Source: Candidatus Tayloriibacteriota bacterium (lineage in GTDB: Bacteria; Patescibacteriota; Minisyncoccia; Phycocordibacterales; UBA10002). From it: a stretch of 64,000 bases of DNA. Location of the stretch: assembly GCA_009694955.1 (NCBI GenBank), contig SIBZ01000001.1:63-64062 (forward strand), written 5' to 3'. The notes below the pieces were generated by a model that saw only the letters and a list, made by a program, of their open reading frames with translations, ran no database searches and had not been told where the DNA came from. The position numbers were made by a program, and so were the translations under genes. Shown piece by piece: positions 1-64,000 of this stretch. How positions within the stretch are numbered: position 1 is the first letter of the stretch; each line of letters begins with the position of its first letter.

Positions 1-770
1 TCAAGCGTTACTTCTATCACCCTGTCAGGGCTGTTTGCGGGAAGGCTGGCATTGTGAGCGGCAATGAGTTCTTGGTAGCGTTTGCCAATATTTTCGTGTC
101 TTCCCCCATCCGTATCTTCCCCCCCGTTATAGTACTCAAAGTACAGTTCCGGTCCGAATTTCGTCAGCTCTTCATTAGCCAATTTTCGCAAGTTGTCGAG
201 CTCCGTTGCGCGGGTTCTGTGTAGCTTCTTCGTTGCGTTCGGGTCAAACCCCATCGTCAAATCAGCGCTGTACATCACGTACTGTCGCTTTTTAATGCGC
301 ATTTCTTCCTTAAATCCGGAATCAAACTCATCGCTCTTGCGTACCTCAACCCAGACTCCCTGCATAATCGTTTCCGTCAGCTGTTCGTTTTGGAAGATTT
401 CAGGGGCATAGCGGTACCAGAGGGCTAGCTCCTTCGTGTCACGCATATTTCTGAGAGCCTTACGGAGTTCAGGATTTTCCCACCCGGGTTGCGTAGGTGC
501 CTCCGGCTTTACGTACTCTCCCGCCCTTCGCTTTTCCTCCATTTGCGTTTCCACCTCCTTTTGCAACGTAGCAATCACCTTTTCATTTTCTGCTACTTTT
601 TGTTCAATCCACGCAACAATAGCGCCGATTGTTTCTTTGTCGCCTTTGTCGATGCCCTGGACCCGCTTCAGGAGGTTTCCTCGGTCGGTATTGGGTCCCA
701 TCAGCCGAAGTTCGTTCAGAATGGCCTCGGCCTCGGGTTTTGCTTCAGTTAGAGGTGCTTCAGATACCAT
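1..770 (-). CDS. Hypothetical protein, 3'-partial: the ORF runs off the left window edge. Last gene of the minus-strand operon that also contains the TrbL-like gene.
   Basis: My own translation of the reverse complement from the ATG at 770-768 (a GTG at 776 is an alternative start) shows no stop codon through to position 1. It begins MVSEAPLTEAKPEAEAILNELRLMGPNTDRGNLLKRVQG... Its start lies 27 nt downstream of the stop of the 800..3856 gene on the same strand. It is absent from the ORF track, presumably because it has no in-window stop. Confidence 0.4.
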   Translation of the reverse strand, partial: MVSEAPLTEAKPEAEAILNELRLMGPNTDRGNLLKRVQGIDKGDKETIGAIVAWIEQKVAENEKVIATLQKEVETQMEEKRRAGEYVKPEAPTQPGWENPELRKALRNMRDTKELALWYRYAPEIFQNEQLTETIMQGVWVEVRKSDEFDSGFKEEMRIKKRQYVMYSADLTMGFDPNATKKLHRTRATELDNLRKLANEELTKFGPELYFEYYNGGEDTDGGRHENIGKRYQELIAAHNASLPANSPDRVIEVTL

Positions 771-799
771 ATGCACATATTACCTTATTAATGTTGTCT

Positions 800-3700
800 T
801 TAGTAAAGCAAATCACTCCCCCCTTTTTTCTTTCCCCTCTTCAATTCAGCCAAAATCTCCCTTAGGTATTCCTGTTCTTTTCTCATACCAGACAAGCTCA
901 TCTGTGACGGAAGTGCGTTTCGAATCGAATCCTCCCGGTTGACCGCAGTCTGATATTCGATATATCTCGCGTTGTACTCCTGCTTTCGCGTCTCACCGCG
1001 CTTTGAGTCTTCGACGAGGCGTTTTACGCGCGCGTGTATCATTTCCTGCTTTTCGCCTTCGGTCAGCGCGTGCTCATCTTCGGCAAGGGCGCGCACGAAA
1101 CTTGCGGGGAGCACTCCGTAATCCACGAGCTCCGGCTTGAAGTGGTCGTCCTTCGGGGTTAGTTCGATGTATTCCTGCGGGGTTAGTTTGGCGAACGCCG
1201 TCGACATCTTATTAACTAATTGGTCAATCGCACCTTGGTTTTTAACATTGAATTCCTTCAGCTCCTTCTCCGCCTCCTCCATTGCCTTCTCCGCTTTCGC
1301 CAGTCCGTGATACTCCGAAGAAAGTTGCGGTTCCAGGCTTGCTATTGCCGCTTTTGCGGCCTGGTCAGTTGGATTTTTGGCGAACTTTTCCTTTGCGTCT
1401 TTGTATTCAGTCCACCTCCGCAGAGCGTCTTTTTGGGCTTGTGTGGGTTCCTGCGCTGTAGCCAGACTCTGTCCCGCTAAAGTAACTCGGGATTGATGCT
1501 CTTTTGTCGCCCGTTCAAGCTCTTGTTCCGCCGCTGTAATTTGTACCTGTTGCGCCTGCTTCGCCAGCTCGAGTTTTTGCTCCGCCGCTGTAATTTGTAC
1601 CTGTTGCGCCTGCTTCGCCAGATCGCGTTTTTGCTCCGCCGCGGTAATTTGTACCTGTTGCGCCTGCTTCGCTCGGTCAAGTCCTTGCTGTGCGGTTGCG
1701 ATGGCAGGGGCTTGTTTTGCTTTCTCGGCATCCAGTTTCTTTTGCGCGTTTTCAACAAATCCTTGGAATATTTTGTTGTTCGGGTCTGTAGCAAGATCCG
1801 CCTTCTCTTCAGCGAGTCTTTTTTCTGCTGCCTCAATTTCAGGTGTTTTCCGCTCGGCTCGTTCAAGCTCTTGTTCCGCCACTGTGACGTTTCCTGCCGG
1901 TACTTTGGCCCGTTCAAGCTCTTGTTCCGCCACTGTGACGTTTCCTGCCGGTACTTTGGCCCGTTCAAGCTCTTGTTCCGCCGCTGTGACGTTTCCTGCC
2001 GGGACATTTGCCTGGTCAAGCTCTTTCTGAGCAGCTTCAATTTCCCTCACGTCTGCTTTCGCATCCGTGAGCGCCTTTTCCGCGGCGGCAACCTCCACAG
2101 GGTTGGGGTTTGCTGTCTGGGCCAGCTTGGAGGCATTTTCCGCTTCCGTTACGTTCTTGCGTGCATCCGCAAGAGCTATTTGATGTTGGCGTTGGTCTGT
2201 CCGAAGAGGGTGCAACTTCTCCCCCGCCCTCCGTGCGACATTTATGTGACCAATGGCGCGCCGAACCGAAGCGTCATGCTCGGACTCTTCGTACGCCTCT
2301 TCGGCAGACTTGCTCCCGCCGAATTTCGCATCCGCCATACGACCGGTTGTTTGTTCGCGGAAGAATTTGCCGACTGCGGTGTTTCCTCTGGGAGTCTGCG
2401 ACAGCCGTTCGTTGAGGTTACGCATACTGGTATATTTTAGCGCGCCGGCGCCAATTTTTGAAAACAAGCCGACGTGCTTATCATCCGCCATTTTCGCTGC
2501 GTTCTTCTCTTGCCACTTTTCCCCGAGATGCCCAAGCCCGAACCCCTGCATAGCGTGTCGTCCGACGAGGCCGGTCCCCTCTCCCTTCAGCTTGTGGCCC
2601 CATTCCATCATAAGGTCGCTTCCCCGAGCACCGAGCGATTGTGCGACGATGAGGCATCCGACCATTAAGCCGATGAGAATAATAAAGTTGAATACGATGA
2701 TAAGCGGAGCAGAAGTCGTTCCCGTCAGTGCCGCGGCGAATCCTTGCGTTCCGCTATTCGCGGCAATGCTCATCGACTGCTGAAAGGCGTCGGAGTTGAT
2801 GGTATACACCACGATGTAGGAAAGGAGGAGGTAGAGAGGCGCGAAAAACGCCTGGCTCCAGAGTTTGTTCCACCACGCGCTCGCAAGTCCCGACGCTCCG
2901 GGCAGAAGCCACGACACGAACGCGAGCGGGGAGAGGAGCATCAACATAATCAGTGTAATACCCCGCAAGACAAACATTATGGACGCCGCGAAGAAGACGA
3001 ACGCGGCGACAAGCATCAGCACCGAGCCGAAGAGGCCCATTAAGATGATGTTCAGCATATTGATGCCTCCGCCGATAAGGCTTGTGGTATTCGCCTGCTT
3101 TCCTCCCCCGTTCAGGCTGTTCGGGTTGTAAATCGTCTGGAGGCGGAGTCCTTGCATAAATGCTTCGGAGAGTCCCGCGTCCCCGCCCTGCCGATGTTCC
3201 GCTGGCGCTATGAGATTGTAGAAATGGAGCGCGGCTATATTGGACGCGTCAACCACCGCTTTGGTGATAAAGAGCGAAAAGTTGATGAAGATGGCGACGA
3301 GCACCATTTGTGCGAGAAACCCCCACGCCTGTTCGGCTTTGAGGCCGAGCGTAATCGAGATTCCACACCAGAGCGCGATGAAAATGAATACGATATTGGA
3401 TACATCGCGGATAACCTTCCATCCGATATCCACAATCGGAAGGTCATGCAAGAGACTGCTCATATTGAGCGTCCGCTCAAGTGTGATGTTAAGGAGTGCG
3501 CCGGATACCCAGAGTGTCCGTGCCGCGAGCCACATACCGAGGTTCGCAATCAAGGCGACACAGCCGTCGAGATTGATTGACGGGACGATACCAAGTCCGC
3601 TATATGCGACACAGCCTTTGGTCTGCGGAGGCTCCGAAGGCAGTTTACTCTTTCCGTTTTGCGGAGCGGTCGGAGACCCACCCTTTCCGTCGGGGGCGTA

Positions 3701-3856
3701 GCCTTTCTGGGCGGGAGGAGAGTCAAGTCCTGTCGCTCCCGGGTCAATACCCGGTATTCCTTGCGCGAGTACAAACGTCGTTGGCACAAAGAGTACCCCC
3801 GCAACAACGCTCGAGAGAAGGAGGCTCACTATACCGGTTGTGAAGAAGCGGTGCAT
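800..3856 (-). CDS. TrbL/VirB6-like polytopic membrane protein (T4SS inner-membrane component family) with a long C-terminal coiled-coil tail built from tandem repeats
   Basis: The 1018-aa ORF has an N-terminal signal/TM segment, then a block of 6 or more hydrophobic helices (…MLNIILMGLFGSVLMLVAAFVFFAASIMFVLRGITLIMLMLLSPLAFVSWLLPGASGLASAWWNKLW…) typical of TrbL/VirB6. The C-terminal ~450 aa are charged and helical, with 21-aa (QAQQVQITAAEQK.ELAK) and 17-aa (AKVPAGNVTVAEQELER) units each repeated 3 times. A 3-nt gap separates it from the upstream gene. Confidence 0.6.
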   Translation of the reverse strand: MHRFFTTGIVSLLLSSVVAGVLFVPTTFVLAQGIPGIDPGATGLDSPPAQKGYAPDGKGGSPTAPQNGKSKLPSEPPQTKGCVAYSGLGIVPSINLDGCVALIANLGMWLAARTLWVSGALLNITLERTLNMSSLLHDLPIVDIGWKVIRDVSNIVFIFIALWCGISITLGLKAEQAWGFLAQMVLVAIFINFSLFITKAVVDASNIAALHFYNLIAPAEHRQGGDAGLSEAFMQGLRLQTIYNPNSLNGGGKQANTTSLIGGGINMLNIILMGLFGSVLMLVAAFVFFAASIMFVLRGITLIMLMLLSPLAFVSWLLPGASGLASAWWNKLWSQAFFAPLYLLLSYIVVYTINSDAFQQSMSIAANSGTQGFAAALTGTTSAPLIIVFNFIILIGLMVGCLIVAQSLGARGSDLMMEWGHKLKGEGTGLVGRHAMQGFGLGHLGEKWQEKNAAKMADDKHVGLFSKIGAGALKYTSMRNLNERLSQTPRGNTAVGKFFREQTTGRMADAKFGGSKSAEEAYEESEHDASVRRAIGHINVARRAGEKLHPLRTDQRQHQIALADARKNVTEAENASKLAQTANPNPVEVAAAEKALTDAKADVREIEAAQKELDQANVPAGNVTAAEQELERAKVPAGNVTVAEQELERAKVPAGNVTVAEQELERAERKTPEIEAAEKRLAEEKADLATDPNNKIFQGFVENAQKKLDAEKAKQAPAIATAQQGLDRAKQAQQVQITAAEQKRDLAKQAQQVQITAAEQKLELAKQAQQVQITAAEQELERATKEHQSRVTLAGQSLATAQEPTQAQKDALRRWTEYKDAKEKFAKNPTDQAAKAAIASLEPQLSSEYHGLAKAEKAMEEAEKELKEFNVKNQGAIDQLVNKMSTAFAKLTPQEYIELTPKDDHFKPELVDYGVLPASFVRALAEDEHALTEGEKQEMIHARVKRLVEDSKRGETRKQEYNARYIEYQTAVNREDSIRNALPSQMSLSGMRKEQEYLREILAELKRGKKKGGSDLLY
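1512..1700 (-). repeat. Three near-perfect 63-bp tandem repeats inside the TrbL-like CDS, encoding the 21-aa coiled-coil unit
   Basis: Direct reading shows ...tgctccgccgctgtaatttgtacctgttgcgcctgcttcgccagctcgagttttt... three times with only a few substitutions. Confidence 0.85.
1857..2009 (-). repeat. Three near-perfect 51-bp tandem repeats inside the TrbL-like CDS, encoding the 17-aa unit
   Basis: cgttcaagctcttgttccgccactgtgacgtttcctgccggtactttggcc occurs three times. The third copy carries minor changes. Confidence 0.85.
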
Positions 3857-3859
3857 GGA

Positions 3860-6793
3860 TTAGTTGATGACAAAATCAAGCGGAAACGCAAGTGTCTTGT
3901 CCGCCCCCGAGTCATCTTTATACAAAGCCTCAATGAGTATTCGGACGGTACGTCCCTTTTCGAATCCGCCCGTAGCGAGAAGCGCATCCTTAAAGCCTAT
4001 GGCAACGGGCTTGTCAGGAGTTGCAGTCAGTCCCTCGGCGAAGATAATCGGTTTTGAGGTTTCTTGTATGTCTCCTAAACAAGAACCTTTCAATTTCCGG
4101 TTCGGTGGAGCGTCGGCGCAGACAATCGGATTTATTTTTCTGTCGCCTCCTGTGCCGAGAAGGAACGGTGGTGTCTCGCCGGACGTGATGGAATTCCCAA
4201 ACGCGAACACGAAGCTTTTGGTCCCGTTCGCGAACGTATCGAAATATTGCCTCCACTGCGCCGGAATAGTCGGAGGGCTTCCCACAAGCAGTTTCGCCTG
4301 GAGTGTTATGTTTTTTAGCTCTTTATTTGTCCGGAGTTGAATGGCGAGTTCCGGCGGAAGCGCGAGTGTTTCTCCCGCGATGAAGTCACGGCAAATACCC
4401 GAAGGACAGTTTCTCACGGAAAGAGATGTCGGATTAAATCCAACTTGCAGGGGAATGTTCTGGGGGACGGTCGAACCGGCACTGCCGACGGGTGTTTGCT
4501 TGCCGAACACCTCCACTTCGACGATGATGAGAGGGAAAAAGTATCTATCTGTGGCCAATGCAGATTGTTCTATTCGTACGTAACGCCCTTTAGTTCCAGT
4601 GGGGAGGGGAATAGTGTACCTAGGACTTCTGTACGTGTACAACGGAGCAGAGTTAGAAGAAGTTTGAGCTCGAACAGGAACCGAGTACACCACTTGTCTG
4701 GCGTCGTTCAAGACGGAGACCACAAAGCTTCCATTTCTAAGCGTGTTGTTGAACTCGCCATTTTTATCTGAGTCCCACGGTCCGGCGGGGCGGTAGATGA
4801 CCACCTCTTTTATTTCATCGGTGGTCCACCCCCTTGTCTTGTTTGCCCCGCTAGCTTCCAAGTCAACCTCCCACCATTCCGATGATTCCGATGAACCGGC
4901 GTTTGTGCAGGAAAAAGACAGATAGTTTCCGTCCCCTCCCGAAGTATTACCGTCTACCGCAACTTCGGCGAAAGGTTTTTGCGCCCAGTAGTTCCAGAAT
5001 TTGGTACAGTCGCTTGATTGCGAGGCAAGTTTCCCAACTGACATATTTCCTTCAATCGCTTGTGTTGGCGGAGGCGTAGTCCCGGTATTGCTTGGAGCAT
5101 TCGGTGCTCCGGCGCGAGTGAGTGCGTCATCGTTGTTCTGTTCCGCGTACTGGTTGACGCGGTTCCGGCAACCAACCTGCACCTGCTGGAAATACGTGGA
5201 CCATTCCGTGTCATCGGACTTGGTGATGAACTCCTGTCCCTCAGCCCTAACGAGAGTTTCATCTGGCCCGGGTGGGGCGCTGTGCTCAATTTCAGTCCCA
5301 TTCGTCTTTCGGTATGTCGGCACACTCGTGTTGTACACATAAGGGTCCCCCGTTGTTACTTTTCGATATGATTGCTGGCCCCCCGCCGTACTCTGACGCA
5401 CCGCAGCCGTTGGAAATCGAATAGTTTCTACTCCTTCGTAGGTTGCCCCACTATTTTCAAAGAGGTCGAACGGTACGGGTTTTGGGCTAACTGTAAGTCG
5501 TTGCCCGCGATTTTCAACCGTGTACGTCCTTCCCGCTTGTGCACCGTCGAGCAGTTTTACCGACAGGGTTTGAACTGGATTTGTTGCGGTCGAATCAGTA
5601 ATAATCCTTATGACTTCTGCGTTCGCCCGTCTATAGGAAACCAGCATCACACGATTGCTCCCCCCTCCTTCTGCTTGGTACTCAAAATCGCAGTTAATAC
5701 CCGCGGGTGGACGTATCGTTGCCAGCCGTTCCGCCGCTTCGGGGCTTGCGACCAGCTGGTCGAGGTATGACGGTCCTCCCCCCTGCTCCGGCTCGCTATT
5801 TCCAAGCAGTCCTCCGGGGCCGAGCGTTCGAACAAGGAGTTGGTTCACTAATGCTCCGAAAATCTCGTCAAGTTCGTCGGCGACCTCGAGTTCGCGGAGT
5901 GTGCTCGAGAGCGTGCTGTTTCCTTGCCCTACAATCATAGCGCCGGGAGTCTTTATCTTCCCCGGTGTCTTACACGCGCCTGTTCTCGTCACTTTGCCGT
6001 TGCGGTCTTTTTCGTCCGGGTAGTACTCTTCGCAACTTCTCCACGATTTAAATCCTTGGCCAAAATCGAGCAGTTTGATTTCTTTTCCGCTCGCGGTCAC
6101 AATGCTCGCATCGAGCTTGCTCACTGTCCCGAGGTACGCGCCGTACACATTGTTTTGCGGGTTGCCGGTGATTGATATCCAGTTGCGCCAACCGCCCGAA
6201 CGGAAGTTTCCCGTGACGAACGAGTCGTACGAACCGCGCACATTGGCAATCACATCGGAAAGCCGGCAACGGACATCTTCGCGGGTATTCAGCGAATATT
6301 GGAGACCGAGCGCGAATTGCAGGTTAAGGCGGAACGGAGCACAGAGCATTGGGGCGATTTTCTCTATTTCACGCCCGAATTCTTTATCGGCGACATCCAT
6401 AAGGAACCCTTCGGGGTTCGTTATGAAGGAAGGCTTGCCTTCAAATCCACTGTTTATCCAGTTAACGACGCTTTTGGTGAAACTCTGCAGTATGGTGCGA
6501 GCTATTTGTTTGGCCGTAATGTCCAGAATGCATTCTTTCAGCAAGCTTCCTTTTGTATTCGAATCAGTTTTTCTGTTATATGAAGCGACCGTAGAGTCGT
6601 ACGTAGGCACTTTAAATACATTTATCGCTGCTTCCCCAAGCGCCTGTGCCCCGCCAATAAGAGAGTTAAAGAGGTATCCTCCGAGGCATCCGAGTATGGC
6701 GTCCGTGCGTTTCGGGTAGAGCAAAAGAGCCGTTGGTGCAATAAGCAATACGGCAAAAAAAGGCGGCAACCATTTTTTCCACACCCTCTTCAC
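3860..6793 (-). CDS. Large secreted protein (977 aa) with a discoidin (F5/8 type C)/galactose-binding-like domain; first gene of an operon with the TrbL-like gene
   Basis: The N-terminus has a signal peptide (MKRVWKKWLPPFFAVLLIAPTALLLYP). A central segment (...YLSFSCTNAGSSESSEWWEVDLEASGANKTRGWTTDEIKEVVIYRPAGPWDSDKNGEFNNTLRNGSFVVSVLNDARQVVYSV) matches the W..VDL signature and length of discoidin domains. The ORF is long and uninterrupted. Confidence 0.65.
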   Translation of the reverse strand: MKRVWKKWLPPFFAVLLIAPTALLLYPKRTDAILGCLGGYLFNSLIGGAQALGEAAINVFKVPTYDSTVASYNRKTDSNTKGSLLKECILDITAKQIARTILQSFTKSVVNWINSGFEGKPSFITNPEGFLMDVADKEFGREIEKIAPMLCAPFRLNLQFALGLQYSLNTREDVRCRLSDVIANVRGSYDSFVTGNFRSGGWRNWISITGNPQNNVYGAYLGTVSKLDASIVTASGKEIKLLDFGQGFKSWRSCEEYYPDEKDRNGKVTRTGACKTPGKIKTPGAMIVGQGNSTLSSTLRELEVADELDEIFGALVNQLLVRTLGPGGLLGNSEPEQGGGPSYLDQLVASPEAAERLATIRPPAGINCDFEYQAEGGGSNRVMLVSYRRANAEVIRIITDSTATNPVQTLSVKLLDGAQAGRTYTVENRGQRLTVSPKPVPFDLFENSGATYEGVETIRFPTAAVRQSTAGGQQSYRKVTTGDPYVYNTSVPTYRKTNGTEIEHSAPPGPDETLVRAEGQEFITKSDDTEWSTYFQQVQVGCRNRVNQYAEQNNDDALTRAGAPNAPSNTGTTPPPTQAIEGNMSVGKLASQSSDCTKFWNYWAQKPFAEVAVDGNTSGGDGNYLSFSCTNAGSSESSEWWEVDLEASGANKTRGWTTDEIKEVVIYRPAGPWDSDKNGEFNNTLRNGSFVVSVLNDARQVVYSVPVRAQTSSNSAPLYTYRSPRYTIPLPTGTKGRYVRIEQSALATDRYFFPLIIVEVEVFGKQTPVGSAGSTVPQNIPLQVGFNPTSLSVRNCPSGICRDFIAGETLALPPELAIQLRTNKELKNITLQAKLLVGSPPTIPAQWRQYFDTFANGTKSFVFAFGNSITSGETPPFLLGTGGDRKINPIVCADAPPNRKLKGSCLGDIQETSKPIIFAEGLTATPDKPVAIGFKDALLATGGFEKGRTVRILIEALYKDDSGADKTLAFPLDFVIN

Positions 6794-7064
6794 TGTGCTA
6801 CTAGTATAGCAGACGAGTGTGGATAAAAGGTGGAAAAACAGTGGATAAAAGAGAAAGGAGGGGGTAGTAAGCAGAAAGCAATTAAGCGAACTAAGAAAAA
6901 GAGGTTGTGCGGATATTCTTAATTAATCCGTTGTATAGTTGCTCGCCTTTGAATCACGAGACTTTTATCCTGTCATTCCAGCTTTTGCTGGAATGACAGA
7001 GGGCTAAGAGGACGGCTCGAACCTCGGTCTTTTTTCTTTCCTAAGAAGCTAGCAAGCTAAATAG

Positions 7065-8024
7065 CTACTCCAGTATCGCTACTCCGGGTTCCTTTGGGTC
7101 GAACGAGACGTTATGAAGCGTGAAAATCCGCTTCATTTCGGCGAAGGTGTTAGAAAGAAGCTCAAAACTATGTGGATATGTCCCAATACTGGCAAGCGCC
7201 TTTGCAGGGTCGCTTATCACGAACTTCATACCTGCGACGCTCTGCGCTATGCCACTCATCGCGTTTACGAGACTAATATGGCTATTTACAAAGGGTTCCG
7301 GCACCTCAACAAGCACGAGCTCATTTAGCATGCCCTTGTAGACTCCAATACGCTCGTCGAGGTCTTTGAGCACTGAATCATCCTCTCTTTCTATGGCGAT
7401 TGTAATGGTGTTGAGTTCATTTTCTCCTATGTTTGCGTATTTTTTGAAGATACCGGCGACTTCATTTCCGTATGTTCTTAAAGTTTTCAGGTTAAATGCT
7501 TCGCTGACTGTCAGGTCGGGCCGCTCATACAGCCTTACCGCATCGATCGGAGGAGGGTTGTTGAAGAATTTCAGAAGTAATTTGCGCTCATCATCGGCGG
7601 TAAGCGGTTGCCCGCTTTGTTTCATTTTGAGATATTCCCCGAACAGGTTTTGAGCGATATTATCGGTAAGCGTGGGCTCGTTTTTAAGTCCCAGAGTCGT
7701 TTTTTCTCCGACGGTTTGCGCATCAAGCTTGTCGTCAGGTCCCGCTTTAAGCGGGTCTCTACCCGAAGCCACTTCGACGCCGTCCGCGGTCGTATCTCTG
7801 TCAGTGTCGGGGTTGTTTCTGTCCGTCTTCCACAACTCCTCTTCCCAATCCTTCAGTCCGTCGCCATCCGTGTCGCGGTCAAGAATCGCGTTCACCTTCC
7901 CTATATTCTCTGTTGAGAGCGCCCCATAGACCGTTTCGCGCTTTTTCACCTTGAAACCGAAAAAGACCCCTACACCGATGATGGAGAGGGCGACGAGAAT
8001 GATAAGAAAACGGCGGAACATCAT
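7065..8024 (-). CDS. Membrane-anchored protein with thrombospondin-type-3-like Ca-binding Asp repeats (DxDxDG); paralog of the next gene
   Basis: N-terminal TM (MMFRRFLIILVALSIIGVGVFFGF), then DRDTDGDGLKDWEEELWKTDRNNPDTDRDTTADGVEVASGRDP. A C-terminal domain of unknown function ends ...FDPKEPGVAILE. Confidence 0.65.
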   Translation of the reverse strand: MMFRRFLIILVALSIIGVGVFFGFKVKKRETVYGALSTENIGKVNAILDRDTDGDGLKDWEEELWKTDRNNPDTDRDTTADGVEVASGRDPLKAGPDDKLDAQTVGEKTTLGLKNEPTLTDNIAQNLFGEYLKMKQSGQPLTADDERKLLLKFFNNPPPIDAVRLYERPDLTVSEAFNLKTLRTYGNEVAGIFKKYANIGENELNTITIAIEREDDSVLKDLDERIGVYKGMLNELVLVEVPEPFVNSHISLVNAMSGIAQSVAGMKFVISDPAKALASIGTYPHSFELLSNTFAEMKRIFTLHNVSFDPKEPGVAILE

Positions 8025-8073
8025 AATTGCTCTAGTATAGCATCACTCACATTCTGGGTTACCCGAACGCGCC

Positions 8074-8946
8074 TCAAAAACTGAAAATGGCCCCCGGTTC
8101 TTCAGGACCAAAACGTATGCGCGCTTTCGTAAATGATTGCATAAGATTACTAAACGCCTGAGCCGCTGCAATAGCGGCATCATTGTAGTGGTCGAGGAAA
8201 CTCTGAGCCTGCAGAGTGAAATCTTTTTGTTCCGCGACAAGTTCTCGCACTCCTTTGCTTAACGCAGTATAACTCTTGGTAAGCGCTGTGTGATACATTT
8301 CAACGGGGGAAGGAGCGCGTATCGCTTCGAGCTTTTCGGATACTGTCCTGTATGTCTCGCTGAGCGCAGAAAGCCGGGCAATCGATGTTTCGCTTGGATT
8401 TTGCGTTGCTTCAGTAAAGACCTCATATTCAAGCTTCCCTTTTTGTAAGTAGAACAATATAAGCGTTCCAGCCTCATTTCCGTACGTGTGAAGTGCCTTT
8501 TGTTCGGCTGTTTCGTCCTGCTCCACGGGAGGCGGGGCATCCGCGGTTTTTGGTGCCGCTACATCTTGAGTTTTCGCGAAAGGGGAAAATGAAAGAGTAT
8601 AGTACGGAGCGAGAATTTTTTCTGTGACATCAGTACGCTGGTCCATCCCTTTTTTCGTAGGGTCGCGGCGAGATTGTACCTCGTTCCCATCTAAAGTTCC
8701 GTCTGCGTCAGTATCTGGGTTATTGGGGTCAGTGCGGTAAAGCACTTCTTCCCAGGCTGAAAGACCATCCTTGTCCGTATCGGTATAGACACTTATTATT
8801 CCGGAAGGGTCGGGCGCGGCGGCAGGCGACTTGGGAAGCAAGATTCTCTCAGTTTTTTTGAGGCCCACGTCTTGTTTGAGGAGTGGCCACACGCCCCATA
8901 TTATGGCGCATAAAGACAATAAAACTATGAAAATCTTCCGCGGCAT
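8074..8946 (-). CDS. Paralogous membrane-anchored protein with TSP3-like Asp repeats
   Basis: N-terminal TM (MPRKIFIVLLSLCAIIWGVWPLL), then DTDKDGLSAWEEVLYRTDPNNPDTDADGTLDGNEVQSRRDP. The C-terminus ends ...FGPEEPGAIFSF, with the same architecture as 7065..8024. Confidence 0.65.
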   Translation of the reverse strand: MPRKIFIVLLSLCAIIWGVWPLLKQDVGLKKTERILLPKSPAAAPDPSGIISVYTDTDKDGLSAWEEVLYRTDPNNPDTDADGTLDGNEVQSRRDPTKKGMDQRTDVTEKILAPYYTLSFSPFAKTQDVAAPKTADAPPPVEQDETAEQKALHTYGNEAGTLILFYLQKGKLEYEVFTEATQNPSETSIARLSALSETYRTVSEKLEAIRAPSPVEMYHTALTKSYTALSKGVRELVAEQKDFTLQAQSFLDHYNDAAIAAAQAFSNLMQSFTKARIRFGPEEPGAIFSF

Positions 8947-8984
8947 TCTTACATTGTAACAGCATTCAGCCGGTATGTTACAAT

Positions 8985-9434
8985 ATGGATACAGTGCGTG
9001 TTATGAAACTATTTCTACCCTCCCGGCGGCACTTCTGTGTCCGAGGTTTCTCTGTGCTAGGAATACTGCTTTTGTTGGTCAGTGTGTCAGCGCCTCTTCC
9101 TGTTTTGGCACAGGTGTCATTCGGCGGGCGAGTTACTTTTCAAGACCCCATCTGCCAAGGGCCACCATTCGTGCCGGTTGCCATGGAGTTTATCATTGCG
9201 CAACCACTACCTGAGGGAACTGGCGCGATACCCGTCCCGCTTATGTGGCCGCTTGGCCTTGTCACCTTTCAAAATGGACCACCAACGCACATCGGGCAAA
9301 ACATACTTGGAAAATGGTGGGGGTGGTTCCCTTGCATTCTCTGGATTTGGGTTCCCTGTGGGCTTTCAGTCTGTCCGTACCCCATCATTAAAGGCGGGGG
9401 CGGTATCATTATCTACAACGGTTCAGGCCTCTAG
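8985..9434 (+). CDS. Hypothetical small secreted or membrane protein (low confidence; the start may be the ATG at 9003)
   Basis: The ORF has a signal-like N-terminus (MKLFLPSRRHFCVRGFSVLGILLLLVSVSAPLPVLAQV) and is preceded by an extended -10 (tgttacaat, about 8970). It overlaps the rsmA 3' end convergently by 25 nt. Confidence 0.3.
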   Translation: MDTVRVMKLFLPSRRHFCVRGFSVLGILLLLVSVSAPLPVLAQVSFGGRVTFQDPICQGPPFVPVAMEFIIAQPLPEGTGAIPVPLMWPLGLVTFQNGPPTHIGQNILGKWWGWFPCILWIWVPCGLSVCPYPIIKGGGGIIIYNGSGL

Positions 9435-10185
9435 CAAGTGCAAACCATTGTTCGCAAGAGACATTTTCCGCCCGCGCGGTTGCGGAGATGTCGCATTGAA
9501 TGAGTGTTTCTCTCGTCACGCGCAGATTCGAGGAAAGCAGTTTCCGCGGATGTGAGAAGCCTTTTTTGAGTGTTTCAAAAAAAATCTGCTCGCTGATACC
9601 CTCAAAAAAATTCTTCGATATCCCCTCTATCGCGATAATCCCCGAATCTACTTTCGGAGGAGGAGAAAAGGACCCCGCTTTCACGGTGTCGATGTATCTG
9701 GGCGCGCCGTACGCTTTGACGCTTATCGAGAGGATGCTCTCTTTCTTGTCGCTTGCGACTATTCTCTTCGCCACCTCTTTTTGCAAAAGTAGCACCATTG
9801 CCGAGGGCTGTCTTTCCGATTCCAAGAATTTTCGTATCAGAGCCCCTGTAATGTAATACGGTATGTTTGCAACGACTTTATAGGAAGGAGTCAGTAGTAA
9901 GTAGTTAGTAGGAGAAAGGGTAAGGATATCGGCGTGAATAAGGCGCAGTTTCCCCTCGGCGATTTCTCTCGCGAATTTTTGTGTGAGTACCGGTATAAGC
10001 CGGTCGTCTTTCTCAACCGCGACAACCTTCCCTGCCAGTGCAAGCAGAAGCGCGGTGAGCACACCTTCTCCAGGGCCGACCTCGAGCACGGTATCTTCAG
10101 GCGAAAGACGGCCCGCTTCGGCGATTTTGTGAAGTGCGCTTGCGGAGCGGAGAAAATGTTGACCTAGTGATTTCTTTTTGAACAT
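9409..10185 (-). CDS. rsmA: 16S rRNA (adenine1518/1519-N6)-dimethyltransferase RsmA/KsgA
   Basis: Contains the hallmark SLGQHFL N-terminal motif, the SAM-binding segment VLEVGPGEGVLT and a 258-aa length. Confidence 0.9.
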   Translation of the reverse strand: MFKKKSLGQHFLRSASALHKIAEAGRLSPEDTVLEVGPGEGVLTALLLALAGKVVAVEKDDRLIPVLTQKFAREIAEGKLRLIHADILTLSPTNYLLLTPSYKVVANIPYYITGALIRKFLESERQPSAMVLLLQKEVAKRIVASDKKESILSISVKAYGAPRYIDTVKAGSFSPPPKVDSGIIAIEGISKNFFEGISEQIFFETLKKGFSHPRKLLSSNLRVTRETLIQCDISATARAENVSCEQWFALARGLNRCR

Positions 10186-10244
10186 AGGTGAGATGGTACT
10201 CCTCTGGAAAGCGTTTTGGAATCAGAGTATTATTACCGAATATG

Positions 10245-10997
10245 GCTTCTAAGCATATACAAAGTCCACAGCCTGGGTTTTTGGATAATCCAGAAAGCCG
10301 TCTCTCGCTCCGAATCAATAAGGTGCTCGCACTCGTTACGATATTGTCTATACTCGGCTTTGTACTTGAAACCGTTCCTTCGCTCGCATCTTACCACACC
10401 ATTTTCGCCGTAGTTGAATACACCGTGGCCGCGATTTTCACGGTCGAATACGTTATACGACTTGTGACGGAACAAAAACGCTGGAACTATATCTTCAGTT
10501 TCTACGGTCTCGTGGATATTGCCGCCATTCTGCCGACCTATTTGGGACTTGGCAATCTTACTCCGCTGAAAGCGGCGCGAGCAATTCGGATTCTTCGCTT
10601 TCTGCGACTCTTGCGACTCTTAAAGATAACACGCATGCATGGGATGCGTCAGCATACGGACGTTGATAGCGTCTACAAGCTCAACATCCAGATTTATTTG
10701 GTCGCGGTCTTTACATCTCTCGTCATGTTGGGGAGCGCCCTATATCTCTCCGAGCGCACCCAGTCTGCGTTCGCATCTATTCCCGCAAGTATGTTCTGGG
10801 TAACGCACATCATTCTCGGTGGCGAACCGTTCGCTTCGCCGCAGACCGGATTCGGCATGGGGGTTGAACTCCTCGTGCGTTTCGTCGGCCTTATCCTCTT
10901 TGGCTTCTTGATTCACATCGTCGGTTCTTTCGTCAACAGCGTGCTTCTCGGAACAAAAGTAGACAAAAGTTCATCTGTTCGAGGAGAAGAGGCATAA
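10245..10997 (+). CDS. Voltage-sensor-containing ion-channel family protein (Ion_trans-like); selectivity unknown
   Basis: It has a classical S4 segment with Arg at every third position (AARAIRILRFLRLLRLLKITRMHGMR), flanking TM helices and a pore-like re-entrant segment. No TVGYG K+ filter is present. The ORF track starts it at 10188; I prefer the Met at 10245 (MASKHIQ). Confidence 0.55.
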   Translation, partial: ASKHIQSPQPGFLDNPESRLSLRINKVLALVTILSILGFVLETVPSLASYHTIFAVVEYTVAAIFTVEYVIRLVTEQKRWNYIFSFYGLVDIAAILPTYLGLGNLTPLKAARAIRILRFLRLLRLLKITRMHGMRQHTDVDSVYKLNIQIYLVAVFTSLVMLGSALYLSERTQSAFASIPASMFWVTHIILGGEPFASPQTGFGMGVELLVRFVGLILFGFLIHIVGSFVNSVLLGTKVDKSSSVRGEEA

Positions 10998-11004
10998 CCG
11001 AGAA

Positions 11005-12996
11005 CTACTCAAAAAAGATTATCTTCCCTCCTCCTTCCAGATAATTCTCCGCCTGCAGAAACTCCTCATCAATGTCAAAAATAAACTCGGACGGAACGGT
11101 GACTTGCCGAGAGCCAAAGATGGTACGCACTCCCGCGTACGAGAGAAATACTTTTTTCTTCGCCCGCGTGACTGCCACGTAGAACAGTCGGCGCTCTTCT
11201 TCAGAGGAGTCTTCGTTCTTTGTTTCGTTCATACGCTCGTGCGGGAACAGTCCCTCTTCAAGGCCGGCAATAAATACGTACTCAAATTCAAGCCCTTTTG
11301 ACGCATGCACCGTCATCAGGCGTACTGCCGGTTTTTCGTCTTTCAGCTCATCTTGGTCGCTCTGGAGAGCGACATCGGACAGGAATGCATCCACAGCGGA
11401 CAGGCGGTCCGTTTTCGCGTCATACCTCGTCGCAAACGTGACCAGTTCCTTGATGTTTTCGAGACGCTCTTCGTCTTCGGAACCTCCCTTTTTCAATTCC
11501 GCTTCAATTCCACTCGTACTTACAATCCATTTGATGGCCTCGGAAAGTGGGAGACTCGAGAGCTTCTGCCGGAGCTCGAGGAGGAGTTTCTTAAACGCGG
11601 AGAATTTCTCGCGCATCGCCGGCGGGAGCTCCCCTTCCTTCCCCGCGAATATTTTAAGAAGCGTCACTTTGCCGATACCGCGCGCCGGCACATTGATAAT
11701 CCTCCGAAGGTCGCCGATACTTTCCGGATTTTCGGCTGCGCGGACATAGGAGAGCACGTCCTTGACCTCTCTGCGTTCGAAAAACCGCACGCCAAGCACT
11801 TGATAGGACACTTCTTCGCGAAGAAACGCTTCTTCAAGTACCCGGCTCTGGAAATTTGCGCGGAAAAGTACCGCGATTTCAGCGGGAGAAACCCCTTCCC
11901 CGATAAGCTGTTTGGAGCGCTGTGCGATGAACGACGCTTCTTGGACTTCATCATAACCGGTAAAGAGTCCCACTTTCTCGCCTTCGCCGTTTTTGGTGAA
12001 CAGTGTCTTCTCCCTGCGCATCTTGTTTTTCTCAATGATGCGGTTGGCGACAGTGAGAATGGTTTGTGTCGAGCGGTAATTTTCTTCAAGCAACACTATT
12101 TTCGAATTCGGATAATCCTTCTCGAAATTAAGAATGTTCTTGATGCTTGCTCCGCGCCAGCTGTAAATATTTTGGTCAATATCCCCCACAACCGCGATAT
12201 TTTTGTGTGCTTCGGCGAGGAGCTTCGTAAGCATATACTGCACATGGTTCGTGTCCTGATACTCGTCAATGTGGATGTAGCGCCACAGTTTTTGGTAGTG
12301 TGCGCGGACGGCACCTTCCTTTTCGAGAAGAATGGCGGTTTTGAGTAAGAGGTCGTCAAAGTCGAGCGCCTTCTCCTTTTTCAGGAACGCTTCATATTTT
12401 TCCCACACCTCCCCGACTATCTGAGGATAGTATTCCCCCTCCGAACGCTCCTTAAACTTCGCGAGTTCGACCATCTTCCCTTTCTCCCTGCTGATTGCTC
12501 CAAGGATTTTTCCTGGCTCGAACTGCTTCGGGTCAAGGTCGGTTTCTTTGAGCGCCTCTTTGACGGCACTTATGGAGTCGCTTCGGTCAAAAATGGTAAA
12601 ACGCTTTGAAAGGCCGAGACGTTCGCTGTTTTCCCGCAGGATGTGTACGCCAAGAGAATGAAAAGTGCCGAGCCATGGGTATGTCGGAAGGACTGGGTGG
12701 TCCGGAGAAAGGGAACGGTCACTCGCCACGAGAGCGTGCACCCGCTCGCGCATTTCTTTTGCCGCTTTATTGGTGAAGGTAATGGCGAGAATGGATTCTG
12801 GAGGAACCCCTTTCTTAATGAGATGCAAAATCCGGTGCGTAATGACACGCGTCTTCCCCGCTCCGGCACCCGCGACGATAAGTAAGGGGCCTTCGGTGTG
12901 CTCAACAGCCTCCTTTTGTCGGGAATTGAGTCCGTGTAGATACTCCATCCCGTTAGAAGCAGGACACGGACACACGATATTGTCCGCATTCACCAC
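11005..12996 (-). CDS. pcrA: ATP-dependent DNA helicase, UvrD/PcrA/Rep family
   Basis: Carries the N-terminal LNSRQKEAVEHTEGPLLIVAGAGAGKTRVITHRILHLI Walker A motif and helicase motifs throughout; 663 aa. Confidence 0.9.
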   Translation of the reverse strand: MVNADNIVCPCPASNGMEYLHGLNSRQKEAVEHTEGPLLIVAGAGAGKTRVITHRILHLIKKGVPPESILAITFTNKAAKEMRERVHALVASDRSLSPDHPVLPTYPWLGTFHSLGVHILRENSERLGLSKRFTIFDRSDSISAVKEALKETDLDPKQFEPGKILGAISREKGKMVELAKFKERSEGEYYPQIVGEVWEKYEAFLKKEKALDFDDLLLKTAILLEKEGAVRAHYQKLWRYIHIDEYQDTNHVQYMLTKLLAEAHKNIAVVGDIDQNIYSWRGASIKNILNFEKDYPNSKIVLLEENYRSTQTILTVANRIIEKNKMRREKTLFTKNGEGEKVGLFTGYDEVQEASFIAQRSKQLIGEGVSPAEIAVLFRANFQSRVLEEAFLREEVSYQVLGVRFFERREVKDVLSYVRAAENPESIGDLRRIINVPARGIGKVTLLKIFAGKEGELPPAMREKFSAFKKLLLELRQKLSSLPLSEAIKWIVSTSGIEAELKKGGSEDEERLENIKELVTFATRYDAKTDRLSAVDAFLSDVALQSDQDELKDEKPAVRLMTVHASKGLEFEYVFIAGLEEGLFPHERMNETKNEDSSEEERRLFYVAVTRAKKKVFLSYAGVRTIFGSRQVTVPSEFIFDIDEEFLQAENYLEGGGKIIFFE

Positions 12997-13097
12997 TTAG
13001 TATATTACTGACTAATATTTTCATATGCTCGCTCTTTTTGTGTACGTGTCCGCGACTTCTAACGGGACCATAGCGTGAACACTATAGCACGCATGAA

Positions 13098-13201
13098 GCA
13101 GTAAGTAGAAAGTAGTATGTAGTAAGTAGAAAGTAGTATGTAGTAAGTAGATTACAATTTAAATCCCGTTTTTTAGTCTTCACTACGTACTACTTTCTAC
13201 G
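13098..13201. repeat. A 21-bp tandem repeat (gtagtaagtagaaagtagtat, about 2.5 copies) followed by an inverted partial copy (cactacgtactactttctac); it can form a long imperfect hairpin
   Basis: Read directly from the sequence in the 694-bp divergent intergenic region between pcrA and the M23 peptidase gene. Confidence 0.7.
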
Positions 13202-13689
13202 AGCCACATACTGCTTTTGGGTTGCCCCACTTGTTTGATCGACCCCGTTAGAAGTCTGTAAGAATCTCCTCTTGCTTTTCAGCAAGGACCCTCACATTTT
13301 TATAGTAGATTTTGATTTTTCCGTTATCCACAGTGACTTCTAACGAGGTTGACTTTCGAGGGTTTTTCAGCTACTGTTAAAGGGTCCTGGAAGACTGGGA
13401 GACAGACGAAAATGGCCTAGCAAGGCCGTTTTTAACGGAAGGCACGACAGTGACGATAACCGAGAGCAGAGCTTTGTAAGCAATCTAACCAGTGCCTATA
13501 CCATAATCACGGAAACCCATGTAACACCTCGTCGGGTTTCTGTCATTTTGATAGCACGTTTGATTTCTCAGGAGTTCTCCTTTCGGCCTTTCTTTTATAA
13601 CGATACACACTCACAACTCACACTCCAGAACCTCCTTCTCCCGCCGAGTCGTTGTTAAAACGGCCAAGTACAGCGCTCATACTATAGCG

Positions 13690-14679
13690 TTGCTTTTGGT
13701 GTTCTCTTTCTTTTTGGCACCTATCGAAGCACACGCGGGCGTCTTTTCGTTTGTCGCCGGCCTGTTCACCGAAGAAGCCAAAGCGGAAAACACCTCCTCC
13801 CCCGTCAACTCCCAGAATGTCGGACTGCTTGAAGCTGTTCGCAATCCCGACCCTAATGCCGCAAAAGGCGGGGGTGATATTACCGTTGTCGGGGGTGTGG
13901 CGCTTCTTGCGGAAGCTGGTCCCGAAGGCACGCTCGCCAACATCGAAGAAAACCAGAGTTCCGCCATCAGTTTGTACATCGTGCGCGAGGGCGACACGCT
14001 GGGGGCTATCGCCAAGATGTTCGGCGTTACTACGAATACGATTGCGTGGGCAAACGACATTTCACGAGGCGTCATCCGTCCAGGACAGACGCTTATAATT
14101 TTGCCTATTTCCGGAGTCCGGCACACGGTAGCCAAAGGCGACACCATTCAAAGTATCGCCAAGAAGTACAAAGCAGATGTGACCGAGGTTGCGCAGTATA
14201 ACCATCTCACCGAGAGTGCAAAACTTGCTATTGGGGATATTGTGCTTGTGCCGGATGGTGAAATCGCCGCTCCCCCCACTGCGAGCGCGGCAGGACGGCC
14301 AGCGACACTCCACGGTACCAACGGACCGAATCTCGAAGGATACTACCTGCGTCCTCTTATCGGCGGACGCAAGTCGCAGGGTTTGCACGGATACAACGGT
14401 GTTGACCTCGCGAGCTATATGGGTGCCCCGGTTCTCGCCGCGGCGGCGGGTGATGTTATTATCGCTCGTTCATCAGGGTGGAACGGCGGGTACGGAAACT
14501 ATATTGTTATTGCTCACCCGAACGGAACACAAACACTCTACGGCCACCTTTCAGCGCTCGCTGTTACTCCAGGCAAGACCGTTGCGCGCGGGGAAATCAT
14601 CGGCTATCTCGGCAACACGGGGCGTTCGACCGGTCCGCATCTCCACTTTGAAGTTCGCGGAGCTAAGAATCCATTCTGA
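13690..14679 (+). CDS. Secreted peptidoglycan endopeptidase, M23 family, with two LysM domains
   Basis: Signal peptide, two LysM motifs (YIVREGDTLGAIAKMFGV...; HTVAKGDTIQSIAKKYKADV...) and an M23 core (...GYNGVDLASYMGAPVLAAAAGDVI...HLHFEVR). Confidence 0.9.
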   Translation: MLLVFSFFLAPIEAHAGVFSFVAGLFTEEAKAENTSSPVNSQNVGLLEAVRNPDPNAAKGGGDITVVGGVALLAEAGPEGTLANIEENQSSAISLYIVREGDTLGAIAKMFGVTTNTIAWANDISRGVIRPGQTLIILPISGVRHTVAKGDTIQSIAKKYKADVTEVAQYNHLTESAKLAIGDIVLVPDGEIAAPPTASAAGRPATLHGTNGPNLEGYYLRPLIGGRKSQGLHGYNGVDLASYMGAPVLAAAAGDVIIARSSGWNGGYGNYIVIAHPNGTQTLYGHLSALAVTPGKTVARGEIIGYLGNTGRSTGPHLHFEVRGAKNPF

Positions 14680-14715
14680 AAAATAAGTAGTTAGCAGAAT
14701 GTAGTACGTAGAAAG

Positions 14716-14746
14716 AAAAACCGCGGAAACGCGGTTTTTTTGTTTT
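14716..14746 (+). terminator. Rho-independent terminator of the M23 peptidase gene
   Basis: aaaaaccgcggaaacgcggtttttttgtttt: a GC stem followed by a T-run. Confidence 0.8.
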
Positions 14747-14788
14747 CTTGACTCATACAGCCATTTCATTATAGCTCCGTCAGAACTC

Positions 14789-15304
14789 ATGTCCGGAAAC
14801 ATTAGTCTTTCGGAGGAAGGAATGATGAAGATAAGTCGTATATGCGGTGGATGCACAGCGTGCTGTAAAACTCACGCTATCGCCGAGCTTCAAAAGCCAG
14901 AAGGCACAGTATGTTCGCACTGTACCGTGGGTACGGGCTGCCGGATATACGCGTCACGTCCCAAATCGTGCAGGACATTTCAGTGCGCGTGGCTCATGGG
15001 CTTTGGTCTTTCAGAGTATCGCCCAGACATGACCGGTATCGTTCCCGATTTTCAACAAACCGCGAAGTTTGGTTTAGTGTTGTGTCTGTGGGAGACGAAT
15101 GAGGATGCGCTGAGCACTGCGTTTGCGATTCGACAGACAAGACTCAATTTTGAACTCGGCAAGCCCGTTCTCCACGTACCGATTCTTGGTACCCCCAAGT
15201 TCTATCTTCCAAGAGGAAAACGAAGGTCTGATGGTTCCATTATTCTTGATGGAACTAAGGTCAAGCTCGTTGAGGTAGTGGAGTTTGTTGAAGGAAGATT
15301 CTAA
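14789..15304 (+). CDS. YkgJ-family (CxxCxxCC) putative zinc/iron-chelating protein
   Basis: Carries the CGGCTACCK motif plus additional Cys/His residues. The probable true start is MMKISR at 14822. Confidence 0.5.
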   Translation: MSGNISLSEEGMMKISRICGGCTACCKTHAIAELQKPEGTVCSHCTVGTGCRIYASRPKSCRTFQCAWLMGFGLSEYRPDMTGIVPDFQQTAKFGLVLCLWETNEDALSTAFAIRQTRLNFELGKPVLHVPILGTPKFYLPRGKRRSDGSIILDGTKVKLVEVVEFVEGRF

Positions 15305-15394
15305 GCCGCCTAGTAACTCTTTGTGAATGGCGGTTTTTTTGTACATAAATCGAGGTCCGCGCACTCCGCAGACCTCGCACAGCACTGTTTCAGT

Positions 15395-15904
15395 TTAATT
15401 GCCGACTCGTCCGAGCCAGCTTGCTCTCCCTGCACGGGCGAGGTCGGTGAGCATAAAGCAAATGGCGTTTCGAACGATGTCCGCTGCCCGCCCATCTTCT
15501 TTGTGTCCGTTTCTCCGTTCAAAACTCTCATCAACCCGAGGTATTTTCCTCTTTCCGGCGACCCGGGGCGGAGTGTAGTCGAGCCGGTAGACGCAAATCC
15601 TATGTTTCCCTCTGTGGACCAGGAAATGGCACAGCTCTTTTTCTTTCGGCAGAGTGAAACCGCGCTTTACTTTGACGCGGACTTCGCGCAGGGTGAATGT
15701 GGTTGCGCCGATGTGCAGACGCCTCTTTTTCAGTAGTTTTGAGGGTGGTCCGGAAAGGCCGATGCGAATCTCAATTCTCGGTTTCTTCACTGGCTTATCC
15801 CTTGGTTGAGGGTGGAACTGTTGTTTGGAACCATCATACGCCTTTCGTTGCAAAGGGTAAAACAGAGAGAGGTGCTTATCCGTGTCGAGTTTGACTTGTT
15901 TCAA
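15395..15904 (-). pseudogene. Degenerate remnant resembling the C-terminal (RuvC-III/Zn-finger) region of an IS200/IS605 TnpB (OrfB). It is very basic, too short to be a functional TnpB, and lacks the Cys ligands.
   Basis: The 169-aa ORF ...ELCHFLVHRGKHRICVYRLDYTPPRVAGKRKIP...DGRAADIVRNAICFMLTDLARAG aligns loosely to the TnpB tail (…RQLEYKAEWYG..LVKVD…CSNCG…DRDINAAINIL…), but the zinc-finger cysteines are not conserved. Confidence 0.3.
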
Positions 15905-15957
15905 CTTTTATGTCAGTGTTCTCGCAAACGAACAGTTCACCCAAAATAAATTAGACT

Positions 15958-16593
15958 ATGAATGATATCTCCCTCTTCTCGCAGTTCTGGAACATTGCGG
16001 TCCTCCACATCGGAGTAGTCATGTGGCCCGGACCCAATCTCACTTTGGTGGCAAAAAATAGCGTCACTCTACAGCTTCGGTTCGCTCTCTACTGCACGCT
16101 CGGAATCGCAATCGGAACCATTGCTCATGTGAGTCTGGCTCTTGTGGGAGTCAGCGGAATCGTCGCAGCTTCACCGGTTATGTATAGGGTTCTTCAGGTT
16201 ATCGGTGCTGGCTATCTCATCTATGTAGGCACGAAAGCGATTAGAGCAATGCCCTACCGGTTGGAAGAGGAGGTCGGGGCTGCTAAGCAAACACGCACGG
16301 CCCATGGCGCCTTCAGGGAGGGTTTCACCAACCAGATGACGAATCCAAAATCATACTTCTTTTTCTTCACCCTCTTCACCCAGGTGGTGGGGGAAACTCC
16401 CGTCGGCATAAAAGTGCTCTACGGTCTATGGATGGCGACCATAACGTTTCTGTGGTTCGCTTTTGTGACCGTCACGCTTTCGAATCCGCTAGTGAAGAAG
16501 AGATTCAGTGCGAGCATTCACTATGTGGCGCGAGCGGCCGGAGTGTTCCTGATTGGTTTTGGGATATGGATACTCCGCTCGGCCTTTCGGTAG
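15958..16593 (+). CDS. LysE/RhtB-family amino-acid exporter
   Basis: Six-TM profile with the N-terminal pattern ...GPNLTLVAKNSVT... typical of LysE-type translocators; 211 aa. Confidence 0.7.
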   Translation: MNDISLFSQFWNIAVLHIGVVMWPGPNLTLVAKNSVTLQLRFALYCTLGIAIGTIAHVSLALVGVSGIVAASPVMYRVLQVIGAGYLIYVGTKAIRAMPYRLEEEVGAAKQTRTAHGAFREGFTNQMTNPKSYFFFFTLFTQVVGETPVGIKVLYGLWMATITFLWFAFVTVTLSNPLVKKRFSASIHYVARAAGVFLIGFGIWILRSAFR

Positions 16594-16684
16594 CCGGACG
16601 TCATTCAAACCCCGGCACTCTCAGCCGCCCCGATGGTACATTGGGGCGGTTTTTCTTATCCATATTCCAAGTGCTCATTACTAG

Positions 16685-16948
16685 CTACGAGTTCTGCAGC
16701 TGCTTCGGACGATACTGTAGGGCTTCCATGAGGTCACCGGTGGTGATCTCATCATGACCCTCCAGATCAGCAACGGTACGTGCGAGTTTGATGAGTCGGT
16801 GATAGGATCGGGCCGAGAGGTCCAGCTTCTTCGCGGAGAGGTTGAGCGCCGCTTTCACCTCATCGGAGAGCGGAAACTCCGTGTCGGCGATTATCGCGTC
16901 ATTTTCAAGATAACGGGTACAGAAGTACGTGTACTCATCATCGGCCAT
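16685..16948 (-). pseudogene. Stand-alone paralogous fragment of the ComM/YifB C-terminal domain (87 aa); either a gene fragment or a domesticated small protein
   Basis: The ORF ends ...LSDEVKAALNLSAKKLDLSARSYHRLIKLARTVADLEGHDEITTGDLMEALQYRPKQLQNS. That matches the C-terminus of the full ComM at 19291..20865 (…LSDDVKKALNLAAKKHDLSARSYHRLIKLARTVADLEGHDDVTTDDLMEALQYRPKQLTNS). The DNA is diverged by roughly 30%. Confidence 0.5.
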
Positions 16949-16998
16949 CGGCGGGATGTCTATACTTTTTTGGATAAGCGGATGTAACGCATTATCGG

Positions 16999-17826
16999 TT
17001 AGAATTTTTCACCGAAGAATTGTTCAAATTTTCTGCGGAGCTGAGCTGCTTTTCTTGTATGGTGCTCAAGCGTTATCTTGGCCGGTTTTGAATCGGTGAA
17101 GAGGGTGATTGCTTTTTGTATAAGTGTTGGGCTGAACGAGGAAGTGGTGCGATACAGCTCCTCGATCTGTTCTAGCGTAGTCGGATGTAAAGTGACGGTC
17201 AGAACATAGTCGCCGATGATATTTTTGTACGCAGTATTTTTCCCATGAAAAGGGCTTTTGCCGAAGGAGTACGTAACCGTTTCTTTCGATAAGAACGAAG
17301 TAGCCGCCCAAGTATCGAGAAAGGATTTGCTTCCGATGATCACATAGAGTTTCCTCCCTGCTTGCGAGAGCGCATTGATATATTGTTTCTCCTGTTTCGT
17401 TTGAACCAAGTGGAACCACAAGTGCGGGTTCCAGCCGAGCAGCTTTTTCCGATCCGGTCCGGAAGAGAGGATGAGAAGCAGATGGGACCACAGCTCATTA
17501 AGACGCAGGAGATTCGTGAATTTCCACGAGCGCTTCTGCCCGCGGTCGGGGATAAGGTGTTCGTGTGTCGCATCCAGGTACATTTTTGACAGAGAATCGG
17601 TAAACGAAAAGAGCGAGAGCACCCAGGCCATCTGCAGGCTGTACTGTTTTTTGAATTTTACAAGTGCACCCTCTCTTTGCAGTGCCCGCAATGCTTTATA
17701 CACTCCCTGAATACTCGGGGGTTTCCTGCCAAGATGCATGCGGATCTCCCCTGCGATAAGTGGGGTCTTTTCACCGAGGAGGCGGATTATCCGCTCTTCA
17801 AGTTGTTCTTTAGTTCCGAAAAGCAT
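16999..17826 (-). CDS. Hypothetical protein with an N-terminal winged-helix-like DNA-binding domain
   Basis: 275-aa ORF. The N-terminus (LLGEKTPLIAGEIRMHLGRKPPSIQGVYKALRALQREGALV) looks like a wHTH. There are no other recognisable motifs. Confidence 0.45.
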   Translation of the reverse strand: MLFGTKEQLEERIIRLLGEKTPLIAGEIRMHLGRKPPSIQGVYKALRALQREGALVKFKKQYSLQMAWVLSLFSFTDSLSKMYLDATHEHLIPDRGQKRSWKFTNLLRLNELWSHLLLILSSGPDRKKLLGWNPHLWFHLVQTKQEKQYINALSQAGRKLYVIIGSKSFLDTWAATSFLSKETVTYSFGKSPFHGKNTAYKNIIGDYVLTVTLHPTTLEQIEELYRTTSSFSPTLIQKAITLFTDSKPAKITLEHHTRKAAQLRRKFEQFFGEKF

Positions 17827-17855
17827 GCCTGTATTTTAAACCTTTAGTTTAAAAT

Positions 17856-18287
17856 ATGCAATTTAAGGCCTATTTAGTGGTCATAGATTGTACTACGTGG
17901 TGTACTATACGCAGCAAGCACATTGTCGTGATTGCTAGAAAGGCAAATCTTATGAAAGTTTCCGCTTGTGTCGGTACAACGGTTTCCCGCCTTGCTCCCG
18001 TGGAAGGGCTTCAGTGTTTGCGGGTCGAGGTGGCTCCCCATGGGGAAATTCCTCTCCATCGGCACGACTGTGCCGCGACCATGATAGTGATCGCTGGAAC
18101 GGCTCGAAAGCTTCTGGCAAGTGGTAGGCCGGGCAGGATGGTGAGGGCCGGGGAGGTTGTCGTCAAGCAACCGAGAGAACTTCACGGTTTTGTTGACATC
18201 GGCCCCGAAGGATTTAAGTTTATCTCCCTTTCTTCGGGAGAAGGCATTGTTAAGGGCGAAAGTACATGGGACATAGAGTTCGCCTAA
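17856..18287 (+). CDS. Cupin-domain protein
   Basis: ...GEIPLHRHDCAATMIVIAGTARKLLASGRPGRMVRAGEVVV... is a cupin beta-barrel motif. The probable start is the Met at 17952. Confidence 0.5.
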   Translation: MQFKAYLVVIDCTTWCTIRSKHIVVIARKANLMKVSACVGTTVSRLAPVEGLQCLRVEVAPHGEIPLHRHDCAATMIVIAGTARKLLASGRPGRMVRAGEVVVKQPRELHGFVDIGPEGFKFISLSSGEGIVKGESTWDIEFA

Positions 18288-18326
18288 CGTCAGAGGGTTC
18301 AGCGCTTACGCACTGAACCCTACTTC

Positions 18327-19055
18327 ATGAAAGGAAGTATGAACATGATCAGCGCAGAAGAACTTCAGGTTTTAGAGCAAGCGGCACAGGGCGATCCATC
18401 AAAACTCCATCGGCTGATGGTAAGGAGACAGTTTGGTGAATCCCTGTCCTATGTGGTGGGAAAGGTACGATTCTGCGGTCGAGAATTCTGTGTCGATAGG
18501 CGTGTCTATATTCCAAATGTTGAGACGGAACAACTGGTGCGGTTGTTGCTTCGGGAGATGTCCCCCGCAGCTCGGATCATTGATGTCGGGACGGGTTCCG
18601 GAGCGATAGCGATAACCATACAAAGAGAGTGTCCGAAGTCGATGGTGTATGGGGTGGACATCGACCCGAATGCTCTCGAAGTCGCCCGCGCCAATGCGGC
18701 GAAGCATAAGGCCAAAGTCCGCTTCGTTGAAAGCTATTATCTCGACAATGTTGTATCTCCGGCACCCGACGCTATCATTGCCGATATTCCCTATGGGGAT
18801 CCACACTGTCAGCTTTCGAGCATTGTATGGAATGATTTTGAACAGGTTCCGAGAATCGCCACATTCCATCCCGATGGAAGGCTGACTGCCTATCAGGAAC
18901 TGATAGAGTCTATTGTAAAGAAGAAGTGGCACACAGTCCTCTATATCGAGACCGGTAAGATTTCAAAATCAGAAGTATCTGAGATCATTCCCGTTTCCCA
19001 CAAGTGGAAATATGTAGCTATGAAGGGCTACTCGGTTACGAAAGTATATTTCTAG
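18327..19055 (+). CDS. HemK/PrmC-like SAM-dependent methyltransferase with an atypical DIPY motif IV
   Basis: It is collinear with PrmC: ...CVDRRVYIPNVETEQLV..., IIDVGTGSGAIAI, VYGVDIDPNALEVARANA, and IIADIPYGDP in place of NPPY. Confidence 0.65.
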   Translation: MKGSMNMISAEELQVLEQAAQGDPSKLHRLMVRRQFGESLSYVVGKVRFCGREFCVDRRVYIPNVETEQLVRLLLREMSPAARIIDVGTGSGAIAITIQRECPKSMVYGVDIDPNALEVARANAAKHKAKVRFVESYYLDNVVSPAPDAIIADIPYGDPHCQLSSIVWNDFEQVPRIATFHPDGRLTAYQELIESIVKKKWHTVLYIETGKISKSEVSEIIPVSHKWKYVAMKGYSVTKVYF

Positions 19056-19062
19056 AAAACGT

Positions 19063-19099
19063 CGCCATGGTTTTAGTAACCGTGGCGATTTTCTTTATA
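19063..19099 (+). terminator. Rho-independent terminator after the methyltransferase gene
   Basis: cgccatggttttagtaaccgtggcg followed by attttctttat. Confidence 0.6.
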
Positions 19100-19290
19100 G
19101 ACGCGAAATCCTATTTTCTGGGGAGGCGTTGTGGGGGGGGAAAGAAGTTTCTTAATAGCATCGAAGACGACTTTGAATTGCTGGTCGTACTTATTCTCCA
19201 TTTTCTCTATCTTTTCTGGAATTATGGATAGCTCGTTGTTTCGAATATTCATGTAATTTTCTTCAACTAACAGCTAGAACCTAAAATCTA

Positions 19291-20865
19291 TCAGCTATTT
19301 GTCAGCTGCTTAGGGCGATACTGGAGAGCTTCCATTAGGTCGTCCGTCGTAACGTCGTCGTGACCTTCAAGGTCGGCGACCGTGCGGGCGAGTTTGATAA
19401 GGCGGTGATACGAACGGGCGGAAAGGTCGTGTTTTTTGGCAGCAAGGTTGAGCGCTTTTTTGACGTCATCTGAAAGCGGAATCGCGGTGGCGATATCACG
19501 AGGGCCGACGTCGCTGTTGGTTTTAAACGGGAGTTTCAGTTTCTTATATCGCTCTTCAGCCTTTGCTCTCGCTTTCGCGACCTTGCTCCGCACCTGTTCG
19601 CTCGTCTCCTCGCTTCCCCGCCCCTCGGTCAGCTTCTCGTGTTCCACAACCGATACTTCGGTCCACAAATCAATGCGGTCTACGATGGGACCGGAGATTT
19701 TCCGCTTGTAGCGGTCAATCTGGTGCTGGGCGCAGGAACAAGTCTTTCCCTTTACTCCGTTATTTCCGCACGGGCACGGGTTCATCGCGGTGATGAGTGT
19801 AAAATGCGCAGGAAACTGCGCCGAGCCTTTTACACGCGCGATGGAGACAACGTGGTCTTCAAGCGGTTGGCGGAGCGCGTCAATAACTCGGCGGTCAAAC
19901 TCCGGGAATTCATCGAGAAAGAGCACACCACGGTGCGCGAGCGTGATTTCACCGGGCTTCGGTATGGCACCTCCGCCGACAAGCGCGATATATGAGGCGG
20001 TGTGATGCGGAGCACGCAGTGGCGGGTAGGTGATGAGAGGTTCTTGCAGTGCTCCGGCGACCGAATGAATGCCGGTGACTTCAAGTGCTTGCTCAATGTC
20101 GAGCGGGGGCAGTATAGAAATGAAGGCCTTGGCGAGCAGTGTCTTCCCCGTGCCGGGCGGTCCCCACATCGCGATGTTGTGTCCGCCCGCAGCCGCGATT
20201 TCAAGTCCGCGCTTCGCGGTTCTTTGCCCTTTCACGTCGGCAAAGTCCACTTGATAATCACGCGCACCCACCTCAAATTTTGTCAGTGGGAAAGGCTTCA
20301 TCTTCCGCTTCTGAATAAACGGCCGTTCGTCATCGGGAAGAATATCTTTTTCCGTGAGGTGTGCGGAAAGGTCCCAGAGATTTTTCACACCGTACACATC
20401 TATACCGTCAATCAGCGCCGCCTCCTTCGCGTTTTCAAGCGGGACATATACTTCTTTAAAACCGGAACGCTTTGCTTCACGGACAATCGGAAGCACGCCA
20501 TCTATTCCCTGTACCATTCCGTCAAGCGAAAGTTCTCCTACGAACAATTTTCCCTTCACGTCAGCAGGCAAGCACTTAGAGGCGATGAGATACCCGACTG
20601 CCATCGGGAGGTCGAAGCTCGGACCCTCCTTCTTGGTGTCGGCCGGAGCGAGCGAAATCACGATTTTATGATTCTTTTGTTTGGGAGATTTGAAACCGGT
20701 GTTTTTGATTGCCGCACTGATGCGGTCCTTCGCTTCCGCGACTGCTTTGTCGGGAAGTCCCACAATCGAAAACGCGTTGAGACCCTTCGACAGGTCAACT
20801 TCAACGCGTACCAGAGAAGTCTTTAAGAGATGGACTTGAACGGAACTGACGGTCGCGAAAGACAT
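19291..20865 (-). CDS. comM: YifB/ComM-family Mg-chelatase-like AAA+ ATPase
   Basis: 524 aa, with an N-terminal Lon-like domain, Walker A (MWGPPGTGKT) and the conserved C-terminal domain. Confidence 0.9.
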   Translation of the reverse strand: MSFATVSSVQVHLLKTSLVRVEVDLSKGLNAFSIVGLPDKAVAEAKDRISAAIKNTGFKSPKQKNHKIVISLAPADTKKEGPSFDLPMAVGYLIASKCLPADVKGKLFVGELSLDGMVQGIDGVLPIVREAKRSGFKEVYVPLENAKEAALIDGIDVYGVKNLWDLSAHLTEKDILPDDERPFIQKRKMKPFPLTKFEVGARDYQVDFADVKGQRTAKRGLEIAAAGGHNIAMWGPPGTGKTLLAKAFISILPPLDIEQALEVTGIHSVAGALQEPLITYPPLRAPHHTASYIALVGGGAIPKPGEITLAHRGVLFLDEFPEFDRRVIDALRQPLEDHVVSIARVKGSAQFPAHFTLITAMNPCPCGNNGVKGKTCSCAQHQIDRYKRKISGPIVDRIDLWTEVSVVEHEKLTEGRGSEETSEQVRSKVAKARAKAEERYKKLKLPFKTNSDVGPRDIATAIPLSDDVKKALNLAAKKHDLSARSYHRLIKLARTVADLEGHDDVTTDDLMEALQYRPKQLTNS

Positions 20866-20932
20866 AGGAGCTGAATTAAGAATTAGGAATTATGAACTAA
20901 GAATCAGAAGAGATGTCGTCTCCCCTTAATTC

Positions 20933-21343
20933 TTAATTCATATGTACCTTGCATGTCGTTGCCCCCGGGTTCGCTTCCAAGCGGTCAGTCTCGATTTCTT
21001 TTTTGCAGGTGACGCAGTGCCCGTAGTTCCCGTTCTCTATCCGTTCAAGCGCGTCGGAAATCTCACTGAGACGCGATTCGAGTTGTCGTACAATCGCGAC
21101 ATTGTCTTCAAACGACTCAAGTTTATCGGCTACCTCATCGCGGGAGGAGGGGCGTTCGTCGGTGTCCGCGACAGGCTCCCAGTCCTTCTTGTTATCAGGA
21201 TTACGGCGTGCGACAGTGCCGAGCTCTTTTTCGACAAGATCCTTTTCCGCGAGTAATTTTCTCTTGAATGTGGTGGTGTCTAGGGTCATATGAATAAGTA
21301 TACGAAGATACGATTTAAAGTCCAACGAATTGCTACGAATCAA
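20933..21343 (-). CDS. DksA/TraR-family C4 zinc-finger protein
   Basis: The C-terminus (GNYGHCVTCKKEIETDRLEANPGATTCKVH) is a C4 zinc finger preceded by a coiled coil. The probable start is MTLDTTTFKRK at 21289. Confidence 0.6.
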   Translation of the reverse strand: MIRSNSLDFKSYLRILIHMTLDTTTFKRKLLAEKDLVEKELGTVARRNPDNKKDWEPVADTDERPSSRDEVADKLESFEDNVAIVRQLESRLSEISDALERIENGNYGHCVTCKKEIETDRLEANPGATTCKVHMN

Positions 21344-21379
21344 ACTCCCTTATTCGTTGCCATTTGTATATTCGTATAC

Positions 21380-22330
21380 CTAGCGAAGCTTCCCCCCTCC
21401 CGCCTTGCTCTGGAGCATCCGAAGCGTATCTTCGTTCGTGGTAAAGACCAGCGTCTGCTTATCCAGAAAAGCGTACAGAAATACGATAACACCCTGCGGG
21501 TCAAATGCTGCTCGGGCATCTTTGTTTCGGATAATAACGTCTTTAATAACAATGGTGTTTGAGAGGGCTTTCGCCGTGGTGCTCCCCACGTCATTAAGTA
21601 TCCCCCGGGAGGAAATGTTGAATAGCGGGCCGATATCGTCAAGGAGTGTCGGTTCCCATGCAAGCATTCCCGCAAACGCATTGTCGAACGATGTGACACC
21701 GAGCAAAAGGAATGTCTGTCCGCCTTTGAAACCGTGAATACCGAGGAGAGGTGTTGGCAAAAGCGCGCGGACAAGTGTGGGTGGCGCCTTTGTTTCGAGC
21801 CTGCCCAAAAGCTCCGTCGTCGTGAGCGGTACATCCCCTACCTTGAGTGGAACCGTTCGGACCTCGCTTTGAGGCACCGAGATAGACTGCACTGTTTCTT
21901 GAATAGCACCGATGACCCCCGCCCGCCCTTCCTTCCCCTGTAGTTCGACGCCTATCGCCTTTTGTGTTTCCTGAACAACAGGCGGGGTCTCTGGAGGAAC
22001 ATCTCCCCGCAAGAAATAAAAAGCTCCGACTCCGATGCTGGTGAGTACCAATATTCCCACAACCACCACCACGATAAGCTTCACGTTCCACCGCGTGCCG
22101 AGAGGAAGAGCGCCAGAGATGCTGAAGATTTTTACCGGCAGTGCGGGAGTGTTTCTCGGTTCCGGCTCCGGTTCGGCTTTTTTCTCGAGAGTCTTCTTCG
22201 CTTCTGCAATGACAATTGTCGCTTTGGACACCTCGGTCTTATGCATCAACTCTTCCACGTCGCTCTGGTACGTCCGAAGAGGCTTCAGGGCGTCCGAAGG
22301 TTTTGTCTCTGAAGAAGTTTCCGGTGGCAT
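21380..22330 (-). CDS. Hypothetical single-pass membrane protein
   Basis: 316-aa ORF with one TM (LIVVVVVGILVLTSIGVGAFYFL) and no recognisable domain. Confidence 0.5.
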   Translation of the reverse strand: MPPETSSETKPSDALKPLRTYQSDVEELMHKTEVSKATIVIAEAKKTLEKKAEPEPEPRNTPALPVKIFSISGALPLGTRWNVKLIVVVVVGILVLTSIGVGAFYFLRGDVPPETPPVVQETQKAIGVELQGKEGRAGVIGAIQETVQSISVPQSEVRTVPLKVGDVPLTTTELLGRLETKAPPTLVRALLPTPLLGIHGFKGGQTFLLLGVTSFDNAFAGMLAWEPTLLDDIGPLFNISSRGILNDVGSTTAKALSNTIVIKDVIIRNKDARAAFDPQGVIVFLYAFLDKQTLVFTTNEDTLRMLQSKAGGGKLR

Positions 22331-22422
22331 AGCTGTATTTTCGCAACAATTCGCTCACTAATCAAATTGAAAAGTAAACACCCCGCTTCGCCGACTGGCG
22401 AAGCGGGGTGTTTACACACTAT

Positions 22423-24552
22423 TTACACTCTCGGTTCGGGCTTCTTGATGAAGTTCGGGTCGGCATCTTTGATGGAGAGTTTGATGCGGCCGCGCTCGGC
22501 GTCAATTTCTTTGACGACGACCGGTACCTTGTCCCCTACTTTCAGCACGGCCTCTACACGGTCAATACGGAATGGCGCGATTTCGGATACGTGTACCATC
22601 CCATCGGTGTTGGCATTGAGCTCCACAAATGCGCCGAACTCGGCGATTTTTACCACGGTACCGATGAGTCGGTCCCCCGCTTTGAATTCATGCGTGAGTT
22701 CTTCTATCATCTTCGCCGCTTTGTCAGCGCTTCCCTCTTTGCCGGAAATGAATATCGTGCCGTCCTCTTCAATATCAATCGCGTCAACGCCGGTCTTTTC
22801 CTTGATACCGTTGATGGTCTTGCCCCCGCCACCAATAACAAGTCCGATTTGTTCCTTCTTGACCTTGACGATAATAATTTTCGGAGCAAGCGGTGAAATA
22901 TCCGGCCGAGGCGCGGAGATTTCACTTGTAATCACGTCCAAAATTTTATAACGAGCTTGTTTCGCTTTCTCAAACGCTTCGGTGAGAATCGGAAGCGGAA
23001 TGCCATTTACTTTCACGTCCATCTGTACGGCAGTGACTCCGGCTTTCGTGCCAGCAACTTTGAAGTCCATATCACCGTGATGGTCCTCGGGTCCCTGAAT
23101 GTCAGTGAGCACTTTGTATTCCTTCGGATTTCGCATCATTAAACCTGACGCGATGCCGGCTACAGGCGCGGTAATCGGAACTCCGCCGTCCATAAGGGCG
23201 AGGGTTGAACCACAGACGCTCCCCATTGACGTTGAGCCGTTTGAAGCAAGTGCTTCGGAAACGAGACGGATAGTATACGGGAATTTCTCCATTGCGGGGA
23301 TAACCGGAAGAAGCGCCTTTTCCGCAAGCGCGCCGTGTCCAATCATGCGGCGGTTCGTGGAACCGATACGTCCCGTTTCTCCGGTTGAGAACGGCGGGAA
23401 GTTGTAGTGGTGGAGGAAACGCTTCTTGGAGTCATGAATCTCCATGTTGTCTATGATTTGCGCGTCACCGGGACCACCGAGGGTCAATACCGAAAGCACG
23501 TGCGTCTGTCCGCGGTAGAATATACCGGTACCATGAAGCATCTTTGAGACGCCTCCCGCCTTCGCGAAGAGTGTCCGCACATCATCCATTCCGCGCCCGT
23601 CGGGACGGCGGTTATTGTCAATCGCTTCGTCGTGAATGAGATTGTTCACTTCGTCTTCAAAAAGGTTATCAAAGATGCTCGGTTTCTCGCCGGCAAAACG
23701 CTCCTTCGCGATAGCCATCCACTCACCTTTCAGTTCATAGATGCGGGCGTTCCCCGCTTGGCCAAAGACATATTCTTTCATGCGCGGAACAATCTTCTCC
23801 GCGAAGAGTTGTTTCAATGTCGCGGGAGTTTCGGGGAGCGTGACCACCTGCTTCTTCTTTCCGATTTCGGAGGTAATCTGTTTCTGCCATGTCTGCAATT
23901 TCTCAATTTCTTTGGACGCTTCTTCAAGCCCGGCGACAATGACGCTTTCCTGTATCTCCTTCCCTCCTACCTCAATCATATTGACGAGCCCGTCCTTTCC
24001 GCAGGCGACGAGGTCCATTTCAAATCCGGGATTCTCGGCACGGTCTTTATAAATCGGGTTGATGATGAGGTGATTCGTCTCGCGGAGTTTGCCGATGCGG
24101 ACAGCCGAAACTGGTCCGTCGAAGGGGATGTCGGACACGCCGAGTGCGAGAGAAGCGCCGATGACAGCGAGAATATCCGGATCGTCTTCATCAATAGAGA
24201 GAATCGTTATGACGACTTGCACGTCACGGCGCATACGCTGGTCAAACAGCGGACGGATGGTGCGGTCCACAATACGTCCCGAGAGTACCGCTTCGTCGGT
24301 CGGTCGTCCTTCACGGCGGAGAAAGCGTGAGCCGAGAATTTCTCCGGCGGCGTAAAAACGTTCCTCGTAATCAACGGTGAGCGGGAAGAAATCCATGTCC
24401 TTCTCGCCTTTTGACATCGTCGCGGTCACGAGCGCGGTTGTGTTGCCGTACTTCATAATGACCGACCCGTTTGCCTGGTCGGCAAGGTCGGTAAACTCGG
24501 CGGTCAATTTCTTTCCGCCGACTTCTATCGAAAACTCTTTCTTCGTCATACG
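22423..24552 (-). CDS. pnp: Polynucleotide phosphorylase (polyribonucleotide nucleotidyltransferase)
   Basis: Two RNase PH domains followed by C-terminal KH and S1 domains. The ORF track extends to 24666, but the start MTKKEFSIEVGGKKL at 24552 fits PNPase N-termini. Confidence 0.95.
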   Translation of the reverse strand, partial: RMTKKEFSIEVGGKKLTAEFTDLADQANGSVIMKYGNTTALVTATMSKGEKDMDFFPLTVDYEERFYAAGEILGSRFLRREGRPTDEAVLSGRIVDRTIRPLFDQRMRRDVQVVITILSIDEDDPDILAVIGASLALGVSDIPFDGPVSAVRIGKLRETNHLIINPIYKDRAENPGFEMDLVACGKDGLVNMIEVGGKEIQESVIVAGLEEASKEIEKLQTWQKQITSEIGKKKQVVTLPETPATLKQLFAEKIVPRMKEYVFGQAGNARIYELKGEWMAIAKERFAGEKPSIFDNLFEDEVNNLIHDEAIDNNRRPDGRGMDDVRTLFAKAGGVSKMLHGTGIFYRGQTHVLSVLTLGGPGDAQIIDNMEIHDSKKRFLHHYNFPPFSTGETGRIGSTNRRMIGHGALAEKALLPVIPAMEKFPYTIRLVSEALASNGSTSMGSVCGSTLALMDGGVPITAPVAGIASGLMMRNPKEYKVLTDIQGPEDHHGDMDFKVAGTKAGVTAVQMDVKVNGIPLPILTEAFEKAKQARYKILDVITSEISAPRPDISPLAPKIIIVKVKKEQIGLVIGGGGKTINGIKEKTGVDAIDIEEDGTIFISGKEGSADKAAKMIEELTHEFKAGDRLIGTVVKIAEFGAFVELNANTDGMVHVSEIAPFRIDRVEAVLKVGDKVPVVVKEIDAERGRIKLSIKDADPNFIKKPEPRV

Positions 24553-25094
24553 CGGATTTCCCTTCTTCCTCCTCCCATCTTTAGAGGGGAGGATTGAGGT
24601 GGGGTGGAGTTGTTCTCTGAAATGAAGACTTGAACCACTGTTCAAATCTCTGTTTCCAGAGACCAACCGTTACTGATAAGTACAAGCAGTCTAGCAGAAA
24701 ACTCTCAGTTTTTATATTTGACAAATCAATCTAAATATGTGAAAACAATACCGATTGTTCTATGAAAAACACCTTTTCGCCTGTCGTCTGGTTTTTTGCC
24801 AGTCTATACCTCATTTTTTCCTGCGTGTACTATGTAAGTCCTTTTTTAGGAACAGTACTGGTATTCGTATTCGCAATCCAATCAAAGGTTTTCCCGCAAC
24901 CTTTCAAATTAGGATTTGGTTTCGGTTGCGCAAGCGGACATGGCTGTGCAATTCTGCTTACTTTTTTCCCGACATTCTATTCACTTTCAGGATTCCATTC
25001 CCTTTTTCTGTTAGTGATCCTGTTCGGGACAATGACGTTCATTTCTCTCTTCTTCTTTCTGAAAATTGCGAATGAACCGTAAGTCCCCATTTCA

Positions 25095-25127
25095 AAGGCG
25101 AAGGCTCACCCCTTCGCCTTTTTTCTT
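25095..25127 (+). terminator. Plus-strand rho-independent terminator
   Basis: aaaggcgaaggctcaccccttcgcctttttt; the T-run lies on the plus strand only. Confidence 0.6.
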
Positions 25128-25165
25128 TACCTAAAAGCTACCAACTACGATATAAGGACTTTCCT

Positions 25166-25678
25166 CTACCTCCTGCTCCCAAGGAGATATTTTCTGGGAT
25201 TTTCGTCCAAGTCGAGGAAGTCGTCGCAGACTTCAAGCAGCTTCGCTGATGTTGATTTGCCGAAAGCGGCCACTTCCACCTGGCATCCCTGCATCTTAAG
25301 ATATTCCGCAAGCGGGACGAAGTCCCCATCTCCGGCGACAATGACCACGACGTCCAATTTTGGGGCGAGTTTAACCGCATCAATCGCAATTCCAACGTCC
25401 CAATCGGCCTTTTTAGCCCCACTGCCGAAGATTTGAAGCGGTTTTGACTTGGTTTCAATGCCGACTTTCTCCAAAGCCTCAAAAAACCCTTTCTCTTCAC
25501 CACCTTCCGTCGTAATAAGGTATGCAATAGCGCGGACGAGTATGCGGTCAGACACCACGTCTTTCAGGACCTGGCCGAAGTTTACGTTCGCATGATAGAG
25601 ATTTTTGGCACTATGATAAAGGTTCTGCGTATCAATAAAAACACCAACACGTTGCTCGGCATGTTTAATAATTGCCAT
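25166..25678 (-). CDS. NYN-domain (LabA-like, PIN-like) protein
   Basis: VGVFIDTQNLYHSAKNLY... and the ...VVIVAGDGDFVPL... acidic motifs are typical of NYN/LabA proteins. Confidence 0.8.
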   Translation of the reverse strand: MAIIKHAEQRVGVFIDTQNLYHSAKNLYHANVNFGQVLKDVVSDRILVRAIAYLITTEGGEEKGFFEALEKVGIETKSKPLQIFGSGAKKADWDVGIAIDAVKLAPKLDVVVIVAGDGDFVPLAEYLKMQGCQVEVAAFGKSTSAKLLEVCDDFLDLDENPRKYLLGSRR

Positions 25679-25794
25679 AAAAGTAGATATTTCCTACATC
25701 TCTTATGTTGAGAGACGGGGATTTATAAAAAAGAGGAGTTAGTAATAACTTATAAAAACAGTTCATGAATCCTCGGTTCATGAACAACGAGAAA

Positions 25795-26061
25795 CTATTT
25801 CTTCAACTCCAGCTTCTTAATGAGAGCATTATACCGTCTCGTGCTCTTCTTTTGAAGATAACGGAGATGTGTTTGCCTGTCCGCAACCATCGAGAGGAGA
25901 CCTCGGCGAGAATGCACATCCTTCTTGTGTTCTTTCAAATGTTTTGAGAGTTCGTCAATTCGCTTGGTGAGTACGGCAACCTGAACTTCCGGAGAGCCGG
26001 TGTCCTTGTCGTGCATCGCAACCTCTTTGATGATTTTCTGCTTGCGTGTTTTCGTTAACAT
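25795..26061 (-). CDS. rpsO: 30S ribosomal protein S15
   Basis: 88 aa; ...SPEVQVAVLTKRIDELSKHLKEHKKDVHSRRGLLSMVADRQTHLRYL... is the canonical S15 sequence. Confidence 0.95.
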   Translation of the reverse strand: MLTKTRKQKIIKEVAMHDKDTGSPEVQVAVLTKRIDELSKHLKEHKKDVHSRRGLLSMVADRQTHLRYLQKKSTRRYNALIKKLELKK

Positions 26062-26629
26062 AGGAAGTAGAATAGCATAGAAAGCTTAGAAATGCAACTG
26101 TTTTTTGGAGCCATACTTGCACACTCACATCTTTTACCAAACAGGTAAAGCGTATTTTTGTGCCATCAGCGTCCGCTGTACCCCAAAAAAGCTAGTAGGC
26201 AGGCCTTTTCTCCAGGCGTCCTTTATAAAGGACAGTTATCCACAGATATGTCCTTTACGTTGTCCTTTAGCACAGCGTATAATACTCAGCAGTCGGGGGA
26301 ATGCTTAGATTGCATTGTCCTGAAAAAATGAGCGGAGGGGCCTGTTCACACATCTTGTCTCGAGGTAAAGACTTCGGCCGAAGTTTGTGAACAGGCTCAA
26401 TCTGCTTGCGGTTCTTTGAAAGAAGATTAAAACTCTCTCTTTTTCGGAGGAAAATTCGACAAGCTAAATTCTTGGGAAATATTTTCACAAATTTCTTTAT
26501 TTCAGGAATTATCTTCCCAAGCTAGCGATTCTCAGTCTTTTCTCTCCGATTCTCCTTATGCCGGTCTGATTCCTTCAGACTTAGGCTAAGCCGCCCCTCA
26601 TAGGTTAACCTTCTTTCAAGCAACTAAAG

Positions 26630-26670
26630 AAGGCCGCCCTATTCGGGCGGCTTTCTTTTTGTTTTCTTTT
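26630..26670 (+). terminator. Plus-strand rho-independent terminator closing the candidate non-coding locus
   Basis: aggccgccctattcgggcggctttctttttgttttc. Confidence 0.6.
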
Positions 26671-26707
26671 CTTCCTAAAAGCTAGAAGCTGTCAGCTAAA
26701 AGCTTCT

Positions 26708-35051: not shown

Positions 35052-35452
35052 ATAAAAACCCCAGACACGAAAAGTGTGCCTGGGGTAAGGAATTGTTCAT
35101 GCGAGCTGGGGTCGCACTAGTGCTTGCGCACAGATTCCTTCTTTGTTCTGCAGACTGCTGCAGTCAGTGGGACTAGTACAGGCCAACAGTTGTACTAGGA
35201 GTTAGGTTTTTGGACAAGCATTTCCCGGGTTTTCTTGGGGAAGAGAAAACTTTAATCCCAAAAGTCTTCCTTATAAAGAATCCGGTGAGTACAAGTTGCA
35301 AAGCATAGTGCCAGTGCGAAAAGGTACGTCCTGCAGGATTACATAAGAAGCAGAAAGTGTCAAGTCTGTTTAGCTTCTTGGCAGAAATAGGGCTAAATGT
35401 CTGAGTAATCAACCTCTTCTGCTAACATTGGAAGTAATTCAGGGAGTTGTAG

Positions 35453-36616
35453 GTGTATATGAAAACAATCGCAGTCATTTTTGGAGGAAGAAGCGCGGAG
35501 CATGATGTCTCCATCATCACTGCGCATATTCCGATTATAGATTCACTTAAGGCGACCGGTAATTTTGATATTTGGCCGGTGTATATCACGAAAGAAGGGG
35601 ATTGGTACGCCGATAAAGCCATGAACGACATGGCATTTTTCAAACAGCCTAATTACGAAGCTGTTTTGAGGAAGCAGAAAAAGATTCAACTTTCTTTTGA
35701 TAATGGACTTACACTAATCTGGCCAGGGCTTCGGAATAAAAAGGTAAAGATAGATGTCGTGTTCCCCTCAATGCACGGCACGTACGGTGAGGACGGTTCG
35801 CTTATGGGGCTCCTTCGTATGGCTAAAGTTCCGTTTGTCGGTTGTGACATGGCCGCTTCTGCCGTAGCGATGGATAAAGCATTCACCAAACAGATACTTG
35901 AGCACGAAGGCGTATCCGTCGTGCCATTTGTCGTATTCACCAAAACCGATTACGAGAAAGACAAAAAGCCGTTTCTCGAAAAAATCGCGAAGCTCAACTA
36001 TCCGTTATTTGTTAAGCCGGTACACCTTGGTTCCAGCATCGGTATCACAAAGGTAAAAGATGTCGCACAGCTTGAAAACGCGATTGAAGTTGCACTGCAC
36101 TATGACGACAAGGTTTTGGTGGAGGAAGGAGTGGAGAATCTTATCGAGGTGACGCTTCCCATCATCGGTAACGACGAGCTAAAGCTTGCGTCGGTTGAGC
36201 GGCCGCTCAACAAAAGCGAGCTCTTTGATTTCAATGCCAAATATCTCTCAGGCGGCGGCAAGAAGAGCGGGGGAGTGAACAATGCCTACAGCGAGATTCC
36301 TGCGAGTATCGGTGACGAGTTGACGAGAGAAGTGCAGGAGCTGGGTAAGAAAACCTACAAAATCCTCGGTTGTGCCGGCATCGCCCGTGTTGATTTTCTT
36401 ATTGACGGCTCGACTAAAAAAGTATTCGTGAACGAAGTGAACCTTCTCCCCGGCAGCCTCTATGCGCACAACTGGAAAAAGTCCGGCGTCTCGGGTGTAG
36501 AACTCGTCACGAAACTCATCGCGCTCGCCGAAGAGCGCTTCGCCGCCGAACAAAAACTCACCCACACCTTCTCCTCCGATATTCTCACCAAAGTCGGTGG
36601 TCCTAAGGTGCAATAA
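35453..36616 (+). CDS. ddl: D-alanine--D-alanine ligase
   Basis: MKTIAVIFGGRSAEHDVSIITA... N-terminus, an ATP-grasp core and a 387-aa length. Confidence 0.9.
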   Translation: MYMKTIAVIFGGRSAEHDVSIITAHIPIIDSLKATGNFDIWPVYITKEGDWYADKAMNDMAFFKQPNYEAVLRKQKKIQLSFDNGLTLIWPGLRNKKVKIDVVFPSMHGTYGEDGSLMGLLRMAKVPFVGCDMAASAVAMDKAFTKQILEHEGVSVVPFVVFTKTDYEKDKKPFLEKIAKLNYPLFVKPVHLGSSIGITKVKDVAQLENAIEVALHYDDKVLVEEGVENLIEVTLPIIGNDELKLASVERPLNKSELFDFNAKYLSGGGKKSGGVNNAYSEIPASIGDELTREVQELGKKTYKILGCAGIARVDFLIDGSTKKVFVNEVNLLPGSLYAHNWKKSGVSGVELVTKLIALAEERFAAEQKLTHTFSSDILTKVGGPKVQ

Positions 36617-36638
36617 CTGTCCCGTCTCTCCTTTCCGA

Positions 36639-37349
36639 CTATGCGATATTCCAGATCAGAGCTCCTGGAGTGGCGTGTTCTTTCACGAACCGCCAGATTT
36701 TGGAATCGTACCACGGTGAAGAAGGGTAGGGAGGAGGAAGTTCCGCTCTATTGAATGGTTTTTCCGGCACTTTGTAAATGGTTCCGGCCATTTTTGCATC
36801 CGGCATCATGCCCAGATTTACCGTATTGATTTTTGCGTTTGGCCACGCTTTTGTAAGACATCTTGAAGTTGTCCCTGACCCGCCCGCGACCCACACCTCC
36901 TTTGGAGATATTGGGAGGGACTTTGCTAGAGCAATTAAATGTCTTGTAAATGAGGGATAGTCAAAACCAATCGGTATGAAATACGCACCATTTTTCTTTG
37001 CATATTCTCGGGCAATCGTCACCAAATCTTTCTGATGAGAGACTTCGTCAATAATGTTGCAGGTTACATTATTAAGAGATTTTGTTTTGGTATAGATACA
37101 GGTATCCACTTCCGGTCCCGAAAAGAACAACGTTACCTTTTTGTTGTGGTAAAGACCCGCAAGTCCAAGTGCGTACCCCGAATGCCCGTAGGCATGAGCC
37201 GCGTAAACCACCTCGCCCTTTTTTATTTCCGAAAATACTTCAGCTATACATTTTGCTTTAATGCCGCCGGGAAGTAAATCGCCCCGTACCACGAGGAAAT
37301 CCTCGTGGTTTTGAAGTATAAGGTCGGGCAGTTTGGTGTTACGGTTCAT
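36639..37349 (-). CDS. Divergent, short PLP-dependent fold-type-II enzyme-like protein (ACC deaminase/D-cysteine desulfhydrase family resemblance); function uncertain
   Basis: Motifs LPGGIKAKC (compare GGNKxRK), HAYGHSG (compare SNH) and VAGGSGTTS (compare GSGGT). The start is trimmed to the Met at 37349 to avoid an 89-nt overlap with the upstream cupin gene. Confidence 0.4.
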   Translation of the reverse strand: MNRNTKLPDLILQNHEDFLVVRGDLLPGGIKAKCIAEVFSEIKKGEVVYAAHAYGHSGYALGLAGLYHNKKVTLFFSGPEVDTCIYTKTKSLNNVTCNIIDEVSHQKDLVTIAREYAKKNGAYFIPIGFDYPSFTRHLIALAKSLPISPKEVWVAGGSGTTSRCLTKAWPNAKINTVNLGMMPDAKMAGTIYKVPEKPFNRAELPPPYPSSPWYDSKIWRFVKEHATPGALIWNIA

Positions 37350-37359
37350 AGCTGAGGGA

Positions 37360-37773
37360 TTAAGCAACGATATCAAGTCGCTTTTCACTGTCGGCCGGTT
37401 GATGGTCGTTGCCGATGGCGACCAATACCAACTCGGTGATTGCCTCAATGGCGTGGGGGATGTTTGAAGGAACGAGATATATCATTCCTTCAAACATATC
37501 AAATTTATTTTTGCCGTAGATTAAGACACCACGGCCTTTGGTTACCATAAGTATGTGAGCACCGATATGCGTATGCAGTCCTACGCCTTTGCCCCCCGCG
37601 AATCGGATAATATCGGCTCCAAACCGGTGTTCGGTGGAGTCATCAAGTACCAAAGGGAGAGCGGTTCCATCACTGTGCTGCATTTTGACCGGCTGTTCTC
37701 CCTCTATTGATTTAAGCTGACCGATTTCCTGATTAAAGTTTGCCCATCTCGCCTGTTTGAATTGATAATTCAT
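37360..37773 (-). CDS. Cupin-domain protein
   Basis: GVGLHTHIGAHILMVTKGRGVLIYG...IPHAIEA is a cupin metal-binding motif pair. Confidence 0.6.
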   Translation of the reverse strand: MNYQFKQARWANFNQEIGQLKSIEGEQPVKMQHSDGTALPLVLDDSTEHRFGADIIRFAGGKGVGLHTHIGAHILMVTKGRGVLIYGKNKFDMFEGMIYLVPSNIPHAIEAITELVLVAIGNDHQPADSEKRLDIVA

Positions 37774-37893
37774 ATTTTTTCTTGCATCTTCTTGTAATGG
37801 TTACCACGATACGTTTTGAAGAACGAGTGGCAAACAGGACTCGCGAGTGGTAGTTACCACCTTTACAAATCCACGGCCTTATGTATAATCATT

Positions 37894-37962
37894 CTGTCAT
37901 TCCACTGAAAAGTGGAATCCAGAGAAAGTAAGACTAGATTCCCGCCTACGCGGGAATGACAG
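37894..37962. repeat. Compound hairpin repeat of the GTCATTCC-N8-GGAATGAC family (ctgtcattccactgaaaagtggaatccag...attcccgcctacgcgggaatgacag)
   Basis: Other family members are at 6970..6999 and 51989..52015. The ATTCC(C)-N8-(G)GGAAT cores resemble neisserial dRS3-type repeats. Confidence 0.7.
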
Positions 37963-37979
37963 GCTAATTAGAAAAACTT

Positions 37980-38735
37980 ATGGACCATCAAGAGCTGCTT
38001 CAGTCGCTTGGGTTATCGAAGAACGAGGCCAAGATATATGAAACCCTGCTTCGGCAGGGCGAGGTTGGCGTGGGTGTTATCTCGGAGAAATCCGGCGTAC
38101 ATCGTCGGAATGTGTACGATTCCCTTAATCGCCTTATGGAAAAGGGTCTTGTGTTTGAGGTTGTTGAGTCGGTAGAGAACAAATATCAGGCGTGCGAACC
38201 GAAGAAACTGACGGAAATCGTCATCGAGAAACTTGAGGCAGTTGATAAAGCACTACCGGAACTGGAAAAACTCCACTTCAGCACACCGTCCACTTATCGC
38301 GTACACACATACCGCGGCAAGGAAGGTTGGAAGCAATATATGCGCGATATCATCAAGACTGGCGAGCCGTTTTACTCCATCGGCGCGCAGGGAGCATGGC
38401 TTGATGAACGGGTAAAGTCGTTTATTCCGGCGTTTCTGCAACAATTAAAAACAAAAAAGATACCGATGCATCATTTGTTTGATTCCGACGTGAAGGCAAG
38501 CAACCATCCCATTCTCAAAGAGGTGGGGAAAGACTATAAATTCCTGCCGAAAAAGTACGCGACCACCTCCGGCGTTGATATCTTCGGGGACCATGTGAAC
38601 ATCATGCATCATCAATATCTTGGTCAAGTCGGCACCGACGACGAAATCACCTTTACTGTTATTGTGAACAAAAATCTCGCCGACTCCTTTCGCACGTGGT
38701 TCCAGTACATGTGGGACATGTGCCCAAGAAATTAG
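37980..38735 (+). CDS. TrmB-family transcriptional regulator (paralog 1)
   Basis: N-terminal TrmB wHTH (LGLSKNEAKIYETLLRQGEVGVGVISEKSGVHRRNVYDSLNRLMEKGLV). The C-terminus ends ...FRTWFQYMWDMCPRN. Confidence 0.7.
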   Translation: MDHQELLQSLGLSKNEAKIYETLLRQGEVGVGVISEKSGVHRRNVYDSLNRLMEKGLVFEVVESVENKYQACEPKKLTEIVIEKLEAVDKALPELEKLHFSTPSTYRVHTYRGKEGWKQYMRDIIKTGEPFYSIGAQGAWLDERVKSFIPAFLQQLKTKKIPMHHLFDSDVKASNHPILKEVGKDYKFLPKKYATTSGVDIFGDHVNIMHHQYLGQVGTDDEITFTVIVNKNLADSFRTWFQYMWDMCPRN

Positions 38736-38817
38736 TGCCGATCTTCCGTCTTGCGCGGACTAGCTATAAGCTCCTCTTTACTTAAGTAAAGAGGAGCTCC
38801 ATGCCGTCGAAGATGAC

Positions 38818-39561
38818 TTAATTCGCGCAGTGGTCCCACATGAATTTAAACCAAGTGCGGTAACATTCTGCCAGCTCTTTATTCACAATCACAATAAGCG
38901 TGACATCCTCCGTTATGTTTTTTAGAGTGAGTCCGGAAAAAGTCACGATATGGTCCCCGAATATATCAATCGCGCCCGTAGTCGAATACGCGGGCGGTAA
39001 AAACCGGTGAGGTTTACCAAGTGCCCTGAGGAGCTCAGGAGCGAATTTTTTTACCTCATAGTCAAAGATGTGGTGATATTTTATTTTTTTCTTGGCTGCG
39101 CTCTCCAAAAACTTTTCAATAAAGGGTTGGAGGTCTTTATCAAACCAGCCACCTTTTGCTCCGACAAAGTACACATCTTCTCCAGCTGTTAAAATGTCCC
39201 GCAAATAATTTTTGAAACCCTCCGAGCCTTTGTAAATATATACCGCTTCATTGGTAGTGGCTTTTTCGAATTGGCTCGTAAGGGCGGGGAGGATCTGTCT
39301 CAACTTTTCCGCCTTCTCCCAAAGCAAATCTTTAAGCTTGTTTGGTTCAACGGGGGCGTATTTCTTCTCTTTTGCTCCCGCTATCTGGTAGATAAGCCCT
39401 TTTCGCATGAGCTTGGGAATAATGTCGTAAATATTGCGCTTGTGCACCCCTATTTTAAGGGAGATTTCGGGTACGGAAGAGACGCCAATATCAAGTAGGC
39501 CTTCATAAATCTTTGCTTCGTTCGGGGATAGCCCAATTTCTTGAAGTGTTTCTTTGTACAT
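38818..39561 (-). CDS. TrmB-family transcriptional regulator (paralog 2)
   Basis: MYKETLQEIGLSPNEAKIYEGLLDIG...; the C-terminus ends ...YRTWFKFMWDHCAN. The start was chosen by alignment to paralog 1; the ORF track extends it to 39594. Confidence 0.7.
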   Translation of the reverse strand: MYKETLQEIGLSPNEAKIYEGLLDIGVSSVPEISLKIGVHKRNIYDIIPKLMRKGLIYQIAGAKEKKYAPVEPNKLKDLLWEKAEKLRQILPALTSQFEKATTNEAVYIYKGSEGFKNYLRDILTAGEDVYFVGAKGGWFDKDLQPFIEKFLESAAKKKIKYHHIFDYEVKKFAPELLRALGKPHRFLPPAYSTTGAIDIFGDHIVTFSGLTLKNITEDVTLIVIVNKELAECYRTWFKFMWDHCAN

Positions 39562-39650
39562 AGTGTCTAGTGGTGGTATTTGCCACTCACTCACTATTCT
39601 ATATCATTTTACGCAAAAGGCAACCTTTATGCCTTTTAGTCAATAAAGAT

Positions 39651-41162
39651 ATGGAAAAACTACTCACTTTAACGCCCACACAAGGCTATATTTTGCTAGG
39701 AGTCTATGGTGCCTTTATGATTGCGATTACCTACTTTTTCGCACGGTGGAAGCGGTATCGGAGCATTCAGGGGTTTCTTGTCGCCGAACGAAATGTCAGT
39801 TGGTGGCTCGGAGCGACAAGTATCGCGGCGTCCTGGATATGGGCGCCTGCGCTCTTTGTTTCGGTTCAATCGGCATATCAGCAGGGTCTCGCCGGTATTT
39901 TTTGGTTCACCGTCCCGAATGTCCTCGCGTTACTTCTCTATATTTTTCTCGCTCCGCGTATTCGCGAGAAAATGCCCTTTGGCTACACACTGCCGCAGTG
40001 GATACGGTTTCGCTTGCAGAGCGAACGAGTACATAAGATGTATTTATTCCCTTATTTTTTCTATCAGCTTATGGCTGTGGCGGTTCAGCTTTTTGCGGGA
40101 GGCCACCTCGTCTCGTTTCTCACCGGAATCCCATTCATAAACGCGATGCTTATTATGGCGCTTACGGTACTCATCTACGCATTCATTTCTGGACTCGAGT
40201 CTTCCTTTGTTACTGACTTTATACAATTCATTCTCATTATCCTCGGCGTCGTTATTGTGGTGCCGTGGGCGATATCAGCGGCGGGAGGCTGGTCCGCGGT
40301 AAGCGCTGGACTTGGCGGGGTCACAGGGGAGTTTAGGAATATGTTTGACCCGGGCGTTGCTCTCTCATTCGGTATCGTAACCGCTATCGGCCTTATCTCC
40401 GGTGCCATCTCCGACCAGCAATATTGGCAACGCGCTTTTGCGATCAAGAAAAATAATCTGGTACCCTCATTCATATTTGGGGCGATTATGTTCGGAATTA
40501 TCCCGGTTGCGCTTTCGGTTCTCGGATTTCTGGCGGCGAATAGCGGTTTAGGAATCACACTTCCGGCCGGAACCGATGTGTCGCTTATTGGAGTGGCTAC
40601 CGTAAGCGCGCTCCTTCCCGTAAGCGCCATCGCACTCTATGTGATTATGCTCTTAAGCGCCCTGTATTCCACGTTGGATTCGGGCATCGTTGCTGCCAGC
40701 TCGCTCTATGTTACCGATGTCGTGAAGTATACGGATAGGGAAAAAAATATCTTGCAAAAAATCGATAAAAATGAACCGCTCACTTCTGACGAGGAGAATA
40801 TTGGAAATGCCCTTGATACTAGGGGAGTGAAGCATTCAAGAAAGGCAATGGTTTGGATTACTATTTCCGGTTTATTGGTGGCGCTTGCCGCGAACTACAT
40901 TCCGGGATTTGGCCTCAAGCACTTATGGTGGATATTTAATACGGTCGCGGCATGCGTCGTGGTACCGACCGTCTTAAGTCTTTACTGGAGCCGACTGGAC
41001 GCCCGCGGAGTATTTTGGGGAGTACTGGTTGCCTTCGTGTTCGGTGTCCCCCTCTTTATCTACGGAAACGTGGTTGATAAACCAATCTGGATTGTCGGAG
41101 CATCGCTCTTCATCATCGCGGTCAGTACCGGATTTTGTTTGGCATTTCCTCGAAAAATCTAA
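39651..41162 (+). CDS. Sodium:solute symporter (SSS) family transporter
   Basis: 13 predicted TM helices and an SSS-like N-terminus (...FFARWKRYRSIQGFLVAERNVSWWLGATSIAASWIWAPALF...). Confidence 0.85.
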   Translation: MEKLLTLTPTQGYILLGVYGAFMIAITYFFARWKRYRSIQGFLVAERNVSWWLGATSIAASWIWAPALFVSVQSAYQQGLAGIFWFTVPNVLALLLYIFLAPRIREKMPFGYTLPQWIRFRLQSERVHKMYLFPYFFYQLMAVAVQLFAGGHLVSFLTGIPFINAMLIMALTVLIYAFISGLESSFVTDFIQFILIILGVVIVVPWAISAAGGWSAVSAGLGGVTGEFRNMFDPGVALSFGIVTAIGLISGAISDQQYWQRAFAIKKNNLVPSFIFGAIMFGIIPVALSVLGFLAANSGLGITLPAGTDVSLIGVATVSALLPVSAIALYVIMLLSALYSTLDSGIVAASSLYVTDVVKYTDREKNILQKIDKNEPLTSDEENIGNALDTRGVKHSRKAMVWITISGLLVALAANYIPGFGLKHLWWIFNTVAACVVVPTVLSLYWSRLDARGVFWGVLVAFVFGVPLFIYGNVVDKPIWIVGASLFIIAVSTGFCLAFPRKI

Positions 41163-41182
41163 CAGGGACTTCGTTGTAGAGG

Positions 41183-41244
41183 ATCTCGCCGACTCATTTC
41201 GCACGTGGTTCCAGTACATGTGGGATATGTGTCCGAAAAATTAG
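41183..41244 (+). repeat. 62-bp direct repeat of the 3' end of the TrmB paralog-1 gene (38674..38735), with 5 mismatches. In frame it encodes ...LADSFRTWFQYMWDMCPKN.
   Basis: Direct DNA comparison: atctcgccgactcMtttcgcacgtggttccagtacatgtgggaYatgtgYccRaRaaattag. Confidence 0.85.
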
Positions 41245-41285
41245 GCCGTTGACGGTGGTGTATCTATCGTATATACTATGTGTAT

Positions 41286-41585
41286 ATGAAGACTATCATC
41301 AATATCAAGGCTGACAGAGATATCAAGATTAAAGCGCAGAAGGTGGCGAAGCAGCTCGGCGTACCGCTTTCGCTCGTGATTAACAACTACTTGCGCGATT
41401 TCGTGCGCACGAAAGAGGTCCATTTCTCGCTTCGCGACTCCTTGCCTCTTGGCAAGCCCGAGGGAGTGCTTAAGCCCGCTGTGGCCCGCCGTCTCGCACG
41501 GATACACAAGGATATTGTGGAGGGAAAAAATCTCGTTGGCCCGTTCAACTCTGCGAAAGAAGCGATTTCCTATTTGCGAAGCTGA
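41286..41585 (+). CDS. DinJ/RelB-family antitoxin
   Basis: MKTIINIKADRDIKIKAQKVAKQLGVPLSLVINNYLRDFVRTKEV... fits the DinJ ribbon-helix-helix pattern. Its stop overlaps the toxin start (tgATGc). Confidence 0.75.
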   Translation: MKTIINIKADRDIKIKAQKVAKQLGVPLSLVINNYLRDFVRTKEVHFSLRDSLPLGKPEGVLKPAVARRLARIHKDIVEGKNLVGPFNSAKEAISYLRS

Positions 41586-41845
41586 TGCGCATAGATTTTC
41601 ACCGCACATTCAAGAAGCAATACAAGAGAGCTCCCGCCAAAATTCGGGAGCAGTTTAACGAACGACTCCAATTGTTTGAAGACAACCCCTTCCATCCTCT
41701 TTTGGTTAATCACGCGCTTGGAGGTGACCGACTGGGCAAGTGGAGTATCAACATCACCGGCAATTGGCGGGCGTTGTATGAGTTTCAGAACGCAGAAACA
41801 ATTATTTTTGCCGAAATCGGCACACATCCTCAATTGTATGGATAA
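41585..41845 (+). CDS. YafQ/RelE-family mRNA-interferase toxin
   Basis: ...NHALGGDRLGKWSINITGNWRALYEF.NAETIIFAEIGTHPQLY matches the YafQ pattern (DHPLQG.W.G.R..H...DW.LIY....L.F.RTGTH..LF). Confidence 0.75.
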   Translation: MRIDFHRTFKKQYKRAPAKIREQFNERLQLFEDNPFHPLLVNHALGGDRLGKWSINITGNWRALYEFQNAETIIFAEIGTHPQLYG

Positions 41846-41896
41846 CATTCCAACATTCTGCAGAATGTCAGAATAATAATTCTGTGGCCTAATTGT

Positions 41897-42511
41897 ATGG
41901 ATCAAAAGACCGCGATACGACAATTGAAAGAGTTGGAACGGCTGGGAGGAGTGAAAAAGATGCGGCTGGCGGCGGAGGGGTGGAGGGAGGAGTGGCAGAC
42001 GCTTATTTCAATACTCATGTCCGCGCGGACGCGCGATGAGGTGACGGTCATTGTGGCTGAGAATCTGTTCGCGGAATTTAGCACCCTTGATGCAATCGGC
42101 AAGGCAAACCCGCGCGATATCTCGAGAGTCATCGGACCGGTCAATTTCTTTCAGAATAAGACGAAGTATGTGATTGCGATTTCCAAGATCCTGCATGAAA
42201 AGCATGGTGGTAAACCGCCGCGCACCATTGAAGAGCTGATTACGCTTCCCGGTGTTGGCCGTAAGACCGCCAATGTGTTTCTCGCGGAGTACGGTGCGGA
42301 CGCAATTGGTGTGGACACGCATGTTTCCTATATTTCGCAAAAGCTTGGGTGGACGAGTCACACCGACCCCGACAAGATTGAGCAGGATTTACTCATGCTG
42401 TTTCCGCAAGCACAGTGGCGAGAACTTAACTCAACGCTGGTGCGTTTCGGGAAGACCTATCAGAGTAGGATAGAGAAAAACAGGTTGTTGGAGAAAATAG
42501 GAAAAATATAA
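41897..42511 (+). CDS. HhH-GPD DNA glycosylase, endonuclease III-like, without an Fe-S cluster loop
   Basis: LITLPGVGRKTANVFLAEYGADAIGVDTHVSYISQKLGW is an HhH-GPD motif with the catalytic Asp. There are no C-terminal cysteines. Confidence 0.8.
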   Translation: MDQKTAIRQLKELERLGGVKKMRLAAEGWREEWQTLISILMSARTRDEVTVIVAENLFAEFSTLDAIGKANPRDISRVIGPVNFFQNKTKYVIAISKILHEKHGGKPPRTIEELITLPGVGRKTANVFLAEYGADAIGVDTHVSYISQKLGWTSHTDPDKIEQDLLMLFPQAQWRELNSTLVRFGKTYQSRIEKNRLLEKIGKI

Positions 42512-42564
42512 ACACCACCACCCCGTCCCGCCGACGGGACACCCCTCCTCAACTGAGGAGGGGA
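42512..42564. repeat. 53-bp double-hairpin repeat (acaccaccaccccgtcccgccgacgggacacccctcctcaactgaggagggga), 100% identical to 46997..47049
   Basis: Hairpins gtcccg-ccga-cgggac and cccctcctc-aactg-aggagggg. Diverged relatives are at 51897..51950 and 56432..56476. Confidence 0.85.
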
Positions 42565-42601
42565 GGAAGAAGCAGAAAAAAGTTGATTTTTTCGGAGAAA
42601 G

Positions 42602-42904
42602 ATGCTACGATATGTTTTTGGAGACTCCTGCAGGTCCTTCATAGAAAATCCCAATGATTTTCTACAAGGGAGAAAGGTTCATGTCGAAACCTCCTCCTTC
42701 CTTGTACTTATCCATGGCGCAAATGCTATGGGAATTTTTCAAGCGATAGGACTCGCGCTCGTCATTATTGTTCTTAGAGTGTTGGTTCCCGAGATTTGGA
42801 ACGCGCTTGAACACACAGCGCTTTCCATCCTCACTACCGCCGGTATGCTTGTAGACCATCTGCAAGCTTCCATCGGTACACTCACGTTCCCGCCAGCACT
42901 CTAG
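42602..42904 (+). CDS. Hypothetical small hydrophobic protein (100 aa)
   Basis: The ORF is followed immediately by a strong terminator (42909..42947: aggccgaagacatttgtcttcggcct + tttcctttt). Confidence 0.35.
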   Translation: MLRYVFGDSCRSFIENPNDFLQGRKVHVETSSFLVLIHGANAMGIFQAIGLALVIIVLRVLVPEIWNALEHTALSILTTAGMLVDHLQASIGTLTFPPAL

Positions 42905-43001
42905 AAACAGGCCGAAGACATTTGTCTTCGGCCTCGTGTTTCCTTTTGCCCTCAGTCTGAAAGAGGGTATACTTTACGGATAGTCAGTTAATTTCGCTCC
43001 T

Positions 43002-44939
43002 ATGTACTACGGTGGATTTTCATTATTTTGGGTCATCGTGTTCGCGGTTGCGGTTATCTATCTGAACGGCAAGATAAACCGCCTCGCTTCCCGCTTGGAT
43101 AAAGCGGAAAAGAAAGAACCTGTGCGTCCTTCAGCGCCAGCAACGGCTCCGTCGCTTGCCGATATCGCTTCTTCATTCTCCGTCGAGAGCGGAACAGCTC
43201 CCACGGCTCCCGCTGTCGTAGGACCTCTCGAGAAGGCGCTTACAACCGATGACGCGTTCAAAACAAAGGTGGATGGTGAAGAGAAGGGTGGCCAGTGGCT
43301 CGGGAAAATCGGTGTCGCTGCCATCGTGCTCGGTGCCTCGTTCTTCCTTAGGTGGGCATTCGACAACAACCTGATTGGTCCGATGGGGCGGGTGATGCTC
43401 GGCGTCATCGGCGGTATGACATTCGTGGTTATTGGACAGTTCCTCCGCAAGAAATATCTCGTATACTCCGACATCGTGACAGGAGGCGGTATCGCCATTT
43501 TGTATCTCTCTATTTTCGCGGCGTTCGCGTTCTATCACTTCATCGGACAGGAGATTGCGATGGTGCTTATGTTCTTCGTGACCACGCTTTCGGTGACACT
43601 CTCGGTAATCGGCGGGACGCAACAGCTCGCCGTACTCGGCATTATCGGCGGTTTTTTGACGCCGGTTCTCGTTTCTACCGGAGAGAATAATTTCGGCGGA
43701 CTGATGAGCTATCTTGTCGTACTCGACATCGGCATCCTCATTGTCGCCATCTTCAAGAAATGGACACGGCTCAACCTGCTCGGTTTCATTGGAACGGTGC
43801 TTCTTTCTTTCGGGTGGTTCGCGAACTTTTATGCCGCGAAAGACCTGCCGAAAGTGTTTCTTGTCCTGACGCTCTTCTTTGTCATCTACCTCATCGCAGG
43901 TATCGTGCATAATGTCCTCTGGAAGAAACAGTCAAAAGGCGAAGATTTGTTCCTTATTACCTGTACCGCGGCTTTCTACGCGCTCGGCTCCTACACGATT
44001 CTGAATCCCGACTACCACAGCGTGATGGGCTTCTTTATGTTCTTCCTCTCCGTATTCTATTTCGCCATTGCGTATGTCGCCTACAGGATGAATCCGGAAG
44101 ACAAGACACTCAATCTGTATCTCCCTGGCATCGCCATTGTCTTTCTTACGCTTGCGATGCCCATCCAGTTTTCGGGGAAGTGGATTACACTCGCGTGGCT
44201 TATCGAAGCGGCGCTTCTTATCGGAGCGGGGAGTCTGGTTCGCCGGCATAGTATGAACGTCTTTGGCCTGATTGTGTTCGGAATCGGACTCATCAGACTC
44301 TTCATGTTTGATATGTACATACCGGATATCAGTACGTATCTCCCTGTATTCAACTCGCGGTTCTTCCTCACGCTCGTCGCGATTATCGTCGCCTACTTTA
44401 CCGGTTTTATGTTTTTGCAACACCTTGGTGATGGCGACGACAAAGGAAGAAAAGAAGGAGCCATCGCTTTCTTTGTGATTGCAAATCTACTTTCGCTCTT
44501 CATCCTGACATCCGAGATTAACGCTCACTATGCCAAGTCGATTCAGAACGAACAGAAACGGTTTGGCATTGAACGGACCGGTTTCTACGACAACGGCGGA
44601 GGAGAGCTCAGCGAGCGCACGCAGAACGAATTCAGGCAGAAAGAAGATGCGTTCTACAAAGCACAGCGCTCGACGCAAAACAGAAGGAATACAGTCGTTT
44701 CAATCGCGTGGGCATTCTACGCGGTCGCGCTCACCGCAGTCGGATTTGGCGCGAAGCGCCGGCTGATGCGCCTCCTCGGACTTGCCCTCTTCTTCATTAC
44801 CGCGTTCAAAGTGCTGATTGACGTGTGGGCGCTCGGCGAAGTCTACCGGATTATTTCGTCTATCAGCTTCGGCGTCATCGCGCTCCTGGTTTCGTTCGTG
44901 TACGCAAAGTGGAGACACCGATTACAAGAGGTACTTTAG
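43002..44939 (+). CDS. Polytopic membrane protein resembling the DUF2339 family
   Basis: An N-terminal coiled segment, then about 16 TM helices over 645 aa. The next gene has DUF3999-like architecture; the two families commonly occur as a pair. Confidence 0.55.
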   Translation: MYYGGFSLFWVIVFAVAVIYLNGKINRLASRLDKAEKKEPVRPSAPATAPSLADIASSFSVESGTAPTAPAVVGPLEKALTTDDAFKTKVDGEEKGGQWLGKIGVAAIVLGASFFLRWAFDNNLIGPMGRVMLGVIGGMTFVVIGQFLRKKYLVYSDIVTGGGIAILYLSIFAAFAFYHFIGQEIAMVLMFFVTTLSVTLSVIGGTQQLAVLGIIGGFLTPVLVSTGENNFGGLMSYLVVLDIGILIVAIFKKWTRLNLLGFIGTVLLSFGWFANFYAAKDLPKVFLVLTLFFVIYLIAGIVHNVLWKKQSKGEDLFLITCTAAFYALGSYTILNPDYHSVMGFFMFFLSVFYFAIAYVAYRMNPEDKTLNLYLPGIAIVFLTLAMPIQFSGKWITLAWLIEAALLIGAGSLVRRHSMNVFGLIVFGIGLIRLFMFDMYIPDISTYLPVFNSRFFLTLVAIIVAYFTGFMFLQHLGDGDDKGRKEGAIAFFVIANLLSLFILTSEINAHYAKSIQNEQKRFGIERTGFYDNGGGELSERTQNEFRQKEDAFYKAQRSTQNRRNTVVSIAWAFYAVALTAVGFGAKRRLMRLLGLALFFITAFKVLIDVWALGEVYRIISSISFGVIALLVSFVYAKWRHRLQEVL

Positions 44940-44969
44940 GATGGAATTAAGAATTAGGAATAACGAATT

Positions 44970-46391
44970 ATGAAAAGAAAACTTCTTCTCGCACTGTTTC
45001 TTGCGGTTCCGTTCTTTGTGGCAGCGGATTTTACTTCCTCAAACTGGCAGTACGAGCGGTCGCTTACGATGCCCGCGCTTCAAAGTTCCGGTTATGTCCG
45101 CGTTAAACTCGATGGGGCAGTCGCTTCGGGGAGCCAAGGATTCAAAGATATCCGCGTGATGCAGGGTGAGCGGGAAGTACCCTACCAGTTTTCCGTCGAG
45201 ACCGCCGAAGTCCGCGCACAGTATATCGACTCACAGGTGTTGGATACCGTCGTGGACAGCGCCGGACGTATGCAGTTCATTCTCGACCTCGGACAAAACG
45301 GAACGCTCCATAGCAAACTGCACATCGAAACCGGTTCTCCAAATTACAAACGGCAGGTGAGTGTGTACGCGTCTCCCTCACTTCTCCCTCACGGCTCTTC
45401 TGGCTGGGACTTGCTCACCGACAAGGGATACATTTTCAAATTTACCGATCCGGTCACTAAGTTCAGTACCGACTCGGGTGAGGTCGCGTACCCGCAAAAC
45501 AGTTCCCGCTATCTGCGTGTCGTGGTTGAGAGCGGTCCCGAGGGGGCGCTGTCGCTCGCGTCGGGAAGCGTGTATCGGTATGAAATCAGTTCCGCGAAAG
45601 AGGAGACGGAAACGGTTCCCGCCGACGTGCTTCAGAACAAAGAGACGCAGACAACCGATATTATCGCCGACCTCGGTGCCCCCGGTATCCCGACGCACCA
45701 GGTCACGCTCTCGATAAGCGACAGAGGAAACTTCAGCCGGACCGCGTATCTCTTTGGGAGTAATGACGCGACGGCGTGGTCGCGCATCGGGCAAGGGCAT
45801 CTCTCGCAGATTGATACTCCGAAATTCACCGGCGGAAATTCGACGATAGAGTACACCGAGTCAACCTACCGTTACTACAAAGTCAGTATCCAGAATTTTG
45901 ACGATATACCGCTTACGGTCGCGAACCATATTGAAGTGGTGCACATCATCCGCACGGTTGTGTTCGAGGCAACCCCATCGGCTACGTACACACTCTACTA
46001 CGGCAACCCATTGGCGTTCACCCCACGCTACGACCTCTCGCGTTATTTCGAATATCTCGAGACCACGTCGCTTCCCGAAGCGACACTCGGAGGCGAACGC
46101 GAAAATCCAAAGTATGTCGCGCCGGCTGGTCCTGTCGTGCCGTTCACCGAACGCAATAAAGTATTGCTCAATGTGACACTCGCGTTTCTGTGTCTCTTGA
46201 TCGCCGTGTTTGTCGGTTGGTATATTTGGAGACATGTGAAGCACCGCGCTCCGACAGGAGCAGCTTCGCCTGTCATACCGTCGGCACTTCCACAAACACC
46301 TGCACCTGCTCCGCAATCAGCGGCCTTGCCGTCACAACCAGCATCTCCTCCTCCGGCACCCGTGCAACCTACCGAAGCCCCGCGACAATGA
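44970..46391 (+). CDS. Secreted protein with a C-terminal TM anchor and a Pro-rich tail, resembling DUF3999
   Basis: Signal peptide (MKRKLLLALFLAVPFFVAA), a ~400-aa beta-rich ectodomain, one TM near the C-terminus (LLNVTLAFLCLLIAVFVGWYIW) and a proline-rich tail. Confidence 0.5.
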   Translation: MKRKLLLALFLAVPFFVAADFTSSNWQYERSLTMPALQSSGYVRVKLDGAVASGSQGFKDIRVMQGEREVPYQFSVETAEVRAQYIDSQVLDTVVDSAGRMQFILDLGQNGTLHSKLHIETGSPNYKRQVSVYASPSLLPHGSSGWDLLTDKGYIFKFTDPVTKFSTDSGEVAYPQNSSRYLRVVVESGPEGALSLASGSVYRYEISSAKEETETVPADVLQNKETQTTDIIADLGAPGIPTHQVTLSISDRGNFSRTAYLFGSNDATAWSRIGQGHLSQIDTPKFTGGNSTIEYTESTYRYYKVSIQNFDDIPLTVANHIEVVHIIRTVVFEATPSATYTLYYGNPLAFTPRYDLSRYFEYLETTSLPEATLGGERENPKYVAPAGPVVPFTERNKVLLNVTLAFLCLLIAVFVGWYIWRHVKHRAPTGAASPVIPSALPQTPAPAPQSAALPSQPASPPPAPVQPTEAPRQ

Positions 46392-46461
46392 TACTCACCG
46401 CTCCGACTCTCGTCGGGGCGGTTTTCGTTGCATGAACGCCATCACACGCTAGAATGACTGT

Positions 46462-47334
46462 GTGAAACATACGAAAGCGACCATTTCTCTGTTCCAAAGG
46501 ACGGTAACCAGGTACTATCGAAAGTGCCGGAGAGATTTTCCGTGGAGGGAAACGCGCGACTCGTATGCGATTTTGGTTTCAGAAATAATGCTCCAACAGA
46601 CGCAAACTGACCGAGTGGTTCCGAAATATCTGGAATGGATGAAAACATTTCCGACACTTGAAGCGCTTGCGCAAGCCGGTGTGGGTGATGTACTAAAGAA
46701 ATGGCAAGGACTCGGTTACAATCGGCGCGTACTCAATCTGAAACGTTCCGTGGAAATGATTGTGAAAGAGTACAACGGAGTGTTTCCTAAAACGGTTAAG
46801 GAAATAGATACGCTTCCCGGCGTCGGGCCGTACACGGCAGGAGCTATCGGCGCCTTCGCGTTTGGAATTCCTTCCGTATTTATTGAGACGAATATCAGGA
46901 CAGTGTATTTGCATTTCTTTTTTAAGGGAAAGAGGAAGGTGAGAGATGAGGAGATTTTGGAGATAATAGAGAGGACATTGCCTACGACCAAAAAAAACAC
47001 CACCACCCCGTCCCGCCGACGGGACACCCCTCCTCAACTGAGGAGGGGAAGCATTCGGGAATGGTACAACGCACTGATGGACTACGGATCAATGTTGAAA
47101 AAGACTGAAGGAAACGAGAACACGCGTAGCGCGCAGTACACGAAACAGCCGGCCTTCAAAGGTTCGCGTAGAGAGGTGCGGGGAGCGATTCTTAAACGAG
47201 CAGCGGAAAAGAGGAAAGTAACCGTGGATGATTTCAAGCAGTACGTTTCTGCTCATCCGGTGGCTGATATTATGTCCGAATTAACAGAAGAAGGTTTCTT
47301 GAAAAAAGAAGGAAAAGCATTTAGGCTAGCATAG
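46462..47334 (+). CDS. HhH-GPD glycosylase, MutY/EndoIII-like N-terminal domain, lacking Fe-S cysteines; carries an in-frame copy of the 53-bp hairpin repeat
   Basis: ...FPWRETRDSYAILVSEIMLQQTQ...KKWQGLGYNRR...LPGVGPYTAGAI...REWYNALMDYG. The repeat at 46997..47049 is translated as TTTPSRRRDTPPQLRRG. Confidence 0.75.
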   Translation: MKHTKATISLFQRTVTRYYRKCRRDFPWRETRDSYAILVSEIMLQQTQTDRVVPKYLEWMKTFPTLEALAQAGVGDVLKKWQGLGYNRRVLNLKRSVEMIVKEYNGVFPKTVKEIDTLPGVGPYTAGAIGAFAFGIPSVFIETNIRTVYLHFFFKGKRKVRDEEILEIIERTLPTTKKNTTTPSRRRDTPPQLRRGSIREWYNALMDYGSMLKKTEGNENTRSAQYTKQPAFKGSRREVRGAILKRAAEKRKVTVDDFKQYVSAHPVADIMSELTEEGFLKKEGKAFRLA

Positions 47335-47342
47335 TTCTTGTT

Positions 47343-47438
47343 CCTCCTTTGTTAAAGGAGGTGGCCGACAGGCCGGAGGATTTAAATCCCTCCTTTCGCA
47401 GACTCAAGTCCTCCCTTTAGAAAAGGGAGAATTAAGAC
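47343..47438. repeat. ~90-bp double-hairpin element homologous to 31447..31530; supplies the SD for the downstream RNHCP gene
   Basis: ggaggatttaaatccctcc ... ctccctttagaaaagggagaattaagaccatATG. Confidence 0.6.
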
Positions 47439-47441
47439 CAT

Positions 47442-47750
47442 ATGAAACGCTTTACCCGAACCAAAGAAGACTTCATCTGCGCCCATTGCGGTACCTGTGT
47501 AACCGGCACCGGTTATACAAACCACTGTCCAAAGTGTCTCTGGAGCAAGCATGTTGATGAAAATCCGGGAGACCGCGCTTCCCTCTGTAGGGGGGCGATG
47601 GCTCCGCAGAGTGTGGAAGTTTTGTCAGGTGTGTACCGAATCCTGCATAAGTGTGAGCGATGTGGTTTCGTCCGAGTTCAGGATGCTTCGAAAGAGGACG
47701 ATATAGAGCGCCTCATTGAGCTCTCGGCTCAGCCGTTTTCAAAACCGTAA
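47442..47750 (+). CDS. RNHCP-domain zinc-ribbon protein
   Basis: ...FICAHCGTCVTGTGYTNHCPKCLWSKHVDENPGDRASLCRGAM...CERCGF carries the RNHCP signature. Confidence 0.65.
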   Translation: MKRFTRTKEDFICAHCGTCVTGTGYTNHCPKCLWSKHVDENPGDRASLCRGAMAPQSVEVLSGVYRILHKCERCGFVRVQDASKEDDIERLIELSAQPFSKP

Positions 47751-47754
47751 CGCG

Positions 47755-48939
47755 TCAGTTGGGAAGTAGTGCGTCTTCGAGTGCTTTCTTGAGCGCCGGA
47801 GCGACGTTCTCGTTGAAACTCTCCATACTCACCTGCACGTCTCCTTCGAAAAGCGTGTCGATACTTTCTTTTGTGTGCTTTTTAAAACTGTCGCCGATGT
47901 GACTCATCGTGAGTGCGTTGAGGTCACGCTCGCCGGTCGTATCTCCCATCGAGGAAGTCACAATGAGGCCGATAAGTTTGCCTTCACGGCTCACGATTGC
48001 TCCACCACTTGAACCCTGTTGCGCGACGACTGAGCCTCCGATGGAAAACATATCGGAGGTTCCTCCTTCGAAACTGTAGATGGTGCCCGGCTGTACGATT
48101 GATGAGCTCGGGTAGAGGTCCTTCTGGATATTGATGCCACTGAGGAACCCAGCCGGATATCCGGCGGCAAGAGCTTCTTCCTTCGCGCGGATAGCTCTGT
48201 TGCTGTAGTCCATCGGAATGTACGGGAAGGTCTCAGGCAAAGGGGCATCAACATTTGTCGAACTCTGTATCAGAAGGAGAGCAAAATCGTGTTCTCCTGT
48301 GCCTGTCGCATCGGCAATGTCTATCTTTTTCGCATTCGCTGAAATCCAAAATGGTGAAAGATACAGAAGCTTTGCGCGATAGCGATTTTGCGCCGGTTCT
48401 CCGGTACGGATGACGCAGTCAAGAAAATCTGGAGTGAGGTAATCCTTTAGCAGAAAGTACTGCCCGATGTGCGCGTTGGTGAGGATAACCCCGCGCGGGT
48501 CGATTAAACTGCCGCTTCCCGAAATCGGGTTGAACGACCCGCCCCGCCTCGTCGTGCACAAGATATTCACGAGCGCCTCGCGCGTCTTCGTGTTCAACTC
48601 ATCAAATGAAAGCTGTGGTACGACAGGCTCGGGGGTAACCGGAGTGACGACGGGCGTCGTGGTGGCGGGAGAAGTAGGAAGGGGGACAGTCTTGGCGGTG
48701 GGAACCAAAGGTACTTTTTTTGGAGGAATTTTTACAGGCTCTTTTTCCACGGCGAGTGTTGTTGAGGCTACCTTCGGCTCTTGCACACGCGCCAACGCAG
48801 TTGAAGATGCAAGAGGTTTCTCCGCCACGTCTGCGACCGGCACGGCAGGCACCTCATGCGAAGGTGTAGGCGTTGCCACAGCCCAGAGCAGGGCGATACC
48901 CCCGAGCGCGTGAATAAGGAGTCGGGCAAGAAATAGCAT
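47755..48939 (-). CDS. Membrane-anchored trypsin-like (S1) serine protease
   Basis: N-terminal TM, a Pro/Thr-rich linker, the catalytic triad context (TNAHIG; DFALLLI; GSSGGAIV) and a 394-aa length. Confidence 0.8.
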   Translation of the reverse strand: MLFLARLLIHALGGIALLWAVATPTPSHEVPAVPVADVAEKPLASSTALARVQEPKVASTTLAVEKEPVKIPPKKVPLVPTAKTVPLPTSPATTTPVVTPVTPEPVVPQLSFDELNTKTREALVNILCTTRRGGSFNPISGSGSLIDPRGVILTNAHIGQYFLLKDYLTPDFLDCVIRTGEPAQNRYRAKLLYLSPFWISANAKKIDIADATGTGEHDFALLLIQSSTNVDAPLPETFPYIPMDYSNRAIRAKEEALAAGYPAGFLSGINIQKDLYPSSSIVQPGTIYSFEGGTSDMFSIGGSVVAQQGSSGGAIVSREGKLIGLIVTSSMGDTTGERDLNALTMSHIGDSFKKHTKESIDTLFEGDVQVSMESFNENVAPALKKALEDALLPN

Positions 48940-49027
48940 AGGATTGGATTATACTAAAGTCATCCGCGAATGACGAACGGAAAGGAAAATTGCGAGCATG
49001 CATTTTTTCTGTTAGGCTTTGCAACGA

Positions 49028-49098
49028 AGCGGGATTAGTTTAATGGTAGAACTGCAGTTTTCCAAACTGTAGGCGGGAGTTCGATTCTCCCATCCCGC
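49028..49098 (+). tRNA. tRNA-Gly (anticodon TCC)
   Basis: gcgggat...gcagt-ttTCCaa-actgt...gggag-ttcgatt-ctccc-atcccgc-a. Confidence 0.9.
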
Positions 49099-49261
49099 AT
49101 ACACAAGTAACCGGCCCAAGGCCGGTTTTTTTGTGCGGGATAGAAGATGTGGGACATCTTCGTGGGAGAATCGAAGCCTCTTTGAGCATACTTTCGAGCC
49201 TCTGCGAAGAAAGCATCCAAAGAGGGGACTGAGTCTGTAAGACTCGATTCTCCCATCCCGC
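49099..49261 (+). repeat. tRNA-associated tail element, copy 3. It has a terminator hairpin (aaccggcccaaggccggttttttt), H1 gaagatgt-ggg-acatcttc, the block GGGAGAATCGAAGCC..TTGAGC and H2 gagtc-tgtaa-gactc, and it ends with a 22-nt direct repeat of the tRNA-Gly(TCC) 3' end (tcgattctcccatcccgca).
   Basis: Read directly from the sequence. Confidence 0.8.
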
Positions 49262-49295
49262 ATAATAGTAAGTTCAGCCTCACAATTTAGGTAAG

Positions 49296-49327
49296 TACAA
49301 TATATTTGCGGTCGCAAATATATTGTA
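49296..49327. promoter_or_regulatory. 32-bp dyad-symmetric element tacaaTATATTTGCGgtCGCAAATATAttgta overlapping the -10 (tatact) of the PaaX-like gene; candidate operator
   Basis: A second copy at 49945..49976 differs only at a symmetric position pair (tacac...gtgta), which preserves the dyad. Confidence 0.6.
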
Positions 49328-49337
49328 TACTGAAGGG

Positions 49338-49922
49338 ATGCAGATACAGACGGGGAAAAGAAAAAGTACGAAAGAGAGAAAAGCGCGTATCGCTACTGTA
49401 CAAAAAGCGGTACTCTTTTCTCTGGCGGCCGCAGGAGGATTAACCCTTGCGTTACTTGCTCCAAATGCTCTTCAAGTACTTGAGCAATTTGGCTGGGTAA
49501 AGACAAAACGCAACTTTCGGCAGACAATCAATATTTCAGTTGAACGCTTGTCTCGTGCAGGATTGATTATTAAAGATAACGACGGTCACATCAACCTTAC
49601 CAAAAGAGGGGAACAACGTCTTTCTGAATTGGAAAGGATGCACTACCGAATTGATCAACCGAAGAGGTGGGATAATAAATGGCGTTTAGTCAGTTTTGAT
49701 ATAAAAGAAACCCGAAAAGAGGTACGGGAATTATTACGCTCGACACTTCAAAGTGTCGGATTCGTGCGTCTTCACCGGAGTGTCTGGGTATACCCGCACG
49801 ATTGCGAGGATTTTCTCTCACTTCTTAAGGTCGATTATCATATCGGCGTCGAAGTTCTCTATATTATCGCAGATTATATCGAGAATGACGGCTGGCTTCG
49901 GAAGCATTTTGACCTGTCGTGA
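49338..49922 (+). CDS. PaaX-family-like transcriptional regulator
   Basis: The C-terminal region WDNKWRLVSFDIKETRKEVRELLRSTLQSVGFVRLHRSVWVYPHD is typical of PaaX-like proteins. The start ATG is at 49338 (the ORF track used a TTG at 49323). Confidence 0.55.
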   Translation: MQIQTGKRKSTKERKARIATVQKAVLFSLAAAGGLTLALLAPNALQVLEQFGWVKTKRNFRQTINISVERLSRAGLIIKDNDGHINLTKRGEQRLSELERMHYRIDQPKRWDNKWRLVSFDIKETRKEVRELLRSTLQSVGFVRLHRSVWVYPHDCEDFLSLLKVDYHIGVEVLYIIADYIENDGWLRKHFDLS

Positions 49923-49944
49923 TACGGCAAGGTATCAATGAATA

Positions 49945-49976
49945 TACACTATATTTGCGGTCGCAAATATAGTGTA
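49945..49976. promoter_or_regulatory. Second copy of the 32-bp dyad element, in the convergent intergenic region downstream of the PaaX-like gene
   Basis: tacacTATATTTGCGgtCGCAAATATAgtgta. Confidence 0.6.
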
Positions 49977-50042
49977 CGTCGAGGAAAGTGAGGAAAGATT
50001 TTAGATGGCGCAGATAGAAACGAGAAGGAGTATATTTAGGAT

Positions 50043-50861
50043 TTAGGAACGTAGTGTCTTATCCAATCGTTTCGCTTCCGCCCACGCGAGCTCGTAGATT
50101 TTTTTCATCGCGTCGGCGATTTCCGCGCTCTCTATAATGACGCCGAGCTTCTCGCGCCATGAGGCAATCATCACTTTGTTGTCATAGATATTTATTTCCG
50201 GAGAAAAGTAATATTTATCTTCGGGAACAAACGCAATCTCGCGCTTTTCTTCTTCGTTGTACGAAGAACGTGCCCGCGCGATGAGTGTGCTCGGGACGAT
50301 AGCGCGAATGGCAATACCCGCTCCGGCACGGCGCTTATAGTATTCCGGAAAATAATTCGGGAGGCCTTTGTGCATGTCGTCTACGTTCGCGTACGCACGT
50401 ATCGCCTCTGCTGAAGTGAGCGTATCTTCATATACCTGTTTCAACCCCTCGGTACCCTCATAGAATTTTATTTTTGGGCGGTTTTGCGTGGCGTGTACGG
50501 AACGAAGCTCCGGCAGAAGCGCTTCGGCCCTTGTGATACGTTCCCTTGCGGCCTCGGCTTCCTTTCGAAGGTATGCAATGACCGACTCGGGCGGTTCGGC
50601 CGAGTACTCCTGCTTCGGCTCTTTGCCCGACACATTGACCACACCCTTGTTTGAAAGGGAATCAAGAATGTCATAACCGGTCGTGCGGTTGATACCGGCC
50701 TTCCGGCTGATTTGTGTGACGGTTCCTCTGCCAAGCTCAAGGAGAGCCACATACACTACTGCCTCCTTTTCGCCAAATCCGAGCGAGTGAAGGGTGGCGG
50801 GAAGTTCTTTCATTCCGTCATTCATACCGGCGAGTGTATCATCTAGCCAAAAATGTGTCAA
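50043..50861 (-). CDS. TrmB-family transcriptional regulator (paralog 3)
   Basis: LGFGEKEAVVYVALLELGRGTVTQISRKAGINRTTGYDILDSLSNKGVV is a TrmB wHTH. The start is probably MKELPATL at 50813. Confidence 0.65.
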   Translation of the reverse strand: MTHFWLDDTLAGMNDGMKELPATLHSLGFGEKEAVVYVALLELGRGTVTQISRKAGINRTTGYDILDSLSNKGVVNVSGKEPKQEYSAEPPESVIAYLRKEAEAARERITRAEALLPELRSVHATQNRPKIKFYEGTEGLKQVYEDTLTSAEAIRAYANVDDMHKGLPNYFPEYYKRRAGAGIAIRAIVPSTLIARARSSYNEEEKREIAFVPEDKYYFSPEINIYDNKVMIASWREKLGVIIESAEIADAMKKIYELAWAEAKRLDKTLRS

Positions 50862-50944
50862 TTTATTTCCACATAAATATGCCTAAGATACTAAATACTA
50901 TTGCAAAATACGGCTTTGTTAAGCATTTATAGTGACGATATCTT

Positions 50945-50974
50945 TTGACAGTATGTATAGCATTACGATATAAT
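50945..50974 (+). promoter_or_regulatory. Near-consensus sigma70-type promoter (TTGACA, 18-bp spacer, TATAAT) driving the two-gene hypothetical cassette
   Basis: ttgacagtatgtatagcattacgatataat. Confidence 0.6.
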
Positions 50975-51004
50975 ATACTCCGGAAGTCAAACGCCTTGAA
51001 AACT

Positions 51005-51382
51005 ATGAGAAAATTCAGAATTCGACACATGACTGTGTACCCATCGGACCGATGGTTCCTTGATGCAGAGGACGGCGCTAATTTCTTCAGCGAGCGTGGC
51101 TTTGAGGCGGTTCTGCAGAGTGAAGAAGTCCTCGTGACACCTGAGAAACGAATGGTCGTCTTCTTGTGTGTGTGTGACGACGGTTCATTTAAGCTCGTTC
51201 GAAAAGAAGGACGCTATGCGGAAACAATCATTGACCAAGGAATTTCATCGGTGTGCGAAAGTCTTACCGATGAAAACGCTGTCTTCCGCGGAGAAGGAAA
51301 CTATATGGAACACTACCGCTTCTTCTGTTGTGGGGAAGCCAAACAAGGATACTATGAAATTCAAAGTATGGAGAACCGTTAA
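51005..51382 (+). CDS. Hypothetical protein (about 125 aa)
   Basis: MRKFRIRHMTVYPSDRWFLDAEDGANFF...; cysteine-containing with no recognised domain. Confidence 0.4.
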   Translation: MRKFRIRHMTVYPSDRWFLDAEDGANFFSERGFEAVLQSEEVLVTPEKRMVVFLCVCDDGSFKLVRKEGRYAETIIDQGISSVCESLTDENAVFRGEGNYMEHYRFFCCGEAKQGYYEIQSMENR

Positions 51383-51827
51383 GGTTGGGACATATCCAAC
51401 CTGCGCTGACTTGGAAAAAGCTGTAAACGGTAAATGTGGAGGGCGAACGTGGTTTTCAAGTCTGCCTTTCATAATTCAGCCTGCCGGGACACTGGAACTC
51501 ACGTTGGTAAAAGGGTTTCAGCTTGGACAGCGTAGAAACGCAAGCCGTAAAGAGATTTGCGAACTCGCAAAGCGGGCGAGACTTCAGGAATGCCCGAATG
51601 AAGTGGCGGTTCAGTTGGTGTTACAGGATTTTATTGACCCGTACACGTTCGAGACCAACATCGGTTCGACGGAAAAATTGGGAGACCGCTCCGACTGCTA
51701 TATGAGCGTTAACTCCCGACTCGGAATGGTGTGGCTCAACTGCTATGTTGACCAGCCCGAGGGATTCGAACCCTCCATCGTCTGGGTGTTTGTGGTCCCG
51801 CAAACTGAAAAAAGTCTGGCAGTGTAG
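51354..51827 (+). CDS. Hypothetical protein (about 157 aa); overlaps the upstream gene by 29 nt
   Basis: MKFKVWRTVKVGTYPTCADLEKAVNGKCGG...; followed by a terminator at 51841..51880 (cgcagttcgcttcggcggactgcggggtttttta). Confidence 0.4.
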   Translation: MKFKVWRTVKVGTYPTCADLEKAVNGKCGGRTWFSSLPFIIQPAGTLELTLVKGFQLGQRRNASRKEICELAKRARLQECPNEVAVQLVLQDFIDPYTFETNIGSTEKLGDRSDCYMSVNSRLGMVWLNCYVDQPEGFEPSIVWVFVVPQTEKSLAV

Positions 51828-52026
51828 AAATTCAATATACTTCGCAGTTCGCTTCGGCGGACTGCGGGGTTTTTTATTTCTAATATAAAATAAGAAACAC
51901 CACCCCCTCTTCAATTCTCCCCCTCAACTGAGGGGGAGAGGAAGAGGAGAACACAAAACCCGCCGAGTGGCGGGTTTTGTGGAATTCTGGATTCCCGTTT
52001 CCACGGGAATGACAGAAAAGAAAAGA

Positions 52027-52299
52027 CTATTTGACTGCGTCCTTGAGTGCCTTGGCGGCGCGGAATTTCGGAACCTTCATAGCTTGTACCTGCACCATCT
52101 CTCCGGTGCGAGGGTTGCGTGCCTGACGGGCAGCGCGCTGTTTGACTGAGAAGATGCCTAAGCCCGCGATGGAGACTTCCTCTCCGGTCTTGAGCGTGTT
52201 GACGATTGACTCAAGAATCTTGTCTACCGCTTGCTCCGCCTGCACCTTCGTGCCGCCGAGTACGCCGTGGACCGCTTCGACAATACCTTGTTTGTTCAT
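52027..52299 (-). CDS. hup: DNA-binding protein HU
   Basis: MNKQGIVEAVHGVLGGTKVQAEQAVDKILESIVNTLKTGEEVSIAGLGIFSVKQRAARQARNPRTGEMVQV... is the canonical HU/IHF fold sequence. Confidence 0.9.
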   Translation of the reverse strand: MNKQGIVEAVHGVLGGTKVQAEQAVDKILESIVNTLKTGEEVSIAGLGIFSVKQRAARQARNPRTGEMVQVQAMKVPKFRAAKALKDAVK

Positions 52300-52505
52300 A
52301 GGTATGAAATTATCTTATTCTGTTAACCCCGCGGACCTTCGACAGGGCTGCGGAAACTTATAATCACACTAAACATTATATAGGAGGCCGTTTTTCCCGC
52401 AATAGGTCGAGAAAGATTGACAGAAACCCTATTTATTGTACAGAAATAGAAAAACACCCATTCAAACAGGTGTTTTTCTATTTTCATTCTGCTACTTACT
52501 ATCTC

Positions 52506-54035
52506 CTATCTCGCGAATTCAATGCACCGAGTTTCCCTGATGACGGTAATCTTGATTTCACCCGGGTATTTCAGCTCCTTTTCAATACGGTCGGCAACTC
52601 CGCGGGCCATATTCTTCGCTTCAAGGTCGCTCATCGCTTCCGGTTTGACGAAAATACGGATTTCACGTCCCGCCTGCAAGGCGTACGCTTTCTCAACGCC
52701 GGGGAAGGACGTCGCAATCGCCTCAAGTTCCGCCAAGCGTTTCAGGTAGTTCTCTACCGTATCGCGCCGTGCTCCGGGACGAGCGCCTGAAATAGCGTCC
52801 GCTGTCTGTACGATATACGATTCAATCGTTTCGTATGGGTATTCGCCGTGATGAGCCTCCATCGCCTTAATTACGAGCGGGTCAACGCCGAATTTCTGCA
52901 TAATTCTGCGTCCAATCTCGACGTGGGTGCCCTGTACCTCGTGGTCTACCGCTTTGCCGAGGTCGTGGAGAAGCGCTCCTGCCTTGGCAATCGCCACGTT
53001 CGCCTTCAATTCTTCCGCAATCATACCGGCGATATGCGTCATTTCAATCGAATGCTGGAGTACGTTTTGCCCGTAGCTGGTGCGGAAGTGCAGACGGCCG
53101 AGAATGGCAATAACTTGGGGAGGAAGATTAATCACTCCGCATTCGTACGCGGCTTGCTGACCTTTCTCCTTAATGATTTTGTTGATATCTTGCTGGGCCT
53201 TCTCGACAACACCTTCAATCTTGGCGGGTTGGATGCGCCCGTCCAAAATGAGATTTTCAAGTGCGATGCGTGCGACTTGCCGGCGGATGGGGTCGAACGA
53301 GGAGATGGTAATCGTTCCCGGAGTGTCGTCGACAATCACTTCAACGCCTGTGACGCGCTCGAACGCCTTGATGTTGCGTCCTTCCTTGCCGATAATCTTG
53401 CCTTTGATTTCGTCATTCGGGATGTTGACCGTTGTGGTGAGGATGTCTGGCGAAACGCTGTTTCCGAGACGCTGGATGGCGGTCGTCAGGATTTCTTGAG
53501 CACGTTTCTCCAAGCGCTCTTCTCCAGAACGCTCGAGTTTCTGCATACGCAAGACGATATCCTCCTCATTTTTCTTCTCGAGGTTCACGAAGAGTTGCGT
53601 CTTGGCCTCCTCTTCGGAGAGGTGCGCAACTTTCTCAAGTTCCGCACGCTTTCCTTCCTCCATTTCCGCGATTTTCTCCTTGACGCGTTTTACTTCCGCA
53701 ATCCTAACCTTTATTTCTTCGACCTCTTTGTCGATGTCGGTCTGGCGCTTGTCCAGGAGGTCCTCTTTCTTAATAAGACGGTCTTCGGTTTTCTTGATTT
53801 TTTCTTCTTTTTCCCTGAGTTCACTGCGAGCTTCCGAAAGCACTTTGGTTGCTTCTTCTTCCGCGCGGAGCGTGATTTTCTTCGCCTCCTCGCGGGCGGC
53901 GAGTTCCATTCCCTTGATTTCGAGCTCCATCGAGCCCTTCTTACCAAGCGAAATAATCAGCCGGAGATAGTAGCCTAGTGCGATTCCGATGATGCCCGCA
54001 GCGCTCGCAAGGAGCACTACGAGTTTAACTGACAT
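52506..54035 (-). CDS. rny: Ribonuclease Y
   Basis: N-terminal TM, a long coiled coil, a KH domain (...GKIIGKEGRNIKAFERVTGVEVIVDD...) and an HD domain (...HSIEMTHIAGMIAEEL...LLHDLGKA...). Confidence 0.9.
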   Translation of the reverse strand: MSVKLVVLLASAAGIIGIALGYYLRLIISLGKKGSMELEIKGMELAAREEAKKITLRAEEEATKVLSEARSELREKEEKIKKTEDRLIKKEDLLDKRQTDIDKEVEEIKVRIAEVKRVKEKIAEMEEGKRAELEKVAHLSEEEAKTQLFVNLEKKNEEDIVLRMQKLERSGEERLEKRAQEILTTAIQRLGNSVSPDILTTTVNIPNDEIKGKIIGKEGRNIKAFERVTGVEVIVDDTPGTITISSFDPIRRQVARIALENLILDGRIQPAKIEGVVEKAQQDINKIIKEKGQQAAYECGVINLPPQVIAILGRLHFRTSYGQNVLQHSIEMTHIAGMIAEELKANVAIAKAGALLHDLGKAVDHEVQGTHVEIGRRIMQKFGVDPLVIKAMEAHHGEYPYETIESYIVQTADAISGARPGARRDTVENYLKRLAELEAIATSFPGVEKAYALQAGREIRIFVKPEAMSDLEAKNMARGVADRIEKELKYPGEIKITVIRETRCIEFAR

Positions 54036-54235
54036 ACATTAAATAGATTCCGCTTTTATGCGTATTTCATCCCTATAGATATGAGTTTTTGAAGTCCCAT
54101 AATGCATAGTTCGAGTAGTCGTAAAGGGAAGATAGTCCGATACAAACGAAACCGTGAATAACAATTTTTAATGGATTCAATATACAAGAAAGTACAAAAA
54201 AAGTCCAACTCTATCGGAAGGTTTTTGGGAAAGAG

Positions 54236-54697
54236 TTACTGTAGTTTAATTCTTCCTTCAGCAATAGCTTTTGTAAGATGAACGCAAAAAAGCCACCAGA
54301 ATAACACAAGCACAACAAGGCCTATAATCCATCCAAAAACCACTTGATGCGCCAACAGCTGACTCACCATAGCCATGCATGCAATCACCACATTGAAACC
54401 AAATACAATATGTGTCCATTTAACAATGTCAGCCTTCACTTTTGAAAGCTTAATGGTATAGACAAGGCCTAAAACAAGTGAAACCAGATAAAGCTCAACG
54501 ACAATACCTACAAAACCATCAAAAGCAGCATGACCAAACGAATTAGCGATGCTATTCCCAATCACGTACATACACGCTCCAAAGATAATGTTTAAGATCT
54601 CAACAACGATAACAGACCACATAAAACCAGTCTTTTTGTTTGAATTCGCCACTATTGATTCTTGTGGAACATTCCGTATATTCAGATTCTGATCCAT
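54236..54697 (-). CDS. Hypothetical 4-TM membrane protein
   Basis: A 153-aa hydrophobic ORF with no recognisable domain. Confidence 0.45.
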   Translation of the reverse strand: MDQNLNIRNVPQESIVANSNKKTGFMWSVIVVEILNIIFGACMYVIGNSIANSFGHAAFDGFVGIVVELYLVSLVLGLVYTIKLSKVKADIVKWTHIVFGFNVVIACMAMVSQLLAHQVVFGWIIGLVVLVLFWWLFCVHLTKAIAEGRIKLQ

Positions 54698-54785
54698 ATA
54701 TAAAATACAAGGCGATGTCCAAAAATGTGCTTTTTCCCCAGTCTATTTCGAGTAATAGAACTTTCCTATAAAGATTTCAGCATGT

Positions 54786-55373
54786 TTACTGTATGACCTG
54801 TATCACCTTATCCACGATGCCGTACTTCTTGGCCTCGTCGGAGGTCATGAAGAAGTCGCGTTCAACGTCTTTTTCGATTTGGGTGAGCGGTTTGCCGCAG
54901 TTTGCCGAGAGCATTTTGTTCAGCTTGTCTTTAGTCTGGAGGATGTGTTTCGCGGTGATGGCGATGTCCGTTGCTTGGCCTTCCACGCCTCCGAGCGGTT
55001 GGTGAATCATGACTTCCGCGTTTGGAAGAATGTAGCGCTTTCCCTTCTTTCCCGACGAGAGTACCATCGCGGCGCCCGAGGCGGCGATACCGACACAGGT
55101 CGTCGCCACGTCATTCTTGATATGGTTCATCGTATCTATGATGGCCATAGTCGAACTCACCGAACCTCCGGGAGAGTTGATGTAAATATTCACCTCCTTT
55201 TTCGGGTCTTCCGACTGAAGGAAGAGAAGCTGCGCGATAACGAGGTTCGCGGTATGGTCGTCTATCGGGCCCGCGAGGAAGATAATGTTCTCCTTAAGGA
55301 GGCGCGAGTAAATATCATACGCGCGTTCGCCGTAGGTGGTTTTCTCGATAACTGTCGGTATTAAGATGTTCAT
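54786..55373 (-). CDS. clpP: ATP-dependent Clp protease proteolytic subunit
   Basis: ...[20 protein letters not shown]...[13 protein letters not shown]...MIHQPLGG carries the catalytic Ser/His context. The start is [12 protein letters not shown] at 55373. Confidence 0.9.
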
Positions 55374-55479
55374 ATGATACGAATTACGAAGTACTACTAA
55401 TGCAACGGAAAAATACGAATAAGATGGGAAGAGAATAGCAGAAAAAGAGCGAATTGACAAACAGTGGATTTATTATATT

Positions 55480-55767
55480 GTGGTACTGAACGTTCTCAAC
55501 CAAAACTGCAGTCCCTATCTTGTTATGAATGAACCGAAAGAAGAGTTTCCTCCGTCGATGCGGGAGGCGGTCCTGTGGGGCGCAATCTGCTGGATTGCGA
55601 CAGGCATTGTTGTCGGCGGTATCGCGAAGGCAATTTACGAATGGGGGAGTGACGCCGTGGGAGTTCTCATTTTGTGCGTCTTCGTTGTCTTCTCCGTTGC
55701 CGTCTTCTCGCGGAAGAAAGGGGAGAACTTCCTCGACAACTACGATAAGGACGAGGCGGAGCATTGA
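55480..55767 (+). CDS. Hypothetical small membrane protein
   Basis: Two TM segments. It is followed by a bidirectional hairpin terminator at 55824..55857 (aaaacccgcttcgactttcggcgaggcgggtttt). Confidence 0.35.
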   Translation: MVLNVLNQNCSPYLVMNEPKEEFPPSMREAVLWGAICWIATGIVVGGIAKAIYEWGSDAVGVLILCVFVVFSVAVFSRKKGENFLDNYDKDEAEH

Positions 55768-55879
55768 ACCGTTCTGTCCCTGGTGCGGAGTCGTCCTTTG
55801 GTCGACTCTTTTTTTACCAACGTAAAACCCGCTTCGACTTTCGGCGAGGCGGGTTTTGATGAGTTCTGTGTTTGTCCCC

Positions 55880-56302
55880 TTACTCAGCAATCACGACACC
55901 GACGGTTGTGGGTGAGTTGAGGTTTTTGTAGCCCCAGATACCCGGTATGGTGACGGTAACTCCGAACGTTTCTCCTTTGTGGATTGAGCGCGATGCTTCA
56001 AATCCGAGATAGCCACTCGTGGCGTCCTTCGGGTCCTTTATCGGCGCGACGCGGAGCGATTTCCCGCTCGCGTTCAGGAAGAGGACAGAGTCGCCCCTCT
56101 TGATTGACACAACCGTGGGACTAAACCCTGTGTCGGTGTACGTTACGTTTACCGTCTTGTGCACGCCTGAGTCTTCCGTTGTTACCGAGGGTGAGGCGAG
56201 TGACGATGTACCTGTCGCAAGGTCAGAGGGACTTCGGAGCGCGACTCCGGTGGCGAGGACCACAGCTGCGAGAAGGCCGAGCGCTAGATGTGCTTTGTTC
56301 AT
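55880..56302 (-). CDS. Hypothetical secreted protein, possibly cupredoxin-like beta-sandwich
   Basis: Signal peptide (MNKAHLALGLLAAVVLATGVA) and a 140-aa length. Confidence 0.45.
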   Translation of the reverse strand: MNKAHLALGLLAAVVLATGVALRSPSDLATGTSSLASPSVTTEDSGVHKTVNVTYTDTGFSPTVVSIKRGDSVLFLNASGKSLRVAPIKDPKDATSGYLGFEASRSIHKGETFGVTVTIPGIWGYKNLNSPTTVGVVIAE

Positions 56303-56479
56303 ATCGGTTACTTATGAGTAGGAAATAATAATCTACATATTGTACGCTGTTTTCAGGTTTCTGACATCGAAAGTTATCAACAGCATGGTACAATACGAAC
56401 TTACGAACACCGATACGAAATTACGAAAATAACACCCCACCTCAATCCTCCCCTCTGAAGAGGGGAGGAGGGGAAGAAA

Positions 56480-57184
56480 ATGAGATTACACAGATTTTTT
56501 GTTGAAGAACACATCGCTCCAGATATAAGGCTCGCAATTAAGGACGCGAAACTTCTTCATCAATGGCGAAACGTCCTCCGGCTGAAGGCGGGGAATGAGG
56601 TGATTCTCTTTGACGGGTTCGGTATGGACCACCGATGCGAACTCGCTTCGCTTGATAGAGGAGAGGCCATGTGCATTGTGCGCGAGTCTTCCAAAAGCGC
56701 GCCGCCGTCCACGCAACAATTTTTCCTCTTCGCATCACTCATCAAGAAAGAACGTTTCGAGTGGCTTCTCGAGAAAGCGACGGAGCTCGGCGTCGCGCAA
56801 ATACGGCCGGTGATTGCCGACCGCTCGGAGGTGAAGAAGTTCAATCTCGAACGTGCGAAGGATATTGTGAAAGAGGCGTCTGAGCAGTCGGGACGTGGAA
56901 GTCTTCCCGCGCTCTATAAGCCGATGGAACTACAGAATGTCTTTAAGGAGTACACGTATTTTAAGACGATGGCGTTCGACCCGCATGGTGAACTGTTCAA
57001 AAAAGACGGATGGAGCAAGGAAGAAAAAGTCGGAGCATTTATCGGGCCGGAAGGTGGGTGGAGCGCCCGCGAACTTGAGCTGTTCCGTCAAGAAAAAATC
57101 CCCGTCTATTCGCTAGGGGTTTCCACGCTTCGCGCCGAAACGGCGGCGGTGGCCGTGACGTCTCTTTTACTCCTACCGTCGTAA
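56480..57184 (+). CDS. rsmE: 16S rRNA (uracil1498-N3)-methyltransferase RsmE family
   Basis: MRLHRFFVEE...LHQWRNVLRLKAGNEVILFDGFG... N-terminal PUA-like domain and a SPOUT C-terminal domain. The SD lies inside the upstream hairpin repeat (aggaggggaagaaaATG). Confidence 0.85.
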   Translation: MRLHRFFVEEHIAPDIRLAIKDAKLLHQWRNVLRLKAGNEVILFDGFGMDHRCELASLDRGEAMCIVRESSKSAPPSTQQFFLFASLIKKERFEWLLEKATELGVAQIRPVIADRSEVKKFNLERAKDIVKEASEQSGRGSLPALYKPMELQNVFKEYTYFKTMAFDPHGELFKKDGWSKEEKVGAFIGPEGGWSARELELFRQEKIPVYSLGVSTLRAETAAVAVTSLLLLPS

Positions 57185-57223
57185 AAGAATCACCAATCAC
57201 CAACTTCGTCTTCTTTTTGGTTA

Positions 57224-58588
57224 TTACTTAATATACACCGTCTTGATATTGGTGAACTCACGGAGGCCGAAACCGGAAAGCTCCCTGCCGTAACCGGACT
57301 GTTTAATCCCCCCAAAAGGAAGGCGTGGGTCGGATTTCACCATATCGTTGACGAAGACCGAACCGGATTCAATACGGGGGATAATACGTTTCGCCCGAGC
57401 TAGATTTTTCGTCCACACGGAAGCACCCAGTCCGTAGGGAGTATCATTGGCCACCCTGATTGCTTCTTCCTCGTCTTTCACCCCGATAACCGCGGCGACC
57501 GGACCGAACACCTCTTCGTCATAAACCGGCATACCTTTCTTCACGTGTGTAAGTATCGTCGGTTCATAAAAATATCCGGCACGGTCTATACGTTTACCGC
57601 CGCACACCACGTTCGCCCCGAGCGCGACCGATTCGGCAACCTGCCGTTCTAATCCACGTAGCATCCGTTCCGACGAAAGTGGGCCAACATCCGTTTTTTC
57701 ATCCGTTCCGTCACCCACAATCATTTCTTTAAAACGAGCCGCGAGGAGTTTGGTAAACAGTTTTTCTTTTTGGCGGGCGACGATAAAGCGTTTCGCGGCG
57801 ATACAGCTCTGTCCCGCGTTCTGAAGCCGCGCCCGCGCTCCGGTATGCGCCGCTTCCGCAAGGTCGGCGTCGGCAAGCACGATGAACGGGTCGCTCCCGC
57901 CGAGTTCCAAAATGCTTTTCTTTACGGCTTTACCCGCGAGAGACGCGACAATGCTTCCCGCACGCTCGCTTCCGGTAAGCGTCACCGCGCTCACACGCGG
58001 GTCGGCAATTATCGCGGGGATTTTCTCCGTCTCAATGAGGAGAACTTGGAACAAACCTTTCGGGAAACCGGCTTCGCGGAACAACTCTTCCGTGCGGAGC
58101 GCACAACCCGAAACCGTGGATGCGTGTTTGAGGAAAGCCGCGTTACCCGAAAGCAGGGCAGGGATGGCATACCGAAGCACCTGCCAATACGGAAAATTCC
58201 ACGGCATAATGCCGAGCACGATGCCGAGCGGTTCAAACGAAATAAAACTTTCGCTCGCATCCGTCTTCACGTATTCGGGCGACAAGAAACGCTCTGCGTT
58301 TTCAGCGAAATATTCGGTAGCCCACGCGCATTTCTCTATCTCCGCGATGGCCGCGCGGATGGGCTTGCCCATTTCCTGTGTCATTAGTTGTCCGAGTTCG
58401 TGTTTCTGTTTCCGGAGGAGAGCGGCGAGTTTCATGGCAAGACGGACGCGGTTCTTCAGCGGAACAACCCGCCACGCACTCTGCGCGCGCTTCGCGTCCA
58501 CGAGCTTCCTCTCCGTTTCCGCGGCCGTATGTTCCTTGAACCGCCTGATTATTTTCCCCGTAGCGGGGTTTGTTGAAATGAATGACAT
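57224..58588 (-). CDS. NAD(P)-dependent aldehyde dehydrogenase family protein (succinate-semialdehyde dehydrogenase-like)
   Basis: ...FTGSERAGSIVASLAGK...ELGGSDPFIV...; catalytic Cys context (QSCIAAKR). The start is MSFISTNPATGK at 58588. Confidence 0.85.
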   Translation of the reverse strand: MSFISTNPATGKIIRRFKEHTAAETERKLVDAKRAQSAWRVVPLKNRVRLAMKLAALLRKQKHELGQLMTQEMGKPIRAAIAEIEKCAWATEYFAENAERFLSPEYVKTDASESFISFEPLGIVLGIMPWNFPYWQVLRYAIPALLSGNAAFLKHASTVSGCALRTEELFREAGFPKGLFQVLLIETEKIPAIIADPRVSAVTLTGSERAGSIVASLAGKAVKKSILELGGSDPFIVLADADLAEAAHTGARARLQNAGQSCIAAKRFIVARQKEKLFTKLLAARFKEMIVGDGTDEKTDVGPLSSERMLRGLERQVAESVALGANVVCGGKRIDRAGYFYEPTILTHVKKGMPVYDEEVFGPVAAVIGVKDEEEAIRVANDTPYGLGASVWTKNLARAKRIIPRIESGSVFVNDMVKSDPRLPFGGIKQSGYGRELSGFGLREFTNIKTVYIK

Positions 58589-58654
58589 AAAAGAATCACC
58601 AATAATCAATATCCAATAACCAACCAAAAAAAATAACCAATAACCAAAAGCACC

Positions 58655-60286
58655 CTATGATTGCTTCACCAATTTTGTGAACACTTTCGCGTTCTCGGAA
58701 TAATCAACAGGAACTTCAATAAGTGAGACTCCTTTTTGTCCCAGCGCTTTTTTGAGGAGTGGAAGAAACTCCTTTGTCTTCGTCACGCGGTAGCCTTTCG
58801 CGCCGAAACTCTTCGCGTACAGGGCGAAATCGGGGTTACTGTAGGAAAGACCGAATTTCTTCAGTCCTTCCGCCTGTTGTTTCCATTGTATCATTCCGAA
58901 TCCGTCGTCCCGTATGATGACGACGACGAGGTCGAGTCTGAGGCGCATCGCGGTTTCAAGTTCGGCCGAGCTCATCATAAAGCCCCCGTCTCCGCATACC
59001 GCGAGCACCTTCCGTTTCGGATAGACAAGTTTCGAAGCGATGGCGGAGGGGAGTCCCGCTCCCATTGTCGCGAGTGCGTTGTCGAGGAGAAGCGTGTTGG
59101 GAAGAAACGCGCGGTAGCTTCGCGCGAACCACAGCTTGTACATACCGTTATCAAGCGTGACGATGCCGTTTTCGGGCATCGCGTTTCTCACATCGGCGAC
59201 GATGCGTTGCGGTAGAAGCGGAAAGAGGGGAGAGTCCCCCTGTTCGCCGATGCGCGCGTCCATTTCTTTTTTTCCCTCCGAAAACCACGCAGATTCCCAC
59301 GATTTCTTTCCCGCAAGCTCCCCGCGTAGAGCTTGAAGTCCAAGCGCGATATCGCCCACGACTTCGATTTCAGGAGCATACACCGGTTCATTGCCCGCTT
59401 TCGAAAAGCTAAGATGTATGAGGACCGGCATCGCACCTCTCCTCACGAATGGAGGTTTTTCGGTTGTCTCGTGTCCGACACAAAGTACGACGTCAGCGTT
59501 ATGGATAAGCGTATGAACACAGTCACCGCTCGTGATTGCTGTCGTGCCGAGATAGAGCGGGTGGTCTTCGCGCACCACCCCTTTGCCCATTTGTGTCGTT
59601 ACAAACGGAATGCCGGTTTCCTCGATGAACAAGGCAAGTTCTTTCGCAATCGAGGACTGGTTCGCGTGCATTCCGATAAGTATGACGGGTCGTTTCGCAC
59701 CGTGGAGCGTTTTCACGGCAGAAGCGAGGGTAGTACTGTTCGGACAAACAGGAGTCTCCTTTGCCGCGGGTGCTTCGGGAATCTTCGGGGCATTTTCAGA
59801 AGCGATATTTTCGGGGAGTTCAAGATGTACGGCTCCGGGACGCTCTCCTTCAGCTGTCGCAAGCGCCTGCCGTACGAGTGGGACAAGTGTGTCCGCGGTT
59901 TCGATAGAAGCTGAAAACTTGGTAAGCGGAGTAAACATCTTGACCGCGTCAATGATTTGGAACTTACCCTGCTTCCGGAACGCATTCGATTTTTGTCCCG
60001 TGATAAAGAGCACAGGCATCGCACCGAGATTTGCGTACGCCGAGGCGGTGGTAAAGTTCGTCGCTCCAGGGCCAAGTGTCGAGAGCGCGACTCCGGTTTT
60101 GCCGGTGAGCCTGCCAACGGTCGCGGCCATAAAGCCGGCGGCCTGTTCGTGCCGTGTCACGATAAACGGAATGCGGAAACGGGCAATCGAATCAAGCAGG
60201 TCGAGATTTTCCTCTCCGGGTAAACCGAAAATGCGGTTCACGCCATGTCTTTTCAGTTCCGCGACAAACGCGTCGGATGCTTTCAT
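58655..60286 (-). CDS. Thiamine-pyrophosphate-dependent enzyme, acetolactate synthase large-subunit-like
   Basis: MKASDAFVAELKRHGVNRIFGLPGEENLDLLDS... N-terminal Pyr domain and a C-terminal TPP-binding GDGGF motif. Confidence 0.85.
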   Translation of the reverse strand: MKASDAFVAELKRHGVNRIFGLPGEENLDLLDSIARFRIPFIVTRHEQAAGFMAATVGRLTGKTGVALSTLGPGATNFTTASAYANLGAMPVLFITGQKSNAFRKQGKFQIIDAVKMFTPLTKFSASIETADTLVPLVRQALATAEGERPGAVHLELPENIASENAPKIPEAPAAKETPVCPNSTTLASAVKTLHGAKRPVILIGMHANQSSIAKELALFIEETGIPFVTTQMGKGVVREDHPLYLGTTAITSGDCVHTLIHNADVVLCVGHETTEKPPFVRRGAMPVLIHLSFSKAGNEPVYAPEIEVVGDIALGLQALRGELAGKKSWESAWFSEGKKEMDARIGEQGDSPLFPLLPQRIVADVRNAMPENGIVTLDNGMYKLWFARSYRAFLPNTLLLDNALATMGAGLPSAIASKLVYPKRKVLAVCGDGGFMMSSAELETAMRLRLDLVVVIIRDDGFGMIQWKQQAEGLKKFGLSYSNPDFALYAKSFGAKGYRVTKTKEFLPLLKKALGQKGVSLIEVPVDYSENAKVFTKLVKQS

Positions 60287-60348
60287 GTGTAAATCACCAA
60301 TAACCAAACCTAGTGTCTTTTTGGTTATTGGATATTGGTGTTTGGTTA

Positions 60349-61401
60349 TTATTTCAGATTCTCCAAAAACTCGAGCACTCTCTGGTTGGTCATCAGCGTT
60401 TCCACGTAACTTCGCGCGTTTTCGGAGTTCGCGTTCTTGTAGTGCTCGAGAATGTGTTTCACTTCCGCTTCAATCTCGGCTTCTGGAACGGTCAATTTCT
60501 CGGCCCTTGCAATCTGGAAGAGCATAAGCTGTAAGCGCGCGCGGCGTTCGGCATCCTTTCCCCATTCTTTGCGGAGGGTCACCGCGTCCTTTTTGATTTC
60601 TTTCAGGTAGTCGTCAAATGACGCACCCATACGTTCGATTTGCGCGCGCATCTCGCTTTCCATACGGGAAAGTTCGCTCTCGACGAGTACGTCGGGTATG
60701 TCGCCCGCGCTTTTCTCGGTCAGTTTATCGAGAAGCGTAGCTCGGCGCTTCTCGCGGTTCTTTTCTTCTTTATGCGACAAGAGCCCTTCTTTCACTTTGG
60801 CGCGGAAATCGGCAACCGTTTCAAACGAGCCGAGCGCCTTTACGGTTTCGTCAGTAATTGAAAAATCTTTCGCGTCCGTCTCCGCGAGGCCAGAGTCCGC
60901 TCCAGCGTGGCGACGGCCCGTGGCGGACGTGTGCTGTTTGGTGATTTCGGTGATAACGGTATCGATTTCTTTGTCCGTAATCTCGGCGGACTCCGGTTTC
61001 TTCGCGTTTTCCGTTTTGGCGATTTTCTGGTATTCCGGAAGGGAGAGTTCGGGGTAGAGCGAAAGCGTTACCTTAAACTCGGCCGGGTTGTCCGGAGCAA
61101 GCTTCACGGCTTCGACGCGGGGGCGCCCAATCACGTCAAGCTTTTCCAACTTAAAGATTTCGGCAAGCGCTTCGCCGAGAGCGTCCGTCGAAGCTTCTTC
61201 CCAGAGCGCCATCTCGCCTATACGCTCTCGGATGATTTTTTCCGGCACGAATCCTTTCCGGAACCCAGGTAGCTCCGTATCTTTCTTCAGATGTTCAAGG
61301 ACGTGGCTCCGGTGCTTCGCGACTTCTTCGGGAGGGATTTCAAGTTCGAGAAGAACTTCCGATTTAGGGAGCACTTTCTTTTCTTTGAGCGTGTATTTCA
61401 T
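60349..61401 (-). CDS. tig: Trigger factor (short form)
   Basis: N-terminal ribosome-binding domain with the GFRKGFVP signature and a C-terminal chaperone arm domain; about 350 aa. Confidence 0.75.
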   Translation of the reverse strand: MKYTLKEKKVLPKSEVLLELEIPPEEVAKHRSHVLEHLKKDTELPGFRKGFVPEKIIRERIGEMALWEEASTDALGEALAEIFKLEKLDVIGRPRVEAVKLAPDNPAEFKVTLSLYPELSLPEYQKIAKTENAKKPESAEITDKEIDTVITEITKQHTSATGRRHAGADSGLAETDAKDFSITDETVKALGSFETVADFRAKVKEGLLSHKEEKNREKRRATLLDKLTEKSAGDIPDVLVESELSRMESEMRAQIERMGASFDDYLKEIKKDAVTLRKEWGKDAERRARLQLMLFQIARAEKLTVPEAEIEAEVKHILEHYKNANSENARSYVETLMTNQRVLEFLENLK

Positions 61402-61521
61402 ATACAAAAAATGTTATCAGACGACAAATGAACCGGTTTAACGTATCTTATTTTCCCCGCTTTGGCAATCCAAGGCGATGTAAAAACCTCTCCGGTCCGG
61501 AGAGGTTTACGAAAAGCAAGG

Positions 61522-61953
61522 TTACTGTGCGCTTCCGGTATCCGGCGCGGTGTCTGTCGTGTCGCTCGTATCGGCAGGAGCATCGGGTGTGAGCAGTGAG
61601 GAGTCTTCCTTTGAGAGCTCTGCGCCCCAGAAATACAGTCCGCCGATGATGAGAACGATGAGAATGATGATAATCCCCGCGAGCGCCCCCCATGACGTGT
61701 GATGTGCAGGAGCGGAAAGAAGTTTCCCCGGTGCCTTCGGAAGTTCCAGCGTTTTGGAAAGAGGTGGTGCTATCCCGACTGTTTGTCTCGGTTCGGGACT
61801 TTTAGGCTCTGCTTTGAGTGAGGCGATATCGCGTAGCACTGATTCCGGTGATGGAGTGGAAGAGGGCTGCGGAGACGTCACAACGGAAACCGGAGTTTCC
61901 GCTATCGGCTGTGTCGGCATTGCAGGGAGCGAGGATGGTGTTTGGTTAGGGTC
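61522..61953 (-). CDS. Hypothetical Pro/Thr-rich single-pass membrane protein
   Basis: TM segment ALAGIIIILIVLIIGGLYFW flanked by low-complexity segments. Confidence 0.4.
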   Translation of the reverse strand, partial: DPNQTPSSLPAMPTQPIAETPVSVVTSPQPSSTPSPESVLRDIASLKAEPKSPEPRQTVGIAPPLSKTLELPKAPGKLLSAPAHHTSWGALAGIIIILIVLIIGGLYFWGAELSKEDSSLLTPDAPADTSDTTDTAPDTGSAQ

Positions 61954-62056
61954 CATAACGAGTGGCGAGAATAGTATGACGGAATTATATCGTATGGCAT
62001 ACGAAAGCGCCATCCCAAATGGGATGGCGCTTTCCTTCGGTGAAGGCTGATATGAA

Positions 62057-63990
62057 TTACAGCAAGAACGGAATTAAGAGCAGAGCTACTATATTTAATA
62101 TCTTTATCATGGGATTTATAGCCGGGCCCGCGGTGTCCTTATATGGGTCGCCGACAGTGTCTCCCGTAATGGCGGCTTTGTGAGCGTCAGAGCCTTTGCC
62201 CCCGAAGTTCCCCTTTTCGATATATTTCTTGGCGTTGTCCCACGCTCCTCCACCACTTGTCATTGAGATGGCGACGAAGAGGCCGGTGACGATAGAACCA
62301 ACAAGCATTCCGCCGAGCGCGACAGGACCGAAGAGGAAGCCGACAAGAATCGGCGCGAGTACCGGAATAAGGGCGGGAACAATCATTTCTTTAATCGCCG
62401 CTTTGGTGACGATGTCTACCGCACGGCTGTAGTCGGGTTTCGCGGTTCCCGCCATAATGCCTTTGATTTCACGGAATTGCCGGCGAACCTCTTCCACGAC
62501 AGCGCTTGCCGCTTTGCGTACCGATTCCATCGAAATGGCCGCGAAGTAGTAAGGAAGCAGTCCTCCGATAAAGAGGCCGACAATCACAAGCGGGTCTTCA
62601 AGTCGGAATTGGAGATTTTTCCCAAGTGAGGAAAATTCCTGTGTGTATGAAGAGAAGAGTACAAGCGCGGCGAGACCGGCGGAGCCAATGGCGTAGCCTT
62701 TGGTGACCGCCTTCGTTGTGTTGCCGACAGCATCGAGTGCGTCGGTGATTTCGCGGACACTCTCGGGAAGGTTACTCATCTCGGCGATACCTCCCGCGTT
62801 GTCGGTAATCGGGCCGTAGGCGTCAATCGCGACGATAATACCCGCCATCGAAAGCATACTCATCGCGGCGACTGCGATACCGTAGAGTCCTGAGAAGTAG
62901 TACGAAGCTAAGATACCCGCGACAATTGTGAGAAGCGGAAGCGCGGTTGATTTCATCGAAATCGCGAGACCTTGGATGATGTTGGTTCCATGGCCCGACA
63001 GGCTCGCTTCAGCGATTGATTGCACGGGAGCGTGCGAAGTACCGGTGTAGTATTCGGTAATCCATACGAGAAGTCCGGTTACCACGAGGCCAACCAAACT
63101 TGCCGAAAAGAGCGAACCGGTGGCGTAGAGACCGTTGCCTTCCATAAGTGTCTTGGTGATGGGGTAGAACGCGATAGCAGAGAGGACACCGGACGCAATG
63201 AGTCCCTTATACAGTGCGCCCATAATGTTGCCCGACTTTCCGAGCCGAACGAAGAACGTGCCGATAATCGAAGCGATGATGGCAACTGCGCCGAGTGCGA
63301 GCGGGTAGAGAAGCGCGTTTGCGAAACCGGGGAACAAAATTTCGCCGAGGAGCATCGCGGCAATCGCGGTGACGGCGTAGGTTTCAAAAAGGTCCGCCGC
63401 CATACCTGCGCAGTCGCCCACGTTGTCACCGACGTTGTCGGCAATCACGGCTGGGTTTCTCGGGTCGTCTTCGGGGATACCCGCTTCCACTTTACCGACA
63501 AGATCGGCACCGACGTCGGCGGCCTTCGTGAAGATGCCTCCACCAAGACGGGCAAAGACCGAAATGAGCGACGCGCCGAATGAGAGTCCGATGAGCGCTT
63601 TCACATCTCCGGTCGCTGCGAAAAAGCCGGTGACACCAAGAAGCGCGAGACCGACAACGAGAAGTCCCGTAATCGCTCCGCCCTGAAAGGCGAGCGCGAG
63701 TGCCTGTTTCATCCCGACCGAAGCGGCTTGCGCGACACGCGTGTTGGCGCGCACCGATACATTCATACCGATGTATCCGGCCGCGGCGGAAAGAATTGCT
63801 CCGACAAGGAAGCCAAGCGCGCTTTTAAGACCGAGCGCGAAGAAGAGAATGACTGCCATGATGATGGCGACAACCGCGACGGTCTTATACTGGCGGTTAA
63901 GATAGGCTTTCGCGCCTTCCCTGATGGCACTGGAGATTTCCTGCATCCGCGCCGAGCCGGCATCTTTCTTGAGGAGACGACTGGCGGCAA
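62057..63990 (-). CDS. hppA: Membrane-bound H+-translocating pyrophosphatase, 5'-partial: the N-terminus runs off the right window edge
   Basis: [18 protein letters not shown] and other H+-PPase signatures. The reading frame continues past the annotated Met to the window end (...[29 protein letters not shown]). Confidence 0.9.
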
Positions 63991-64000
63991 TGGCGCCGTA

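Follow-up and report, generated by a model that had tools for sequence, protein, structure and literature searches.

Patescibacteria carry a T4SS that is thought to be needed by these ultrasmall CPR organisms for life on host cells; according to PMC12857230, no earlier T4SS had been shown to be indispensable to the survival of the bacterium encoding it. The stretch of DNA analysed here (64 kb at full length, hereafter the window) opens with three closely packed minus-strand genes, encoding a large secreted protein, a membrane protein with a long repeat-bearing tail, and a third product whose gene leaves the window. The locus raises the question of whether these genes belong to such a machine and, if so, what the secreted protein and the tail would contribute to it.

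The gene for the 977-residue secreted or surface protein (3860-6793, minus strand, GTG start), characterized as an open reading frame and through its homologues, AlphaFold and Foldseek, is followed by that of a 1018-residue protein, assigned below to the extended VirB6/TrbL family (800-3856, minus strand, ATG start), and by an open reading frame for the first 256 residues of a 442-residue protein (3-770, minus strand). The first two genes are separated by 3 nt (TAA-TCC-ATG) and the last two by 29 nt; the initial annotation had recognized the co-directional trio and the shorter gap, and had given 27 nt for the longer one. On the source contig (69,040 bp) the third gene is completed at 442 residues and followed by one for a 537-residue protein, after which no gene is listed. 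The contig ends approximately 2-2.2 kb past window position 1, ahead of the positions of PrgI/VirB3, TrsD and VirB4, none of which is present in the window or elsewhere on the contig. A scan for promoters and terminators gave nothing decisive, and no convincing minus-strand terminator was seen between the three genes. Upstream of the trio lie genes for two paralogous proteins that have TSP3 repeats and a hydrophobic N-terminus (7065-8024, 319 aa, and 8074-8946, 290 aa, both minus strand), and whose matches to Pfam TSP3_bac fall just under the cut-off; relatives conserve them in the same place, flanked by KsgA and the T4SS genes, and they are probably accessory. Two housekeeping genes identified by Pfam matches, rsmA/ksgA (9409-10185, minus strand) and a uvrD/pcrA-type helicase gene (11005-12996, minus strand), sit 5.5-9 kb upstream of virB6 and provide syntenic anchors that are common to the related loci L001, L004, L009, L012 and L013. 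An ion-channel gene occupies the plus strand between them.

The 1018-residue protein begins with a signal peptide, after which come an acidic Pro/Gly linker and a Cys-bracketed hairpin; its hydrophobic core (aa ~82-436) is polytopic, and its long tail is hydrophilic and helical. The protein itself returned no Pfam or NCBIfam match at E<=1 and nothing useful in PHROGs or, by phmmer, in the PDB, and a whole-family profile run against PDB sequences retrieved nothing but spurious coiled-coil matches to the tail (CCDC6, SMC, TolA and others). The TrbL/VirB6 identity proposed in the initial annotation therefore drew no support from a direct HMM scan, but was corroborated through relatives. A total of 195 homologues were recovered, all named ones from Parcubacteria/Patescibacteria, and three of these (P0039, P0059 and P0078), which align to the window core with E values of 1e-41 to 1e-56, score 28.5-35.2 bits against Pfam TrbL, above its gathering cut-off of 25.9 bits. 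Pfam matches among family members are to TrbL (11 of 61) and TrbL_4 (3 of 61), and to no other family. The core (aa 82-436; 2549-3613, minus strand), delimited by alignment, pLDDT, Foldseek and its ~97 % identity with the core of the close relative L014, is modelled by AlphaFold with pLDDT >90 as seven long helices preceded by a beta-hairpin that cysteines bracket, and residues N154, F159, N192-F193-S194-L195, D203, N206, R298, P310 and P340 are among those invariant in a 107-member alignment. When this core was compared by Foldseek with 350,542 PDB chains, ranks 1-3 were taken by R388 TrwI/VirB6 chains (prob 0.97-1.0), matches that are weak by E value (0.02-0.05) and have a target-normalised TM of 0.40; rank 5 was DotA. 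With a core at aa 82-436 and a 582-residue hydrophilic tail, the protein fits the definition of an "extended VirB6", and there is little doubt that the middle gene encodes the VirB6 of a CPR T4SS.

The remainder of the machine is seen in related genomes. In all eight loci with enough downstream sequence (L001, L003, L004, L007, L008, L011, L012 and L014), PrgI/VirB3, the TraC-like TrsD and VirB4 follow virB6 in that order, and in two shorter related loci the sequence stops at PrgI or TrsD. Orthologous loci place a 430-450-residue and then a 535-620-residue protein between virB6 and these genes; the common gene order is found in L001, L003, L004 and L007-L014, and L003 and L004 have yidC, rnpA, rpmH and dnaA on the downstream side. 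The linkage of virB6 to VirB3, TrsD and VirB4 is thus read from orthologous loci and not from its own contig, and the further T4SS genes first expected beyond position 1 are absent from this contig, yet present downstream in those loci, including L014. The genome is that of a member of the Parcubacteria/Paceibacteria close to Candidatus Taylorbacteria: all named homologues derive from Parcubacteria, Taylorbacteria, Zambryskibacteria or Patescibacteria MAGs, and UvrD is 75-78 % identical to its counterparts in Parcubacteria GWA2_49_9 and a Taylorbacteria MAG. The locus is likely the promoter-proximal half of the known chromosomal Patescibacteria-type T4SS, related to the monoderm MPF-FATA class, in agreement with the earlier suggestion of an episymbiont machinery.

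The tail of VirB6, which lacks cysteines, starts with a juxtamembrane linker rich in Gly, Lys and Arg (aa 437-517) and continues as long helices (aa 518-1007), encoded together at 836-2548 on the minus strand; it measures ~580 residues (437-1018), longer than the ~450 first proposed. Its description as a coiled coil holds in part, since AlphaFold predicts long helices but heptad periodicity, moderate overall (z = 3.1), is strong at aa 586-617 and 806-889 and absent elsewhere. This region contains two tandem arrays. The first, 51 bp x3 (1856-2008, minus strand; TRF score 291, family D2), encodes three copies of the 17-residue unit [N/K]VPAGNVT[A/V]AEQELERA (aa 617-667), and the second, 54 bp x3 (1511-1672, minus strand; TRF score 272, family D1), three copies of the 18-residue unit AKQAQQVQITAAEQxxxL (aa 729-782). 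Both scores are far beyond chance, and a scan for repeats of at least 40 nt identified these arrays as the only tandem repeats in 64 kb; a 28-bp TRF row (56 % matches) was set aside as a by-product of the 51-bp array. The initial annotation had listed the 51-bp array together with a 63-bp one, in whose place the 54-bp array was found, and had called the repeats perfect, whereas units mismatch at 1-3 positions among the 51-bp copies and at 3-5 or more among the 54-bp copies. The recent repeats account for ~105 residues of the tail and are embedded in older, degenerate 17- and 18-residue arrays that share the motif AAEQxLxxA. Both expansions are recent, as was anticipated together with copy-number variability, because L014 carries a single copy of each unit against three in the window. 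Window and L014 are short-read metagenome assemblies, in which repeat number or mosaicism could in principle be an artefact; against this, the exact 1018-residue and 974-residue proteins recur on 2 and 3 contigs.

The end of the tail forms a conserved C-terminal module (aa ~796-1007; 836-1471, minus strand), delimited by tblastn and blastp, with which a homologue search found nothing; part of it (window aa ~877-990) is a separate 136-residue open reading frame in L001/L002. In the opposite direction, a homologue of the 442-residue protein, which has neither signal peptide nor TM segment and whose first 256 residues are encoded in the window, is fused in frame to the VirB6 C-terminus in L006, L007, L008, L010 and L011, in open reading frames free of masked bases, so that the fusions are not due to N runs. 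For the corresponding 450- and 535-residue proteins of L014, neither Pfam nor the PDB holds a relative, and both proteins lack a Walker A motif. The VirB6 tail is therefore modular, its parts being split from or fused to neighbouring genes, a feature absent from the accessible portions of published descriptions, and this pattern of fusion and fission points to the 442- and 537-residue proteins as candidate physical partners of VirB6.

The 977-residue protein is organized, from its N-terminus, as a signal peptide, a conserved N-terminal domain, beta domains, an F-type-lectin-like module and Ig-like beta-sandwiches, and contains 14 cysteines, the family being marked by conserved cysteines. The putative signal peptide or N-terminal anchor (aa 1-32; 6698-6793, minus strand) is predicted from sequence, the family consensus ending in KAEA. 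The N-terminal domain (aa ~62-345; 5759-6610, minus strand), whose invariant residues include W112, F117, C151, C176 and T282-P283-G284, defines a large unannotated family of 4,514 cluster representatives (E<=1e-3), in which it is always N-terminal, and has no match in Pfam or the PDB even with a domain-only profile. It adjoins or lies near VirB6 in L001, L003, L004, L007-L009 and L011-L014, and relatives of the protein carry F5_F8_type_C, Bact_surface_Ig-like, PKD or InlB B-repeat modules.

The lectin-like module, of the discoidin superfamily (aa 581-765; 4499-5053, minus strand), was delimited by profile and Foldseek. It scores 23.3 bits against Pfam F5_F8_type_C_2, under the gathering cut-off of 27.8; the relative P0146 reaches 55.6 bits, above the cut-off, and 17 of 60 family members match. 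The family profile finds the F-type lectins 3CQO, 3LE0, 2J1R and 1K12 in the PDB with E values from 7.7e-25 to 5e-12, and the model superposes on F-type lectins with a Foldseek TM of 0.77-0.79 (prob 1.0), which upholds the discoidin-like domain seen at the outset. In F-type lectins, fucose is bound by a His...Arg...Arg triad within the motif HX24RXDX4R/K. Here the His is replaced by Asn in the window (SCTN, as against SCTH in 1K12) and by Asp in L014, and the Arg-bearing loop is interrupted by an insertion; since the triad is not retained, the module is classed as F-type-lectin-like and not as a proven fucolectin. Between the window and L014 the module is only 20-67 % identical in amino acids, whereas its flanks are 98-100 % identical, and the borders of the replacement coincide exactly with those of the domain. 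By sequence comparison, the module thus appears to be a variable cassette exchanged between otherwise near-identical strains. A diversity-generating retroelement target was considered and rejected: no repeat of 4499-5053 occurs in the 64-kb window, and amino acid identities of 20-30 % exceed what adenine-directed mutagenesis would produce. The C-terminal beta-sandwich region (aa ~809-977; 3863-4369, minus strand), delimited on the model and 100 % identical in L014, is taken to be the source of weak, MSCRAMM-type adhesin matches of the 977-residue model to ClfB, CNA and SdrG (Foldseek TM ~0.23).

These assignments have to be weighed against other readings of the same genes. That the middle protein could be some other polytopic membrane protein ending in a coiled coil, its likeness to TrbL being spurious, is suggested by the failure of the sequence itself to match Pfam, NCBIfam or the PDB; three independent lines of evidence already speak against this reading, namely transitive Pfam matches above the gathering score, best structural matches that are specific to VirB6, and invariant linkage to VirB3, TrsD and VirB4 in relatives, and it is extremely improbable. 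With VirB6 accepted, the genes might still be part of a mobile conjugative element, an ICE or plasmid serving DNA conjugation, given that VirB6, VirB3 and VirB4 trace back to conjugation and that the VirB4 proteins of CPR form a sister clade of the MPF-FATA conjugative systems. The same chromosomal site, from uvrD/ksgA to yidC/rnpA/dnaA, is nevertheless occupied in distant genomes, neither GC nor skew shows a break at the locus, and in the published survey relaxases were present in only 103 Patescibacteria genomes (109 homologues, as compared with 2,474 virB4 genes), with only 15 of them near virB4. The ICE or plasmid reading was rejected on the conserved housekeeping synteny, and its likelihood is very small.

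The positions of the tail and of the 977-residue protein relative to the machine are less firmly settled. In 107 sequences, the 80 residues that follow the last helix hold ~13 K+R against ~5.5 D+E, while the linker after the signal peptide and the loop at 355-382 are net acidic or poor in K+R; the tail modules also exist as stand-alone proteins that have 0-1 Cys and neither a signal peptide nor a TM segment, and the 442-like module is joined in frame to VirB6 in five genomes. By the positive-inside rule and these signal-less modules, the tail is probably cytoplasmic, in contrast with the surface-exposed or periplasm-spanning tail of the initial annotation. In the solved R388 machine, however, only two of the seven VirB6 helices (a1 and a2) are membrane-inserted and the rest form the periplasmic base of the stalk, so that topology rules established on conventional polytopic proteins may be misleading here, and the tail could be external. 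Most VirB6 helices would then leave the membrane after assembly, as they do in R388, and five subunits would bundle their C-terminal helices into a wall-crossing stalk or needle directed towards the host, whose reach would be tuned by the repeat expansions. Such a structure would supply the wall-spanning part that monoderm T4SSs, devoid of VirB5, VirB9 and VirB10, must find elsewhere, and it accords with the repeat-rich VirB6 extensions of Anaplasma, which are postulated to be surface-exposed, and with an AlphaFold model in which aa 267-307 form one 41-residue helix that, counted as one pass, gives six crossings and a C-terminus outside. Divergence between strains is also much greater in the tail than in the core, as exposed parts would show, but the divergent block includes the gene of the signal-less 442-residue protein, and divergence alone does not imply exposure. 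The strongly net positive juxtamembrane region throughout the family, the occurrence of tail modules as signal-less proteins unable to exit via Sec, and the lack of any cysteine over 580-900 tail residues, when the secreted neighbour has 14, make an extracellular tail rather unlikely. A similar question surrounds the 977-residue protein, which has no homology to any T4SS component, belongs to a very large family (4,514 clusters), and in L003 has its homologue ~4.5 kb away on the opposite strand; it may be a cell-wall protein or a surface adhesin of general use, encoded beside the T4SS without being part of the machine. Yet a homologue of its N-terminal domain is encoded directly 5' of VirB6 in the window and L014 (3 nt) and in L004/L005 (1 nt), and closely upstream in L001, L007-L009 and L011-L013, an adjacency that spans lineages whose VirB6 cores are only 30-37 % identical. 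The general-adhesin reading is accordingly the less probable of the two, though still to be taken seriously, and the balance tips slightly towards a T4SS-linked adhesin or specificity factor, an association suggested by gene neighbourhood only.

If the cytoplasmic tail and the T4SS-linked adhesin are both accepted, a working model can be proposed. The 977-residue protein would be exported and would associate with the T4SS at the cell surface through its conserved N-terminal domain, while its lectin and Ig-like modules would bind glycans on the host-cell surface and help to set host specificity; recognition of host glycans by the lectin module would account for its being the one part that is replaced in otherwise near-identical strains. 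VirB6 would form the membrane base of the translocation channel, its ~580-residue helical tail facing the cytoplasm as a scaffold, with a detachable C-terminal module, beside the VirB4/TrsD ATPases. The signal-less 442-residue protein, and possibly the 537-residue one, would join this scaffold, and the 17- and 18-residue repeat expansions would alter the length of its helical spacer. By analogy with Saccharimonadia, the whole machine would move macromolecules between epibiont and host and would not serve conjugation. Taken jointly, and only tentatively, these elements could represent two undescribed parts of the CPR T4SS. One would be a cytoplasmic docking platform made of the VirB6 tail, the detachable C-terminal module and the 442- and 537-residue proteins, fused or split depending on the genome, which would perform the substrate-recruiting task of the coupling protein of other systems. 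The other would be a "missing adhesin", the family of >4,500 clusters, in which a Cys-containing N-terminal domain would dock on the machine and swappable lectin, Ig-like or PKD modules would set host range, a lectin cassette having been exchanged here. The conserved, unannotated surface-protein family next to virB6 is, given this lectin exchange, a plausible determinant of host recognition. Should the adhesin and tail readings prove wrong, the locus would be one more copy of the system described in 2023-2025.

Comparison with known systems places each element of the locus. The lectin-like module has the same fold as the F-type lectins (eel agglutinin 1K12, FBP32 3CQO, S. pneumoniae SpX-1 2J1R and S. 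mitis lectinolysin 3LE0) and shares their motifs QSS, AxDGN, WWxVDL and EVEVxG, from which it departs by the replaced His (Asn in the window, Asp in the L014 allele), the insertion in the Arg loop and a sub-threshold Pfam score. R388 TrwI/VirB6 (PDB 7O3V, 8RT9 and 8RTD; Pfam TrbL, PF04610), which provides the best PDB matches, shares the core of seven long helices at ~15 % sequence identity and a TM of only 0.40; further elements of the window protein are its signal peptide, the acidic Pro/Gly linker with its Cys-bracketed hairpin and the ~580-residue tail, and monoderm systems, unlike R388, lack a VirB5 partner for VirB6. Extended VirB6 proteins (Alvarez-Martinez and Christie, as cited in the accessible part of PMC12857230) are those with at least five hydrophobic helices and a large central or C-proximal hydrophilic domain. 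Among them, Anaplasma phagocytophilum VirB6-3 and VirB6-4 (PMC3556328) also bear a C-proximal hydrophilic domain with strain-variable tandem repeats, but these extensions are unrelated in sequence, with acidic repeats of 84-405-bp units in up to 81 copies, whereas the window tail, helical and rich in Ala, Glu, Lys and Gln, contains 3 copies of 51 and 54 bp.

The MPF-FATA class (pCF10 PrgH/PrgI/PrgJ and PrgB) has the same core of VirB6-, VirB3- (PrgI) and VirB4-like proteins without outer-membrane components, and in pCF10, as here, a surface adhesin is separately encoded. The 977-residue protein is not homologous to PrgB, and no PrgB-like adhesin was found by the Patescibacteria survey in its available portion; moreover, most Patescibacteria clusters lack a relaxase, and the locus is chromosomal and housekeeping-linked instead of residing on a mobile element. 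The closest counterpart is the Patescibacteria T4SS itself, which maps close to KsgA and dnaA, is seldom accompanied by a relaxase and has proved essential in Southlakia. As far as the accessible text of these reports goes (Quinonero-Coronel et al. 2025, PMC12102498; Wang et al. 2023, via PMC12857230), the same set of VirB6, PrgI/VirB3, TrsD and VirB4 is found in the orthologous loci, in the same host lineage and at the same position near ksgA, with rnpA, rpmH and dnaA in relatives, the window holding only the upstream half of the cluster. The survey states that "No adhesins ... were detected", whereas the present locus includes the lectin-carrying 977-residue protein; in its available part (PMC12102498), C-terminal extensions of VirB6 and their fusion or fission with downstream genes go unmentioned, as does the N-terminal-domain family upstream of virB6, and the word "coiled" occurs 0 times. 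The first reading of the locus was essentially right, and the locus is a variant of a known system, to which a modular tail, recent repeat expansions and an N-terminal domain family with a swapped lectin module add details beyond those in the accessible parts of the published descriptions.

Three co-directional genes, as the initial annotation had described, make up the locus, all on the minus strand by ORF calls: a gene for a 977-aa protein with a GTG start (3860-6793), a gene for a 1018-aa protein (800-3856), and a third ORF that starts at position 770 and exits the window edge with 256 aa visible. The gaps between them are 3 nt, as annotated, and 29 nt, rather than the 27 nt given initially. 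The source is a 69,040-bp ENA metagenome contig from sample ERZ1305449, on which the third gene encodes 442 aa; the gene after it, for a 537-aa protein, is the last one listed on that contig.

The 1018-aa protein, initially read as a TrbL/VirB6-like protein, produced no match when scanned directly against Pfam, NCBIfam, PHROGs and PDB sequences, but some of its homologues do match TrbL. When the membrane core (aa 1-489) served as query, 195 homologues were identified, all named ones being from Parcubacteria/Patescibacteria MAGs, and three homologues pass the Pfam TrbL gathering score; among 61 sampled family members, TrbL was detected in 11, TrbL_4 in three, and other Pfam families in none. 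With 107 sequences as input, AlphaFold models the core as seven long helices with pLDDT >90, and the first three Foldseek ranks among 350,542 PDB chains are occupied by TrwI/VirB6 of the R388 type IV secretion system (T4SS; probability 0.97-1.0), with Legionella DotA ranking fifth; the TrwI/VirB6 matches are modest, with E-values of 0.02-0.05 and a TM-score of 0.40. Taken together with the gene neighbourhood, these transitive and structural matches indicate that the protein is very probably a divergent member of the VirB6/TrbL family.

Further T4SS genes had been suggested to lie beyond position 1. The 64-kb window has no match to PrgI, TraC-like or VirB4 proteins; in the orthologous loci with enough downstream sequence, all three are encoded downstream, and in L014 they come within about 3 kb of the counterpart of the 537-aa gene. 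Loci from three related genomes (L001, Parcubacteria GW2011_GWA2_49_9; L003; L004) share a conserved order of uvrD, ksgA, one or two genes for TSP3-repeat proteins, a large protein and the VirB6-like protein, followed by small to medium ORFs, PrgI (VirB3-like), a TraC-like protein, a VirB4-type ATPase and then further ORFs; beyond this T4SS cluster, L003 and L004 carry yidC, rnpA, rpmH and dnaA. This order is kept in eight further genomes identified by pattern search (L006-L013) and in a close relative, L014, and the window carries the uvrD, ksgA and TSP3 anchors, its three genes being orthologous to those for the large protein and VirB6 and to the gene after them. In the relatives, VirB4 starts ~5.5-7.5 kb past the end of the VirB6 core, and its position thus falls past the end of the window's contig.

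Several additional genes were observed in these loci. A 277-aa protein encoded downstream of VirB4 in L003 (17196-18029) gives a sub-threshold match to Pfam T4SS_pilin (18.8 bits, cut-off 26.6), which fits reports of VirB2-like pilins at CPR T4SS loci. VirB4 of L007 and L011 carries a 633-aa insertion (L007:12611-14509; L011:11439-13337) that is in frame and free of stop codons; because the frame is open throughout, the ATPase most likely contains a large intein. Small PDDEXK_3 genes in L001 (16822-17229 and 17966-18400) and a 23S_rRNA_IVP-family gene in L014 (10662-10985), all located among the conserved PrgI, TraC-like and VirB4 genes, resemble accessory or selfish insertions that differ from one genome to the next. 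In the window, the ORF at 13690-14679 (plus strand) corresponds in position and size to the 326-aa LysM + Peptidase_M23 protein encoded just past uvrD on the source contig, an arrangement with an equivalent in L004; such peptidases, according to the literature, may stand in for VirB1 at the T4SS loci of Patescibacteria. An ORF on the opposite strand (8985-9434, plus), located between ksgA and the TSP3 genes, encodes 149 aa; its N-terminus resembles a signal peptide, its mature part is rich in Pro, Gly, Trp and Cys, and it has no Pfam match. L001 carries a 158-aa gene at this site, with no detectable similarity between the two.

The VirB6 tail had been described as built of perfect 63-bp and 51-bp repeats, three copies each. 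Tandem Repeats Finder and a second repeat finder agree on the 51-bp x3 array (1856-2008, 17 aa x3), but the other array is of 54 bp x3 (1511-1672, 18 aa x3), with no 63-bp array in the gene, and the copies are near-perfect, with 1-5 or more positions differing among them. No further tandem array turned up when all 64 kb were scanned for repeats 40 nt or longer. Both are embedded in older, degenerate 17-aa and 18-aa arrays with the common motif AAEQxLxxA, the recent repeats accounting for ~105 of ~580 tail residues. In the AlphaFold model, a Gly/Lys/Arg-rich linker, predicted to be disordered, follows the last core helix (aa 437-517) and leads into long helices (aa 518-1007), the longest of 108 residues. 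Heptad periodicity is moderate overall (z = 3.1): two segments show it strongly, others not at all. For the proposed coiled-coil tail, a long helical, partly coiled-coil-like structure is the defensible description. At 582 aa, the tail is the longest among 107 aligned family members (median 298). Recent expansion, as originally proposed, finds support in the count across strains: the orthologue in L014 (ENA ERZ27280297) has 935 aa, and its alignment to the window protein is cleanly gapped at two places, by 34 and 36 aa, equivalent to two units of each repeat. With three copies of each unit in the window and one in L014, the expansions, or contractions in L014, would be recent events.

The tail is also modular. 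L006, L009 and L014 have a conserved counterpart of its C-terminal module (aa ~796-1007), and L007, L008, L010 and L012 match the module more weakly; in L001 and L002, part of it constitutes a separate 136-aa ORF in another frame. In L006, L007, L008, L010 and L011, the VirB6 ORF reaches 1215-1334 aa and extends through the region homologous to the 442-aa gene, with no stops or masked bases across the join. Core, tail, C-terminal module and 442-aa protein thus occur as a single polypeptide in some genomes and as two or three in others, a classic sign of parts that would work together. As to membrane side, across 107 sequences the 80 residues past the last helix hold ~13 Lys+Arg against 5.5 Asp+Glu, and the post-signal-peptide linker and 355-382 loop are net acidic or K+R-poor; stand-alone tail modules (136, 416-450 and 535-619 aa) carry neither signal peptide nor TM segment; and the tails have zero cysteines over 580-900 residues, as opposed to 14 in the secreted 977-aa neighbour. 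These features oppose the surface-exposed or periplasm-spanning tail first proposed, a placement to which the solved R388 machine lends some room, in that only two VirB6 helices are membrane-embedded and classical topology rules may fail, as does the AlphaFold depiction of aa 267-307 as a single helix, which would give an even number of membrane crossings. On balance, charge distribution, signal-less modules and the lack of cysteines make a cytoplasmic tail the fairly likely arrangement.

The 977-aa protein starts with an N-terminal signal peptide or anchor, followed by a conserved domain (aa ~62-345) that is largely helical and contains invariant cysteines; beta domains come next, then a lectin-like domain and, at the C-terminus, beta-sandwiches. 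The discoidin/carbohydrate-binding-like domain annotated here is sub-threshold for Pfam F5_F8_type_C_2, and is corroborated by a family profile that matches solved F-type lectins (FBP32, lectinolysin, SpX-1, eel agglutinin) at E 7.7e-25 and by a model that superposes on them at TM 0.77-0.79. Since the fucose-binding His of F-type lectins is replaced by Asn, the domain is best labelled as F-type-lectin-like, with no sugar assigned. Weak Foldseek matches of the model to MSCRAMM adhesins, among them ClfB, CNA and SdrG, are tentatively attributed to its beta-sandwiches. No relative of the N-terminal domain was found in Pfam or PDB; its family comprises 4,514 cluster representatives at E<=1e-3, in all of which it occupies the N-terminus, ahead of variable C-termini with F5/8-type-C, Bact_surface_Ig-like, PKD or InlB-B-repeat modules. 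In most related loci, distant ones included, a member of this family is encoded directly or a short way upstream of virB6. A published survey detected no adhesin for the Patescibacteria T4SS (Quinonero-Coronel et al. 2025, PMC12102498), and gene neighbourhood tips the balance slightly towards this family as its candidate adhesin.

Between the window and L014, the TSP3 gene, the VirB6 core and, in the gene for the 977-aa protein, codons 1-543 and 794-977 are 96-100 % identical in nucleotide sequence, whereas the lectin segment has 20-67 % amino-acid identity, with break points exactly at domain borders ('PPPTQAI-GN' to 'EVEVFGK'). A second break occurs at VirB6 codon ~431, past which the tail and 442-aa gene are 65-77 % nucleotide-identical, with a C-module island at 93 %. 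Both sequences are short-read metagenome assemblies, and assembly chimerism is a possible source of this mosaic; counter to it, proteins identical to those of the window are encoded on 2-3 contigs. The simplest reading of the alignment would be replacement of the lectin module by recombination. A diversity-generating retroelement was also considered, and is unlikely because the window holds no template-like repeat for the lectin segment.

Elsewhere in the window, a 67-nt direct repeat occurs at 42498-42564 and 46983-47049, its copies 4.5 kb apart and 93 % identical. Given the two GC-rich hairpins within it, CCCGTCCCGCCGACGGGAC and CCCCTCCTCAACTGAGGAGGGG, it looks like a repeated terminator or small intergenic element. 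A 62-nt direct repeat (38674-38735 and 41183-41244; 92 % identical, 2.5 kb apart), with one copy at the 3' end of ORF 37980-38735 and the other just past the end of ORF 39570-41162, may be a duplicated 3' segment. Inverted repeats of 59 nt (58608-58666 and 60302-60360; 71 % complementary) flank a 550-aa ORF (58655-60307) and could mark a mobile element or a regulatory feature. Four tRNA genes lie within 28436-30302 and 49029-49099; at the cluster of three at 28.4-30.3 kb, GC content falls to ~45 % and GC skew switches sign.

The initial interpretation was thus essentially correct, and the locus is the chromosomal Patescibacteria T4SS described by Quinonero-Coronel et al. 2025 (PMC12102498), a system already known, overall, at the phylum level. 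Its reported parts are VirB4, TrsD, PrgI/VirB3, VirB6 and VirB2-like pilins; it is origin-proximal, near ksgA and dnaA, related to the monoderm MPF-FATA class, and mostly without relaxase (PMC12102498). In Southlakia epibionticum, T4SS genes are essential for epibiotic growth (PMC12857230). Absent from the literature examined are a modular, repeat-expanding VirB6 tail with fusion partners and a lectin-bearing N-terminal-domain family with cassette-like variation. VirB6 proteins of such architecture have been termed 'extended VirB6', the role of their extra domains being stated as unknown (PMC12857230), and the closest precedent is provided by VirB6-3 and VirB6-4 of Anaplasma, whose C-terminal repeats vary between strains (PMC3556328).

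Follow-up and report, generated by a model that had tools for sequence, protein, structure and literature searches.

A three-block, triplex-type repeat with a hairpin in its second loop, found in frame in a predicted clusterless MutYX gene and in intergenic DNA of a candidate-phyla-radiation bacterium

Positions 46462 to 47334 on the forward strand of the window (the whole stretch of 64,000 nucleotides analysed here) carry an intact gene with a GTG start, which encodes a protein of 290 residues; no stop codon or frameshift interrupts the frame, and Pfam finds an HhH-GPD and an HHH domain in the product. Its best match in the PDB, by sequence (E 2.8e-60) as well as by fold, is 8uuc, the MutYX of Eggerthella, an adenine glycosylase without an Fe-S cluster and with a small C-terminal X domain (PMC12631127). 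The two proteins share the HhH-GPD catalytic domain, the lack of the four Fe-S cysteines (the protein described here retains a single cysteine) and the C-terminal X domain with its Gln and Arg contacts to 8-oxoG: Q229 and R237, together with Y208, align with Gln201, Arg209 and Tyr180 of the MutYX paper, a correspondence that assumes an inferred offset of 2 between chain index and published numbering, and all three are invariant or nearly so among 120 homologues. The active-site and 8-oxoG-recognition residues that were checked are kept, the N-terminal extension is conserved in orthologues, the host belongs to the Parcubacteria group, and the closest named homologues are those of GW2011_GWA2_49_9 and Candidatus Taylorbacteria. 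Judged by these features of its sequence, the gene encodes a clusterless MutYX glycosylase. A second HhH-GPD gene, EndoIII-like (nth-like) by domain search, lies upstream on the same strand (41897 to 42511) and encodes 204 residues without any cysteine; both glycosylases thus lack the Fe-S cysteines, as a preliminary description of this DNA had noted.

A repeat of 53 nucleotides, ACACCACCACCCCGTCCCGCCGACGGGACACCCCTCCTCAACTGAGGAGGGGA, occurs exactly twice in the whole window, both times on the forward strand, and has no match in 100 shuffled sequences. One copy lies inside the MutYX gene (46997 to 47049), where it is read without a break of frame as (N)TTTPSRRRDTPPQLRRG; the other (42512 to 42564) starts on the first base after the nth-like stop codon and is followed by the family tail GGAAGAAG. 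These placements, the complete identity of the pair and an A8 tract at 46990 to 46997 all agree with the preliminary description, which took the unit to be a double hairpin. Two hairpins do fold, GTCCCG/CGGGAC and CCCCTCCTC/GAGGAGGGG; the folding energy, computed with Watson-Crick pairs only, is -29.8 kcal/mol (z -6.0) for RNA and -16.9 kcal/mol (z -5.5) for DNA. What the double-hairpin view missed is a third block, CACCACCCC, with which the unit becomes a three-block, triplex-type motif.

The layout of the unit is CACCACCCC, a loop that holds the small hairpin, CCCCTCCTC, AACT and GAGGAGGGG. In the genic copy, the third block, H, occupies 47001 to 47009; loop 2 (47010 to 47026) consists of the small hairpin GTCCCG-CCGA-CGGGAC and one A; and the main hairpin (47027 to 47048) is made of the pyrimidine arm Y (47027-47035), the loop AACT (47036-47039) and the purine arm R (47040-47048). 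The intergenic copy has the same blocks at 42516-42524 (H), 42525-42541 (loop 2), 42542-42550 (Y), 42551-42554 (loop 1) and 42555-42563 (R). Block H equals R, read 5' to 3', with each G replaced by C and each A by A or T, at nine of nine positions. The G-rich strand, whose reverse-Hoogsteen domain is the complement of H, GGGGTGGTG, reads CCCCTCCTC-AGTT-GAGGAGGGG-(loop)-GGGGTGGTG (in letters, 5'-CCCCTCCTCAGTTGAGGAGGGGTGTCCCGTCGGCGGGACGGGGTGGTG-3'). Laid antiparallel on the purine arm, GGGGTGGTG gives G.G-C or T.A-T at each of the nine positions in both perfect copies.

Three further copies bring the total in the window to five. Two are the diverged relatives that had been reported at about 51897-51950 and at 56432-56476, and both are real. 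The first is part of a 68-nt insertion (51882 to 51949, forward strand) between two convergent terminators, within which the short-loop motif CACCCCCTCT-TCAAT-TCTCCCCCTC-AACT-GAGGGGGAGA spans 51901-51939; the second (56433 to 56478, forward strand) reads CACCCCACCT-CAA-TCCTCCCCTC-TGAA-GAGGGGAGGA with a purine tail and ends 1 nt upstream of the rsmE-like ATG at 56480. The fifth copy, found in this follow-up, is decayed, with one mismatch in the R arm; it lies on the reverse strand (24570 to 24606), within a 5' leader, and the ATG of the PNPase-like gene concerned (24549-24547) follows about 20 nt past it. The blocks of all five copies obey the rule that relates H to R. With loops of 3-5 nt, the copies at 51901, 56433 and 24606 stay within the limits that define the known class of such motifs (1-6 nt according to ITxF, 0-10 nt according to Hoyne et al.), whereas the two perfect copies combine a loop 1 of 4 nt with a loop 2 of 17 nt, which lies beyond them.

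That the third block belongs to the unit is seen from its covariation with the hairpin arms. When metagenome contigs were scanned for a pattern derived from the window copies, more than 120 stretches were among the matches listed; the G+C content of their contigs ranges from 30 to 70%. Outside the search pattern the layout is constant, with (C)ACCACCCC, a few bases or a variable small hairpin, and then CCCCTCCTC-AACT-GAGGAGGGG; the sequence of the loop-2 hairpin varies while its pairing is kept (mean -8.3 kcal/mol, against -3.9 when shuffled; n=52). Among 99 distinct homopyrimidine/homopurine hairpins from 2.0 Mb of related and metagenomic DNA, which were not selected by the pattern, 72 are accompanied by a perfect third block no more than 50 nt away, and after shuffling of the flanks 2 of 99 are; when up to one mismatch is allowed, the counts are 93 and 19. 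Over all loci collected, 28 different purine arms occur, each with its own matching third block, and a third block fits another arm of equal length in none of 291 cross pairs. Opposite A-T pairs the block has A in 53 cases and T in 45. Since both bases are used, the block obeys, on the G-rich strand of the DNA, the rule of the purine motif and not that of the pyrimidine motif, which a triplex in RNA or on the C-rich strand would need; purine-motif triplexes cannot form in RNA (PMC4666352).

This architecture has a precedent. E. coli and other Proteobacteria carry intrastrand triplex motifs rich in G/C, which went by the names BoxC and PIT before (Holder et al. 2015, PMC4666352; an earlier source is Hoyne et al. 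2000) and whose class II has the order pyrimidine arm, purine arm, reverse-Hoogsteen block (PMC4666352). Like BoxC, PIT and the TMECO motif, the window repeat places three blocks, each 9-10 nt long, in the order Y - loop - R - loop - R' on a single strand, follows the triad rule C-G-G, T-A-T or T-A-A, is G/C-rich and multi-copy with very high identity between copies, has no associated transposase that was found, and occupies loci that vary between close strains. It differs from TMECO, whose consensus is CCCTCNCCC N3-6 GGGNGAGGG N3 GGGNGAGGG (PMC4666352), in the sequence of its blocks (CCCCTCCTC/GAGGAGGGG/GGGGTGGTG against CCCTCNCCC/GGGNGAGGG/GGGNGAGGG), so that none of the window arms, CCCCTCCTC, TCTCCCCCTC and TCCTCCCCTC, matches that consensus; in its second loop, which has 17 nt and a covarying hairpin of its own where TMECO has 3 nt; in its host, a candidate-phyla-radiation bacterium; and in its location, which for TMECO is reported to be always intergenic, whereas the class of the window repeat is also found in frame inside genes. 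TMECO-like arms were seen, among the collected loci, in proteobacterial and peat loci only. The window repeat is thus a new, hairpin-in-loop variant of the known intrastrand-triplex class. On its G-rich strand, which has the order pyrimidine arm, loop, purine arm, loop and G/T-rich block, the last block would fold back antiparallel onto the purine arm to form triads at all nine positions, with the additional small hairpin of this subfamily held within the second loop. Its symmetry suggests that such a triplex may form in cells; for TMECO, in vivo footprinting showed no stable triplex (PMC4666352). The reading that we favour, and hold to be probably correct, is that the repeat belongs to the BoxC/PIT/TMECO class of potential intrastrand triplexes and that the MutYX gene carries one copy as a tolerated passenger.

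The same copies could instead be miniature elements of the REP/REPIN type, or derivatives of IS200/IS605, whose hairpins are recognised by a tyrosine (HUH) transposase and moved by cut-and-paste of single-stranded DNA, the triplex-like symmetry being incidental. REP elements have a conserved GTAG-type head beside an imperfect palindrome. REP/REPIN elements with their RAYT transposases (PMC3116915) are short, GC-rich, hairpin-forming, abundant and mostly intergenic, with some inverted doublets, as is the repeat described here: its copies are multiple, nearly identical and built on hairpins, and in some peat contigs the units occur in inverted pairs that resemble REPIN doublets. The intergenic site at 51882-51949, filled in the window and empty in a near-identical strain, further shows no obvious target duplication, as this type of transposase predicts. 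The head of the window repeat, however, is not GTAG-like; it is CACCACCCC, which covaries with the arm as a mirror repeat, and this 5' block tracks the arm across 28 arm types, which is not predicted by guide-sequence recognition by one enzyme. The two hairpins of a unit are, moreover, unrelated to each other; no RAYT and no Pfam transposase family was seen among the ORFs scanned in the 64-kb window, several of which have no Pfam match at all; and the pattern is scarce in viral contigs, with 11 matches in 2.9 million, a number that also leaves a phage origin unsupported. Mobilisation by an HUH transposase is thus an unlikely account of the family. Derivation from a DDE transposon (a MITE) does not fit either: the ends of the element, an A-rich leader and the tail GGAAGAGG, are not inverted repeats, and the filled and empty sites share only an ambiguous AACAC, without a clear target-site duplication.

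The surroundings of the copies bear on a second alternative, in which the unit is a portable RNA module under selection at the transcript level, acting as leader hairpin and Shine-Dalgarno donor upstream of genes and as an end-protecting hairpin at their 3' ends, with the genic copy as a by-product. All five window copies run in the direction of the local genes; a start codon comes 1 nt after the copy at 56433-56478 and about 20 nt after that at 24570-24606, and the copy at 42512 begins right behind a stop codon. In low-GC loci an ORF starts within 40 nt of the purine arm in 33 of 79 cases, against 19 of 79 in the other orientation, which, together with the co-orientation with genes, hints at a role in the RNA or at the ribosome-binding site, one for which an element acting only as DNA would have no use. 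The bias is absent from high-GC loci (50 against 53), however, and the copy at 51882-51949, between convergent terminators, serves no gene. The use of A as often as T in the third block is that of a DNA purine motif, impossible in RNA (PMC4666352), and the PIT elements of E. coli showed neither promoter nor terminator activity (PMC4666352). No Rfam family corresponds to the repeat: at E <= 1, the search returned only sub-threshold chance matches (serC leader, P9, Phe leader). A role at the RNA level is possible; that selection for such a role explains the family has a low probability in our view. Under the passenger reading, the intergenic copies would simply occupy places that tolerate a hairpin, past stop codons and in 5' leaders, and in leaders the purine arm or the tail could provide a Shine-Dalgarno-like sequence. 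Searches with the repeat itself added little: the four translated frames of the unit, joined into one query, which is short and biased in composition, found no match in the protein collection, and a literature search with the repeat sequence and its peptides yielded nothing relevant.

Because both perfect copies adjoin or interrupt HhH-GPD genes, the preliminary description had raised a targeting or repair link to these glycosylases, and here the wider comparison speaks against it. Besides the glycosylase genes, copies in the window flank PNPase-like, rsmE-like and HU genes. In metagenome contigs, triplex-type repeats are embedded in frame in members of nine unrelated families confirmed by Pfam, with either orientation and both open frames represented: class-V aminotransferase, RpiB, alanyl-tRNA synthetase, LigD, IMP dehydrogenase, ATP synthase gamma, asparagine synthase, a GT1 glycosyltransferase and a GH3 protein. 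The nth orthologues of three related genomes bear, at their 3' ends, three different and unrelated hairpins, so that the 3' end of nth is a position that just hosts a hairpin. These nine families and the unrelated nth hairpins make a targeting link unlikely, and the association with HhH-GPD genes is probably coincidental. The broader notion that the repeat is tolerated in coding as well as ribosome-binding positions is borne out by the genic copy, by the rsmE-like and PNPase-like leaders and by the in-frame metagenome cases. Four of the six reading frames of the unit are free of stop codons, and its survival inside genes can be explained by a filter for frame together with permissive loops.

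The nearest analogy for these in-frame units is given by the Rickettsia palindromic elements (RPE), palindromes that lie in frame in housekeeping genes (Ogata et al. 2000, as related in PMC10969869). In both cases the element sits in frame in unrelated genes without destroying them, as in the MutYX gene, whose ORF is intact, and is translated into an additional peptide segment judged compatible with the fold. RPE are about 100-150 bp long (about 150 bp in PMC10969869), are confined to Rickettsia and are defined by a conserved family sequence, whereas units of the present class measure about 35-60 nt (53-68 nt for the window elements compared with RPE), occur in contigs of 30-70% GC and are defined by their three-block symmetry.

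In the MutYX protein, the segment in question is an insertion, as the preliminary description had supposed, but its net length is 60 nt and not 53: it consists of an A7 leader and the 53-nt unit (46990 to 47049, forward strand) and adds the residues KKNTTTPSRRRDTPPQLRRG at codons 177-196. The TIGR01084 mutY match stops at residue 178, exactly where the repeat starts, and the alignment with 8uuc covers residues 22-175 and 198-287, with 22 residues here opposite 2 in 8uuc, in the loop between helices H10 and H11. In the AlphaFold model (mean pLDDT 85.6), values below 50 are confined to 177-195, between the confident helices 162-172 and 198-216, and the 20-residue insert is thus predicted to be disordered. 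Between H10 and the conserved REWY..ALMDYG helix (H11), 62 of the 120 best homologues have 8 residues (for example LDTKNPRE or LPKRKIRE) and the window protein has 28; the segment has 7-10 residues in 74 of the 120, and in about 45 it is expanded to 12-60 residues, nearly all of these being among the roughly 53 closest homologues. The expansions represent at least four types of repeat, unrelated to one another: units like those of the window, with the peptides TPSLISPSKEGE, TPPRLRHPSSSEEGR and PLLRKEGR; a perfect palindrome, with the peptide HSNILKNVGMS; a hairpin with a 17-bp stem, with the peptide KVRPFSRYKVEPCS; and a fourth, with the peptide AKHPMLGDFKHRVL. A strong hairpin, in some cases nested, is present at the site in all six orthologue DNAs examined. 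The further orthologues from the contig scan are mostly distant (41-50% identity) and have no insert; they were used as the base state only. Two sequences that seemed to carry about 420 extra nt in the MutYX gene (L031 and L052) were set aside, the extra DNA being the nth gene directly downstream. On this sequence evidence, the H10-H11 loop of MutYX appears to be a recurrent landing site for several repeat families in Parcubacteria.

One may ask whether the 20 residues are a selected, functional part of MutYX, such as a DNA- or partner-binding arm that offsets the loss of the Fe-S cluster loop, with the intergenic copy derived from the gene. The peptide is rich in Arg and Pro and lies beside H11, close to the part of the protein that stands in for the Fe-S cluster loop, and many close homologues are expanded at the same site. 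These expansions, however, are unrelated in sequence and vary from 12 to 60 residues; each is a DNA hairpin or triplex-type repeat, several of which also occur outside genes; near-identical alleles exist with and without an insert; and other proteins contain translated copies of the repeat in different frames and in the opposite orientation. The segment is disordered in the model, and the crystallised MutYX works with two residues in its place. A functional addition is thus very improbable. As a tolerated passenger, the element would lengthen the H10-H11 loop by 20 residues and leave unchanged the frame, the predicted fold and those functional residues of the enzyme that were checked, and the insert is probably neutral for MutYX; it does, however, abut helix H11, by which the catalytic helix H9 is stabilised (PMC12631127), and might impair the enzyme.

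Comparison of close strains shows that the family is gained and lost, as had been proposed. L001, from another sample, matches the window at 96-98% identity across 5 kb; its site is empty where the window carries the 68 nt at 51882-51949. At the MutYX loop the two sequences are identical over 102 nt upstream, and nearly so downstream, and a tract of about 170 nt in L001 contains a different unit and resembles the allele of the more distant L002. The same is seen in the pair L207 and L208, whose MutYX proteins (P0018 and P0030) are identical save for a few flanking changes and a 33-residue insert, present in L207 and missing from L208. On one side of it the two contigs agree at 100% over 2257 nt and on the other at 99.5% over 3284 nt, and the divergence is limited to about 180 nt around the insert. 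Both patterns point to exchange of alleles by homologous recombination and fit the reported link of such motifs to locally rearranged loci (PMC4666352). Related elements are found at the 3' junction of the window insertion in L084 and L207, whose proteins are 57-60% identical; since the junction is shared, the window insertion in MutYX should be old. Recent transposition, one of the two sources first suggested for the 100% identity of the perfect copies, is thus the poorer explanation, and the other, gene conversion within the genome, fits better and is probably the cause. Genic and intergenic copies resemble each other within a genome: the loop AACT and the hairpin GTCCCG are common to those of the window, the loop ATCC and the hairpin GCCCTAACGGGC to those of L207. 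Copies would accordingly be won and lost between close strains, homogenised by gene conversion inside one genome, and passed between strains on short tracts of homologous recombination. That a repeat-induced chimaera of the assembly put the intergenic copy into the gene is scarcely credible: the copies are identical, lie 4.5 kb apart and come from a metagenome assembly, but three contigs of the source sample yield the same 248-residue product, the insert leaves the reading frame intact, and independent samples (L084, L207) bear related inserts at the same junction.

To our knowledge, no function has been assigned to the triplex-type repeats of E. coli, which were described decades ago. That the third block tracks 28 arms exactly argues, on comparative grounds, that the three-block symmetry is upheld, be it by selection or by the way in which the units are made, and the class is limited neither to intergenic DNA nor to Proteobacteria. 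A bolder reading would see in the units structure-defined recombinogenic or mobile DNA, spread across many lineages and selected for the ability to form a triplex, with the MutYX loop as a switchable cassette; it is quite doubtful, but if it were true, the class would routinely colonise coding sequence and seed disordered protein loops, and MutYX alleles would modulate repair capacity, and hence mutation rate, in candidate-phyla-radiation populations. Placed in housekeeping enzymes in the manner of RPE, the in-frame units are a source of new protein loops, and the variable MutYX loop offers a natural series of insert-bearing and insert-free alleles by which the tolerance of the enzyme can be gauged. 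For annotation, peptides such as TPPQLRRG, HPSSTEEG and SPSKEGE in predicted proteins mark these repeats, and not homology.

Triplex-type units (three-block repeats with the layout of the intrastrand triplex motif) also occur on the 3' side of MutYX, the clusterless MutY-type glycosylase gene: in contigs L207, L208 and L002, from three related genomes, one occupies the interval that separates the MutYX stop from the following gene, which encodes an RNHCP-domain protein (L207 2660-2703, L208 3819-3862, L002 5884-5924), and in L207 and L208, which carry the filled and the empty MutYX allele, respectively, 11 nt separate its end from the ATG of that gene. Unlike these three contigs, the window has no triplex-type unit in this interval. 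A recurrent unit of about 90 nt, CGGGGTGGTTATCTCC...GTCGCAATCAGCACCACCCCCTACCCCCTCCTCAACTGAGGAGGGGAGCATTTTCAT, found in the peat metagenome contigs L122, L124, L139-L141, L158, L160, L174 and L186, appears to consist of two triplex-type units in opposite orientation and looks like a REPIN-like doublet.

The palindrome ATTCCAACATTCTGCAGAATGTCAGAAT (window 41847-41874) stands about 20 nt upstream of the start of the nth-like (EndoIII-like) gene, and its family recurs in the MutYX loop of L083 and L086, where it is read as the peptide HSNILKNVGMS. Copies of another hairpin repeat family, CTGGATTCCCGC...GCGGGAATGACAG, are dispersed through intergenic DNA (window 6971-6999, 37934-37962 and 51987-52015); its copy in L083 (5033-5061) lies immediately 3' of the nth-like stop, the place held in the window by a triplex-type unit. 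In some Patescibacteria the EndoIII-like gene directly follows MutYX (L031 3713-4959, L052 854-2102); in the window, three other genes stand between them.

Elsewhere in the window, a 62-nt repeat (38674-38735 and 41183-41244, 92% identical) ends with TAG in both copies, one making up the 3' terminus of a TrmB-like gene and the other lying shortly 3' of a sodium:solute symporter gene. The ORF of a PaaX-like regulator is flanked on both sides by near-identical 32-nt perfect palindromes, TACAATATATTTGCG..CGCAAATATATTGTA (49296-49327 and 49945-49976), which look like operator sites. Tandem 51- and 54-nt repeats (1494-2043) lie within a 1018-aa ORF (803-3856, minus strand); neither this ORF nor the neighboring 977-aa ORF has a match in Pfam. 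Short runs of TAGTAAGTAG-like words with a 14-nt period recur in several intergenic regions (9867-9911, 13092-13150, 14681-14711). Finally, a 190-nt segment is duplicated at 75% identity (16697-16886 and 19303-19492); the Mg-chelatase/ComM-like gene at 19294-20865 has a stray copy of its C-terminal domain in the 87-aa ORF at 16688-16948.

Follow-up and report, generated by a model that had tools for sequence, protein, structure and literature searches.

A structured element behind the tRNA genes of Patescibacteria, with arms copied from and complementary to its host tRNA

Tyrosine integrases acting at tRNA and tmRNA genes leave a regenerated gene and a displaced fragment (PMC4383910). The element described here, which we call a tail, resembles the corresponding tDNA islands and prophages (Islander-type) in having, behind an intact tRNA, a direct repeat of the tRNA 3′ part that begins in the T-loop, in using tmRNA genes too and in adjoining a variable gene segment. 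It also resembles the t-elements of plant mitochondria, the mascRNA end of MALAT1 and the tRNA-like domain of tmRNA, in which the ends of the RNA join in a helix like that of acceptor and T-arm, with other RNA enclosed between them. Helices of the t-element and mascRNA type would be expected to serve RNase P, RNase Z and the CCA-adding enzyme as substrates. With the integron attC site and the attP(+) hairpin of CTX phage the tail has in common inverted arms, about 80–100 nt apart, whose folded form is a duplex mimicking a recombination target and in which structure is conserved above sequence; one-strand integration by such a site leaves an inverted site pair beside the target. The retroviral primer-binding site is likewise a complement of about 20 nt of a tRNA 3′ end, and H/ACA guide RNAs likewise present a complement that a hairpin splits into two arms on one continuous target strand. 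Finally, REP/BIME sequences and MITEs are, like the tail, short, structured, multi-copy, homogenised within genomes, arranged in tandem arrays and polymorphic for presence or absence.

The tail studied here lies behind tRNA-Gly(TCC) in the window, the whole 64-kb stretch of DNA that was analyzed. All modules that the original prediction had described for positions 49028–49261 are present, at coordinates that differ by 0–1 nt from those first given. The features of the locus (49028–49264) and of its two sister copies are as follows.

49029–49099, + strand: tRNA-Gly(TCC), the host gene (ARAGORN; Rfam RF00005, 72 bits)
49081–49099, + strand: X_up, the last 19 nt of tRNA-Gly(TCC), comprising the T-loop from T55, the T-stem 3′ strand, the acceptor 3′ strand and the discriminator
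49100–49132, + strand: spacer with a terminator-like hairpin inside
49109–49127 (to 49134 with the T run), + strand: terminator-like hairpin AACCGGCC-CAA-GGCCGGTT followed by a T7 run (consensus terminator scan)
49133–49141, + strand: acceptor-5′ mimic GTGCGGGAT (inverted repeats)
49143–49161, + strand: hairpin H1, GAAGATG-TGGGA-CATCTTC (predicted fold)
49163–49175, + strand: anti-T segment TGGGAGAATCGAA (inverted repeats, 12–13 nt at 100%)
49173–49245, + strand: three-way-junction core of ~70 nt with P, P2 and H2 (fold; covariation)
49173–49230, + strand: first part of the core, made up of junction GAAG, stem P, loop AGC, hairpin P2 and junction GGACT
49177–49184 with 49218–49225, + strand: stem P, CCTCTTTG paired with CAAAGAGG (fold)
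49188–49195 with 49209–49216, + strand: hairpin P2, loop GAGCCTCTGCGAA (fold)
49231–49245, + strand: hairpin H2, GAGTC-TGTAA-GACTC, a 5-bp stem with a pentaloop (fold)
49244–49264, + strand: X_down, an exact 21-nt direct copy TCGATTCTCCCATCCCGCATA (direct-repeat search)
28508–28630, + strand: sister copy 1, after tRNA-Arg(TCG) (alignment; covariance model, 80.0 bits)
28811–28965, + strand: sister copy 2, after tRNA-Gly(GCC) (alignment; covariance model)

X_up is the tRNA segment that the tail both copies and complements. The copy is a direct repeat of 49081–49101 at 49244–49264 and contains the tRNA 3′ end plus two flanking bases. The duplicate announced in the original prediction is therefore real, while its length is not the 22 nt claimed (19 letters were printed) but 21 nt. 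The 142 nt between the repeats hold no credible ORF. The complement is in two parts. In the acceptor-5′ mimic, GCGGGAT and the preceding T pair with the acceptor 3′ strand and discriminator (ATCCCGCA), and the anti-T segment is a perfect 13-nt complement of the T-loop/T-stem 3′ strand, in the upstream tRNA and the downstream copy alike. H1 occupies the point at which the acceptor and T-stem complements meet, which corresponds to the 7/49 break of a tRNA. Within the core, AGC forms an internal loop with stem P and hairpin P2, and the last two bases of H2, which ends in …CTGTAAGAC, overlap the start of the tRNA-end copy. The acceptor complement at 49133–49141 had been missed in the original prediction.

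The tail alone has a predicted fold of −58.9 kcal/mol (z = −5.4), consisting of a 7-bp acceptor-like stem, H1, a long T-arm-derived stem and the three-way junction. In the minimum-energy fold of the whole tRNA and tail transcript, it is the upstream 3′ half that pairs with the 5′ arm. The spacer hairpin has a stem of eight pairs (49109–49116 with 49120–49127), six of them G–C, closed by the loop CAA. CACAA at 49102–49106 can pair with TTGTG at 49131–49135, by which the hairpin extends outward towards the acceptor strand. With its G+C-rich stem followed by TTTTTTT on the transcribed strand, it would qualify as an intrinsic terminator; the rho-independent terminator placed before H1 at 49108–49131 in the original prediction thus holds as a consensus intrinsic terminator, at 49109–49127/49134.

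Using a covariance model built from 121 relatives, exactly three tails were found in the window, with scores of 91.6, 92.7 and 80.0 bits and a next match of 12.6 bits. The locus was accordingly right to be called a third copy of one architecture (alignment and covariance model, 80–93 bits), and the similarity reaches beyond the tRNA-derived bases, with the whole core shared with the other tails. ACTGANNCTGTAAGNNTCGA occurs three times in the window against 0.03 expected, and the 19-nt tRNA-end pattern twice against 0.00 expected. Both sister copies have the same modules and neither has a terminator. The tRNA-Pro gene at 30.2 kb has no tail.

The three copies belong to a family of structured elements of ~100–170 nt (typically ~130 bases) that is spread across Patescibacteria (CPR bacteria); its members share the strand of the tRNA and directly follow genes for tRNAs, intron-containing tRNAs or tmRNA. 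A species-representative genome collection was scanned with the pattern GAAGCCNNNTTGAGC…ACTGANNCTGTAAG, and at least 117 loci matched. Among the matches listed, every title that names a taxon refers to a Patescibacteria/CPR lineage; these include Paceibacterota/Parcubacteria, Nomura-, Taylor-, Lloyd- and Vogelbacteria and MAGs labelled Saccharibacteria. Viral contigs gave 0 matches to the family pattern. Four motifs were fixed by the scan, so GAAGCC, TTGAGC, ACTGA and CTGTAAG look invariant in part because the search required them, and the divergent copies found by profile show natural variants. The core profile matched 151 times in the scanned loci and the window. Assigning a tail wherever a core match lay ≤300 nt from a tRNA on the same strand, 123 of 214 tRNAs in this set, representing 18 amino-acid types, were tailed. 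Tails were also found behind one tmRNA (L069) and behind tRNAs split by group I introns (L029 and L116). Apparent orphan tails mostly lie at locus edges, and truly solo tails are few (L038 and L070). RNase P RNA was suspected by eye upstream of some orphan tails, which Rfam did not confirm.

Rfam 15, whose models take in self-cleaving ribozymes, Y RNA-like RNAs, ROOL/GOLLD and riboswitches, returned only tRNAs in the window at the gathering threshold and no family for the tail; at E ≤ 10, the best non-tRNA match across 48950–49350 scored 24 bits, on the opposite strand and over the terminator. Rfam searches of the orphan-tail loci likewise gave no family for the tail. A search of the full-text literature found no description of the tail element, and only background on tDNA islands was of use. 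Since no known family fits once the defining features are tested, the element appears to be undescribed and a new kind of tRNA-associated structured element.

The center of the tail is a conserved three-way-junction core clamped by the inverted T-loop/T-stem copy and the direct copy of the tRNA 3′ end. Across 121 sequences, 93.2% of the cells in stems P, P2 and H2 are paired, compared to 78.1% in shuffles. The covariation score of these stems was 0.390 compared to 0.124 for shuffled alignments, a value reached in 0 of 500 shuffles, and slid controls gave at most 0.118. The free stem positions of H2 covary (AU 79, CG 27 and UA 12 at one; CG 62, AU 41, GC 10 and UA 6 at the other), and its basal pairs do so too in divergent copies. 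Of 123 instances, 117 have a hairpin of ≥6 pairs where H1 lies; the ends of its stem covary (GAAAG/CTTTC, GGAAG/CTTCC, GTAAG/CTTAC and others) and its loops are G-rich. Stems contain 197 G·U/U·G cells as against 33 A·C/C·A cells. This large excess of G·U identifies the tRNA-sense strand as the folding strand, consistent with RNA.

The arms differ with the host tRNA. The anti-T 12-mer is complementary to the upstream tRNA at 12/12 positions in 44 of 92 cases and at 11/12 in a further 27, compared to a non-cognate mean of 8.5. Its fit to the upstream tRNA is better than that to the downstream copy in 47 cases, equal in 43 and worse in two. The 5′ arm thus stays matched to the upstream tRNA and its trailer. 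At the mimic position, the 5′ acceptor 7-mer of the tRNA is found at 7/7 in 28 of 92 and at 6/7 in 23 of 92 (control mean, 4.66). At non-Watson–Crick pairs of the T-stem, the base in the tail complements the 3′ strand in 21 cases and equals the tRNA 5′ base in three; the tail is therefore no decayed tRNA duplicate. The complement usually also covers the discriminator, trailer and spacer-hairpin arms, giving hairpins of acceptor 3′ strand, trailer and 5′ arm with 25–31 pairs and −40 to −50 kcal/mol. The G·U fraction of these long hairpins is 4.2%, like that of the core stems (~3% of cells, excluding a U·G pair fixed by the pattern). Together, the arms and the tRNA 3′ half rebuild the coaxial helix of acceptor and T-arm, with H1 at the 7/49 break.

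The T-loop is always the starting point of the downstream copy, whose length varies: it is intact in 60 of 95 tails and truncated or decayed in 35. Direct repeats range from about 10 to >45 nt and in some loci reach the trailer or terminator (L047, L040 and L037). The spacer holds a terminator-like hairpin in 34 of 95 tails, a C-GNA-G mini-hairpin in another 34 and neither in 27. Terminators are weakly enriched after tails (24 versus 13 of 116).

Gene order around the locus is conserved. The arrangement protease (−), tRNA-Gly(TCC), tail, …, HU (−), RNase Y (−) is common to the window and L015, L009, L019, L082 and L094. Between L015 and the window, RNase Y is 78% and HU 86% identical; the protease is 36–40% identical in the other four. 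The tRNA-Gly(TCC) tail thus keeps its position in five distant genomes, among them genomes whose flanking protease is only 36–50% identical. In this protease/tRNA-Gly(TCC) clade, there is covariation between the acceptor mimic and tRNA pair 6:67, and the mimic retains a bulged A. The tail of tRNA-Gly(GCC) is about 93% identical between the window and its orthologue in L037, with compensatory double changes in H1, P and H2, and the adjoining intergenic DNA is unalignable. Orthologous copies therefore last long under structural constraint.

The same elements also behave as repeats. Core identity averages 0.83 between different tRNAs of one genome compared to 0.78 between the same tRNA of different genomes, and several within-genome pairs of cores across different tRNAs are 0.93–0.99 identical. 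In these near-identical pairs, identity ends at the limits of the core, GAAGCC on one side and the beginning of the T-loop copy on the other. Cores are thus copied or homogenised among the tails of one genome. Tandem cores occur in L015, L063, L096 and L088. Comparison of the same locus in relatives, which had been proposed as a check, did reveal indel polymorphism: the orthologous tail in L015 has the same H1 (GTGCGGGAT-A-GAAGA…) and anti-T segment and two tandem cores, of which the second resembles the single core of the window, and tRNA-Arg(TCG), which is tailed in the window, is untailed in L037.

The tail adjoins a variable segment. The 2.8-kb interval between the tail and the HU gene contains a PaaX_M-domain protein, a TrmB-family regulator and two unknown ORFs, with a GC content of 0.44–0.48 compared to 0.51–0.54 on both flanks. 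Gene content there differs in the closest relative, L015, which has other genes in that interval. An orthologue of the TrmB protein, 76% identical, is located at another tailed tRNA (L018). Homologues of the PaaX_M-domain gene in a metagenome scan (≤73% identical) were never found beside tRNA-Gly or a tail; that comparison consequently yielded no pair of empty and filled sites, and synteny was recovered via the protease, HU and RNase Y genes instead. No third att-like copy of the tRNA end bounds the variable segment. The idea that the element marks the boundary of an acquired segment is hence upheld as far as the variable content and the GC dip of the adjoining DNA go, but not by any bounding third copy; the tail is at the edge of a variable segment, yet is itself old.

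Set against the described systems, the tail departs from each. As an ‘island’, it would measure ~140 nt, lack an integrase and consist of covarying structure, and unlike tDNA islands it carries the same tRNA segment in inverted form as well and keeps its position across deep divergence. Relative to the t-element, the tail is predicted to form acceptor-like (7 bp) and T-stem-like (5 bp) helices with H1 at their junction, the T-loop being paired and replaced by the core. Unlike in t-elements, mascRNA and the tmRNA domain, however, this helix is matched copy by copy to the neighboring tRNA, the T-loop is base-paired with a three-way junction in its place, and neither ARAGORN nor Rfam calls a tRNA or tmRNA. 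The apex of attC and of the CTX site is variable, whereas that of the tail is a conserved complex core; the arms of the tail differ per target, and it has no integrase association. In contrast to a primer-binding site, its complement follows the gene trailer rather than the mature CCA end, and no reverse transcriptase is associated. In contrast to H/ACA RNAs, it has no unpaired target base, ACA box or known bacterial partner protein. REP/BIME sequences and MITEs differ from the tail in that it lies strictly 3′ of tRNA/tmRNA genes in one orientation and derives its terminal inverted repeats from the host gene, so that they are not constant.

Several named classes were also considered individually. 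A MITE or transposon was rejected since the arms change with the host tRNA, the direct repeat varies in length and no transposase is associated. The att scar of a genomic island was set aside: the direct repeat is present, but between the repeats there is no integrase or cargo, nor a remnant of either. The H/ACA guide class was dropped, the arms pairing with a continuous target of 19–20 nt and the alignment showing no ACA-box relationship. Likenesses to the hammerhead, to K-turn/box C/D and to T-box RNAs, judged by eye against consensus, were dropped since junction order and sequences do not fit. ARAGORN and Rfam, the latter up to E ≤ 10, found no tRNA in the tail (49100–49264), and neither ARAGORN nor Rfam RF00023 called a tmRNA in the window.

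The tail evolves like a functional RNA and also behaves as a genomic repeat. The reading that we prefer, and to which we give about an even chance, is that read-through produces the tail as a structured RNA module linked to the tRNA, and that the tail is not a simple integration scar. Transcription would run on from the tRNA promoter to produce the tail RNA, with the intervening terminator at this locus throttling read-through. The 5′ arm could then pair in either of two ways. With the tail’s own 3′ copy, it would form a self-contained mimic of the top half of a tRNA, which tRNA end-processing enzymes could cut out; alternatively, its partner would be the 3′ half of the pre-tRNA in the same read-through transcript. 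Presented by the clamp of the arms, the core may serve as a protein-binding or catalytic module. The tail may also be a semi-selfish repeat, spread by recombination at T-loop-like borders and retained since a copy that folds wrongly would disturb the host tRNA. Structural selection would keep the module while its core is copied or converted between loci.

The original prediction had read the terminator differently, as a sign that the tail is independent of the tRNA, and had favored an independently transcribed RNA or an origin at the DNA level, as an integration or recombination scar or a miniature element. Independence does not follow. The hairpin is present in only about a third of tails and missing from the other two copies in the window, and no promoter-like site was found between terminator and tail, which makes the hairpin an optional module and not proof of independence from the tRNA transcript. 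The terminator weighs against the preferred reading as well, since in those 34 tails, including the tRNA-Gly(TCC) copy, RNA would arise only by read-through. Further points against a tRNA-linked RNA module are that the downstream copy required for the top-half mimic is truncated in about a third of members with intact-looking cores, and that it leaves unexplained how the arms of a new tail come to fit a new tRNA. Triloops of the C-GNA-G type at the ends of hairpins, moreover, are better known from stable single-stranded DNA hairpins.

These triloops fit better with a miniature mobile DNA element that recombines at the T-loop via a folded single strand, using a recombinase supplied in trans; we consider this unlikely. 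As in attC or the attP of CTX phage, the folded inverted and direct arms would imitate the 3′ half of a tRNA gene. One strand exchange would yield, in order, a tRNA with an element-borne 3′ half, the spacer, the inverted arm, the core and the displaced chromosomal 3′ half, and this is the order observed. Such an origin would account for the best match being that between the upstream 3′ half and the inverted arm, with decay of the downstream copy; for tandem, solo and presence/absence-variable copies and near-identical cores within genomes; and for direct repeats that sometimes enter the trailer or terminator, as in the three loci named above. tRNA and tmRNA genes are, in addition, classic targets of tyrosine integrases (PMC4383910). 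The architecture of the tail may be compatible with that of a folded single-stranded DNA site, but no recombinase linkage was found, and none accompanies the tails: with all ORFs of the 117 loci clustered, no protein family recurs beside them. Stem mismatches are not in excess in tailed tRNAs (2.1% versus 2.6% in untailed ones), so that there is no sign of foreign 3′ halves. Near-identical copies share only the core, not the arms, H1 or spacer; orthologous tails persist over deep divergence with compensatory changes and a conserved bulge; and the model offers no route by which both arms could be re-programmed for 18 kinds of tRNA. Chimeric tRNAs with an element-supplied 3′ half are unsupported by the mismatch frequencies, and strictly DNA-templated perfect palindromes are unsupported by the G·U content of the long hairpins, which is similar to that of the core stems.

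That the tail is a cis-acting fail-safe strikes us as improbable. On read-through, the 5′ arm would zip with the tRNA 3′ half and trailer into a duplex of 25–45 bp. The duplex would either tag the read-through RNA for cutting, by RNase III for instance, or prevent it from maturing, and genes further downstream would be shielded from the strong tRNA promoter. The arm does fit the precursor, including the trailer and terminator arms, rather than the mature CCA end, with the energies given above; the minimum-energy fold of tRNA and tail makes this very pairing; and tails always lie on the tRNA strand, directly downstream. A fail-safe, however, has no need of the three-way-junction core, of H1 at the 7/49 break, of the downstream copy or of solo tails, all of which it leaves unexplained, and only some tRNAs have a tail.

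About as improbable, in our estimate, is a guide RNA in which the bipartite arm flanking H1 is a tRNA-specific guide and the core a scaffold for a protein encoded elsewhere, which would modify, process or recombine the tRNA or its gene. Two arms that flank an upper stem and pair with one continuous target strand reproduce the topology of the H/ACA pocket, the arm is Watson–Crick matched to the target strand, and a single conserved scaffold would carry many guides. The junction nevertheless has no unpaired target nucleotide, no ACA-like box or K-turn was recognized and no candidate protein was found; the folded tRNA would need opening, and wherever a tail is complete, its downstream copy ties up the guide. 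In its broadest and equally doubtful form, Patescibacteria would have an RNA-guided system aimed at their own tRNAs and tmRNA, with core and H1 as scaffold and guides somehow re-templated per host gene, for T-loop-directed processing, modification or recombination.

An ordinary scar of a deleted genomic island or prophage, or a degenerate tandem tRNA duplicate, is very hard to credit: an intact tRNA with a direct 3′-end copy is the signature of tDNA integration (PMC4383910), but the ~140 nt between the repeats are a conserved covarying structure found at >100 loci and 18 kinds of tRNA, with no integrase or other protein family, a conserved position, compensatory changes and no third att-like copy, and the arm complements the 3′ strand rather than copying the tRNA 5′ strand, which by the count of 21 to three also rules out a pseudo-tRNA duplicate.

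For practical purposes, tools that search for displaced tRNA fragments will mistake tails for partial tRNA pseudogenes or ‘mini-islands’. Tails also put stable inverted repeats of 25–45 bp at tRNA genes, beside variable gene segments. The design, with arms both copied from and complementary to the host tRNA, is unusual and turns their re-templating for many tRNAs into a testable question. Should the tail prove to be a DNA element, no smaller integrative element would be known, and it would target the T-loop without a recombinase of its own. If it is a functional RNA, it would represent a large uncatalogued class of RNA, tied to the most conserved genes of the cell, in a radiation that forms a major part of bacterial diversity.

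Tails accompany host genes other than intact tRNA genes, as shown by loci from other genomes recovered with the family pattern scan. In the window itself, tRNA-Pro(TGG) (30231–30303) is the sole tail-less tRNA gene among four. In three host genes elsewhere, Rfam models matched a tmRNA or a group I intron:

L069, 3781–4174: tmRNA gene (97 bits)
L029, 2006–2247: group I intron-interrupted tRNA gene 5' of a tail (RF00028, intron score 58 bits)
L116, 1245–1509, minus strand: group I intron-interrupted tRNA gene 5' of a tail (RF00028, intron score 55 bits)

Downstream of the tmRNA gene come a terminator-type spacer and, at about 4190–4350, a tail, the arms of which match the tmRNA 3' end. By eye, the tRNA gene 5' of a tail in L034 (about 4100–4230) seems to be likewise intron-split. 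At five further loci (L021, L095, L106, L085 and L058), the 100–250 nt 5' of the tails hold non-tRNA sequence containing CGGTCTTAC or GGTTCCACC. RNase P RNA, in its 3' portion, was suspected by eye here, but no Rfam match was obtained for this sequence, even at E ≤ 0.01. Separately, a LOOT RNA (RF03000, 73.8 bits) was detected at 479–607 of L106, a locus that also contains a tail.

The tail fold itself varies. A subtype in which an additional small hairpin separates H2-TCGA from the T-stem copy was found at nine loci (L020, L021, L022, L033, L061, L066, L069, L109 and L113), with sequences such as GCG-TACT-CGC, GTG-TACT-CAC and ATG-TAAT-CAT, the stems of which covary. At the same point, just 3' of H2, the L037 tail contains an inserted 41-nt hairpin. 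L085 has an arm and H1 followed by a different core. Mini-hairpins with a C-GNA-G triloop (GCGAAGC, ACGAAGT and GCGCAGC) are a recurrent tip of both the spacer and P2 at many loci, including L042, L067, L072 and the following example:

Window 28820–28830: C-GNA-G mini-hairpin, GAACGAAGTGA

The C-GNA-G triloop is most familiar from single-stranded DNA, where it makes hairpins of unusual stability.

Downstream of the tRNA-Gly(TCC) tail, two features precede or include the adjacent genes:

Window 49265–52026: tail-to-HU gene segment, with reduced GC and gene content that differs in a relative
Window 49296–49327: perfect palindrome (15 + 15 nt), TACAATATATTTGCG-GT-CGCAAATATATTGTA

The segment has a GC content of 0.44–0.48 versus 0.51–0.54 on either side, and other genes occupy the equivalent interval in the closest relative (L015). 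A TrmB orthologue (76% identical) was found at another tailed tRNA gene (L018). A third att-like repeat was looked for at the segment and none was found. The palindrome, which overlaps a promoter-like site and lies just 5' of the PaaX_M-domain gene (49323–49922), resembles an operator.

In L002, the copy downstream of the tail (segment positions about 420–470) comes from the 3' end of another tRNA, an Arg-like one, unlike the arms, which fit the upstream tRNA-Pro. The apparent start of another tail follows 3' of the Arg-like copy. This arrangement points to a deletion that ran from one T-loop sequence to another.
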